From Candidatus Gastranaerophilales bacterium (GTDB taxonomy: Bacteria > Cyanobacteriota > Vampirovibrionia > Gastranaerophilales > Gastranaerophilaceae): a stretch of DNA of 37,969 bases. Every line of letters begins with the position of its first letter. Within the stretch, counting starts at the first letter, position 1. This document shows, piece after piece, positions 1 to 37,969 of the stretch. The position numbers and the translations under genes are program-made. The notes beneath the pieces are model-generated. The model had not been told where the DNA came from, made no database searches, and was given only the letters and a program-made list of their open reading frames with translations. The stretch lies in NCBI GenBank assembly GCA_023665105.1, contig JAMPEO010000001.1, forward strand, positions 1 through 37,969, in the 5' to 3' direction.

Positions 1-63
1 AAAGCTGACCAAGTTATTACCAGAGAAGTTGATGCTGATGGCAAACTTGGGAAGTTTCTGTGA
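1..63 (+). CDS. 3' end of an unidentified CDS entering from the left edge (partial)
   Basis: Frame 1 reads KADQVITREVDADGKLGKFL then TGA (61-63) with no earlier stop. Only 20 codons are visible, so no product can be assigned. Confidence 0.3.
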   Translation, partial: KADQVITREVDADGKLGKFL

Positions 64-410
64 CTACTTATACTGACAATGATGGAAATACTGTAACTGA
101 TACGGTAAGGACATACGTAAGAACTGAGCGTTTTGGCAAAAAAGATGTCGCAATTACCACAAAAGTCAGTGTACATGAAACTCCAAAAGGAAAACGTACA
201 GTTCAATCTGAAGAATCTGATTACCACTATCAAGAAGAAGTTACTGATATTGAATATCTTGAAGGTGGTGGATATACCGGTAAAAAATCTTCTATGAAAA
301 AAGGTAAGAAAAAGGTTTGCCAAATGCCTCCGGGATTTTCTGAAAAATATCTGTCAACATCCCAAACGATAGGGCGGTTTGTTGATGGGAAATTCATACC
401 GGAAAATTAA
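60..410 (+). CDS. hypothetical Asp/Thr/Lys-rich protein (116 aa)
   Basis: ORF track. The GTG start overlaps the upstream stop as GTGA (60-63), a typical translational-coupling layout. A strong intrinsic terminator follows. No recognisable domain. Confidence 0.5.
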   Translation: MTTYTDNDGNTVTDTVRTYVRTERFGKKDVAITTKVSVHETPKGKRTVQSEESDYHYQEEVTDIEYLEGGGYTGKKSSMKKGKKKVCQMPPGFSEKYLSTSQTIGRFVDGKFIPEN

Positions 411-421
411 TTGTTATTTTG

Positions 422-451
422 AAAAAGACGTCTTACATAGACGTCTTTTTT
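422..451 (+). terminator. rho-independent terminator
   Basis: AGACGTCT (426-433) / AGACGTCT (439-446) form a palindromic stem with loop TACAT, followed by a T-run at 447-451. Confidence 0.75.
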
Positions 452-516
452 GTTTATAAAAAATAATCTAAACGGATGAAATATCCTGAAAATGTTATTT
501 TATGAGTTTTGATTTG

Positions 517-545
517 CTGACAAAAGGGTGAGTATGTGTTACAAT
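517..545 (+). promoter_or_regulatory. putative sigma70-type promoter of the helicase operon
   Basis: CTGACA (517-522), 17-nt spacer, extended -10 TGtTACAAT (537-545). SD AAGAGGGG lies about 10 nt before ATG 574. Confidence 0.4.
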
Positions 546-573
546 ATACAGATATAAGAGGGGTACACTATTT

Positions 574-3500
574 ATGTTACAAGAAGCTACACGTGCTATA
601 AATTCGGCATTTAATAACAGTTTTGTAAAAAAACTATCTTTATATCTTCACGATTGTGTTAGAGAAGAGGTCAAAAGTTCAACATTCAGAAATCTTAAAT
701 CAGATAAAGATAATAAATGGATTTTCTTAAAAGAAGACGACAAACTTTTTACTTCCGATATTGATTATCTAAAGTTGGATGGTAGTGATAGTAAGCTTAC
801 AGAACTTATGATACAAAGTGAGCTTAACCAGAAAGAAAAGTATCTTATTTATGGTTATATGTTTCTTGTTGGCGGCAATTCCAAAAATAGAAAAAAGAAT
901 GAATTTTTAACACCTCTACTTTATATGCCATGTAAACTTGAACGTAATGGTGTCAACATAAACTGTATGCTTACAGATGAGTTCTTATCTTTGAATACAG
1001 GTGCTATAGCATCTTTGATGAAAAAAAATGATAACGAAGAAGAAATGGAACAGTTTATAGAAGGATTGCTTGATGTTGTTCCATCTTTACCTATAACTGA
1101 AGAAAAAATGGAAATCTTCTTAACTACATTAAAATCAATTATTCCTGATATAGAAATTGCTCTTGACCATTCCAGTGATATTGATGAAGACAATATTTCT
1201 AAAGAAACTTCTTCAAAGTCTGATGATAATTCTTCTGAGAATGAAAATGACAGGGATGAAGAAATTGTTGTAAAAACTTCTTCTAAAATTGAAAAAATAA
1301 CATTGACAAGCCAATGTGCAATTATTTTAACTAAACGTCCGTCTGTTACTGCAGGTGTTTTACATGAATTAACTCAAATAGCTGAAAAACCAAGCGGTGT
1401 TTATAGAGAGACTGTACTTAATGTTATAAATGAAGAATATACGCAGTCAAAATCTGTACAAATTCCACAAAAAACCAATGATAAATTTAATCCGATAACA
1501 CCGTTATCATTAAGTGATTCTCAAGCAAGCGTTGTCGAAAATATTGATACAAGCAAGCTTGTTTCAGTATATGGACCACCAGGAACCGGTAAGTCACAAA
1601 CTATTGTTAATCTTGTTGCCCATTTAATTGCTAATGGGAAAACTGTTCTTGTTGCATCAAGAATGGATAAAGCTGTTGATGTTGTTGCTGATAGATTAAA
1701 CGAGTTAGGTGCTCCATACCTTGCATTACGTGCAGGTAGATTAAATTATCAAAAACAGCTGAGTTATCAACTTCAAGATTTGTTATCGAATAAAGTTGAT
1801 TTAGATGAAGACGTAGAAAATAACGTTCTTGTTGATGTTTCTGATATGGAAGATTTATTAAATTCTGTTCGTGATTTGGAAGAAAAAGCTGAGAAAATAA
1901 TTAAACTGGAAAAAGAATGGACAGAAGTCGGTCAAGAAATAGCTGAAAAGAAAAAAGTTTCAGGTCCATCTTTGTATATACGTGGAAAACTTAAGAGAAG
2001 TGATATTGAACAAGTGAAAGCTATTGCAGAAGATATGGAAAAGAATCTCGAAAAATCAGGTTTCTTTGCTTCTGTTAACAATTATACTTCTATTAACAAG
2101 CTAAAGAAAATTCTTCAACTTCCTGATTTTGAGCTTACTCAAGGTAATGTTTTAAAGCTTAATGAGGAGCTTGAACTTGCAGATATTATTTGCCGTGCAA
2201 AAGATATTGAAGAAGAAATCCGTGAAATGGGAAATATCCATGTTATTTCTGAAAAAATAAGAACACTTAAAAAGAAACAAAAGAAACTTGTTACTGATAT
2301 TTTAATAAATAAAAGAAGAGAAGCTCTCAAAGGTTTGATGAGAGATCAGGTTAAACGTCAAAGATTATTTGTTCATTCTAAATCTTTGATTGAAAGAAAA
2401 AAGAGTCTTCAAAACAGACTTTTGGAGGCGGAAGATTTTAAACCGTTATTGGAAGCATTCCCGTGCTGGTGCGTTACAACCTATGCTGTTTCAGGTTCTC
2501 TTCCGATGAAACCGGGATTATTTGATGTTGCAATTATTGATGAAGCTTCTCAATGTGATATAGCAAGTTGTTTCCCTATACTTTATAGGGCAAAACGTGC
2601 AGTTATTGTTGGTGATGATAAACAGCTTCCTCATTTATCATTCCTTGAAACGGCAAAAGAACAGTCGTTCATGAGTAAGTATGAAGTTGCTGACAGATAT
2701 CAGCTAATGTGGAGATTTAGAACTAATTCAATGTTTGATATTGCAAACTATTATTCTATGAAGCCTGTTTTATTGGATGAACATTTTAGAAGCTTGCCTC
2801 CGATTATCAATTTCTCTAATAAAGAATTTTACGGCAATAGAATAAGAGTTATGAAACAGGATAGTCCAAATGAAAAGGTTCTTGAGATTGTTCATGTTCC
2901 TGACGGAAAAGTCGATTTTGATGCAACACGTAACCTGCCTGAAATTGAGGCTGTTGTTAAACGTGTTCATGAAATTATTGTTGATAATGAAAAGGATGAT
3001 CCTGATAATCCTATTACTATCGGTATTATTTCACCATTTAGAGCACAGGTGGAACAATTAAAAACTTCTATAGGAAAAGTAATTTCTGATTATATGATTC
3101 AAAAACATAAGATAGAAATTGGTACGGCACATACTTTTCAAGGTGATGAGAGGGATGTAATTCTTATTTCGTGGGCATTTGCAAATAATAGTTTCCCACA
3201 AAGTTTAACATTCTTGCAAAAACCTAATTTGTTCAATGTTGCAATTACTCGTGCTAAAAAACAAATGATAAATTTTGTTTCTAAAGATTATACTGATTTG
3301 CCGGATGGTTTATTCCGAAGTTATCTTTCATATATCAAAGAGTACGAAGAAAAACATGAAAAAATAGTAAATCATGAACTTGATGAAAATACCTATAAAA
3401 ATTCATTTGAACGAGAAGTTGCTGATACTTTAAGGAGTATGGATTATGATGTTCAAGCCGGTGTAGAAATAGGTGGAGTAAATGCTGATATACTTGTAAA

Positions 3501-3675
3501 TAATAAATTTGTAATTGAGTGTGATGGTTTAAAAGATAATATAAAATCTAATGTTAAAAATATGAAAAAACAAGCTGTTATTGAACGTTGCGGATTCAAG
3601 GTTTGCAGGTTCTCTTATAGAGAATGGCTAAAATCTAGCGAAGCTTGTGTTAATAGGATTACGAATTATTTGTAA
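574..3675 (+). CDS. DUF4011-like N-terminus + SF1 (Upf1/DNA2-like, AAA_11/AAA_12) helicase + C-terminal DUF559/Vsr-fold-like endonuclease
   Basis: 1033-aa ORF. Helicase motifs: GPPGTGKS (Walker A, nt 1573-1596), IIDEASQ (motif II), VGDDKQLP, TAHTFQGDERDVILIS, NVAITRAK. A long Lys/Glu coiled-coil insertion lies between motifs I and II. The N-terminal segment YLIYGYMFLVGG...LTPLLYMPCKLER matches the DUF4011 pattern. The C-terminal FEREVADTLR...NADILV...FVIECDG resembles DUF559-type nucleases. Confidence 0.9.
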   Translation: MLQEATRAINSAFNNSFVKKLSLYLHDCVREEVKSSTFRNLKSDKDNKWIFLKEDDKLFTSDIDYLKLDGSDSKLTELMIQSELNQKEKYLIYGYMFLVGGNSKNRKKNEFLTPLLYMPCKLERNGVNINCMLTDEFLSLNTGAIASLMKKNDNEEEMEQFIEGLLDVVPSLPITEEKMEIFLTTLKSIIPDIEIALDHSSDIDEDNISKETSSKSDDNSSENENDRDEEIVVKTSSKIEKITLTSQCAIILTKRPSVTAGVLHELTQIAEKPSGVYRETVLNVINEEYTQSKSVQIPQKTNDKFNPITPLSLSDSQASVVENIDTSKLVSVYGPPGTGKSQTIVNLVAHLIANGKTVLVASRMDKAVDVVADRLNELGAPYLALRAGRLNYQKQLSYQLQDLLSNKVDLDEDVENNVLVDVSDMEDLLNSVRDLEEKAEKIIKLEKEWTEVGQEIAEKKKVSGPSLYIRGKLKRSDIEQVKAIAEDMEKNLEKSGFFASVNNYTSINKLKKILQLPDFELTQGNVLKLNEELELADIICRAKDIEEEIREMGNIHVISEKIRTLKKKQKKLVTDILINKRREALKGLMRDQVKRQRLFVHSKSLIERKKSLQNRLLEAEDFKPLLEAFPCWCVTTYAVSGSLPMKPGLFDVAIIDEASQCDIASCFPILYRAKRAVIVGDDKQLPHLSFLETAKEQSFMSKYEVADRYQLMWRFRTNSMFDIANYYSMKPVLLDEHFRSLPPIINFSNKEFYGNRIRVMKQDSPNEKVLEIVHVPDGKVDFDATRNLPEIEAVVKRVHEIIVDNEKDDPDNPITIGIISPFRAQVEQLKTSIGKVISDYMIQKHKIEIGTAHTFQGDERDVILISWAFANNSFPQSLTFLQKPNLFNVAITRAKKQMINFVSKDYTDLPDGLFRSYLSYIKEYEEKHEKIVNHELDENTYKNSFEREVADTLRSMDYDVQAGVEIGGVNADILVNNKFVIECDGLKDNIKSNVKNMKKQAVIERCGFKVCRFSYREWLKSSEACVNRITNYL

Positions 3676-3684
3676 GAGATAATT

Positions 3685-5166
3685 ATGACAGCAGGATATT
3701 CTGAGTTATTCAAACAAGCATTTCAGCTTCATAAAGAAAATAAGCTTGATGAAGCTGAAAATATGTATATGGAAGTTTTGGAAACAGAACCTCAAAATGC
3801 AGAAGCGTGGAATTTTTTAGGGATAATAAATCTTCAAAAATTTAGATTAAGTAAGGCAGAAGAATATATATTAAAAGCATTAGATATTACTCCAGAACCT
3901 TATTTTTATGAAAACCTTGCAAAAGTTTATCTTGAAAAAGAAGATTCTGCTAAGGCAATATCTATTTATCAGGAATTATTGAAGTTTATGCCGGAAAGTT
4001 TTAATTATTTGTTTAATTTGGCTTCTGCATACAAGGTTGCAGGTGATATGGAAAATGCAATTCTTACATATAAAAAAGCTATAGAAATTATTCCTGATAA
4101 TCCTGATACATATTTTAATTTAGGTCTTATTTATAACGATATGTCTAATCCGCAAGAAGCGATAAAATATTATGAAAAAGCTGTAGAGCTTTGTCCGGAT
4201 GATATGGAAACAAGGTATTTTACAGGTATAACATATTTTAGAAACAGGGATTACAAACACGGGTTACCGTTTTTTGAGAGTAGATTATGCCGTCAGAGTG
4301 CTATTGTTACTCAGCAAACTACTTATCCTAATTTAATTAAGACTGCTCCATTATGGCAAGGTGAAGATGTTAGTGATAAAACAGTTTACACTTATTATGA
4401 AGCAGGATTTGGTGATGTTCTGATGTTTGCAAGATATTTACCTTTATTGAAGGCAAAGTGTAAGCATCTGATTTTTAAACCACAGTTACCGTTAGTTGAG
4501 TTATTTGAAGAAAATTTTCCTGATATAGAGATTATGAAACTCTTTAAACACGAATCTATAATGCATTTTGATTATCATATCCCTATATTGAGTTTGCCTT
4601 ATGTACTTGGACTTACTGAAGATGATATGTTTGTAAGCCAAAAAAGTTATCTTAAAGCTAATCCTGTAAAAATTGAAAAATATAAAAAGAATTATTTTGG
4701 CAATAATAAATTCAAAATAGGTATAAAATGGCGTGGTAATACACATTATGAGATGGATAGAGTTATTGATATCAAGTCATTTATAAAACTGTTTGGAATA
4801 GAAAATACAAAATTCTACTCATTCCAAACATTTGAAGGTGCGGATGATTTAAATCAGATTATAAATGATTATGATATTGTTGATATTGGAAAAACTGTTG
4901 AGAATTTTTCTGATACTGCCGGTGCTCTTGCTAATCTTGATCTTGTTATCTGTAATGATACATCATTAGCACATCTTGCAGGTGCTATGAATATTCCTTG
5001 TTGGATATTGCTTCCATATAATTATAATTGGCGTTGGCATTTAGACTTAACAAAATGTGATTGGTATGAAAGTGTCAGGTTATATCGTCAGGTAGAAAAA
5101 GGAAACTGGGACGAAATTTTTGATCGTATGCATGATGATTTGATAGAGTTCGGAACGAAAAAATAA
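3685..5166 (+). CDS. TPR-repeat protein with C-terminal GT-B (GT9/heptosyltransferase-like) glycosyltransferase domain
   Basis: 493-aa ORF starting 9 nt after the helicase stop. N-terminal TPR units (AEAWNFLGII, YFNLGLIYND, AIKYYEKAVEL). C-terminal signatures GFGDVLMFARYLP, GIKWRGN, DTSLAHLAGAMNIPCWILLP, NWRW and SVRLYRQ...GNW are typical of TPR-GT9-like proteins. Confidence 0.85.
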   Translation: MTAGYSELFKQAFQLHKENKLDEAENMYMEVLETEPQNAEAWNFLGIINLQKFRLSKAEEYILKALDITPEPYFYENLAKVYLEKEDSAKAISIYQELLKFMPESFNYLFNLASAYKVAGDMENAILTYKKAIEIIPDNPDTYFNLGLIYNDMSNPQEAIKYYEKAVELCPDDMETRYFTGITYFRNRDYKHGLPFFESRLCRQSAIVTQQTTYPNLIKTAPLWQGEDVSDKTVYTYYEAGFGDVLMFARYLPLLKAKCKHLIFKPQLPLVELFEENFPDIEIMKLFKHESIMHFDYHIPILSLPYVLGLTEDDMFVSQKSYLKANPVKIEKYKKNYFGNNKFKIGIKWRGNTHYEMDRVIDIKSFIKLFGIENTKFYSFQTFEGADDLNQIINDYDIVDIGKTVENFSDTAGALANLDLVICNDTSLAHLAGAMNIPCWILLPYNYNWRWHLDLTKCDWYESVRLYRQVEKGNWDEIFDRMHDDLIEFGTKK

Positions 5167-5214
5167 AGGTAGAAGTCTACTTAAAATTAAGAGTTTTTAT
5201 AGTAAAATATTTAT

Positions 5215-6280
5215 ATGGATTTGAATGAATTAGAAGCACGAATAAACAAAAATAAGGAGTATCTTTGACCTTGATGCTTTGAGTTCTGAGTTGGCTGAGA
5301 TTGAAGAAAAACTTCAAACCTCTGATATTTGGTCAAATCAAAAATTGGCTTCTGAACTTGGTCAAAAATCAAGAGAGTTAAAAGAAACTATAGAAAATGC
5401 AAATCAATGGACAAGTATAATTGATGATGCAAAAATTGCTTATGAAATGGGTGATGAAGAACTTATTTCTGAAACAGAAATTCAACTTGCAGATTTAGAA
5501 AAAATGCTTGATAAGTTTGATTTTCAAAAGATGTTAAGCGGTGAATATGATGAGGCTGATGCTATCCTAAGTGTGAATTCAGGAGCAGGTGGTACTGATG
5601 CACAGGATTGGACCCAAATGTTACTGAGAATGTACACACGTTGGGCTGAGGCTAAGGGATGGAAAGTTGAGCTGCTTGATAAGTCAGATGGTGAAGAAGC
5701 AGGAATTAAGTCAGCAACAATAAAAATTACAGGCAAATATGCTTATGGTTATGCAAAGGCTGAAAAAGGTGTTCACAGACTTGTGAGAATTTCTCCTTTT
5801 AATGCTAATGGAAAACGTCAGACAAGTTTTGCTTCTTGCGAAGTTTCGCCGATAATTCCTGATTTTGAGAAAACTATTGTTATTCCGCCTGAGGATTTAG
5901 AAGTTGATACTATGCGTTCCGGTGGTGCCGGCGGTCAAAATGTTAATAAAGTAGAAACAGCTGTTAGGATTTTACATAAACCAACAGGTATTGTAGTCAA
6001 ATGTCAACAAGAACGTTCACAGCTGCAGAATAAAGAATATGCAATGCAAATTCTTGCATCAAAACTTTTAGAGATAAGACAAAATGAACATGAGAAAAAA
6101 CTGGCTGAGCTTAAAGGTGAAAACTTTGATATAAATTTTGGCTCACAGATTCGTTCTTATGTTTTTCATCCGTATAAGATGGTTAAAGACCATCGTACAG
6201 GGTTTGAGGTTGGAAATGTTGATTCTGTAATGGATGGCGAGTTAGATGGTTTTATTGAAAGTTATTTGAAATCTCGTTAG
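5215..6280 (+). CDS. prfB: peptide chain release factor 2, programmed +1 frameshift at 5263-5267
   Basis: ATG 5215 gives [17 protein letters not shown] then in-frame TGA (5266-5268). The site AAGGAG-TAT-CTT-TGA-C matches the canonical RF2 recoding site (SD-like element, CUU UGA C). The +1 frame continues [16 protein letters not shown]... into ORF 5279-6280, which carries SPF (RISPF) and GGQ ([10 protein letters not shown]). Confidence 0.92.
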
Positions 6281-6291
6281 TAAAAATATTA

Positions 6292-6319
6292 TTGATTTTT
6301 TCTGAAAAATGTCTATAAT
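6292..6319 (+). promoter_or_regulatory. putative sigma70-type promoter of the zinc-ribbon gene
   Basis: TTGATT (6292-6297), 16-nt spacer, consensus TATAAT (6314-6319). SD AGGAGA lies before ATG 6370. Confidence 0.45.
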
Positions 6320-6369
6320 GAGTACATGGCATCGTATGCCGGTATTACTTTATTTTAGGAGAAACTGCA

Positions 6370-6639
6370 ATGTATCAAGATGAAACACTTATTTGCGAAG
6401 ATTGTTCTGCAGAGTTTGTTTTTACAGCAGGCGAACAAGAATTTTATGCTGAAAAGGGTCTTACAAATAAGCCAAAAAGATGTCCTGAATGTAGGAAGAA
6501 ACGTAGACAAAAAAATAGGAAAAAATTGTATGATGCAGTTTGTACCAAATGTGGAGCTCAGACTCAGGTTCCGTTTAAACCGAAACCTGATAGAGAGGTT
6601 CTATGTAAAGAATGTTTTGAAGCATCAAAAGAAGTATAA
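6370..6639 (+). CDS. double CxxC zinc-ribbon protein (CxxC-x17-CxxC domain family)
   Basis: 89 aa. Contains C9xxC12...C38xxC41 and C58xxC61-x17-C79xxC82. The motif CEDC..F.F...EQEFY..KG....P.RC.ECRKKRR is typical of this small zinc-ribbon family. The overlapping 6380-6697 ORF is a frame artefact. Confidence 0.85.
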   Translation: MYQDETLICEDCSAEFVFTAGEQEFYAEKGLTNKPKRCPECRKKRRQKNRKKLYDAVCTKCGAQTQVPFKPKPDREVLCKECFEASKEV

Positions 6640-6640
6640 C

Positions 6641-6671
6641 AAAAAGGGGAACGAAATTCGTTCCCCTTTTT
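6641..6671. terminator. bidirectional rho-independent terminator between convergent genes
   Basis: A5-GGGGAACGA (6646-6654) / TCGTTCCCC (6658-6666)-T5. It serves 6370-6639 (+) and 6694-7059 (-). Confidence 0.8.
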
Positions 6672-6693
6672 GTTTGAATAACCAACAATTAAA

Positions 6694-7059
6694 TTAACAT
6701 GTGAAAGAAGCTGAGCATCCGCCGCCGGATGATGAACATCCTCCTCCGCCCGAGAAAGATGCTCCTGATGAGCAAGTACTTCCTCCGCTGGAGAATGAAC
6801 CACCGCTAAATGCGACAGAGCCTGCTGTTTCAGTTGAACCTGATGCTACGTATGATGCATATTGACTATAATCAATATTGACCGATACGGAAAATTCGCA
6901 GCTGTCATAAGAACCGCTTGATAGTAAACTGCTAACAATAGATGATGCGTCATCAGAATATGCTACTGAACCAGCAGTTTCGCTTTCTGTGTTTGATAAT
7001 ATTAGTGAACCAAAAGGTTGTTCAGAATTTGAATAATGTGAAGTAAATCCAAGTGCCAT
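6694..7059 (-). CDS. Ser/Gly/Cys-rich protein lacking Lys/Arg, with a Gly-Cys-Ser C-terminus (function unknown)
   Basis: 121-aa ORF with SD AAGAGGA about 13 nt upstream and a terminator just downstream. There is no Lys or Arg, and there is an internal repeat ETAGSVAYS / ETAGSVAFS. The C-terminus is SGGSFSSGGSTCSSGASFSGGGGCSSSGGGCSASFTC-stop. The 3' part is locally GC-rich in an AT-rich background. Confidence 0.55.
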   Translation of the reverse strand: MALGFTSHYSNSEQPFGSLILSNTESETAGSVAYSDDASSIVSSLLSSGSYDSCEFSVSVNIDYSQYASYVASGSTETAGSVAFSGGSFSSGGSTCSSGASFSGGGGCSSSGGGCSASFTC

Positions 7060-7177
7060 ATTAAAAATCTCGTCCTCTTATACTTACATATATATAAAGT
7101 GTTTTTTTTATGGCATGATTTCAGACTTTAAAAAATGTGTTACATTGCTTAACAAAAAAGTCAATTTTGTAAAAAAT

Positions 7178-7199
7178 AAATACTTTATATAAGTGTAAG
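7178..7199. promoter_or_regulatory. conserved 22-nt near-palindromic motif, copy 1 (AAATACTTTATATAAGTGTAAG)
   Basis: 21/22 identical to 7953-7974. Each copy is followed by ...AGATTAGATT.... It lies in the upstream region of a minus-strand gene and about 100 nt before a plus-oriented terminator. Confidence 0.4.
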
Positions 7200-7293
7200 G
7201 TTAGATTAGATTATTAAGGATTAGTTATGAAACAATAAGATTTTCAAACTATAAAAAAGATTGTAAATAATGTGTGTAAGTGTGTAAAAGTTG

Positions 7294-7319
7294 CGGTATG
7301 AAAAATACCGTTTTTTTTT
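7294..7319 (+). terminator. rho-independent terminator, strongest in plus orientation
   Basis: CGGTAT (7294-7299) / ATACCG (7305-7310) with loop GAAAA, followed by T9 (7311-7319). On the minus strand the trailing U-run is poor (CAACTTTT). Confidence 0.6.
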
Positions 7320-7321
7320 GC

Positions 7322-7813
7322 TTAATTTTCAACGAGTCCGTCTATGTTCATAGGTGTGCTTGTTGGTAAGCCTGAAAACATTCCGTGTGTATAGTTTCGG
7401 TGTTTTGCTTGAATATTTTTTCTGGCATCAAAAGCTTTTCGAAGTTGATTACACCTGTTTTTTAGGTTTCCGTCGTGTATAGTTCCAAATATTTTTTCTT
7501 CGAGTCGACTAATTCTCTCTTCATCGTTTTGATTAGTGTATTCTTTGTTTAACCATTCTCTTTCCATGCGTGAGAGAACATTGTTATATTTACTTTCTTC
7601 TTGTGAAAATGGATTTTGCATTTTTTCAGGATGGTAAAATTCTGGCTGAATTTTATTGAAAGGATTTTCTGCTTTTACCAGTTTAAACCATGATTCTTTA
7701 TATGGGTTTATATTATTTGGTGTATAGTTTTGCGGTAAAACATCATTCGCACAAGATATTAGACCATTTGTGCTCAGCAAAATAATGAATAATATTTTTA
7801 GTAATTTAATCAT
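7322..7813 (-). CDS. hypothetical lipoprotein
   Basis: The ORF extends to 7834, but the SD AAGAGGA sits 5-6 nt before the ATG at 7813. The N-terminus MIKLLKILFIILLSTNGLIS-C has a lipobox (LISC). No recognisable domain. Confidence 0.7.
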   Translation of the reverse strand: MIKLLKILFIILLSTNGLISCANDVLPQNYTPNNINPYKESWFKLVKAENPFNKIQPEFYHPEKMQNPFSQEESKYNNVLSRMEREWLNKEYTNQNDEERISRLEEKIFGTIHDGNLKNRCNQLRKAFDARKNIQAKHRNYTHGMFSGLPTSTPMNIDGLVEN

Positions 7814-7952
7814 ATATTTCCTCTTAATCTGCATAATAAATCATAGATAAAATTTTTCTATTCTCCTTATGAATAGCCTGTAATAACTATATTTTTATAA
7901 ATGTTAAGAAATGTAACTTTGGACATTCTTAAAAGGCAATTTCAGAAAAAAG

Positions 7953-7974
7953 AAATACTTTATATAAATGTAAG
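7953..7974. promoter_or_regulatory. conserved 22-nt near-palindromic motif, copy 2 (AAATACTTTATATAAATGTAAG)
   Basis: Paralogous to 7178-7199. Followed by TAAGATTAGATT and, about 130 nt downstream, by the hairpin terminator at 8103-8131. Confidence 0.4.
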
Positions 7975-8102
7975 CGGGATTTAAGATTAGATTTCAGTTG
8001 AGTAAAATTAAGTCAGAAACACAAAAGCAATATAAATATGTTGCTAAACTAAGTTAGAAAAATTAAGTTGAAACTTCTTTGATATTCATATTCACAATCG
8101 AA

Positions 8103-8131
8103 AAGACAGATGTACCAGCGTCTGTCTTTTT
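8103..8131. terminator. bidirectional rho-independent terminator (downstream of rlmD)
   Basis: AAGACAGA (8103-8110) / TCTGTCTT (8121-8128) with a 10-nt loop, A4 upstream and T5 downstream. Confidence 0.6.
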
Positions 8132-8167
8132 CTCATGTAGATTTCCCGATAAATATTGAATTAGGTT

Positions 8168-9574
8168 TTAGACGCTAATTATTGCTACGTTTTCTACGTG
8201 ATATGTGTGGCAGAACATATCGAATGGTTTGATACTTTCTACTGTGCATCCTTTATTTATAAGATATTTCAAATCTCTAGCAAGTGTTGCAGGATTGCAG
8301 CTTACATATATTATTTTTGATTTTGTAAGTTTAAGTGTATATTCAAGGCTTTCTTCCGAACAGCCTTTGCGTGGCGGGTCAAGAATTGTTATATCAAATG
8401 TTTTTTCTGATTTTTGCAATTCTTGTTCAAAGAATTTTGCACTATCTTCGTTATATAGATTGATATTATTTATGCCGTTTAATTTTTTTACTTCTTTTGC
8501 GAGTTCTACCGATGCTTTGTTTTCTTCAACAGAAACAACTGCGGAACAATCTTTTGCAACTACCAAACCAAATGCGGATATACCTGCATAAGCGTCTAAA
8601 ACTTTTGGTTTATCAAAATTGGTTTGTATGTAGTTTTTAACATATTTGAAAATGTTTTCAGCACTTTTGGGATTAACTTGAAAGAAAGTATTTGAACCAA
8701 CTTTAAAGATGACATCACATATCTTTTCTTCTATGTAATCTTTTCCATATAATAATATCGTGTCATTTGTCATTATAAGGTTTGTTGGCTTATTATTAAA
8801 GTTTGCTGTTATGCCTGTTATTTTATCAAATTTATCGTATAGTTTTTGAGCAAAATCTTTTATTCTTTCAGGTGCTTTGTTTGCATTTAGAACTAACACT
8901 ACAAGATTAGTGTCATTATATGTGGACGAACGTATCACAACATGTTTTAGCAGTCCTTTATTTTTATTTTCATCGTAACCTTCTATCCCATATTTTGGAG
9001 CATTTTCTCTAATATATTCTATTATTTCATCACAGATTGCAGGTTGGATTGGACAATATTTTATATTAACAATGTCATGCGATTTTGGTTTAAAATATCC
9101 TGCAAGGATACGCTTTGATACTTGAGTTTGTCTTATCGGGTATTGGATTTTATGTCTGTATTCTCTGTTTTGCGGGCTTGGAACAATATCTAAAATTTGT
9201 GTTTCTATTCCACGCATTGAATCTTCAACTATTTGTTTTTTTAATTGTAGTTGATAATTATAATCAATAAATTGCAGCTGGCATGCACCACAGATATTCT
9301 GCATAGGGCAGAATGGTTTTACTCTGTTTGGTGATTTTTCAATAATTTCTACAACTTCTCCAATGTAATAGCTTTTGTTTCTTTTGATTATTTTAATCTT
9401 GCATTTGTCTTGCGGACAGGTTTTATCGACAAATATGACAATGCCGTTATGACGTACTATTCCTTTGCCATCAGAGGATAATTTTTCTATTTCAACGATT
9501 AGTTCATTTTCCATATAATGATTATGCCACAAAAGTGGGGGTAAATGTATTTTTGTTTGAACAGCATTCTCCAT
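8168..9574 (-). CDS. rlmD: 23S rRNA (uracil-C5)-methyltransferase, RumA/RlmD family (TRAM + Fe-S + SAM MTase)
   Basis: TRAM-like N-terminus (VEIEKLSSDGKGIVRHNG...), Cys cluster CPMQNICGACQLQ, and MTase motifs LDAYAGISAFG, DPPRKGC, YVSCNPATLARD. The start is uncertain: the first 20 codons overlap tandem-repeat copy 1, so the internal ATG at 9514 (MENELIVEIEK) is at least as likely. Confidence 0.85.
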   Translation of the reverse strand: MENAVQTKIHLPPLLWHNHYMENELIVEIEKLSSDGKGIVRHNGIVIFVDKTCPQDKCKIKIIKRNKSYYIGEVVEIIEKSPNRVKPFCPMQNICGACQLQFIDYNYQLQLKKQIVEDSMRGIETQILDIVPSPQNREYRHKIQYPIRQTQVSKRILAGYFKPKSHDIVNIKYCPIQPAICDEIIEYIRENAPKYGIEGYDENKNKGLLKHVVIRSSTYNDTNLVVLVLNANKAPERIKDFAQKLYDKFDKITGITANFNNKPTNLIMTNDTILLYGKDYIEEKICDVIFKVGSNTFFQVNPKSAENIFKYVKNYIQTNFDKPKVLDAYAGISAFGLVVAKDCSAVVSVEENKASVELAKEVKKLNGINNINLYNEDSAKFFEQELQKSEKTFDITILDPPRKGCSEESLEYTLKLTKSKIIYVSCNPATLARDLKYLINKGCTVESIKPFDMFCHTYHVENVAIISV

Positions 9575-9720
9575 ATTTGATAAAAGGGGGTAAATGTGTT
9601 TTTTTATTTGAACGAATTTTTAAGACCTAATGAAAGTGGGTAAATGTATTTTTTGTTTGAGCAGATTTTTTAGATTTAATAAAAGAAGTGAATGTAATTT
9701 TTTCTTAAATATAACTATTT
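9536..9720. repeat. four tandem copies of a ~50-bp unit (GKGGGTAAATGTRTTTTT..TTTGARC...)
   Basis: Units start at about 9536, 9586, 9636 and 9685 (the fourth is degenerate: GAAGTGAATGTAATTTTTT). They lie in the divergent rlmD/hydC intergenic region, immediately upstream of the predicted hyd promoter. Confidence 0.8.
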
Positions 9721-9736
9721 ACATATAAAAAATCTG

Positions 9737-9765
9737 TTGTAACCGATATATGTGTGTGATATACT
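9737..9765 (+). promoter_or_regulatory. putative sigma70-type promoter of the hydCBA operon
   Basis: TTGTAA (9737-9742), 17-nt spacer, TATACT (9760-9765). Confidence 0.45.
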
Positions 9766-9820
9766 GATTATGACAGTGTTTATTACATTAAAACCCTTGT
9801 GGTATGAAGGAGAAAATGAT

Positions 9821-10318
9821 ATGACTACAGATTGTCAATCCTCTATAAATTATCGTGATATAGATAATATACTAGAGTCTTATGAATACAACAAAGCGTA
9901 CTTAATAGCTATGTTGCAGAAGGTTCAAGAGATATATAAATATCTTCCTGAAGATGCAATGACATATATTGGTGAGAAAGTTGACGGTATATCGCCGGCT
10001 ACAGTTTATGGTGTAGCAACATTTTACGCACAATTCTCACTTGAGCCGAAAGGCAAATATGAAATAAAAGTTTGTGACGGTACTGCGTGTCACGTTAGGG
10101 GTTCATCTCCTGTTTTAGAAACGATTAAATCAAAGTTGAATCTATCCGAAGGTAAATTTACGACGCCTGACGGATTATTCTCTTTAGAAATAGTTAGTTG
10201 TCTTGGGGCTTGCGGGCTTGCTCCTGCGATTGTTATCAATGATAAAGTTTATCCACAGATGACAAGAGAAGCTGTTTCTACGATTATTGATACACTTATG
10301 AAAGATGAAAGAGAATAA
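9821..10318 (+). CDS. hydC: [FeFe] hydrogenase NuoE-like [2Fe-2S] subunit
   Basis: NuoE/HndA-type thioredoxin-like ferredoxin: VCDGTACHVRG...SCLGACGLAPA. Start set at ATG 9821 (SD AAGGAG 8 nt upstream) because the longer ORF start at 9752 lies upstream of the predicted -10. Confidence 0.85.
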   Translation: MTTDCQSSINYRDIDNILESYEYNKAYLIAMLQKVQEIYKYLPEDAMTYIGEKVDGISPATVYGVATFYAQFSLEPKGKYEIKVCDGTACHVRGSSPVLETIKSKLNLSEGKFTTPDGLFSLEIVSCLGACGLAPAIVINDKVYPQMTREAVSTIIDTLMKDERE

Positions 10319-10319
10319 T

Positions 10320-12182
10320 ATGGAAAAAACAAGTTTGAAAATAAATATTAAAGACGAACAATTAAAAGCACAGGAATATGTTGCAAATCAAGGTTTAAGA
10401 GTTTTGGTTTGTTCCGGTACAGGTTGTATGGCAAACGGTTCTTTAAAAGTTATTGAAAAATTTAGAGAATTAGGTGCTAATGTTTCTACATTGACAGATT
10501 ATGACAAAATGACGGTTGTACCTACAGGTTGTCACGGTTTTTGCGAACAAGGTGTTCTTGTAGTTATTCCGGAATTGCATACTACTTATGTTAAAGTAAA
10601 ATTGGATGATGTAGAAGAAATTTTTAATTCTCATATCAAAGAGGGAAAGCCTGTTGAAAGACTTTTATATACTGACCCTGCGACAGGAAATAAAGTTTCT
10701 AAATCAGAAGAAATCAATTTCTATGCGAAGCAAACCAGAACAGCTCTTGCAAACTGCGGTAAGATAAATGCAGAATGTTTACAAGAATCTATTGCTGTTC
10801 GTGGTTATGAGGCATTAGCAAAAGTTATTGAAGCTAACGACCCTGATGCAGTAATTACAGAGATAGAAAATTCAGGTCTTAGAGGTCGTGGAGGCGGCGG
10901 GTTCTCTACCGGCAGAAAATGGCGTTCCGTATCTAAACACAAAGGTGGAAAATCTTATGTAATCTGTAACGGTGATGAAGGTGATCCTGGTGCATTTATG
11001 GATAGAAGTGTTATGGAAGGTGACCCTCATAAACTTCTTGAAGGTATGGCTATTGCGGCATTTGCTATTGGTGCAGATGAAGGCTATATTTATGTTAGAG
11101 CAGAATATCCGTTAGCTATTCATCGTTTGAGAGTAGCTATTAAAGAGGCTGAGGAAAATAATTATCTTGGTAAAAATATTATGGGTACTGATTTCTCTTT
11201 TGAAATCCATATCAAAGAGGGTGCCGGAGCATTTGTGTGCGGTGAATCATCAGCTTTGATTGCTTCAATCGAGGGTGAAAGAGGTATGCCAAGACCTAAA
11301 AATATTCACATGGCAGAAAAAGGGTTGTTCCAAAGACCAACTTTATTGAATAATGTTGAAACATTTGCGAATGTACCATTGATTATTCTTAAAGGTGCTG
11401 ATTGGTTCAGTTCAATGGGTACAGAAGGTTCTAAAGGTACAAAAACATTTGCACTTACGGGTGAAGTTAATAATACCGGTCTTATTGAAGTTCCGATGGA
11501 TACGACATTACGTCAGATTGTATTTGATTTGGGCGGTGGTATTAGAAACGGTAAGAAATTTAAAGCTGTTCAGATTGGTGGCCCGTCAGGCGGATGTTTG
11601 ACAGAAGAACATCTTGATATGCCTATGGATTACGATAGTCTTAAAAAAGTTGGTGCTATGGTTGGTTCCGGCGGACTTGTAATTATGAATGAAGATACTT
11701 GTATTGTTGAAGTAGCAAGATTCTTTATGAACTTTACTCAGCACGAGAGCTGTGGAAAATGTACACCTTGCAGAGAGGGTACTAAGAATATGCTTGCTAT
11801 TCTACAAAAAATAGTTGATGGCAAGGGTACAATGGAAGATTTGGACACTCTTGAAGAGTTGGCTCATATTGTTCAGGAAGGTTCATTGTGTGGGTTAGGT
11901 AAATCTGCACCAAATCCTGTTTTATCAACACTTAAGTATTTCAGAGATGAATATATTGCTCATATCAAAGATAAGAAATGCCCTGCAGGCGTTTGTACTG
12001 CAATGCAAACTTATACTATTGATGCAGAAAAATGTAAAGGTTGTTCTAAATGTGCAAGAAATTGCCCTGTTGGAGCAATTAGCGGTGAGCTAAAATCACC
12101 TTACAAAATAGATAAGGACAAATGTATCAAGTGTGGTGCTTGTATGAGCGGTTGTCCGTTTAAGGCAATAGAAAAATCATAA
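10320..12182 (+). CDS. hydB: [FeFe] hydrogenase NuoF-like flavoprotein subunit (NADH/FMN, Fe-S)
   Basis: NuoF signatures GRGGGGFSTGRKW, CNGDEGDPGAF, ESCGKCTPCREG. Has an N-terminal 2Fe-2S-like domain and a C-terminal 2x[4Fe-4S] ferredoxin (CKGCSKCARNCP, CIKCGACMSGCP). ATG 10320 follows the hydC stop by 1 nt. Confidence 0.9.
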   Translation: MEKTSLKINIKDEQLKAQEYVANQGLRVLVCSGTGCMANGSLKVIEKFRELGANVSTLTDYDKMTVVPTGCHGFCEQGVLVVIPELHTTYVKVKLDDVEEIFNSHIKEGKPVERLLYTDPATGNKVSKSEEINFYAKQTRTALANCGKINAECLQESIAVRGYEALAKVIEANDPDAVITEIENSGLRGRGGGGFSTGRKWRSVSKHKGGKSYVICNGDEGDPGAFMDRSVMEGDPHKLLEGMAIAAFAIGADEGYIYVRAEYPLAIHRLRVAIKEAEENNYLGKNIMGTDFSFEIHIKEGAGAFVCGESSALIASIEGERGMPRPKNIHMAEKGLFQRPTLLNNVETFANVPLIILKGADWFSSMGTEGSKGTKTFALTGEVNNTGLIEVPMDTTLRQIVFDLGGGIRNGKKFKAVQIGGPSGGCLTEEHLDMPMDYDSLKKVGAMVGSGGLVIMNEDTCIVEVARFFMNFTQHESCGKCTPCREGTKNMLAILQKIVDGKGTMEDLDTLEELAHIVQEGSLCGLGKSAPNPVLSTLKYFRDEYIAHIKDKKCPAGVCTAMQTYTIDAEKCKGCSKCARNCPVGAISGELKSPYKIDKDKCIKCGACMSGCPFKAIEKS

Positions 12183-12201
12183 GGTATAAGGAAATATAAA
12201 T

Positions 12202-13956
12202 ATGGGTAAAATGATTATAAATGGTAAAGAATGTGAGTTTTCTGATGAAAGAAACGTTCTTGAGGTAATAAGAAAACACGGATTTAATGTCCCTACATTT
12301 TGCTACAGACCTGATTTAACAAAAGATTTTGGTGCTTGTAGGATGTGTGTAGTGGAAGTTGAAGGCAGAGGTGTTCAAACATCTTGTACAATGCCTCCTC
12401 GTGATGGTGCTGTTATTTATACAAACACAGAAAAGGTTAGAAAGATTAGAAAATCTATTCTAGAGCTTTTGCTTGCTAATCACGATAGAGAATGTACTAC
12501 TTGTGATAAATCAGGTGACTGTGAACTACAAAAATATTCTGCGGAATATGGAATTCGTGATATAAACAAGTTTGTTCCAAAAGAAGGATTGTTGCATATT
12601 GATGACAGTTCTTGTGCATTAGTTAGAGATAACAACAAATGTATTCTTTGCGGAGCTTGTGTTCGTGCTTGTGAAGAGCATCAAGGATTGCAGGTTTTGG
12701 GATTTGCAAATCGTGGAAGCAGAACAGTTGTTCAGCCTATGGCAGGAAAATGTCTTGCAGATAGTGAATGTGTAAACTGCGGTCAATGTGCGGCTGTTTG
12801 TCCTACAGGTGCTTTGACTATAAAATCTCAAACTGATGAAGTTTGGAGTGCAATCAATAATCCTGAAAAGAAAGTTGTTGTTCAATTTGCACCATCTGTG
12901 AGAGTTGCTGTTGGTGAGATGTTTGGATTGGAACCTGGTACTAATTCTACAGAACAGCTTAACGCTGCTCTTCGTGCGATTGGGTTTGATTTGGTATTTG
13001 ATACTAATTTCTCAGCAGACCTTACTATTATGGAAGAGGCAAACGAGTTTATCTCACGCTTGGAAAATAATGGTAAATTACCGTTGTTTACATCTTGTTG
13101 TCCTGGTTGGGTTAGATTCTTAGAGCTTCAACATCCTGATATGTTGGAACATTTATCTAGCTGTAAATCTCCGCAAGGTATGATGGGTGCTATTATCAGA
13201 GAGTATCTTCCAGAATATTATGAAGATATCACAGATGAGAACCTTGTTAGTGTTTCTATAATGCCTTGTACTGCAAAGAAAGCAGAAGCATTGAGAGAAG
13301 AGTTTAAACGTGCAGATGGAACTTATGAAATCGATTACGTATTGACAACACAAGAAATAGGTAAAATGATAAAAGCTGCAGGTATTGATTTCAAACGAAT
13401 TAAGGGTAAACCTGCTGATTCTCCGTTCGGTAAGTATACAGGTGCCGGTACAATATTTGGTGTATCAGGCGGCGTAGCGGAAGCAGCTGCGAGAACTGCT
13501 TATGAAGTTGTTACAGGTGAAGAACTTAAAGATGTTGTTATCAATGATATGCGTGGTACAAAACGTGTTAAGACAGTTGAACTTGACCTTAAAGGCAAAA
13601 AACTTAAAGTTAAGATTGTCAATACATTGAAAGAAGCTGAAAAATGTATCAGAGAAATCAAGGACGGAAAGGCTGATTATCAGATTCTGGAAGTTATGGC
13701 TTGTCCAGCTGGTTGTATAAATGGTGGTGGGCAACCAATCAGCTGTAATGATTCTTCTATTAAAGAACAACGTGCAGCAGGGCTTTATGATGACGATGAT
13801 AAGGGGCAATGGAGAAAATCTCACGAGAACCCTGATGTTAAATCACTTTATGAAAAACATTTGGAAAAACCAAATTCTCATAAAGCACACGAACTGTTAC
13901 ATACAACATATTCCAATAAACGTAAAAGTTGTTATATTAGTGCAGGTGAGGAATAG
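12202..13956 (+). CDS. hydA: [FeFe] hydrogenase catalytic subunit (multimeric, bifurcating-type architecture)
   Basis: N-terminal 2Fe-2S and 4Fe-4S domains. H-cluster motifs FTSCCPGW, MPCTAKKAE, EVMACPAGCINGGGQP. The gene order NuoE-NuoF-HydA is typical of HydABC. Confidence 0.92.
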   Translation: MGKMIINGKECEFSDERNVLEVIRKHGFNVPTFCYRPDLTKDFGACRMCVVEVEGRGVQTSCTMPPRDGAVIYTNTEKVRKIRKSILELLLANHDRECTTCDKSGDCELQKYSAEYGIRDINKFVPKEGLLHIDDSSCALVRDNNKCILCGACVRACEEHQGLQVLGFANRGSRTVVQPMAGKCLADSECVNCGQCAAVCPTGALTIKSQTDEVWSAINNPEKKVVVQFAPSVRVAVGEMFGLEPGTNSTEQLNAALRAIGFDLVFDTNFSADLTIMEEANEFISRLENNGKLPLFTSCCPGWVRFLELQHPDMLEHLSSCKSPQGMMGAIIREYLPEYYEDITDENLVSVSIMPCTAKKAEALREEFKRADGTYEIDYVLTTQEIGKMIKAAGIDFKRIKGKPADSPFGKYTGAGTIFGVSGGVAEAAARTAYEVVTGEELKDVVINDMRGTKRVKTVELDLKGKKLKVKIVNTLKEAEKCIREIKDGKADYQILEVMACPAGCINGGGQPISCNDSSIKEQRAAGLYDDDDKGQWRKSHENPDVKSLYEKHLEKPNSHKAHELLHTTYSNKRKSCYISAGEE

Positions 13957-13966
13957 ATTAAGATAT

Positions 13967-13995
13967 AAAAGCGGAAGATTTATCTTCCGCTTTTT
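13967..13995 (+). terminator. rho-independent terminator of the hyd operon
   Basis: AAAAGCGGAAGA / TCTTCCGCTTTTT stem-loop followed by a T-run. Confidence 0.8.
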
Positions 13996-14021
13996 GGTTA
14001 TATATAATAGTAACAGAATAT

Positions 14022-14358
14022 GTCACTTTGAATTTACAGCAATAGTAAGTCGGTTTTACTAAACCGACGATTTCGTGTCACTCTGAATTCATTTCAGAGT
14101 CTATTTCCAAACCCACGAAAACATAGATTCTGAAACAAGTTCAGAATGACAACAAAATCGTAGTGTCACCCTGAATTGCGGATTTTGTTTAGAGTGAGTG
14201 ACGAAGTTACGAAACTCGAAGTAGCACGGAGCAAAGTGAACAATAGTTTGCAACGCAAACAAAGTGAGCGACTGCGGAGTGTGGAGCAATAATCCAAGAA
14301 GATTTCAGAGTCTATTTCCGAGCGTATAGAGATAGATGCTGAAGCGTGTTCAGAGTGA
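14022..14358. repeat. cluster of interspersed hairpin/composite repeats (REP/MITE-like)
   Basis: Hairpins ACTCTGAA-TTCAT-TTCAGAGT (14079-14100) and ATTCTGAA-ACAAG-TTCAGAAT (14127-14147). Unit X (14163-14253) is about 85% identical to 17356-17447. Unit Y (14288-14358) matches 16953-17027. The listed ORF 14101-14289 lies inside these repeats and is not credible. Confidence 0.8.
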
Positions 14359-14369
14359 TAATCAATTAG

Positions 14370-14711
14370 CTATCTGACTAATGCAAATCTTCTGTTGATG
14401 AGTTCGTTAGTGTTTTCTTCCAGAGATATGTCATTGCCGTATATTTTGACAAACTTGTCGAACCTCATCATATAAATTGTAGATAATATTCTGCTATCAA
14501 CGTTTACCAGTGAGATGTTATAATCTCTCAGACTTGCGAGCATTAGGAAAAATCTGTTTATACATCTTTCAACATTTTCAAGGTTGATGACGAATTGAGC
14601 AGCTTGTTTTTTGCTCCTGATTTCATTTTCAATGAGCGAAACAGTTGTTTCGTTTATTGATGTGACAGCAGGATTAAGTATATATTTTTTGTTTAGGAGT
14701 TTGGTTTCCAT
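14370..14711 (-). CDS. small STAS-like (anti-sigma-factor-antagonist fold) protein, tentative
   Basis: 113 aa. FVINLENVERCINRFFLMLASL...ISLVNVDSRILSTIYMMRFDKFVKIY parallels the SpoIIAA/STAS pattern (hvLdLs.V.f.DS.gl..L...; l.l.....v...l...gl...f.i). The phosphorylatable DSSG serine is missing. Confidence 0.55.
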   Translation of the reverse strand: METKLLNKKYILNPAVTSINETTVSLIENEIRSKKQAAQFVINLENVERCINRFFLMLASLRDYNISLVNVDSRILSTIYMMRFDKFVKIYGNDISLEENTNELINRRFALVR

Positions 14712-14760
14712 ACTATTATTTTATAGTTTTTGAGATAAAAATATAACTACCATAAAATAT

Positions 14761-14799
14761 AAACTTCCTACAACTTTGGTATAAGATTGTAGGAAGTTT
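14761..14799 (-). terminator. hairpin terminator downstream of the LysM gene
   Basis: AAACTTCCTACAA (14761-14773) / TTGTAGGAAGTTT (14787-14799), a 13-bp stem. On the minus strand it is followed by ATATTTTAT. Confidence 0.5.
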
Positions 14800-14818
14800 G
14801 TTGTTTGATAATTTTTTA

Positions 14819-16678
14819 TTATGATTTCTTTTTCCATCCTTCAGGTAATTTGAGTTCTTGGTTAGGATGAATTGTATCTGAGATTTTCATATTATTTGCT
14901 GCTGCTAATTCATTCATGTTTCCTGGTTTACCCTTGGCATCAACGTATTGATGTGCTATTTTCCAGAAAGATTCACCTTTTTTTACTTTGTGGGTGATAG
15001 ATGCAGCAGGTTTTTCAGATGCTGCTTCAACTTCTTTGGCAGTAAAATCTGAGGAATCTTGATTTACTTCAATAGTATATTTCTTTCCGCCAACGCTTAT
15101 TTCATATTTATTATCCTCTCCGCCGGTAACAGTTGCTCCTTCAATAGGTTTGCCATCAGTGCCTATAACTTCAAACTGTCCATCTCCGTTTGATTTTATA
15201 GTCACTGGTGTTTGAGCTTCTCCACCTTCAGGTGTTGCAGGTGTGAATGATAAATCAGTAACTTTTACATCATTTCCTGTACCGGTAGTTGTTATACTTC
15301 TATCACCATTAGTACCTCCGGTGTAGCTATGTATTGTTGAGTCACCGCTTGTTGTGATTGTATGCGTACCACCATCACTAGGTGGTGTTGCAGTAGTTGT
15401 TGTACTGCTACTTAAAACACTACCGTTATTATTCAATTTTAGTGTAACGGTTGTATTATCACTGGTTTGAGTTAATGTGCCGCCACCATTAGCATTCGGT
15501 GTGTATGTAGCCGGTTGACCGTTGAGTGTTGCTGAATAATTGCCGTTTCCGTCAGGAACTATGCTAAAACTGTCTTCACCACTAGTACCTTTGATAGTTC
15601 CGCCTTTTTTAGCAAGGGCAGCGTTGTCCAGTTTCATATTAGTGTCGTATGCTTTATCGAATGCTTTTGTTATAGCTTTTTCTAGATTTTTATCAGCTTT
15701 TGCTTGTCCTGATTTTACTTTATCATTTAGTTTTGCTATAGCTTTATCTTGATTGCTTTTTAGCTCTGTTTGCGTTTTACCTTTTACATCTTTGCTGCCG
15801 GAATCAATACTATAGCTTTCTACTTCTGTGTTGTATGTAGCAGTAATATCTTGTTGTATAGCCTTAGCCAAGTTGGTATCACTACCGATATTTGATAATT
15901 TGTTGCCAATGATTTCTTGAATGCTTGCGATCTTTATTTCTCCGTCTTTTGCTTTTACGCTTTCGTCTTTGTTGCCGTCATAACTTGCATAAACTGTTGC
16001 CTTGAATTCATCAGTGTTTTGGGCTTTGTCGAATTCTTTGCCTTTAACAGTTCCGTCGCCTGTACCGTTAAGAGCAGCAGTGTTGTTATTAACATCATTT
16101 TGATTGAAATTAACTTCAGGATTATCTTTATAATTATCTATTGCTTTATTTATAGCTTCATTGAATTTCGTCGCAAGTTGTTCGTTGGCAGTCTTGATTT
16201 TGTCTTCTACTGCTTTATTGACGATGCCATCCAATTCTTTTGCTTTTGCATTGACATCTTGTTGTAATTTTGCAGAATCACCCTCTGCGTTTGTTATATC
16301 AACTTTTTTGGCATCTATATTGCCAAATCCGCTTTTTAATAGATTATTGAAAACTTCTGTTGCGTTGAATTTGCCTAAAACATTATTCATTATATTTGTT
16401 TTAGCTGTTGCATCAGAAACTCTGTTATTAAGTTGTGCTTCATAGTCAAGTTTCTTTTGTGCATTCGCAAATAAACTATTGGAATTTGCTTCATCATAGT
16501 TTACTTTTTCATTCTTGTTACCATCATAATTAGAGAAAACTGATTGCGAAATTGATCTGTTGACTTGATCTTTTTTGTCATCAGGCAATTTTGATAATGT
16601 ATAATCTTGATTTGCAGCAGGTGTTGCTCCTGTGCCTTGTACGGCATCCGGATAAAGGTTCATTAAGCCAAAACGCAT
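14819..16678 (-). CDS. large Asn/Lys/Thr-rich protein with a C-terminal LysM peptidoglycan-binding domain and no recognisable signal peptide
   Basis: 619-aa ORF with SD AAGGAGAG upstream. The C-terminal HKVKKGESFWKIAHQY...ISDTIHPNQELKLP is a LysM motif. The N-terminus MRFGLMNLYPDAVQGTG lacks a hydrophobic h-region. Confidence 0.8.
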   Translation of the reverse strand: MRFGLMNLYPDAVQGTGATPAANQDYTLSKLPDDKKDQVNRSISQSVFSNYDGNKNEKVNYDEANSNSLFANAQKKLDYEAQLNNRVSDATAKTNIMNNVLGKFNATEVFNNLLKSGFGNIDAKKVDITNAEGDSAKLQQDVNAKAKELDGIVNKAVEDKIKTANEQLATKFNEAINKAIDNYKDNPEVNFNQNDVNNNTAALNGTGDGTVKGKEFDKAQNTDEFKATVYASYDGNKDESVKAKDGEIKIASIQEIIGNKLSNIGSDTNLAKAIQQDITATYNTEVESYSIDSGSKDVKGKTQTELKSNQDKAIAKLNDKVKSGQAKADKNLEKAITKAFDKAYDTNMKLDNAALAKKGGTIKGTSGEDSFSIVPDGNGNYSATLNGQPATYTPNANGGGTLTQTSDNTTVTLKLNNNGSVLSSSTTTTATPPSDGGTHTITTSGDSTIHSYTGGTNGDRSITTTGTGNDVKVTDLSFTPATPEGGEAQTPVTIKSNGDGQFEVIGTDGKPIEGATVTGGEDNKYEISVGGKKYTIEVNQDSSDFTAKEVEAASEKPAASITHKVKKGESFWKIAHQYVDAKGKPGNMNELAAANNMKISDTIHPNQELKLPEGWKKKS

Positions 16679-16863
16679 AGTTCTCTCCTTACTTTAGTAT
16701 CTTATGTATATACTAAGTATATCGGGGGGATTTCACTAGAAGATTTTTTTGTTACAAACTTTACAATTCGGAAACTCAATCCCCATCATGGTTTTACGGT
16801 AGCATCTATTTCTTGATAATTATAATAACATTTACTATCTCTGTCCAGAGAGTTTAATTCGAA

Positions 16864-17027
16864 GTGTCATGCTGAACTTACGGATTTGCAGTAGGACGAC
16901 GGCGAAGCCTAGCCCGTGAGTAGGAGGAAAACCACGCTTTTCCGACCAGCCGAATAATCCAAGACAGTTTCAGAGTCTGTTTCCATACGTTCAAAGAATA
17001 GATGCTGAAATAAATTCAGCATGACAC
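16864..17027. repeat. composite interspersed repeat (diverged unit X' + unit Y)
   Basis: GTGTCATGCTGAACTTACGGATTTGC... parallels 14163 onward. AATAATCCAAGACAGTTTCAGAGTCTGTTTCC...GATGCTGAAATAAATTCAGCATGAC matches 14288-14358. The ORFs 16909-17193 and 17105-17329 fall in repeat or noncoding sequence. Confidence 0.75.
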
Positions 17028-17355
17028 TTAGGTTTCCCCTCTCTGGATGGAGAGAATGTGTAGGGTGCAAAAAATTGTGCCAAAATTTTCTGTATAGAAA
17101 ACAATCACCTCTCCCGAATAATAAATAAAAAAATAATTTTATGTCCTCCGGACGGGGTCGCTTTGGTGGCAAAGCGACGCAAACCATCGGCACGCTTCCG
17201 TTCGCACGAGAATTGTATAAATCGATATTGAGTCAAAAAACTCGCATTATTTCTGAATGGTAAACGTATAACTTGTGAGCAATGCTCAGACAGTTTTGAC
17301 AATGAGTCTCTTTTACATTCTCGGCTCACTCCGCTATTGCCGACTTTTTATCTAA

Positions 17356-17447
17356 CTGTCGTGCTGAACTTGCGGGTTTTGCGTAGAGTGAGTGATGGAG
17401 TCACGAAACTCGAAGTGGTACGGAGCAAAACGAACAATAGTTTGCAA
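17356..17447. repeat. interspersed repeat unit X
   Basis: About 85% identical with one 1-nt indel to 14163-14253 (..CTGAAYTTGCGGRTTTTG.GTAGAGTGAGTGAYGRAGTYACGAAACTCGAAGT.G.ACGGAGCAAA..GAACAATAGTTTGCAA). Confidence 0.8.
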
Positions 17448-17527
17448 TATTAATCAGTAAGAGTTTGTTAATATATAGTTTTGGCACTTTGTTTTGTATA
17501 TAATATCCTTGCATATAGGAGTGGATA

Positions 17528-18373
17528 ATGAAAACAATTAAAATAACAAAAATGCAAGGCTGTGGAAATGATTTCGCAATAATCGATTATGACGAGTACC
17601 AAAAGACTGGCATGGATATGTCTGAACTTGCTAAAAAAATCTGTGACAGACATTTCGGAATAGGTGCAGACGGTATGATTATACCTGATACAACTACAAA
17701 AGAAACTGACATTGGCTGGTACTTCTACAACTCTGACGGTTCAACAGCACAAATGTGCGGGAACGGTATTAGATGTTTCGCCAAGTATGTTACTGATAAC
17801 GGATTGATTAACAAAAAAGTGTTTTCTGTAAAAACTGGTGCAGGAGTTATCAAACCCGAAATACTTGCTGATGGAAATGTTAAAGTTAATATGTCATCAC
17901 CGATTTTAGAACCTGAAAAAATCCCTTTTAAAGGTTCAGAAAATCTTAACCAATCTTTAAAAGCCAGTGATAGAACCTTTACAATCAATGCAGTATCTAT
18001 GGGAAATCCGCATTGTGTTATCTTTACCGATGAGGATGTTTATGAAATGGCAAAAACTTATGGACCAATGATTGAGTCGCACGAGCTTTTCCCTGAAAAA
18101 ACAAATGTTGAGTTTGTGAAAATTAAATCAAAAACAGAAGTAGATTTTTGTGTTTATGAACGTGGCTGTGGAATTACTCTTGCATGTGGAACGGGTGCTT
18201 GTGCCTCTGTTGTTGCTTCTGTTTTAAATAACTTAACAGAGTGTAAAGTTAAAGTTAATTTGCTTGGTGGGGCTGTAACCATTGATTGGAGCGAGCATGA
18301 GCAAAATATAAGCCAAAATATTTACTTGATTGGACCTGCTGAATATTCTTATTTTGCAGATTATATATTGTAA
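17528..18373 (+). CDS. dapF: diaminopimelate epimerase
   Basis: KMQGCGNDFAIID, NSDGSTAQMCGNGIRCF, ERGCGITLACGTGACAS (both catalytic Cys motifs). SD AGGAG lies upstream. Confidence 0.92.
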   Translation: MKTIKITKMQGCGNDFAIIDYDEYQKTGMDMSELAKKICDRHFGIGADGMIIPDTTTKETDIGWYFYNSDGSTAQMCGNGIRCFAKYVTDNGLINKKVFSVKTGAGVIKPEILADGNVKVNMSSPILEPEKIPFKGSENLNQSLKASDRTFTINAVSMGNPHCVIFTDEDVYEMAKTYGPMIESHELFPEKTNVEFVKIKSKTEVDFCVYERGCGITLACGTGACASVVASVLNNLTECKVKVNLLGGAVTIDWSEHEQNISQNIYLIGPAEYSYFADYIL

Positions 18374-18418
18374 TTTCCATGTTTATGGTACTATTTCAAT
18401 AAAAAAGGAGAAATATAA

Positions 18419-18718
18419 ATGAAACAATACGAATTATTAGTTATTTTTAAACCAAATGCTGATGCTGAAGAAGTTGATAAACTAATCGCAAAAGTTTCTT
18501 CTGATATCGAAGCTTTGGGCGGTAAAGCTGATTCTGTAGATAAAATCGGCAGAAAAAAACTTGCTTATGAAATTCAAAACTTTAGAGATGGTTTCTTCTC
18601 AAATATAGTTTTATCTTTAAATGAAGATAAAGTTGTTGAATTTAAACGTCAATTACGTTTGAACGACAGCATTTTGAGAACTATGTTTGTTGAAAAATCA
18701 GTAAAAGCAGGAGTATAA
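18419..18718 (+). CDS. rpsF: 30S ribosomal protein S6
   Basis: MKQYELLVIFKPN...IGRKKLAYEI pattern and the conserved rpsF-ssb-rpsR order. Confidence 0.92.
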   Translation: MKQYELLVIFKPNADAEEVDKLIAKVSSDIEALGGKADSVDKIGRKKLAYEIQNFRDGFFSNIVLSLNEDKVVEFKRQLRLNDSILRTMFVEKSVKAGV

Positions 18719-18719
18719 G

Positions 18720-19145
18720 ATGACATTAGCTAAGGCTGTTGTTTCCGGAACAGTTTTTAGAGCACCGGAAAAAAGATTTACTCAAAACGATGTTGCCGTT
18801 TATGGCTTGACATTGAATATTGATGAAAGAGAAGAAACTCTTGTTAGAGTTATTGCTAAACGTAAGGCTCTTGCAGATGTTTTGGATTCTGTAAAAAAAG
18901 GTGATAGAATACTTGTTGACGGTCGTTTGCAAGTAGCATCATCTAAAGCAGCTGATGGCTCAGATAGAAAATATTTTGAGATTGATGCTAACGAAATTGA
19001 GTTGATGGGTGGTTCTTCTCCTGTTGCTTCAAGTTCTTCATCTGCTCAGGTTTCAGCACCTGCACAGGAAGAAAGTTTGGTAACATTCTCGGAAACTGAT
19101 TATTCTGAAGATACTTTGATAGACGATGAAGAAATTCCGTTCTAA
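18720..19145 (+). CDS. ssb: single-stranded DNA-binding protein
   Basis: OB-fold N-terminus, Ser/Ala-rich linker and acidic tail DDEEIPF. Sits between rpsF and rpsR. Confidence 0.9.
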   Translation: MTLAKAVVSGTVFRAPEKRFTQNDVAVYGLTLNIDEREETLVRVIAKRKALADVLDSVKKGDRILVDGRLQVASSKAADGSDRKYFEIDANEIELMGGSSPVASSSSSAQVSAPAQEESLVTFSETDYSEDTLIDDEEIPF

Positions 19146-19206
19146 AAACTTCAGATAAAATAGAAAATAGTAATAGAAAATAAGGCTAGAAAGGCAAATT
19201 ATTAAA

Positions 19207-19437
19207 ATGGCAAAACAAGATCAAGACAGAAAAAAACGTAAGACTTGCAGCTTTTGTGCAGATCACATCGATTCTATTGATTACAAAGATGCTTCTAAAC
19301 TAAAAAGATACTTAACAGAAGCAGGTAAAATTATTCCTAGACGTGTTACAGGTAACTGTGCAGAACACCAAAGAATGATTGCAAAAGCTATCAAGAGAGC
19401 AAGAGAAGCTTCTATCATCGGATATACATTCGACTAG
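19207..19437 (+). CDS. rpsR: 30S ribosomal protein S18
   Basis: C.FC......IDYKD...L.RY.....KI.PRR.TG.C..HQR....AIKRAR signature. Confidence 0.95.
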   Translation: MAKQDQDRKKRKTCSFCADHIDSIDYKDASKLKRYLTEAGKIIPRRVTGNCAEHQRMIAKAIKRAREASIIGYTFD

Positions 19438-19468
19438 TTGCATTCTTGCAAATTCTAGAGTTTAATTA

Positions 19469-19494
19469 GAGGCGGGTAAAACCGCCTTTATTTA
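19469..19494 (+). terminator. rho-independent terminator after rpsR
   Basis: GGCGG (19471-19475) / CCGCC (19482-19486) stem followed by TTTATTT. Confidence 0.6.
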
Positions 19495-19522
19495 CGAAAG
19501 GCGAAATATAAAGGAAAATAAA

Positions 19523-19714
19523 ATGGATAATCAAATCACAATAAGATCAGACAGAGATACTGACTACACTTTTCAATATAAAGGTGAAGATGTTACATTA
19601 AAAGCTCGTGGTATTTTAAGTATCGCTGATGGTTTAGAACATGTTGTTCTTCCTACTTGTGCTATGAAAGTTATTAACAATCTTGTTATTATCAAACAAG
19701 ATGTAAAAGGCTAG
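19523..19714 (+). CDS. hypothetical small protein (63 aa)
   Basis: A stand-alone ORF with SD AAAGGA, flanked by terminators on both sides. No recognisable family. Confidence 0.5.
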   Translation: MDNQITIRSDRDTDYTFQYKGEDVTLKARGILSIADGLEHVVLPTCAMKVINNLVIIKQDVKG

Positions 19715-19740
19715 TATAAGAATTATAAATGTTATTTTGA

Positions 19741-19770
19741 AAACAGGTAGAAATTGTTCTACCTGTTTTT
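19741..19770 (+). terminator. rho-independent terminator
   Basis: AACAGGTAGA / TCTACCTGTT 10-bp stem followed by a T-run. Confidence 0.8.
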
Positions 19771-19792
19771 AGTTTAAAGTATAATATAGAGT

Positions 19793-20875
19793 ATGAAATT
19801 AAAGAGTTTACATCTGACAAATTTTAGAAATTGCGAAGACATATCTTTGGATATGAATAATGACAAAGTTATTATCATTGGCAAAAACGCTCAAGGTAAA
19901 ACTAATATACTGGAAGGTGTTTATTTCTTGTCAGCTTTAAAGTCTCCAAGAACATCTAATATAAAGGATTTTGTAAGGTTTGGTGAGGAAAGGTTTTCAC
20001 TGGAATGCGAGCTTAAAAAATCTGATACAGAGATAGAATTAGGAGTAGATTATACTCTTAACAAAACTAAGGTCTTAAAATTAAACGGACTTAAAACAAC
20101 ATCTAAGAATTATAAATCTGTATTGAATACAGTTTTGTTCTCTACACAGGATTTGTTATTGTTACGTGGTTCTCCGCAAGATAGACGTGATTGGCTGGAT
20201 TCTGCTATTTCTCAGATTTATCCTGCACATGATGAAAGATTATCTAAATATAACAAAATCAGAATACAAAAGAACAATCTGTTAAAAGAGCAAGAAATTA
20301 ACCAAACATTATTGGATGTTTTTAACGAGCAGTTGGTTATTGCAGGTGCGAATATTATATTTGTTCGTCAGAAGTTTTTATCAGAGTTGAAGAAACACGC
20401 TGTTGAAAAATATGCCGGAATATCGTCTGCTGAAAGTTTTGATTTTGAGTATAGTTTTCCATATTTTGAAATCGAGGAAATTGCAGAAAATTTAAAAAAA
20501 GAGTTAGCTGAGCGACGTGGTGAAGAGATTGCACGTCATCAATCTTGTGTCGGACCTCATCGTGATGATGTTTGTTTTTATCTTGATGGCAGAGATGCAA
20601 CAAAATTTGCATCACAAGGGCAGCATAGGACTGTTGTTCTGGCATTGAAACTTGCTGAAATAGAACTTATAATTCAGAAGAATGGGTATAGTCCGGTTCT
20701 TTTGTTAGATGATGTTCTTGCAGAATTGGATGATTTAAGGCAGAATTATCTTCTAAAATCTATCTCATCTGATACGCAAACTATTATCACATCAGTTGAT
20801 ACATTGCTGTTCGATGATGATTTTTTACGAAATGTTAAAATCTATAAAATAAAAGATGGTAAAATCATTGATTAG
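19793..20875 (+). CDS. recF: DNA replication/repair protein RecF
   Basis: L.L.NFRN......F......I.G.NAQGKTNILE (Walker A). The signature region FASQGQHRT and LLLDDVLAELD (Walker B) are present. Confidence 0.92.
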   Translation: MKLKSLHLTNFRNCEDISLDMNNDKVIIIGKNAQGKTNILEGVYFLSALKSPRTSNIKDFVRFGEERFSLECELKKSDTEIELGVDYTLNKTKVLKLNGLKTTSKNYKSVLNTVLFSTQDLLLLRGSPQDRRDWLDSAISQIYPAHDERLSKYNKIRIQKNNLLKEQEINQTLLDVFNEQLVIAGANIIFVRQKFLSELKKHAVEKYAGISSAESFDFEYSFPYFEIEEIAENLKKELAERRGEEIARHQSCVGPHRDDVCFYLDGRDATKFASQGQHRTVVLALKLAEIELIIQKNGYSPVLLLDDVLAELDDLRQNYLLKSISSDTQTIITSVDTLLFDDDFLRNVKIYKIKDGKIID

Positions 20876-20967
20876 AGAATATTTTGCGTATAAATTACTT
20901 AACATTTTGCCTTGAGAATATTATTGTGATAAACTAGTGTTGATAAGAGTATTGGGGAAGAGAGTCG

Positions 20968-22896
20968 TTGAACTCATTTAATATATTACGAAAAAGCTTA
21001 ATATTATTGTGTGCATTTTTTACACTAGCAACATCAGTGCACGCTGACGCAATTATCAACGGTGTTACGTCTGATTTTGGCTTGCCGTCTGCTTCTCCTG
21101 AAAATACTGATGGTACAATGCTTCTCCCTGATATTAAGGCTACCCCGTATATCAAAGATATTGAGATTTATGGTGTTAATGTTATAAAACCATCTGTTGT
21201 ATTGTCTCAAATGCAGATTCACAAAGGTGATCCGTTTGATGCTGATATGGTACAACGTGATTTAAAAACAATTTATCAGTTAGGTTTCTTTACTGAAAAG
21301 ATGCGTGCTATTCCTGTTGAAAATGCGGATGGTACAATCACATTAAAGATTTTATTAGAAGAAAATATTCCTGTTACGGACGTTACTATTGATGGGAATA
21401 CTGTTGTTTCATCAGAAGAGCTTATGCCTCTTGTAACCCCTCTTATCGGTAAACCCCAAAATATTGAGAATGTAAACGAAGTTATTGAGAAAATCAATGA
21501 ATGTTATGCTGCAAAAGGTTACATTCTTGCAAGAGTTGATACTATTTATGATGATCCTGACGGTACTATCAATATTGGTGTTAAAGAAGGTAAGATTAAC
21601 AAAATTCTTATTTCAGGAAACCAAAAAACCAAAGATTATGTTATTACCCGTAACATTTTGACAGAACCTGGTATGGTTTACAACGAAAACCAAATTAAAG
21701 AAGATTTGGTTCGATTGTATTCAACACAAGCATTCAAGGATGTTAACAGAAGTATTGATGTTTGTGCAGATGATCCTGACAGATATGATGTTACTATTAT
21801 GATTACTGAACAAAGAACAGCATCTATATCTATGGGTGGTGGTCTTGATTCAAGTACCGGTGTCTTCGGTTCATTAGGTATTAGTGATAACAACTTTAGA
21901 GGTTTAAATCAACGTGTATCTTTAAGTGGTTTGGTTGGTTCAGGTGTTATCATGAGTGATACAACTGTTAAAAATCACATGAATTTTCAGGCTGAGTTAA
22001 GCTTTTTCCAACCATACTTTTTGAATGCTGATACATCTTTGATGAGTAAAATCTTCTTTAGAGATTTCGGTAGTTACAATGTTCCGTTAGCTGTTGAAGA
22101 CAGAATTGGTATTGAAGCAAGTTTGTCACATAGGATGAAATACAATCCTCAATTATCTACTACATTGGCAGTAGGTGTTGAAAATATTGATGTTCGTGAA
22201 GGTGACAGAAGCAGAATTGTAAATATGTATCGTGCGAAACATGTTCCGATTTCTGAACGTGCAAAACAGTTGGAAGGCGGATTATTCTTAACAGTTAGTC
22301 CGGGATTGCGTTATGATTCAAGAGATTCAGCGCTTAACCCTAGAAACGGTGTGTTAGCTACTGCAAGATTCGACCAAGCTTTTGCACTTGATGAGTTTAA
22401 TAAAACTAATGGTAAATTGACAGGTATGATTAAAAGATTCTTCCCTGTTGCACGCAAGTCTTCATTATCACTTACTGCAAAAGCCGGCGGCAAAATATAT
22501 GGCGACAATATGCCTGAAGTTATGGCATATCGTTTAGGCGGACCTTATACTGTTAGAGGTTATAAAATCAATGGTGTAGGTACCGGTGATGCATTTGTGA
22601 TGGGTTCTGCTGAATTGGCTACTCCTGTTCTTTTCTTGGACAGACTTAAGGTTAACTTCTTCCAAAACCTACGTTTAACATTCTTTGTTGATGCAGGTAA
22701 AGTATTTGGTTCTTATCTGTCTGATAAATTGTATGACAGACCAATGGAAGCAGTTACTGCAGGTATTGGTTTGAAACTTTATATTCCTGGTGTAGGTCCG
22801 CTATCTGTTGATTATGGTATCCCTATTACCAGATGTGGTTCTTACGGAAACAAAAATGGTTACTTCACCTTTGGTGTAGGCGACATGATGTACTAA
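20968..22896 (+). CDS. bamA: outer membrane protein assembly factor BamA/Omp85 family
   Basis: TTG start, signal peptide ...ATSVHA-DA, POTRA-like repeats and a C-terminal Omp85 barrel (RGY, ...YFTFGVGDMMY terminal aromatic). At 642 aa it is shorter than five-POTRA proteobacterial BamA. Confidence 0.9.
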   Translation: MNSFNILRKSLILLCAFFTLATSVHADAIINGVTSDFGLPSASPENTDGTMLLPDIKATPYIKDIEIYGVNVIKPSVVLSQMQIHKGDPFDADMVQRDLKTIYQLGFFTEKMRAIPVENADGTITLKILLEENIPVTDVTIDGNTVVSSEELMPLVTPLIGKPQNIENVNEVIEKINECYAAKGYILARVDTIYDDPDGTINIGVKEGKINKILISGNQKTKDYVITRNILTEPGMVYNENQIKEDLVRLYSTQAFKDVNRSIDVCADDPDRYDVTIMITEQRTASISMGGGLDSSTGVFGSLGISDNNFRGLNQRVSLSGLVGSGVIMSDTTVKNHMNFQAELSFFQPYFLNADTSLMSKIFFRDFGSYNVPLAVEDRIGIEASLSHRMKYNPQLSTTLAVGVENIDVREGDRSRIVNMYRAKHVPISERAKQLEGGLFLTVSPGLRYDSRDSALNPRNGVLATARFDQAFALDEFNKTNGKLTGMIKRFFPVARKSSLSLTAKAGGKIYGDNMPEVMAYRLGGPYTVRGYKINGVGTGDAFVMGSAELATPVLFLDRLKVNFFQNLRLTFFVDAGKVFGSYLSDKLYDRPMEAVTAGIGLKLYIPGVGPLSVDYGIPITRCGSYGNKNGYFTFGVGDMMY

Positions 22897-22913
22897 TTTT
22901 TAGGAGGATAATT

Positions 22914-23363
22914 ATGAAAAAATTTACTGTAAGCTTATTAGTAGCTCTTTCAATGATAATGTTTTCAGGTGTTTCGTTTGCAGGTGGTCTTGGTTATGTA
23001 GACTATGAAAAAGTTATTGAAAACTGTTCATTTGCATTGAACGCTAAGAAAAAATTAGATTCAAAGGCTATTGAAATTAAACAATTTATGTTTGATAAAG
23101 AAAAAGAATATGAATCTATTCAATCTCCTGTTCAAAAACAAAATTTCCAAGATAAGGTTACTGCAGAACTTAAAACTAAACAAAACGATTATTTGAGAAT
23201 GCAAGCAAAAACTGAACAAGAAGTTTTTACAAAGATAAGAGATGTTGCAAAACAAGTAATGGTTGAACAAAAACTTGATGCTATTATTAGTGACAAAGCT
23301 GTGTTCTGTGGTGGTGTTGATGTAACCAATACGCTTATTGACAGATTAAAAGGTGTAAAATAG
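22914..23363 (+). CDS. skp: Skp/OmpH-family periplasmic chaperone
   Basis: ATG 22914 is preceded by TAGGAGG. Signal peptide MKKFTVSLLVALSMIMFSGVSFA, then a Lys/Glu/Gln coiled coil. Sits immediately downstream of bamA. The longer ORF start at 22833 overlaps bamA and was rejected. Confidence 0.8.
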   Translation: MKKFTVSLLVALSMIMFSGVSFAGGLGYVDYEKVIENCSFALNAKKKLDSKAIEIKQFMFDKEKEYESIQSPVQKQNFQDKVTAELKTKQNDYLRMQAKTEQEVFTKIRDVAKQVMVEQKLDAIISDKAVFCGGVDVTNTLIDRLKGVK

Positions 23364-23465
23364 GAGCAGGGGTAAATAAGGAGTAAATAAGATTTCTCCA
23401 TATCTAATACCTAAATAACTTTTACAGGTAAACTCTAACTTGAAATTTACAATGAAAGGGACGTA

Positions 23466-24926
23466 ATGTTTAGCAGAAATTTGGAATATATAATAAGAGA
23501 AGTTTCAACTGAAGATAGACAAGCTCTTCAAGATTTGCTTAATGAGATGTCATCTCAAGGTTGGGATTTATATACATTACACGAAGTTGAGATGGAAGAG
23601 GACTTTGTATATAGTTGTATTTTTATGCGTGAACGTCCTGCATCTGATGATAATGAAGTTTTTGACAAGGTTGTTAATGTGAAGAACTTCAAAGCTCAGA
23701 TGGAAAAAATGCTTTCTACTCAGCTTTCACCTTATGAAACTTGTAAAGATATAACCGCAAAAATTAGAGATCAAAAAGCCAGAGTTGCTAATATAAAATC
23801 TGAGATAGAAAAGGTTGACTGGTCTGACAGAGGTGCTTTGAATGAGCAAATGTCAGGGGCATTACGCAGATTGGAAGAGTTAAAGCAATCTTTGGTTAAG
23901 GAGATTTCTCCGGGTGTTATGTATTCAAGAATAGGAGAAGAAAAGTTTACTATAAACTTGGGAGAAGAGTTATTGGAGTTTGTCAGTCCTGATAATCAGA
24001 ATGATTTGTTATCAGAAACTGTTAAATCAAGACAGAAACTTACTGATGAGTTGGGTTATGTTATCCCAAGAATGGTTTTCCAAGATGATGATACACTAGA
24101 ACCTTATGAATTTAGTATCAAAGTTCACAATCTTGAGGTTTATAAATCTACTGCTGTGCCTGAACATATAGCATTCTTCAAGGATGATATCAATCTTAAA
24201 CGTAAGCCTGCGGGTACTATTGTCATAGATGATGTTATTACCGGAAAAGAGGTTTGGTGGATAGATGCTCAACAGGCTGAAGATTTCTGGGCAGATGGAT
24301 TTAATGCTGTTGAATATATTGCCAGAGCGATAGAATTTGTTTCTATTAAGTATGTTTCAGAATTGTTGGATTACAGTGATATTAACAGATATGTTACTTT
24401 GGTTGAACAACGTAATCCGTTTGTGATAAATAATATTATTCCTGATTTCATATCGTTGTCTGAACTTAAATACATTTTAATCAATTTGATTAGAGAAAGA
24501 ATTTCTATAAAGGATATTGATTATATATTTGAGAAGATAAACGATTTTTCTGATGAACTATCAAAAGATGGTTTGTTGGATAGAATAAGATTGTCGTTAT
24601 CAAAACATATTTCTCAACCTTATATTTCAGCAGAATCTACTCCTGTGATTGAGTTTTCCGGAGATACGTTGGATGAAATGTTCAAGCTGACAGAGGCTGA
24701 GGACGAAGCGATTATAAAGGTAGATGGAAAGGTTGCAGAAGATTTATCTAAAAAGATTGAGAAAGTAGCGAAAAAAGAGGAGTTAAAAGAAATTATCCTT
24801 GTTGTTCCTATGGAAATTAGACACATGACATTTGCAATTTTCTCTGAGTTTATAAATAATCTTACAGTTCTGGCACATGAGGAATTAACTTGTGAAACTA
24901 ATGTCAAAGTAATTGCGACTATATAG
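23466..24926 (+). CDS. soluble DUF4177-like + FlhA/SctV (FHIPEP) cytoplasmic-domain-like protein
   Basis: No TM segments. The N-terminus has LLNEMSSQGWDLYTLHEV (DUF4177 pattern). After a coiled coil, INLGEELLEFV...SRQKLTDELGYVIPRMVFQDDDTLEPYEFSIKVHNLEV and LSELKYILINLIRERISIKDIDYIFEKI parallel, from memory, FlhA LELGYGLIPLVD...IRKKFAQEMGF..P.V.IRDN..L.P..Y.I..KGVE and LQ.VLQNLL.E.VSIRD..TI.E. Confidence 0.8.
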   Translation: MFSRNLEYIIREVSTEDRQALQDLLNEMSSQGWDLYTLHEVEMEEDFVYSCIFMRERPASDDNEVFDKVVNVKNFKAQMEKMLSTQLSPYETCKDITAKIRDQKARVANIKSEIEKVDWSDRGALNEQMSGALRRLEELKQSLVKEISPGVMYSRIGEEKFTINLGEELLEFVSPDNQNDLLSETVKSRQKLTDELGYVIPRMVFQDDDTLEPYEFSIKVHNLEVYKSTAVPEHIAFFKDDINLKRKPAGTIVIDDVITGKEVWWIDAQQAEDFWADGFNAVEYIARAIEFVSIKYVSELLDYSDINRYVTLVEQRNPFVINNIIPDFISLSELKYILINLIRERISIKDIDYIFEKINDFSDELSKDGLLDRIRLSLSKHISQPYISAESTPVIEFSGDTLDEMFKLTEAEDEAIIKVDGKVAEDLSKKIEKVAKKEELKEIILVVPMEIRHMTFAIFSEFINNLTVLAHEELTCETNVKVIATI

Positions 24927-24949
24927 AATTATTAGTAAATAATAAGTAT

Positions 24950-24985
24950 AAAACGAGTCTTTTCCAATGATTAGGCTCGTTTTTA
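24950..24985 (+). terminator. weak hairpin terminator
   Basis: AAAACGAG...CTCGTTTTT: a short stem with a 15-nt loop and a T-run. Confidence 0.35.
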
Positions 24986-25234
24986 GATGTTGAAATTGCT
25001 TTAGTATTTGCGGTGAATGTTCTATCGTCATTTTCGGAAGTGCTAACTACAAAGTGACAAATCTTAACATTTCTGAAAAATCTTTATTGGCAAGGTGTTC
25101 GTATATATTTTTTATCTACAAAATATAGTTTTTATGGTGAAGGGGGTTGTAAAAAATAGAAAGATAGGTAATAATGTGTATATTACCCACTTGGATAATG
25201 TATTATGATGAAGTATTAACATGAGGATACATAT

Positions 25235-25300
25235 ATGAACCTTCTGCAACCGTTTAAAACCCCTGCTATTACTGTCTTTGAAAACTTCGGGGGGGGGTAG
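25235..25300 (+). other. SD-preceded ATG leader (21 codons), out of frame with the autotransporter ORF because of the G9 tract
   Basis: GAGGA lies 7 nt before ATG 25235. The translation MNLLQPFKTPAITVFENFGGG stops at TAG 25298-25300. With G10 or G7 it would read on into VAKSLISGLLLLFLCVIISPCAFA-AESS.... Confidence 0.7.
25289..25297 (+). repeat. homopolymeric G9 tract (candidate slipped-strand phase-variation switch)
   Basis: Counted directly: ..aaaacttcGG GGGGGGGtag... It is the longest G/C homopolymer I noticed in this AT-rich window. Confidence 0.9.
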
Positions 25301-25323
25301 CTAAAAGCCTTATCTCAGGTCTT

Positions 25324-28300
25324 TTGCTCCTATTTTTGTGTGTTATTATATCTCCGTGTGCGTTTGCTGCCGAGTCGTCTTATACGAAACCGGATAATTA
25401 TACTTATGGTTCGAGGATTGAGGATACTTTAACTAACGATATAAGTAATGTAGTGTTTACTAATCTTTCATTCGGGAATGAAGGTGGAGCTATCCGAAAT
25501 ACACAAAATGCTAACGTGAATATCATAGCAGACTTTGTGGCTAACTATGCTCACACAGATGCTTATGCAGCTGGTGGCGGTGCAATTTATAATACCGGTA
25601 GTATTGGTAATATCTCAGGTAATTTTATAGAGAACTATGTTACAAGTTCTGTTCCGATAGAATTATCCGGTGGTGCTATCTATAATTCAGGCAGTAGTGC
25701 TGTTATGGGTAAACTCGAAAATGTTACTTTTCAAGGTAACTATATCAAAACTGCAACGAATTCTTTAGTTAGGGGCGGTGCTATTGCAAATATAGATACG
25801 AAATCTAACACTATTGGGAATATTAGCGGCAGTTTTATAGGTAACTATGCGGAAACCGGTAATGCAAATGCACAAGGTGGAGCTATTGCGAACCATTGGG
25901 CAAATTTGTCTACTATTACAAATTCTGAGTTTAAAGATAATTACGTTAGTACATTAAACGGTCAGGCTCATGGCGGTGCTATTTATAATAATAACTATAC
26001 TTATATGGATAGTATATCAAATACTCTTTTTGAGGGTAATCAGGCTGTAAGTAATACTAACGCACGTGGCGGTGCTATTTATAACAATAATTTTAATAAT
26101 AATTATGCAAATAAAGCCAAAAGTCTTATAGATGGTACATTTAAAGCCAATGTTGCTTATGGTGGTAATGAAGCACTTGGTGGTGCAATATGTAATGATA
26201 ATAATTCTTATATTGGCACTGTTAGCGGAGAATTTATTCAAAACACTTCTATTGCAACCGGTAGTTCAGGTTGGGCAGAAGGCGGTGCAATTTGGAACTC
26301 AAATAATTCAACCATTGTAAATATATTAGATGCTGCTTTTACAGAGAACCGTGTTCAAGCTGAAAATGCAAATGCACAAGGTGCTGCTATATATAACGGT
26401 GCTGATAGTACTATTCAAAATCTTATAGGTACTTTTACGAATAACAGAATATATAATTCTAAAAAGGCTCATGGTGGAGCAGTTTTTAATGCAGGAACTA
26501 TGGGTATAAATTATTCTGAATTTAGAGATAATACTGCCATTGGTTCAGAAGAATCTCAAGGCGGTGCTATCTATAATAGCGGTAGTATGACACTTAGAAA
26601 TACAAGTTTTTATAATAACCGTGCTTATGTTACTAATGCTGATAATTCAGTTGCGGGTGGTGCTATTTATTCTAAATCTGATATTACTGTTTTAGCTGAT
26701 GGTGGTGTATCAGAGTTTTCCGGTAATATGACTGTATCCGGAACTAGTGGTTACAAAAGAGCTATTTATATTGATAATGCTTCTGCAACTTTAACACTAG
26801 AAGCTCGTAATGGTGGCGAAATTATTTTGCGTGACCATATTGATGGAGCTTCCGGTTATAACGTTACTATAACAGGTGATTATACCGGTACAGTTAATTT
26901 ATATAGTTATATAAATGATGCACATGTTTTTGTGAATAATGTTAAAGTCAACTTTAGTGATGATAGTATTAAAGGTAATGTATTTCAATCTTTCTCGTCA
27001 TTAGATAATGCTTCATATTCTTTTGATGTAGATTTGTCTAATGGTGTAGCTGATACTATTACTGCAGTAAATAGTTCTAGTGGTATTGTCAGAATAGATT
27101 CACTCAATTTTATCGGAGAGTCTTCTTCTCCTGTGGTTGTACAAATTTTAAATGTGCCTTACAAGGCAAGTTATGCACGTTTGTCTTTGAATTCCATCAA
27201 TTTTACCACTCAACTTGATGATACAATTACTAATGAAACCGTTTTAACAGGAAAACAAGTTGTACTTGCTACAACAAATACTACGTATGACTCTATCCGA
27301 ATTACCGGTAAAGTTTATGATACTTTAAAAGAGTTAAACCAAAAAACTACAACAAACGAAAGAAATTTTAACTTTGTTAATATAGCAACTTATACCGTTC
27401 GTGAAGATTTAGGTACGACTTCTTCCGGAACACTAAATATCAACGGTATGGTTGATGGTAATAAAAAATCAACTATTGATTTTAATAAAAATTCAGGTTT
27501 TCAGCTTAATATCAGCGGAAGAAATCTTAATGTATCAAATGTGAAATTTACAAATGCAGTATCTGATAACGAGCGTGGTTCTGTTATCAATATGCAAAAT
27601 ACTTCAACAGCAGAGTTTACAAATGTAGATTTTGTAAACAATCATTCTATAAATTCCGGTGATGCTCTTGGTTCAGCTGTTTCAGTGTCTAATGGTTCAA
27701 GAATAACAAGTCTTACCGGAAGTTTTGTTGGTAATGTTTCAAGTGCTGACGGTTACTATATTGAAGGTGGTGCTCTCTGGAATTCCAATTCAGGATATAT
27801 TGATAATATAGTAGCAGATTTCGTAGAAAATTCTGCCATTGGTAATGCTGATGTTAATGGTGGTGCTGTTTATAACAATTATTCTGATATTCAAAGAATA
27901 GAGGGTGATTTTATAAAAAATAGTGCTCAAGGTATGCACGTAAAAGGTGGTGCTATATATAATACAAATCTTGCACGTATCAATTATATTGAAGGTTTAT
28001 TCAAAGAAAATAGTGCCAGCGGTAGTGCAGCTACTTATGGCGGTGCTATATATAATGATAATGGTTATTTGCCTGCTATTACAAATTCTTCCTTTATAGG
28101 AAATTATGCTCATGCTGATAGTGAGACTGCTCAAGGTGGTGCTATTTATACTGCTGCTAATATTAAGATTATTGCAGATAATGGTATTTCAGAATTTACT
28201 GGTAATTATTCTCAAATTGGTGATGGTGAAAAGAATTATAACGCTATATACGTTAATAATTCTGATGCAACATTGTATCTTGAGCCTAGTAATAATGGTA

Positions 28301-31300
28301 CAATTATTTTAAATGATAATATCGACGGTGCACAAGGTTATACCGTTGCAGTTGCAGGTAATTCTACCGGTACTCTAGCTTTGAATAATGATATTAAAAA
28401 TGCTAAGGTTTATATCAATACCGTTAATGTCAGTACTGCAAATAATTCCATACGTGATTATACATTCTATATGTTGAGTTCTAATGCTAACGCAAAATAT
28501 AATATTGATATAGATTTAGACAATGTCGGTTCTGCCGATAGGTTTGTTACAACAGGTCTATCAACAGGAACGGTAACTTTGAATTCTATCAATTTTATGA
28601 ATAATATCGGATACGTTGATGAATGTATTATTCAAGTAATTGATAACAAAAATACCTCATCTACACTTAAACTTGCACTTGGTAATAATATTGTTTCATT
28701 GCCTGATGCCGGCAATACTATTAGTAATGAAACCGTTATTGCTGATGTAGGGGGTATTACTCTTGCAACTACAAATACAACAGATGATTCAATCAAAGTT
28801 ACAGGTAAAATATATGATAATCTTTCATACATAAATAAGAAAACATCTGAAGAAGAACGCAATTTTAATTTTGTTAATACTTCTACTTATACTGTGAAAG
28901 AAAATCTTGGCACAGCCTCTACAGGTGTTCTTAATATCAATGGTAAAACAAACGGAGATGCGAAGTCTACTATTGATATGAATGAACATTCAGGTTTTGT
29001 TGTCAAAGGTAATACTATCTTAAATCTTACAGATGTTAATATTGTTAATGCAAAAGCATCAACTGAACGCGGTTCTGTTATTACGGTTTCTGATGGTAAT
29101 TCCCAAAAAGTTAATATTCAAAATGTTACTTTTTCTGATAACAAAATTGAATCAGATGGTGATGGCTTCGGTGCTGTAATATCAAATCAGGGCTATGGGA
29201 TAATAGGCAATATTAACGGAAAATTTGAGAACAATAGTGTTAATGCCAAAGGTTATTGGGCTGAAGGCGGAGCAATTTGGAATTCAAATGTAAGTTCTAT
29301 TCAAAATATTGATGCAGACTTCATTGCTAACTCTGTTGTTGGTGCCAGTGATACTACAGCTAAGGGTGGTGCTATTTATGTAAATTATTACAGTAGTATT
29401 GAAAATATAAACGCAAATATTATTGAAAATAATATTTCAGGTAAAACAGCTCTTGGTGGTGCAATATTTAATGGTTCTGCCAGCAATATTGGCACTATAA
29501 CCGGCACGGTTGTTGGAAACTATGCTATTGGTACAGAAACTGCAAGGGGCGGTGCTATTTATAATGAAGGCTCATCTATTGATGCTTTAAAAAATATTGT
29601 ATTCAAAGATAACTACGTTAAGAGTGAAACAGGCACTGCACAAGGTGGTGCAATATATACTGATTCCAATTTAAAAGTACTTGCTGATAATGGTGTTTCT
29701 GCATTTACAGGAAACTATAGTCAAAATGGTGAAAATATTGATAATAATGCTATTTATGTTGGTAGCTCAAATGCAACTGTTACCTTAGAAATAAAAAATA
29801 AAGGTGTAATTGTTTTTGATGACAATATAAAAGGACAAAAAGGATATTCTGTTAATGTTACAGGGGATAATTCCGGTGCGGTATTATTGAATAATACCGT
29901 TGAAAATGCAAATGTTAATATATCAAATGCAAAAGTTATTCTAAATGATGAAACATTACTGAATAATGAATCGTCATTAGCTTTAAATAATGGTACATTA
30001 ACAGTTCTAAATAATAAAATTGGCACAATGGAGCTTGAAACACTTACATTGACAGGCAAAAATAACCATATATCTCTTGATATTGACCCTAAAAATGCAG
30101 CGTCTGATAGTATAGTTGCAAATAATTATAATATAGCTGAGGATGCAGTATTGTACGTGGATGACATCAATATTATGTCTGTAACTACAGATAAAAATAT
30201 GCGTATAAAATTTGCAGACGAAGCACTTGCCGGTAATGTTGTTTATAACGGTCATAAAACTGCAATAACAACACCGATATTTAAATATAATGTTGCTTAT
30301 CTTGTAGATAAAGATAATAGCGGTTACTTCGCATTTGGTCGTGGTTCAAGCGGTGATTGGAGAAGCTACAACCCTGCTGTATTATCATCTGCTGTAGTTG
30401 CACAAGCTGGTGCTTACACAACTATGGTTCAAACTTTCAATCATGCATTCTCACATTCAGATACGTATATGAATATTCCTAATAGTGAAAGATTATCATA
30501 TAAAAATAAAGGAAAATACGCTGTTGCCGGTGATACTAATATGCCGGGTGTATTTTCGCCGTTAATGACAAATGATAAGGATGCAGGATTCTGGGTTAAA
30601 CCTTATGCAACATTTGAAAATATTCCGTTGAAAAATGGACCAAAAGTTCAGAATATCAACTATGGAACATTGATTGGATATGACTCACCGTTAGAAAGTC
30701 TTAAAAACGGCTGGGATAGAGTTATGACATATTACTTTGGTTACAATGGCTCTACTCAGCATTTTACAGGTGTTGATTCATATCAAAACGGTGGGCTTGC
30801 CGGTGTAACCATGAGTTTATATAAAGGTAAATTCTTTAATGCGACAACAGTTTCTGCCGGTGCTACTGTAGGTGAAATATCTACTATGTATGGCAGTGAA
30901 ACATTCACTGCTTTGATGGCTGGTATTGCTAACAAAACCGGATATAATCTTGAATTTAAAGAAGGTAGATTTATTATTCAACCGTCTATGTTCTTATCTT
31001 ATGCATTTGTTAATACTTTTGATTATACAAATGCTGCAGGAGTTAGAATTGATAGTGATCCGCTTAGTGTAATTCAAGTTGCACCAGGACTTAAGTTTAT
31101 TGGTAATACTAAAAACGGCTGGCAGCCATATTTCGCAATAAGTATGGTTTGGAATATTACTTGTGATTCTACTGTTAGAGCTAATAATGTTCAAATGCCT
31201 TCTATGAGTATTGATCCGTTTGTCCAATATGGTTTAGGCTTGCAAAAACGTGTTTCTGATAGATTTACGGGATTTATTCAGGCTATGATTCAAAACGGAG

Positions 31301-31359
31301 GACGTAATGGCGTTGCATTAACTGCAGGTTTCCGATGGGCAATCGGCAGGGGTAAATAA
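25324..31359 (+). CDS. giant type Va autotransporter with Pmp-like (GGAI[YWF]N / FxxN) repeats in three ~500-aa modules plus a C-terminal beta-barrel
   Basis: 2011-aa ORF with dozens of GGAIYN/GGAIWN repeats. The anchor ADxGVSxFxGN recurs at nt 26695, 28174 and 29683. The C-terminal ~300 aa has alternating autotransporter-barrel features (GFWVKPYATFENIPL...ALTAGFRW). The true start is probably ATG 25235, reached through the G tract. TTG 25324 has no SD and gives a signal peptide with no charged n-region. Confidence 0.9.
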   Translation: MLLFLCVIISPCAFAAESSYTKPDNYTYGSRIEDTLTNDISNVVFTNLSFGNEGGAIRNTQNANVNIIADFVANYAHTDAYAAGGGAIYNTGSIGNISGNFIENYVTSSVPIELSGGAIYNSGSSAVMGKLENVTFQGNYIKTATNSLVRGGAIANIDTKSNTIGNISGSFIGNYAETGNANAQGGAIANHWANLSTITNSEFKDNYVSTLNGQAHGGAIYNNNYTYMDSISNTLFEGNQAVSNTNARGGAIYNNNFNNNYANKAKSLIDGTFKANVAYGGNEALGGAICNDNNSYIGTVSGEFIQNTSIATGSSGWAEGGAIWNSNNSTIVNILDAAFTENRVQAENANAQGAAIYNGADSTIQNLIGTFTNNRIYNSKKAHGGAVFNAGTMGINYSEFRDNTAIGSEESQGGAIYNSGSMTLRNTSFYNNRAYVTNADNSVAGGAIYSKSDITVLADGGVSEFSGNMTVSGTSGYKRAIYIDNASATLTLEARNGGEIILRDHIDGASGYNVTITGDYTGTVNLYSYINDAHVFVNNVKVNFSDDSIKGNVFQSFSSLDNASYSFDVDLSNGVADTITAVNSSSGIVRIDSLNFIGESSSPVVVQILNVPYKASYARLSLNSINFTTQLDDTITNETVLTGKQVVLATTNTTYDSIRITGKVYDTLKELNQKTTTNERNFNFVNIATYTVREDLGTTSSGTLNINGMVDGNKKSTIDFNKNSGFQLNISGRNLNVSNVKFTNAVSDNERGSVINMQNTSTAEFTNVDFVNNHSINSGDALGSAVSVSNGSRITSLTGSFVGNVSSADGYYIEGGALWNSNSGYIDNIVADFVENSAIGNADVNGGAVYNNYSDIQRIEGDFIKNSAQGMHVKGGAIYNTNLARINYIEGLFKENSASGSAATYGGAIYNDNGYLPAITNSSFIGNYAHADSETAQGGAIYTAANIKIIADNGISEFTGNYSQIGDGEKNYNAIYVNNSDATLYLEPSNNGTIILNDNIDGAQGYTVAVAGNSTGTLALNNDIKNAKVYINTVNVSTANNSIRDYTFYMLSSNANAKYNIDIDLDNVGSADRFVTTGLSTGTVTLNSINFMNNIGYVDECIIQVIDNKNTSSTLKLALGNNIVSLPDAGNTISNETVIADVGGITLATTNTTDDSIKVTGKIYDNLSYINKKTSEEERNFNFVNTSTYTVKENLGTASTGVLNINGKTNGDAKSTIDMNEHSGFVVKGNTILNLTDVNIVNAKASTERGSVITVSDGNSQKVNIQNVTFSDNKIESDGDGFGAVISNQGYGIIGNINGKFENNSVNAKGYWAEGGAIWNSNVSSIQNIDADFIANSVVGASDTTAKGGAIYVNYYSSIENINANIIENNISGKTALGGAIFNGSASNIGTITGTVVGNYAIGTETARGGAIYNEGSSIDALKNIVFKDNYVKSETGTAQGGAIYTDSNLKVLADNGVSAFTGNYSQNGENIDNNAIYVGSSNATVTLEIKNKGVIVFDDNIKGQKGYSVNVTGDNSGAVLLNNTVENANVNISNAKVILNDETLLNNESSLALNNGTLTVLNNKIGTMELETLTLTGKNNHISLDIDPKNAASDSIVANNYNIAEDAVLYVDDINIMSVTTDKNMRIKFADEALAGNVVYNGHKTAITTPIFKYNVAYLVDKDNSGYFAFGRGSSGDWRSYNPAVLSSAVVAQAGAYTTMVQTFNHAFSHSDTYMNIPNSERLSYKNKGKYAVAGDTNMPGVFSPLMTNDKDAGFWVKPYATFENIPLKNGPKVQNINYGTLIGYDSPLESLKNGWDRVMTYYFGYNGSTQHFTGVDSYQNGGLAGVTMSLYKGKFFNATTVSAGATVGEISTMYGSETFTALMAGIANKTGYNLEFKEGRFIIQPSMFLSYAFVNTFDYTNAAGVRIDSDPLSVIQVAPGLKFIGNTKNGWQPYFAISMVWNITCDSTVRANNVQMPSMSIDPFVQYGLGLQKRVSDRFTGFIQAMIQNGGRNGVALTAGFRWAIGRGK

Positions 31360-31378
31360 GATTTTTATCAGTTAGACT

Positions 31379-31414
31379 AAAAGAGGTGATAAGTATAACT
31401 TATCACCTCTTTTC
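31379..31414. terminator. bidirectional rho-independent terminator between the autotransporter and fba
   Basis: AAGAGGTGATAAGT (31381-31394) / ACTTATCACCTCTT (31398-31411), a 14-bp stem flanked by an A-run and a T-run. Confidence 0.8.
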
Positions 31415-31419
31415 ATTAT

Positions 31420-31443
31420 ATTCTGAAACTGGTTCAGAATGAC
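31420..31443. repeat. REP-like hairpin of the same family as 14127-14150
   Basis: ATTCTGAA-ACTGG-TTCAGAATGAC compared with ATTCTGAA-ACAAG-TTCAGAATGAC at 14127-14150. Confidence 0.7.
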
Positions 31444-31457
31444 AAAACTATATTAGA

Positions 31458-32417
31458 TTAGTCATCAGCGTGACCAGCTGTACCTAATACATCAACCATT
31501 TTGTGTTTTACTAATTCTTTAACAGCAGTTCTGCCTGGTCCCATGTATTCACGTGGGTCGAATTTAGCAGGTTCTTCGATAAAGAATTCTCTGATTGTTG
31601 ATGTCATAGCTAATCTTAAGTCTGTATCGATATTGATTTTAGCAACACCGTGTTTAGAAGCATAGTTTAACATATCTTCAGGAACACCTTGTGCGTTTGG
31701 TAATTTACCGCCGAATTTGTTACATTTAGCAACTAAATCTTGTGGAACTGATGAAGAACCGTGAAGAACGATTGGATAATCACCAAAACCAGCTTCTTTA
31801 AGAGCATCTTTGATTTCTTTAAGTCTGTCAAAGTCAAGTTTAGCTTCACCAGCGAACTTGTAAGCACCGTGTGAAGTACCGATAGCGATTGCTAATGAAT
31901 CACAGCCAGTTTGCTTAACGAATTCAACAGCTTCTTTAACGTTAGTATATTTAGCATCTTTAGCGTCAACATTAACATCGTCTTCAATACCTGCTAATTT
32001 ACCAAGTTCAGCTTCAACTGAAACTCCTCTTTCGTGAGCGTATTCAACAACTTTCTTAGTAACAGCAACGTTTTCTTCAAATGAGAATCTTGAACCGTCA
32101 ATCATAACTGAAGAGAAACCGCCATCGATACAAGCTTTACAAATTTCAAAGTCTGCACCGTGATCTAAGTGAAGTGCGATAGGTACTGTAGTTGTAGCTA
32201 AAGCTGCTTCTACTAATTTGATTAGATATGTTTGGTTAGCATATTTTCTAGCACCTGCTGAAACTTGAAGAATGATTGGTGATCTTGTTTCTTCTGCAGC
32301 TTCTGCAATCGCTTGTAAAATTTCCATATTGTTTACATTGTAAGCACCGATAGCATATCCGCCTTCTAATGCTTTTTTGAACATTTCGTTTGTTCCAACT
32401 AATTTTCTTTCGCTCAT
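31458..32417 (-). CDS. fba: class II fructose-1,6-bisphosphate aldolase
   Basis: GGYAIGAYNVNN, PIALHLDHG, AIGTSHGAYKF, IVLHGSSSVP and INIDTDLR motifs. SD GGAGG lies upstream. Confidence 0.95.
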   Translation of the reverse strand: MSERKLVGTNEMFKKALEGGYAIGAYNVNNMEILQAIAEAAEETRSPIILQVSAGARKYANQTYLIKLVEAALATTTVPIALHLDHGADFEICKACIDGGFSSVMIDGSRFSFEENVAVTKKVVEYAHERGVSVEAELGKLAGIEDDVNVDAKDAKYTNVKEAVEFVKQTGCDSLAIAIGTSHGAYKFAGEAKLDFDRLKEIKDALKEAGFGDYPIVLHGSSSVPQDLVAKCNKFGGKLPNAQGVPEDMLNYASKHGVAKINIDTDLRLAMTSTIREFFIEEPAKFDPREYMGPGRTAVKELVKHKMVDVLGTAGHADD

Positions 32418-32642
32418 TATAAGCCTCCTTCTAAATTGTACGAATTTCTCTTTTAAATTACTATAAAAATAACTCTAATACAAGCAATATCTTATCTTTT
32501 TTTTGACTTAAAAATACATTAACAATTCAATATATTTTTTAATATTGGGTTGTAATAACATGATTAAAGTTGTATCATGAAAGTATATAGAATTTTTTGA
32601 AAAATTTGAGTTAATCTTGATGTTGGCGAAAAGAGGATAAGT

Positions 32643-35600
32643 ATGAAAAAGTTATTGTTTTGTTTGATATATTTGTGTTTTGTTCTGTCATCAGTGAGTG
32701 CAAAAACTGTTAATATTTCTGACTTTTATGATTTTATGGATAATACCGATAGCAATACATCTATGGTTTTAAAAAACGATATAAATATGTTATCAAACTG
32801 GTCATTTGCTAATAATATATCTATCAATGGCTCAAACAATGTATTTAACAATAACGGATTTCGCCTTACTAACAACGGAATATTAAACTTATCTTCCATA
32901 ATTTTTAATGATACAAGTTTATCTTCTTTCGGAAATATTACTAATAATCATTCTCTTAATGCACTGAAAGGGGATGTGAAATTTGGATCAGGCGTTATAG
33001 GGGATGGAACCTTTAATGTTAAGGGTGCACAAGTTGTTTTCGGAAAAGATTCTTCACTTTCTCAATCACAAGTAAATATCTCAAAAGGGCATCTTGCTAT
33101 TTTTGCTGATAGTTTAAAGACAGAAAATGTTGTTAATAATGCAAAAAATGGACTTTATCTTGATAATGGAGAACTTAAAAATGTAAATATTTCAGGCAAA
33201 GGTTCTACTTATATTCAAGGACATGTAGTTGTCGATAAAGATTCTTTAATAAGTCAAAAAATTACTATTCCTGTTTTGTCAACTACTACAGAAGAGACTG
33301 TAAAACAATATTGGGCTAATGACGATGGATACAGGTATTTAATTACTGATATGGATGTATATTTAGCGGAACATCCTGAATGTAATCCTGATTCAGACTT
33401 GGAAGTAACAGAAATTATTAAAGAATATAGTTCTCCAAAAGCTTCTTTAACTGCTAGTGCTAATAGTTTGCTTGGTACTGTTGTGAATAATGCAGGTCTT
33501 ACGTTATTAGATGGTACTATTACTAAAGCTATTAGTGGTACAGGCGGCTTAACCATAGATGGTATTGTTGAGAATATTGCTAAAATTGCTCAAAATTCGA
33601 TTGTGGTTATGGATTCAGCTTCTTTCAAAACTAATGCCGGTTTGTTAGATAAAAATATCACTTTTGTTAATTTAGGAGATTTGTATTTAACAGGCGGCAA
33701 TTTATCTTGTGATATTACCGGTGATGGAATGACGTATATTGAGGGTGCTGTTGGTAACAAAACTTATATCAACTCACCATTGACTATTTTGCCCAAAGGT
33801 TTGTTATTGTCCAATGCTTCTTTGATATATGAAGACATAGTAAATAACGGAATTTTGCAGTTATCTGCCGGAACATTTGATAAAATTGATGAAGGAAATC
33901 CTATTAAGATAACAGGTTCAGGTCATACCCAAATTGTGGGAAAAGTAGTCGTAAATTCTGATATTGAACAAAGTATAGATGTAACTAAAAAAGGTACACT
34001 TAAAGTATGTCCTAATAGAATAAAAGGTAATGTTATCAATGAAGGTACTTTAAATTATATAGGCGGTTATTCTAATTATTTTGTACAAAACAGTAATAAA
34101 ATGAATATTGAAAAAACTATTGTTGCAAAAGATATTGATAACTGGGCTAATTTAACTATTAAAGATTCTGTTGTGACAGGTGTGGCTGATGATTTGGGGC
34201 TTATTGAAAATTATAAAAATTTAACATTCGTTTCGTCAAACTATGAGAAAAATGTGATTGAAAATAATGTTGGAGTTGTAATATACAATTCTGTGATGGT
34301 TGATGGCAAAAAGGTTTATACCGGAAATCTTACTGTTTCAGGTAGTGCAGAGTTTAAAAACAATGTTAATCAAAATGGTAATGGCGGTGTGATTTTTAAT
34401 GATAATAACGGGTCTAAATATGCTCCTAAAGTAGTTCTCAAAGGCAATTATGACAAGGTTTGGCTTAATGATGCAAGTTCATTTACTGCTAATGATGCTG
34501 CAAATGGCGGGGCTATTTATAATAATGGCGGGGTAGTTGATTCTAAACGATATGTGTTTAAAAATAATAATGCTCAACGTGGCGGAGCGATTTATAATAA
34601 TGAAAATTCAACACTAAAACTTACAACATCTGCTTTTAGCGAAAATAATGGTACAGAACAAGGTGGTGCTATTTATAATTCCGGAAGTTTGATTGATAAA
34701 AATGGCTTGTTTATGTCAAATACAGCTAATAATGGTGGTGCTGTTTATAACAATGGAAATACAGTTTTTAATGGGACTCAATTTTATAAAAATGGCGGAA
34801 CAATAGCTGATGATTGTAAAACGGTGGAGGGTGATGTTGCTCAAAAAGGTGGTGCTATCTCTAATAGCGGAATATTGACTCTTAAAAATACACAAATTGG
34901 AAAAATTAGTTATTCTTTTCCTAGTCATATTATGAACAATGTTTTGGTTTATCCGTATTATCCATCAAACCCTGTGAAAATAGTTCCTTACGGAAATGTT
35001 GCTGAATTGGGTGGCGGCTTATATAATTCAGGTATTGCTAATTTAGCAGGTACTGATTTTTCTAATAATTTAGCAACAGAAAATGGCGGTGCCGTTTATA
35101 ATAATATAATGGGAGTTTTAACTGTAAAATCTTCCGGATTTTATAGTAATATTGCATCTCAAAAAGGTGGAGCTATATATAATGAAAATGATATAAATGT
35201 TGTTTCATCGACCTTTGACGGTAATAGTGCAGTGTTTGGTGGGGCATTATATACAAACAATAATATGAATTCTAAACAAGCAAAAATTGATAAAAGCGAT
35301 TTCTGTCATAATAAATCTACTGAAAAAGGCGGGGCTATTTACATTAATACCGGTAATGTTTTAATTAAAAATTCTAAAATAGGTTCGATTATGAACGGAG
35401 GTAATACTGCTGAAAATAGCGGCGGTGGAATTTTTAATAATGGAACGGATACGCAAATTATCTCCTCATATTTTGCAAAAAACTCTGCGAAAACTGGCGG
35501 AGATATATATAATACTGGTAAAATGACTATTTCAAAGACCTCTTTTGGCTATAGTCCAATACCTAAGGGTGGTAAATATTTTATTTCAATTAGAATATAC

Positions 35601-37969
35601 CCGATATATGCTCCAATTATTAGGTATCCTTATGCTGATGAAAACACAACATTTGATTATAATGGTGAAATTTATTATCCTATAAGATTTCCATTATATG
35701 ATAATTATGAGATACGTGATGGTTCTACAGCAGAGCAAGGCGGCTCAATTTTCAATCAAGGCGAGATTACTATAACTTCATCAAAATTTGGGTATTCTGC
35801 TGCATTGGAAGGTGCTGCAATTTATAATGATACAACAGGCAAATTAACTATAAACAGTACAACATTTAATTATAATGATGCTCTTGTAAGATCTAAAAAA
35901 GATAATCAACAACAAGAAGATGCAGAAGACGACTTGAATCTTGTTACTAAAGGTGGTGCCATCTATAATAAAGGTTATATTGAAATCAAAAATAAAACTA
36001 AGTTTGTTTCAAATACTGCTGAGTCAGGACAAGGTGGAGCTATTTATAACGATAATTCAGGTAGTATAGATATTTTCAATACAACATTTAATAAAAACAA
36101 TGCTCAACAAGGCGGAGCTGTTTATAATACAGGTACTTTAACAACTGATAACAAAACCAAGTTTACTTCTAATATAGCTGAAAAAGGTGGTGCTTTGTAT
36201 TTAGGTGGAGGTTCGGCTACTACTATAAATGGAACAGAATTTAAGTCTAACCAAGCTTCATATAATGATGGTTCTACTTATGAAGGAGAATCTATTGATT
36301 CTGTTCGTCCGGTAGTGAATGCGAATGGTGGTGCAATTTATGCTGATAATGCTACATTAGAAATAAATAAAGCTAAATTTACAAGTAACACTGCTAAATC
36401 AGGTTTCAATTATGAATTTAATAATTATGGTGATGAAGAAATTGGTTATACTTCTACTATCCAAAACGAAGGTGCCGGATGTGGTGGTGCAATTTATTTG
36501 ACAGGGATTACATCTGCTAAAATTGATGGAACTACTTTTAAATCCAATTCTGCAAATTATGCAGGTGGTGCAATTTATAACCAATCATTAGATAATATTG
36601 TGATTTCTAACTCTACTTTTACTTCTAATTCTGCAATGCAAAACATTTCTACTGAATATATTGATAATGATGGCAATAGTTCAAAAGCAAATGCTTATAA
36701 TGGTAAGGGTGGTGCTATATACAACGAGGGAAATCTGAAACTTACCAACGTTACTTTTACTTCAAATAAGGCAGGTGATAAGGGTGGTGCTGTTTATAAT
36801 AACTCATCAGATGTATTAACTATAGAAAATTGTAAATTTAATAAGAATACTGCGAAAAGTGTTTTCAAAGATAATGAAACTTATAGTTATTATGATGAAG
36901 AATCTGGTAAAACTATTCAATCTGATGTTTCCGGTACTAGTTATATGGGTTCAGGCGGTGCTATATATAACGAAAATGGAACAATCAATATTACAAATAC
37001 GACATTCACTTCTAATCAGGCTGGGGAAGATAGTGGCGGTGGAGCTATATATAATGAAAACGGTACGATAAATATCTATGAAGGTACTAAGTTTACTAGC
37101 AATTCTGCGAAAGTTAAATATACTGATACTTGGAAAGAAAATGGAAAAACTTATAAAGAATCTAAGTATATTGGTTATGGCGGAGCTATATTTAATTCAC
37201 AAGGATTTTTAAATATTCAAGGTTCAAAAGATGCGATGGTTTTATTTAAGTCTAATCAGGCAGGAGATGCCGGTGGTGCGATTTATAATGATGACGGTCA
37301 ATTAAATATCAATTATGCAAAATTTGAATCTAATAAATCCGTAGGTGTTGGTGGTGCTTTATTTTTAAATCACCTTGATTCTGAAACGGCAACAACTCAT
37401 ACAATTTCAAATTCGGTGTTTAGTAAAAATTCTGCGGTAAGTGGTGGAGCTATCTTTTTAGCCGGCGGTCATCTGCAGTTAGCTGATACAAGTTTCACAA
37501 ATAACACTGCAAAGGAGACAGGTGGTGCTATTTATGCAGGATACGGTAGTATTGTTGATATTTTTGCAATCAATAGTGATGTTATATTTAAGGGTAACAA
37601 AGCAAATGGTAAATCAAATGCTATTCATTTAGAAGAAGCTACTCTCAATCTTCAAGCAAATGATGGTAGAACAATTTCAATATTTGATAATATTAGCGGT
37701 ACAGGGCTTATAACCAAAAAAGGAAATATATACATAGCAAATGAAGCTAAACTTGAAGAAGGTTCAGATATTACTATTAAAAGTAATTCCGGTTCATTAG
37801 TTTTCGGAAATGAAAATAATATGAACGGGTTGTCTATTCAATTATCAGGTGAAAGTGATATCATTACAGCAAACAATTCTGTTCGTACCTTATCATTGAA
37901 CAAACTAACCTTATCTGACAACACAACGACCAACGTGTCAATCGACATGGACTTACAAAGCGGCACAAG
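32643..37969 (+). CDS. second giant Pmp-repeat (GGAIYN) passenger protein, 3'-partial (runs off the window), presumed autotransporter
   Basis: Not in the ORF track, which is consistent with no stop inside the window. ATG 32643 has SD AGAGGA 6 nt upstream. Signal peptide MKKLLFCLIYLCFVLSSVSA-KT. My manual translation of frame 3 stays open to 37969 and gives many GGAIYN/GGAVYN/GGALY units, ending ...TTTNVSIDMDLQSGT. This resembles the NHISLDIDPKNAASD region of the first protein. Confidence 0.85.
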   Translation, partial: MKKLLFCLIYLCFVLSSVSAKTVNISDFYDFMDNTDSNTSMVLKNDINMLSNWSFANNISINGSNNVFNNNGFRLTNNGILNLSSIIFNDTSLSSFGNITNNHSLNALKGDVKFGSGVIGDGTFNVKGAQVVFGKDSSLSQSQVNISKGHLAIFADSLKTENVVNNAKNGLYLDNGELKNVNISGKGSTYIQGHVVVDKDSLISQKITIPVLSTTTEETVKQYWANDDGYRYLITDMDVYLAEHPECNPDSDLEVTEIIKEYSSPKASLTASANSLLGTVVNNAGLTLLDGTITKAISGTGGLTIDGIVENIAKIAQNSIVVMDSASFKTNAGLLDKNITFVNLGDLYLTGGNLSCDITGDGMTYIEGAVGNKTYINSPLTILPKGLLLSNASLIYEDIVNNGILQLSAGTFDKIDEGNPIKITGSGHTQIVGKVVVNSDIEQSIDVTKKGTLKVCPNRIKGNVINEGTLNYIGGYSNYFVQNSNKMNIEKTIVAKDIDNWANLTIKDSVVTGVADDLGLIENYKNLTFVSSNYEKNVIENNVGVVIYNSVMVDGKKVYTGNLTVSGSAEFKNNVNQNGNGGVIFNDNNGSKYAPKVVLKGNYDKVWLNDASSFTANDAANGGAIYNNGGVVDSKRYVFKNNNAQRGGAIYNNENSTLKLTTSAFSENNGTEQGGAIYNSGSLIDKNGLFMSNTANNGGAVYNNGNTVFNGTQFYKNGGTIADDCKTVEGDVAQKGGAISNSGILTLKNTQIGKISYSFPSHIMNNVLVYPYYPSNPVKIVPYGNVAELGGGLYNSGIANLAGTDFSNNLATENGGAVYNNIMGVLTVKSSGFYSNIASQKGGAIYNENDINVVSSTFDGNSAVFGGALYTNNNMNSKQAKIDKSDFCHNKSTEKGGAIYINTGNVLIKNSKIGSIMNGGNTAENSGGGIFNNGTDTQIISSYFAKNSAKTGGDIYNTGKMTISKTSFGYSPIPKGGKYFISIRIYPIYAPIIRYPYADENTTFDYNGEIYYPIRFPLYDNYEIRDGSTAEQGGSIFNQGEITITSSKFGYSAALEGAAIYNDTTGKLTINSTTFNYNDALVRSKKDNQQQEDAEDDLNLVTKGGAIYNKGYIEIKNKTKFVSNTAESGQGGAIYNDNSGSIDIFNTTFNKNNAQQGGAVYNTGTLTTDNKTKFTSNIAEKGGALYLGGGSATTINGTEFKSNQASYNDGSTYEGESIDSVRPVVNANGGAIYADNATLEINKAKFTSNTAKSGFNYEFNNYGDEEIGYTSTIQNEGAGCGGAIYLTGITSAKIDGTTFKSNSANYAGGAIYNQSLDNIVISNSTFTSNSAMQNISTEYIDNDGNSSKANAYNGKGGAIYNEGNLKLTNVTFTSNKAGDKGGAVYNNSSDVLTIENCKFNKNTAKSVFKDNETYSYYDEESGKTIQSDVSGTSYMGSGGAIYNENGTINITNTTFTSNQAGEDSGGGAIYNENGTINIYEGTKFTSNSAKVKYTDTWKENGKTYKESKYIGYGGAIFNSQGFLNIQGSKDAMVLFKSNQAGDAGGAIYNDDGQLNINYAKFESNKSVGVGGALFLNHLDSETATTHTISNSVFSKNSAVSGGAIFLAGGHLQLADTSFTNNTAKETGGAIYAGYGSIVDIFAINSDVIFKGNKANGKSNAIHLEEATLNLQANDGRTISIFDNISGTGLITKKGNIYIANEAKLEEGSDITIKSNSGSLVFGNENNMNGLSIQLSGESDIITANNSVRTLSLNKLTLSDNTTTNVSIDMDLQSGT

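Follow-up and report, generated by a model that had tools for sequence, protein, structure and literature searches.

We analysed a window of 37,969 nucleotides from a Candidatus Gastranaerophilales bacterium, a member of the Melainabacteria, the non-photosynthetic gut relatives of cyanobacteria. The window contains a block in which bamA and skp are followed by an open reading frame that we call flhAc and that encodes an acidic protein of 486 amino acids (Table 1); its boundaries and length are exactly those of the first-pass annotation. An adhesin-like reading frame of 2011 amino acids lies downstream of flhAc. For skp, the start (22911) was set at the methionine of the signal peptide. A scan for consensus terminators was negative between skp and flhAc. 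The 102-nt spacer between the two genes showed no sigma-28-type promoter by eye, and a sigma-70 pattern scan found it no richer than shuffled sequence. The hairpin just past the flhAc stop codon is likely to mark the operon end. No flagellar gene was found in the window, in agreement with the earlier reading that it holds no other flagellar or type III secretion gene.

Table 1 Features of the bamA-skp-flhAc block, in window positions.
Feature	Position	Strand	Basis
bamA (Omp85 with POTRA domains), first gene of the block	20968..22896	+	Pfam; synteny 79/80
skp/ompH periplasmic chaperone gene, 102 nt upstream of flhAc	~22911..23363	+	Pfam OmpH; synteny
Shine-Dalgarno-like AAAGGGA, 4 nt before the flhAc ATG	23455..23461	+	Sequence
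flhAc (soluble FlhA-C paralog, FlhAc-only protein, 486 aa), stop codon included	23466..24926	+	ORF
Small alpha/beta N-terminal module (aa 1-60), family-specific, weakly DUF4177-like	23466..23645	+	AF2 models
Spacer and helices replacing the TM export-gate domain	23646..23903	+	Alignment, AF2, alignment to canonical FlhA
FlhA linker (FlhA_L-like, aa ~147-160) and cytoplasmic domains D1-D4 (aa ~160-486)	23904..24923	+	Pfam, PDB, Foldseek, blastp
Terminator-like hairpin and U-run just past the flhAc stop	24950..24984	+	RNA fold dG -14.7 kcal/mol, z = -3.76

The Pfam FHIPEP profile matched the product of flhAc at aa 151-477 (E=1.7e-45), and since this match spans profile positions 323-655 of 657, only the cytoplasmic half of FlhA is present. 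A phmmer search of the PDB matched FlhA C-domains (3mix, E=7e-17; Salmonella 6ch1, E=2e-14), and Foldseek with the full-length AlphaFold model, which is of moderate quality (mean pLDDT 65), gave solved FlhA/SctV C-domains as best matches (6ch1, E=3.9e-19 over ~337 aligned columns). All profile and structure matches were to FlhA/SctV, with FlhB absent from them. No transmembrane (TM) segment was detected: the 19-residue Kyte-Doolittle maximum is 1.37, compared to 76 windows above 1.6 in the canonical FlhA of the same lineage (P0264), and the E. coli FlhA N-domain as a tblastn query had no match within the gene. Scores against the FlhA equivalog (TIGR01398, 136 bits; cut-off 772) and the SctV equivalog (TIGR01399, 79 bits; cut-off 692) were low. 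The FlhAc-only protein is indeed an FlhA cytoplasmic domain that stands alone and is soluble. Both the FlhA/SctV assignment and the lack of a TM region had been proposed from the letters of the window and hold up under these searches; the accompanying premise that this domain is always tethered to a TM gate is contradicted by the FlhAc-only family, which is widespread in one bacterial class. Databases name its members 'flagellar biosynthesis protein FlhA' or 'FHIPEP family type III secretion protein'. A PADLOC search gave no match for flhAc, and a defence-system component was rejected as its identity.

The FlhA-derived part begins with the linker motif SPGVMYSRIG, compared to NPNRMYERLG in canonical FlhA, the common pattern being P..MY.R[IL]G. 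The segments best retained relative to the canonical parent correspond to E. coli residues 391-405 in D1 and 545-559 in D3; the D3 core VSIKDI is kept and shares with canonical sequences the consensus V(S/P)I(K/R)D. The FlhAc-only protein has lost the GYxLI motif. [quoted passage not shown] In the window protein, R189 and D256 are the equivalents of Arg-391 and Asp-456, T259 replaces Phe/Tyr-459 and R287 replaces Thr-490. The Arg-391 equivalent is retained in 26/26 FlhAc-only members and that of Asp-456 in 24/26, position 459 is Thr in 21/26 and position 490 is Arg or Lys in 20/26. All six canonical sequences compared (five melainabacterial and E. coli) retain D, F/Y and T at the dimple. The chaperone-docking dimple is remodelled across the family, with two of its three residues replaced.

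We next consider the part that precedes the linker. AF2 models give the N-terminal module as beta6-14, alpha18-30, beta34-42 and beta47-56 (pLDDT ~84 for this region in the N-terminal model), and a GWDLY motif is invariant in it throughout the family. It is followed by a low-confidence acidic spacer (aa ~58-71), a conserved helix FKAQMEKML, an invariant PYETC motif and two long helices at aa 93-146 that form a helical hairpin or coiled coil, so that the coiled coil noted in the first-pass annotation has a helical counterpart. The region of aa ~58-146 stands opposite the TM domain in the alignment with canonical FlhA. The annotation had also described a fusion to DUF4177 (PF13783). The module shares with that small, ~55-aa domain a G-W-(D/E)-L motif. 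However, PF13783 had no match in the window protein even at E<=10, and the matches in 10/19 relatives were sub-threshold (best E=0.013). When a profile of aa 1-107 was run against 1.84 billion representatives, it recovered 81 proteins, all of the FlhAc-only family or fragments of it and none a free-standing DUF4177 protein, and in Foldseek no PDB structure resembled the N-terminal model significantly (best E=0.037). The DUF4177 fusion lacks significant support; the N-terminal module is family-specific. A weak match to NCBIfam 'Sp36_fam' at aa 7-42 (E=0.008, below cut-off) was set aside.

At least 190 species-level genomes encode the FlhAc-only architecture (~481-511 aa); those with a name all belong to Melainabacteria/Vampirovibrionia, and the family reaches environmental Vampirovibrionia. 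The N-terminal module is as well conserved as the C-domain, and omega is ~0.05-0.09 in the module, the helical region and the C-domain alike, indicating strong purifying selection. That flhAc is a decaying or mis-called piece of flhA that does nothing by itself, to which the database names and the score far below the FlhA equivalog would be suited, is hardly credible: this reading is refuted by the conservation of a full-length architecture with intact reading frames in these species and by omega across all three regions, and further opposed by the gene's own start codon and ribosome-binding site with skp directly upstream and by the intact canonical flhA on a relative's contig. A 3' fragment or pseudogene was rejected on the same grounds of conservation, intact frames and omega, as the first-pass annotation had argued from the upstream sequence.

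To place the family, we compared it to canonical FlhA. In blastp, aa 125-486 aligned over residues 318-688 of melainabacterial FlhA with 137 bits, compared to 74 bits for E. coli FlhA, and the alignment begins directly after the last TM helix of the canonical protein. Identity to the FlhA_C of its own lineage is only ~27%. These alignments show that flhAc arose from the Melainabacteria's own flhA, the 8-TM gate having been swapped for a small soluble alpha/beta domain and a helical hairpin. The two genes coexist, as seen in a relative outside the window's own clade (>=77% identity). One 24,428-bp contig (loci L038 and L179) carries bamA-skp-flhAc, with an FlhAc relative 52% identical to the window protein, together with a fliE-fliF-fliG-fliH-flhA operon, the location of canonical flhA, whose product there is full length at 700 aa. 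A canonical melainabacterial FlhA matches the FHIPEP profile over 2-656 of 657 (E=3.5e-218). Since an intact 700-aa FlhA and flhAc lie on one contig, flhAc is not half of a split gene, and a split FlhA consisting of a TM-only flhA and a separate ring protein was rejected. A full-length flhA encoded elsewhere, as anticipated before these searches, is thus seen directly in a relative, and the suggestion of a decoy or regulator of the export gate stays viable. Other flagellar genes accompany flhAc on the L071 contig (flhB and flagellin), on L004, L090 and L103 (FliK-like and FlgE-like genes) and on L181 (a flagellin gene 3 kb from flhAc). Among the genes that Di Rienzi et al. (2013) give as common to all four original genomes, 'flhA' appears twice; a text search of their supplementary files for flhA gave no match.

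Compared to the FlhA/SctV export gates (PF00771; 3A5I, 6CH1, 3MIX, 7AMY, 6WA6), the FlhAc-only protein has a homologous FlhA_L and D1-D4, conserved Arg-391/Asp-456 equivalents and the conserved D3 core, and its nearest relative is melainabacterial FlhA. In contrast to these gates, it is devoid of the 8-TM domain, the part with the FHIPEP motif, and so of proton or substrate conduction, it carries a new alpha/beta N-domain and hairpin and two replaced dimple residues, its gene lies outside flagellar operons, and it scores far below both equivalog cut-offs. All flagellar and injectisome type III systems use FlhA_C/SctV_C as the hub at which substrates are sorted, and, as far as is known, it has been studied only as a tethered part of the gate. 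In the papers searched we found nothing relevant on a soluble or truncated FlhA paralog. With flhAc, a naturally occurring and strongly conserved soluble copy with an altered chaperone pocket exists beside intact FlhA.

We hypothesized that the lineage-specific soluble paralog encoded by flhAc serves as a cytoplasmic accessory or regulator of a flagellar-type type III secretion system (T3SS), a reading to which we give about as much belief as doubt and whose flagellar link is based on homology and co-occurrence. Without the 8-TM gate domain, the protein cannot act as an export gate. Instead, it would modulate the flagellar-type export apparatus from the cytoplasm. Since the universally conserved cores of D1 (Arg-391 helix) and D3 (VSIKDI) are kept along with a linker close to the canonical one, the protein could self-assemble or dock, with the canonical FlhA_C ring or FliJ/FliH-FliI as candidate docking partners. 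Formation of a nonameric ring could also occur, being compatible with the kept linker and D1/D3 motifs. The remodelled dimple (459 to Thr, 490 to Arg/Lys) should preclude canonical-type binding of FliS/FlgN/FliT chaperone-substrate complexes. Under the most economical model, the protein would be a gatekeeper or modulator, competing for the partners of the export gate or re-routing them, and would be expressed in gut Gastranaerophilales from a housekeeping bamA-skp operon and not from a flagellar one.

Such a role has a functional parallel in C. jejuni FlaG, an endogenous fT3SS antagonist (PMC11536152). FlaG and the injectisome gatekeepers are soluble cytoplasmic modulators of chaperone-substrate access to the FlhA_C ring, as proposed here for the FlhAc-only protein, but they share neither its sequence nor its fold, and they act by binding the ring, which they do not resemble. 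If flhAc modulates the gate, it would define a new class of endogenous T3SS regulators, in which a paralog mimics the docking ring. It would also offer a natural experiment on the assembly of the ring and on the interactions between linker and dimple.

Some observations count against the regulator model. Across ~90 loci, no flagellar gene adjoins flhAc; a flagellar gene lies within 10 kb in about 8 of them, roughly the chance frequency, and an enrichment of flagellar genes near flhAc was rejected. In addition, published surveys found complete flagellar sets in only ~25-33% of Gastranaerophilales genomes, and flagellar loss with partial retention is actively discussed for gut Melainabacteria. 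Given its presence in at least 190 species, flhAc is probably kept in many non-motile genomes. However, 'non-flagellated' Gastranaerophilales still keep some flagellar T3SS genes (flhB, fliI, flgG).

The foremost alternative, which we consider rather unlikely although well short of negligible, is that the FlhAc scaffold has been exapted as a soluble ring or platform in another cytoplasmic sorting or assembly process, independent of the flagellum. Its co-transcription with bamA-skp might tie it to envelope biogenesis, and a flagellum-independent job would account for its persistence in non-motile gut lineages. We observed the order bamA-skp-flhAc in 79/80 gut Gastranaerophilales species loci across 48-93% identity, with both outer flanks variable. 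The lack of a skp-flhAc terminator and the hairpin after flhAc point the same way, as does the class of loci with an inserted gene, in which the flhAc start codon overlaps the stop of the upstream gene. The remodelled dimple, the position of flhAc outside any flagellar operon and a number of flhAc-bearing species far beyond the ~25% reported to have complete flagella are also consistent with exaptation. However, the insert, an unrelated pyrimidine-nucleoside phosphorylase gene, interrupts the block in 42/79 gut loci, and the bamA-skp linkage is absent in environmental lineages of the same family, which suggests operon hitch-hiking rather than functional coupling. Further arguments against exaptation are that BamA and Skp work in the outer membrane and periplasm and the FlhAc-only protein in the cytoplasm, that flagellar genes were found in every genome where more context was visible, and that the flagellar T3SS genes named above persist in 'non-flagellated' relatives.

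The first-pass annotation had drawn on the same surroundings. Its bamA-skp and adhesin genes are present and the bamA-skp linkage is real in the gut clade, but the adhesin neighbour is not conserved across loci, and a functional link to the adjacent adhesin/autotransporter was rejected. A linkage that is gut-limited and often interrupted is likewise weak evidence for the involvement in type V secretion or in sorting at the outer membrane that was hinted at from this context. A more specific form of exaptation, in which a freed FlhA_C-type ring with a flagellum-independent cytoplasmic job is co-regulated with bamA-skp in the gut clade and was retained after flagellar loss, appears doubtful. If so, this would be the first case in which the substrate-docking ring of the T3SS has been exapted to work independently of any type III machinery.

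A further alternative keeps flhAc within the export apparatus as a spare part: an FlhX-like second or alternative FlhAc ring, docked non-covalently on the gate through the N-domain and hairpin and endowed with a different substrate-chaperone specificity. We regard this as improbable. The full linker and D1-D4 with the best-conserved D1/D3 core motifs are retained, the N-terminal module is conserved like the C-domain, as expected of a docking module, and the altered dimple would suit a different set of clients. However, this lineage already possesses a canonical FlhA whose C-domain and D/Y/T dimple are both intact, the docking of the N-terminal module is conjecture, and this module has no detectable relative that would hint at a binding partner. 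FlhX itself, found in Helicobacter/Campylobacterota and others and known functionally from the Helicobacter literature, provides a precedent as a free-standing soluble cytoplasmic domain of a gate protein, encoded apart from a coexisting full-length gene. In contrast to flhAc, it derives from the FlhB C-terminal domain, is much smaller, has no added N-terminal module and occurs in other lineages, making the resemblance one of analogy and not homology.

Whichever role applies, the annotation of flhAc under the names given above may have inflated counts of 'retained flagellar genes' in gut Melainabacteria. Since the FlhAc-only protein is small, soluble and acidic, its recombinant biochemistry is feasible despite the uncultured state of the organisms.

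We confirmed that the open reading frame named by the first-pass annotation, whose coordinates were exact, encodes a soluble, stand-alone FlhA cytoplasmic domain (hereafter the FlhAc paralog). The sole significant Pfam family in the protein was FHIPEP (PF00771, E=1.7e-45), the profile the annotation had named for checking, and residues 151-477 matched profile positions 323-655 of 657, the cytoplasmic half only. The NCBIfam equivalogs for FlhA and SctV matched the C-terminal region at 136 and 79 bits, against cut-offs of 772 and 692. By phmmer, PDB sequence matches were FlhA/SctV cytoplasmic domains only, including B. subtilis 3MIX (E=7e-17) and Salmonella 6CH1 (E=2e-14). An AlphaFold2 model of the full-length protein, built from 19 family members, was of moderate confidence (mean pLDDT 65, mostly 70-90 across much of the C-domain) and retrieved the C-domains of FlhA, CdsV, MxiA, InvA, YscV and SsaV in a structure search (~337 aligned columns, lowest E 3.9e-19). 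No transmembrane segment was found in this acidic protein (93 D+E vs 58 K+R), whose 19-residue hydropathy peaks at 1.37; in the canonical FlhA of its lineage, 76 such windows exceed 1.6.

Coordinates of the FlhAc paralog gene and other features of the window
Feature	Position	Strand	Description
SF1 helicase (AAA_11/AAA_12)	574-3675	+	1033 aa; C-terminal MTES_1575-type restriction-endonuclease-like domain fused
prfB (RF2)	5215-6280	+	classical programmed +1 frameshift site; ORF0 start ~5215
FlhAc paralog gene	23466-24926	+	486 aa, ATG start
Adhesin-like ORF	25324-31359		2011 aa; no Pfam match at 1e-5
Second giant adhesin-like ORF	~32643-37969	+	signal peptide (MKKLLFCLIYLCFVLSSVSA...); >1786 aa, exits window 3' end

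The proposed DUF4177 N-domain did not reach significance: PF13783 gave no match in the window protein even at E<=10, and among 19 relatives only sub-threshold matches in 10 (best E=0.013). An exhaustive search of 1.84 billion representatives with a profile of residues 1-107 yielded 81 proteins in total, ~18 of them full-length (476-507 aa) and the remainder short, probably fragments; no independent DUF4177 protein was retrieved. A dedicated model placed a confident beta-alpha-beta-beta unit at aa 6-56 (pLDDT ~84), followed by an acidic spacer of low confidence and a conserved helix, FKAQMEKML; an invariant PYETC motif then precedes two long predicted helices (aa 93-146). Foldseek returned no significant structural neighbour of this module (best E=0.037, generic ACT/NikR-like half-folds). 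Since Pfam, profile and fold searches all lack a significant match, the N-terminal module is family-specific, and "DUF4177-like" is at best a lead.

We located the canonical, full-length flhA by retrieving metagenome loci that surround a FlgE-like gene of Melainabacteria. Its product has 700 aa (FHIPEP 2-656 of 657, E=3.5e-218), which rules out a split FlhA made of a membrane-only gene and the FlhAc paralog in Melainabacteria. Canonical FlhA is abundant and very conserved (top 120 clusters 89-100% identical, 696-701 aa), with some clusters on contigs up to 1.25 Mb. The gene closes the operon fliE-fliF-(fliG)-fliH-flhA (locus L112, 6955-12985; L170-L179), standing behind fliH rather than behind flhB. 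The question of a full-length flhA, raised by the first-pass annotation, was answered on a relative's 24,428-bp contig: locus L038, with the short gene and bamA-skp, and L179, with fliE...flhA, overlap by 7,746 bp at 100% identity and are therefore the same contig, on which both genes reside. Other contigs pair the short gene with flhB and flagellin (L071, where a convergent flagellin gene stands after flhB), with FliK-like and FlgE-like genes (L004, L090, L103) or with flagellin (L181). Two "flhA" were listed, without comment, among the flagellar genes common to all four founding genomes, one of them after fliH as the canonical gene is here (Di Rienzi et al. 2013); we infer that the second is the FlhAc paralog.

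In blastp, the paralog was nearest to its own lineage's FlhA (137 bits vs 74 bits to E. coli), aligning from aa 125-486 to canonical 318-688, directly behind the last transmembrane helix. Both carry a lineage-specific linker motif (SPGVMYSRIG in the paralog, NPNRMYERLG in the canonical protein). Because of this best score and shared motif, we conclude that the paralog arose by duplication inside Vampirovibrionia, with its membrane domain replaced. In full-text literature searches we came across no account of an FlhA paralog that is soluble or truncated; in databases, these proteins go under FlhA, FHIPEP or "hypothetical". Since it fails the transmembrane domain, equivalog score, dimple and operon context that define the FlhA/SctV gate, the paralog should not be filed as FlhA.

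For residue mapping we used Salmonella/E. coli numbering and compared 26 short with 6 canonical sequences. Arg-391 is invariant in both families (26/26 short) and Asp-456 is kept in both (24/26 short), whereas Phe/Tyr-459 becomes Thr in 21 of 26 short sequences, the canonically invariant Thr-490 becomes Arg/Lys in 20 of 26, and the GYxLI motif is missing. [quoted passage not shown] Overall identity to the canonical parent is 26%; the best-conserved segments are E. coli 391-405 (D1, 10/15 identities) and 545-559 (D3, "VSIKDI", 12/15). The alignment thus suggests that fold and core are maintained, the linker probably so, and that the client pocket is deliberately changed.

The window derives from a low-GC (~33%) anaerobic diderm and carries a HydABC-type FeFe hydrogenase, bamA, skp and further housekeeping genes. 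Homologs of the paralog, named "Candidatus Gastranaerophilales" or "Cyanobacteria bacterium RUI128", form >100 clusters of 485-490 aa (52-93% identity). Scanning one genome per GTDB species with patterns specific to the N-terminal module, we found relatives in at least 190 genomes; the 80 fetched were Gastranaerophilales/Melainabacteria gut MAGs and a few obviously mislabelled bins. Five Gastranaerophilales-type contigs with the gene (L034, L035, L043, L054, L076) lie in species-representative bins labelled Anaerovoracaceae, Alistipes senegalensis, Methanobacteriaceae, Muribaculaceae and Acinetobacter, probably through bin contamination or mislabelling. With the most divergent members as queries, the architecture recurred at 481-511 aa in environmental lineages (including "Melainabacteria bacterium RIFOXYA12_FULL_32", "Vampirovibrionia bacterium" and "Cyanobacteria bacterium SIG30"), and all named matches fell inside Melainabacteria/Vampirovibrionia. 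Conservation extends over all three aligned regions, and within the window's clade pairwise dN/dS is ~0.05-0.09, alike for N-module, helical region and C-domain, though approximate because dS is saturated. These measures mark the paralog as a functional gene rather than a remnant. It may evolve much faster than its canonical parent (48-93% identity within the order vs 89-100% across the top 120 canonical clusters, indicative only as the genome sets are unmatched).

A 102-nt spacer separates the gene from skp upstream of it in the window, and its ribosome-binding site is AAAGGGA; no terminator-like element was found upstream, and a strong hairpin with a U-run lies downstream (dG -14.7, z -3.8). 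Both skp and bamA stand upstream in 79 of 80 species loci, the remaining locus being too short to include its upstream flank. The gene directly adjoins skp in 37 loci (gap 8-187 nt); in 42 of the 79 a ~1.3-kb pyrimidine-nucleoside-phosphorylase gene intervenes (e.g. locus L001, 8683-10011), its stop overlapping the FlhAc start codon. Outer flanks vary: recF is confined to the clade of at least 63% identity, and the adhesin to close relatives of the window; bamA-skp is absent from all four environmental or divergent loci examined. Of the context first described, the adhesin is not conserved, but the bamA-skp linkage is a genuine operon feature across the order, though neither family-universal nor uninterrupted. 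It pairs a cytoplasmic protein with periplasmic and outer-membrane factors and reads as co-expression with housekeeping envelope genes; given the differing compartments, the interruptions and the lack of universality, we do not take it as evidence for a role in type V secretion.

The paralog is a soluble FlhA linker plus cytoplasmic domain with a complete FlhA alongside, strongly selected, altered in its pocket and located outside flagellar operons. Our preferred reading, to which we give about an even chance, has the paralog assisting or regulating the flagellar-type type III secretion system from the cytoplasm. Its retained linker and core could let it dock on, or assemble together with, either the canonical ring or FliJ/FliH-FliI. 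Being unable to take the usual chaperone-substrate complexes, it would serve the gate as modulator or gatekeeper. Flagellum-independent exaptation is appreciably less probable: the bamA-skp placement is in its favour, as is the finding that species with the gene far outnumber the ~25-33% of Gastranaerophilales genomes reported in published surveys to have complete flagella, but genomes without complete flagella still keep some flagellar type III secretion genes. An alternative ring, docked non-covalently by analogy with FlhX for FlhB, seems unlikely. Conserved architecture and low dN/dS effectively refute a decaying flhA fragment.

Elsewhere in the window, a G9 homopolymer (25289-25297), the only G/C run >=8 in this 33%-GC stretch, precedes the 2011-aa adhesin-like ORF by ~27 nt and is a candidate switch for slipped-strand phase variation of that adhesin. 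With the second giant ORF, two very large surface proteins flank fba. The prfB frameshift site reads AAGGAG, 3 nt, CTT TGA C (5263-5269). A TPR protein comes after the SF1 helicase fusion, a possible module of defence or repair.

Follow-up and report, generated by a model that had tools for sequence, protein, structure and literature searches.

A candidate poly-G phase switch at the 5' end of a predicted autotransporter gene from Candidatus Gastranaerophilales

Phase variation of surface proteins through homopolymers is textbook knowledge for a handful of cultured pathogens. Melainabacteria/Gastranaerophilales, the non-photosynthetic relatives of the cyanobacteria, are known from metagenomes only, and we found no literature on homopolymer phase variation in this group. 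In a 37,969-nt stretch of Gastranaerophilales DNA (contig JAMPEO010000001.1; hereafter, the window), a run of nine G separates an ATG from a 6-kb open reading frame that has no ATG of its own. Is this run a switch, or is the gene miscalled, recoded or broken? We conclude that G9 is most probably a hypermutable 5' coding homopolymer that switches a type Va (Pmp-like) autotransporter gene, with the assembled consensus in the OFF phase. Support for this reading comes mainly from relatives of the gene, and we infer slippage at this particular locus as well as switching that is reversible and selected.

Reading frames around the tract

We re-read and recomputed the 5' end described in the original prediction, i.e. 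a GAGGA with 7-nt spacing, ATG 25235, a short leader and a TAG behind the G9 tract, and found each element in place (Table 1). Eighteen leader codons precede the tract. The main frame is bounded on its 5' side by TGA 25279-25281, and re-reading agreed that the 2011-aa ORF is open from 25282 and that its first start codon, TTG 25324, has neither an SD nor an n-region; one small correction is that the open frame begins with the codons for KLRGGVAKS. The hydrophobic core and the AFA/AE site lie in the main frame, with cleavage predicted by the -3/-1 rule after AFA (25368/25369) and before AESS, and a whole signal peptide with a start codon is present in the ON phase only. The public gene call for the contig (P0001) starts at TTG 25336 ('MCVIISPCAFA'), later than TTG 25324. 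ATG 25235 is probably the start in use, as its SD and its conservation in the family suggest.

Table 1. Features of the locus, in window positions
Feature	Position	Strand	Remarks
Two overlapping promoter-like hexamer pairs	25147..25184	+	TTGTAA-17-AATAAT and TAGAAA-16-TATATT; consensus scan, 9/12 matches each
Shine-Dalgarno GAGGA	25223..25227	+	7 nt 5' of ATG 25235; read from sequence
Leader ORF MNLLQPFKTPAITVFENFGGG plus TAG	25235..25300	+	21 codons; TAG 25298-25300
TTTAAAACCCCTGCT, window copy of DNA motif	25253..25267	+	Consensus TTAAAACCCTTGT; motif also written TTAAAACCC
Main open frame	25282..31359	+	2025 codons open, 2011 from TTG 25324; PMP-repeat passenger and C-terminal translocator
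G9 homopolymer, candidate slipped-strand switch	25289..25297	+	54 nt 3' of ATG
Signal-peptide n/h/c regions, main frame (VAKSLISGLLLLFLCVIISPCAFA)	25297..25368	+	Read from translation
TAGCTAA	25298..25304	+	TAG 25298 and TAA 25302 close the two non-productive frames right behind the tract
Passenger region	25483..29656	+	Three blocks of alternating GGA[ILV] and FxxN repeats
Predicted alpha-helical linker	30373..30507	+	Model residues 233-277, AlphaFold2
Predicted 12-stranded beta-barrel translocator	30586..31338	+	Model residues 304-554; end ...GFRWAIGRGK

We simulated other tract lengths and obtained full-length products of 2040-2042 aa at G7, G10 and G13, which bears out the claim that G10 or G7 would fuse leader and ORF. 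Products were only 20-24 aa at G6, G8, G9, G11, G12 and G14, because TAG 25298 and TAA 25302 shut both wrong frames. The assembled G9 is one G below the in-frame G10, and the description of the gene as caught OFF is true of this assembled consensus.

The tract was also said to be improbable by chance, and we agree. GC content of the window is 33.6%, and 0.012 G runs of at least nine are expected per window under an independent-base model. G9 is the sole run of G or C of at least seven; there is one further run of six G, and C runs of six or more are absent.

Upstream of the SD, in a 308-nt spacer behind the preceding gene, lie the two promoter-like hexamer pairs, which may tentatively be read as a promoter on the strength of their consensus matches. 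The leader RNA was no more stable than shuffled controls (z = -0.04), and no Rfam family was matched in 24900-25420. Hence, a riboswitch-like element or a structured recoding signal around the tract was rejected on present evidence.

The rest of the window is in good order: we saw no other broken genes, and the canonical programmed +1 frameshift site of prfB is exactly preserved. General poor assembly was ruled out by these intact genes and this site. BamA is encoded near the autotransporter gene. The neighboring PMP-repeat gene has an ordinary SD and start (ATG 32643), a signal peptide (MKKLLFCLIYLCFVLSSVSA) and no G tract, as had been noted of this paralogue, and matches Pfam Chlam_PMP strongly (E 1.7e-39, 19 repeats).

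Predicted fold and repeats of the protein

We modeled the last 560 aa of the 2011-codon ORF with AlphaFold2 (pLDDT 84.3) and found a beta-helix, a long alpha-helix and a 12-strand barrel. Residues 1-220 of the model, which include only the last part of the passenger, form a regular beta-solenoid. The best PDB matches to the model by Foldseek were the translocators of AIDA-I, EstA, EspP, BrkA, Hbp and NalP, with E from 3e-13 to 5e-10 and a target TM-score up to 0.85. The barrel is the best-conserved part of the family, with about 50% identity to relatives and the invariant positions kept.

Sequence models did not recognize the protein: there was no match to Pfam PF03797 (Autotransporter) or NCBIfam, with Pfam scanned up to E 10, and a PDB sequence-profile search with the protein was empty. 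Hence, the original assignment to the autotransporters holds by predicted structure (AlphaFold2/Foldseek) and fails by Pfam, NCBIfam and PDB sequence profiles. The protein is supported as a type Va (Pmp-like) autotransporter by its predicted fold, on which membership in the class rests because the curated sequence models and the PDB profile search were negative.

The passenger repeats have a period of about 31 residues, and the ORF as a whole contains 22 GGA[ILV] and 34 FxxN motifs; the repeat consensus of the family is GGAIYN...ITGDFIGNYA. Pfam Chlam_PMP (PF02415) stayed below threshold in the protein (E 0.058; 14.1 bits versus a cut-off of 20.6; seven stretches), and the PMP middle domain was not matched by Pfam up to E 10; the Chlam_PMP domain is present in some relatives. 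By family resemblance, the protein may function as an adhesin or surface antigen.

The extension before the signal peptide resembles the ESPR of proteobacteria, whose large autotransporters likewise carry about 20-25 additional, conserved N-terminal residues ahead of a normal signal peptide. In contrast to ESPR, it is set off from the signal peptide by a variable Gly run. Neither the G10-fused N-terminus nor the N-terminus of a relative in the ON state matched Pfam ESPR, and an ESPR-type extended signal peptide was rejected.

Tract length and phase in relatives

We found more than 2,371 relatives of the protein and at least 424 family loci in species-representative genomes. The best 80 of these at least 424 loci are nearly all from metagenome-assembled genomes (MAGs) of Candidatus Gastranaerophilales/Melainabacteria, built with Illumina-type assemblers, and one MAG has at least 10 paralogues. 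Relatives in the full-length protein search, with at most 50% identity, aligned only through the C-terminal third and the repeat blocks. The first 120 aa of the G10-fused protein had no protein match up to E 10, no close orthologue was found in a collection of 5.8 billion proteins, and the exact flanks of the tract had 0 matches in JGI metagenome contigs.

Among 64 relatives that were fetched irrespective of their N-terminus and whose 5' end could be reached, about a quarter (16) have a tract of G9-G15 on the coding strand, at most 70 nt from the opening of the frame. In all 16, the tract sits just 5' of the signal-peptide core, and a leader of 13-25 codons with SD and ATG runs into it. In tract-bearing relatives, an equivalent GAGG/AGGA lies 5' of the leader ATG, and the leaders share an (L/F)K(T/P)(L/P)...F-like motif. 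Tracts of the family are always G on the coding strand. Runs of G or C in 1.35 Mb of family loci were bimodal in length: there were two 7-nt runs, no 8-nt run and 28 runs of 9-15 nt, at least 19 of which lie ahead of a family ORF longer than 800 codons.

Tract-length polymorphism among orthologues, as opposed to a tract replaced by mixed GGN codons, had been proposed as a check; run on the family, it gave a positive result. One relative locus has G12, G9 and G10 in three assemblies. Another, whose flanks are identical in all eight samples, has G10, G11 (three samples), G12, G12 plus AG and G13 (two samples). One pair of copies, L085 and L087, has 0 mismatches over 6154 nt and differs only in the tract, which is G10 in one and G12 in the other. 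These between-sample lengths are assembly consensus at 8-38x coverage, and both library PCR and sequencing are prone to errors in long G runs.

The ON form was found on 16 of 51 listed contigs (about a third), and relatives are out of frame in about two thirds of cases. Among the 16 tract-bearing representative loci, two are ON, which is below one third, though not significantly so (binomial ~0.06). Protein clusters at 90% identity hold ON forms, with the leader fused through GGG or GGGG, together with OFF forms, which are called from a Met behind the tract. In-frame fusions of leader and protein occur in real samples (P0012, P0124, P0158 and P0168).

Many relatives also carry the TTAAAACCCTTGT motif about 24-27 nt 5' of the tract, and it is translated in two different frames across loci, as KTLV or KPLS. 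Since loci read it in two frames, the motif could conceivably work as nucleic acid rather than as peptide, by promoting slippage or by correcting the frame at the RNA level. If so, the cassette would exceed an ordinary homopolymer switch.

Proposed switch, rival explanations and known systems

We propose the following. Translation would start at ATG 25235 behind its SD. At G7, G10 or G13, the 18-codon leader and Gly2-4 would continue in frame into the signal-peptide core, so that the leader would form an N-terminal extension of the signal peptide, and the 2040-2042-aa precursor would leave the cytoplasm through Sec, be inserted by BamA and become exposed at the cell surface. At other lengths, the ribosome would halt at TAG 25298 or TAA 25302 after 20-24 codons; the 6-kb ORF, which lacks both an SD and an ATG, would therefore go untranslated in the OFF phase. 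Slipped-strand mispairing in replication would add or remove G's, so that this gene would be ON in some cells of a population and OFF in others. As a genome has several paralogues with a tract, many combinations of surface proteins could coexist in a population.

The most ordinary objection is that the consensus is an artefact or stems from a mixed population, i.e. that the true or main tract is G10, the gene is ON and one G was lost, in which case the tract would still be hypermutable. A one-base miscall in a run of nine or ten G is the commonest homopolymer error, and adding one G restores the frame exactly. However, the rest of the window is intact, down to the exact prfB +1 frameshift site and with no other broken genes seen; out-of-frame tracts are the majority in relatives that were assembled independently (SPAdes, MEGAHIT and IDBA), and offsets of +1 and -1 both occur, unlike a systematic under-call. 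We regard this account as unlikely. Slippage on G9 could instead act at the RNA level, through stuttering of RNA polymerase or ribosomal frameshifting, and make the tract a constitutive attenuator in place of, or besides, a DNA switch. Transcriptional slippage in bacteria is known to be provoked by runs of at least nine identical bases, mostly of A or T; the conserved motif about 25 nt 5' of the tract, read in two frames, and the somewhat scarce ON genotypes among representative genomes (2/16) would suit such a role. Against it, one locus with identical flanks is represented in all three phases (G10, G11, G12 and G13) and the ON phase is found on about a third of contigs, which fits unconstrained drift of length at the DNA level, since programmed recoding would hold one offset. 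The leader RNA also folds no better than its shuffles and has no Rfam match. The tract thus shows neither the fixed offset nor the stimulatory structure of a programmed recoding site, in contrast to the prfB site of this window, which has the classical conserved form. We consider RNA-level slippage distinctly unlikely.

Decay of the gene is very improbable. A frameshifted pseudogene with an incidental G run would explain an ORF without a start in its own frame, and pseudogenes are frequent in autotransporter families, but 2011 stop-free codons in DNA of 34% GC argue against decay. Moreover, the sole lesion falls in a class of tract that is absent elsewhere in the neighborhood but is found again at this position in other family members, and the barrel, about 50% identical to relatives, retains its invariant positions. 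We give hardly any credence to the last alternative, in which translation truly starts at TTG 25324 or 25336 and the tract encodes a fixed-length poly-glycine linker, even though gene callers choose TTG 25336 (P0001). Neither TTG has an SD, and a start at either would eliminate the n-region and clip the hydrophobic core; the leader is conserved, and ON alleles carry it as an in-frame fusion. Because relatives vary in tract length by 1-2 nt, i.e. by non-multiples of three, a fixed linker is rejected. A DNA-level length switch remains our preferred reading of the tract.

Known contingency loci share much with this arrangement. As in Neisseria, Haemophilus, Campylobacter and Helicobacter, a G/C run of at least eight lies in the 5' coding region of a surface gene, every third length is ON, the others meet immediate stops, and near-identical strains differ in tract length. 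In contrast to those loci, the organisms here are uncultured, the tract lies behind a conserved translated leader and before the signal-peptide core, and the family is much larger per genome (at least 10 paralogues in one MAG). Phase-variable autotransporters include NalP and MspA of Neisseria meningitidis (poly-C) and CapA of Campylobacter jejuni (poly-G). Neisseria opa genes carry CTCTT repeats within the region that encodes the signal peptide; there, too, the repeat lies in the signal-sequence region of multi-copy outer-membrane adhesins with combinatorial ON/OFF states, but it is a pentanucleotide and the proteins are 8-strand beta-barrels, whereas here a homopolymer precedes an autotransporter.

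If the switch is real, gut commensals would vary their surface stochastically through a multigene autotransporter family, which would matter for how they persist in the gut in the face of antibodies and phages. We hold a wider version to be doubtful: that gut Gastranaerophilales have a large set of contingency loci in which Pmp-like autotransporters are gated by a conserved cassette (SD-ATG leader, TTAAAACCCTTGT-like motif about 25 nt 5' of the tract, Gn and signal-peptide core), so that combinatorial variation of the surface would counter host IgA or phages, with the motif possibly acting at the nucleic-acid level. There is also a practical side: in P0001 and many cluster members, gene calling has shortened the gene or misplaced its start, and annotations and protein catalogues are therefore systematically wrong about such genes.

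The closest parallel is the chlamydial PmpG group, whose genes have poly-G tracts with frameshifts (PMC6740158, PMC3323650, PMC4488443). These tracts are 8-19 nt long and frameshifted in many copies, which was taken as slipped-strand phase variation (PMC6740158; PMC3323650), and in C. trachomatis pmpG the poly-G lies near the start of the gene (PMC6740158; PMC4488443). The PmpG proteins (C. pneumoniae, C. abortus, C. psittaci, C. felis and C. trachomatis) are likewise type V autotransporters with GGA(I,L,V) and FxxN motifs, paralogue families and variable coding poly-G. In contrast to the Pmps, which belong to obligately intracellular Chlamydiota, the family here is from gut-associated Melainabacteria/Gastranaerophilales, and the C-terminal domain of its member in the window is recognized by neither the Pfam Autotransporter nor the PMP middle-domain model. 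Most chlamydial tracts lie about 1.3 kb from the end of the gene, within the passenger, whereas in this family they are always at the junction of leader and signal-peptide core. The parallel in repeat motifs, secretion type and poly-G device is striking and could reflect shared ancestry or convergence.

Tract and start of the gene

Direct reading of 24900-25560 bore out every coordinate of the original prediction, in which a run of nine G (G9) splits the start of a candidate phase-variable adhesin caught OFF, that is, with its leader out of frame. We found G9 at 25289-25297 as the final three Gly codons of the leader ORF. The main frame encodes a hydrophobic core and an AXA-type cleavage site (KLRGGVAKSLISGLLLLFLCVIISPCAFA/AESS), and its 5' part, as read, has no ATG, SD or charged n-region of its own. 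Its earliest canonical start is TTG 25324, giving 2011 aa, and the public gene call (P0001) begins still further downstream, at TTG 25336 ('MCVIISPCAFA...').

We simulated tract lengths of G6-G14 and found that only G7, G10 and G13 give the full-length protein (2040-2042 aa), in agreement with the proposal that G7 or G10 joins the leader to the main ORF. With any other length the product is 20-24 aa, as TAG 25298 and TAA 25302 shut both wrong frames immediately. The G9 of the window requires +1 to be ON. The window has a GC content of 33.6% with G9 as its sole G or C run of at least 7, and a G run of at least 9 is expected 0.012 times per window under an independent-base model, so a chance origin is very unlikely, as had been argued.

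The evidence best supports a slipped-strand homopolymer switch within the 5' coding region. Translation would start at ATG 25235, and in the ON state the leader, Gly2-4 and the signal-peptide core would form a single long signal sequence, followed by a Pmp-like passenger and a type Va barrel. When the gene is OFF, in whichever of the two frames, the ribosome would stop within two codons of the tract, leaving the 6-kb ORF without a means of initiation. The tract of the window would itself slip, and the protein would probably be displayed on the surface, presumably as an adhesin.

A TTAAAACCCTTGT-like DNA motif (window copy TTTAAAACCCCTGCT, 25253-25267) precedes the tract by about 24-27 nt and is present in many family members (loci L020, L021, L024, L038, L042, L065, L074, L088 and others). 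Since it is read in two frames by locus, as KTLV or KPLS, its conservation may be at the DNA or RNA level. In the minimum-free-energy fold of the window, the C run of the motif pairs with the G tract, and this fold is no better than those of shuffles.

Features of the window and of the AlphaFold2 model of the tract-bearing gene's product
Feature	Position	Strand	Description
prfB (release factor 2)	5216-6280		PCRF and RF-1 domains; main ORF listed from TTG 5279
NuoF-like flavoprotein and Fe-only hydrogenase large subunit	10305-13956	+	Adjacent genes
BamA and OmpH/Skp-like gene	20968-23363		Upstream of the tract-bearing gene, close by
Possible FlhA-C-like protein, 486 aa	23466-24926	+	FHIPEP/FlhA match, cytoplasmic C-terminal half only
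SD GAGGA	25223-25227	+	7 nt ahead of ATG 25235; read from sequence
Leader ORF MNLLQPFKTPAITVFENFGGG	ATG 25235 to TAG 25298-25300	+	Read from sequence
Main frame	25282 to 31359	+	Next to the leader's frame; open past TGA 25279-25281
Class II aldolase gene	31458-32417	-	Divergent from the second PMP-repeat gene
Second PMP-repeat gene	32643-37969	+	Pfam Chlam_PMP E 1.7e-39, 19 repeats
Beta-solenoid	model residues 1-220		AlphaFold2 model
Long alpha-helix	model residues 233-277		AlphaFold2 model
Twelve long strands	model residues 304-554		AlphaFold2 model

The encoded protein and its family

For the window protein, Pfam and NCBIfam at default thresholds gave no match, a PDB sequence-profile search was empty, and Pfam at E up to 10 returned a sub-threshold Chlam_PMP repeat alone (E 0.058). 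We counted 22 GGA[ILV] and 34 FxxN motifs, which form three blocks and alternate at a ~31-residue period; such motifs define the passengers of chlamydial Pmps (PMC3323650), and their presence points to a Pmp-like passenger. Family conservation lies chiefly in the C-terminal 570-730 residues (~50% identity), and the final 560 residues were modelled with AlphaFold2 from an alignment of 18 sequences (mean pLDDT 84.3). The top PDB matches of the model were the translocator units of AIDA-I, EstA, EspP, BrkA, Hbp and NalP (E 3e-13 to 5e-10), with target TM-scores up to 0.85. Judged by the predicted fold, the original label of autotransporter is right, whereas the sequence models (Pfam, NCBIfam and the PDB profile search) miss it.

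The neighbouring paralogue, noted earlier as having no tract, indeed has an ordinary start at ATG 32643 (SD AGAGGA, MKKLLFCLIYLCFVLSSVSA). It carries 25 GGA[ILV] and 37 FxxN motifs and runs past the contig end, with its C-terminal part outside the window.

Homology search returned more than 2,371 relatives of the window protein, nearly all metagenome proteins and one labelled Candidatus Gastranaerophilaceae. Scanning one genome for each species gave at least 424 family loci; the best 80 of these came almost all from Candidatus Gastranaerophilales/Melainabacteria MAGs (SPAdes, MEGAHIT or IDBA assemblies) from the guts of humans and animals, and one single MAG had at least 10 paralogues. The housekeeping genes of the window share 55-83% identity with genes that chance to sit in these loci, which places the window in a Gastranaerophilales-type bacterium, and the collections searched contained no close relative of it. 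Many family gene calls (P0004, P0005, P0008, P0021, P0047, P0049, P0075, P0107 and others) are stretched upstream through translated repeats, with peptides such as HPEFISGSY, PLSLGEGWGEGW, SDSEHTQSSQT and FRMTENL, which suggests that REP-like or miniature repeat DNA was inserted in the 5' regions of family genes.

Layout and tract length in relatives

Many relatives have GGG or GGGG immediately ahead of the signal-peptide core. On the coding strand, a G9-G15 tract lies within 70 nt of the frame opening in 20 of the 68 genes whose 5' end could be reached (16/64 without the window and three loci chosen by N-terminus). In every tract-bearing gene, an ATG preceded by an SD lies 39-77 nt upstream and starts a leader of 13-25 codons that leads into the tract, and the leaders are alike (FKTPAITVFENF-GGG in the window, LKTLVNKAFWVH-GGG and LKPLSHNDFKI-GGGG in relatives). 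Across 1.35 Mb of Gastranaerophilales loci (L004-L083), G/C runs are sharply bimodal, with two of length 7, none of 8 and 28 of 9-15, and at least 19 of these 28 lead directly into a family ORF longer than 800 codons. Such a pattern marks a class of tracts under selection rather than an effect of base composition. Four tracts lie away from a recognisable family-gene start (L012 1040, C11; L023 7527, C10; L040 410, C9; L051 4008, G10), and five loci have the leader layout with a short ORF after the tract (L007, L022, L026, L032 and L074); these could represent additional switch sites, or else family genes whose frame is broken a second time.

At one locus, three independent assemblies have G12, G9 and G10 in a 250-nt 5' region that is otherwise almost invariant. 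At a second locus (the cluster with a protein named Candidatus Spyradomonas excrementavium), eight samples share identical flanks (95 nt before the tract, 45 nt after it), and the tract itself reads G10, G11 (three samples), G12, G12 plus AG, or G13 (two samples). L085 and L087 have no mismatches over 6154 nt and differ only by G10 versus G12; L084 and L087 have two mismatches and G13 versus G12. Hence, the tract changes much faster than point substitutions accumulate.

The 90%-identity protein cluster of this second locus contains an ON form (MKKHLNKTLKTLVCKAISPM-GGG-AGRN..., 1840 aa), a GGGG form (1841 aa) and an OFF form called from the first post-tract Met (1813 aa). Of the 51 contigs listed, 16 carry the ON form, close to the one third expected under free length drift, and two more clusters mix ON and OFF (P0158 and P0168 versus P0028 and P0045). 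Among L084-L091, the three G11 (ON) alleles all sit on one haplotype, ~1% diverged from that with G10, G12 and G13, so ON/OFF is there partly confounded with strain lineage. In L091 the frame is regained (1841 aa) not through tract length but through an AG inserted after G12. Recurrent layout and length polymorphism at homologous loci thus support slipped-strand phase variation, and the window element is supported as a homopolymer-switched autotransporter of a family whose switch is demonstrably polymorphic.

Alternative readings and known systems

A one-base consensus error or a mixed population at G9 is unlikely, and the nature of the element would be unchanged even so. The window otherwise looks well assembled, and its prfB has, after ATG 5216, ...AAT AAG GAG TAT CTT TGA C at 5250-5269, in which the programmed +1 site (AGGAG TAT CTT TGA C, 5253-5269) is exactly canonical. 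This frameshift is a known feature of prfB and a useful internal control that the assembly keeps frame-critical sites. Independently assembled relatives also argue against an error, being mostly out of frame and in both directions: of 16 representative loci chosen irrespective of N-termini, 2 are ON, 4 need +1 and 10 need -1. RNA-level slippage, perhaps adding leaky expression, we regard as quite improbable: a programmed recoding site is expected to hold one offset, whereas one locus shows all three phases, and the leader RNA folds no more stably than shuffled versions of it (z = -0.04) and matched nothing in Rfam. A decaying pseudogene is very improbable and a fixed poly-Gly linker with a TTG start scarcely credible: the 2011-codon frame is intact, the tract class is tied to one position and the lengths differ by numbers not divisible by three, all of which contradicts these two readings.

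Slipped-strand switching of this kind is a textbook mechanism; homopolymer contingency loci exist in Neisseria, Haemophilus, Campylobacter and Helicobacter, and the tract of the window family is the same device. Among known systems, the PmpG group of chlamydial Pmps comes closest; its poly-G tracts span 8-19 nt and are often the site of frameshifts, which has been read as phase variation (PMC6740158, PMC3323650, PMC4488443). Both are autotransporters with the same tetrapeptide repeats, paralogue expansion and poly-G tracts. However, the window family belongs to another phylum, fails the Pfam Autotransporter, PMP-middle and (for the window protein) Chlam_PMP models, and has its tract in a constant place, after a translated leader and before the signal-peptide core. 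Our literature search on Melainabacteria/Gastranaerophilales found nothing on phase variation or autotransporters; the lineage, family size, conserved leader cassette and parallel to chlamydial Pmps are new and testable.

Elsewhere in the window, the FlhA-like match spans Pfam profile positions 323-655 and TIGR01398 positions 339-678, with the first ~150 aa unmatched. The upstream space is too small for an FlhA membrane domain because the OmpH-like gene ends at 23363, and the product may be a stand-alone FlhA-C-like protein. Gut Melainabacteria are described as fermentative and hydrogen-producing, and the NuoF-like/Fe-only hydrogenase pair is consistent with such a metabolism.
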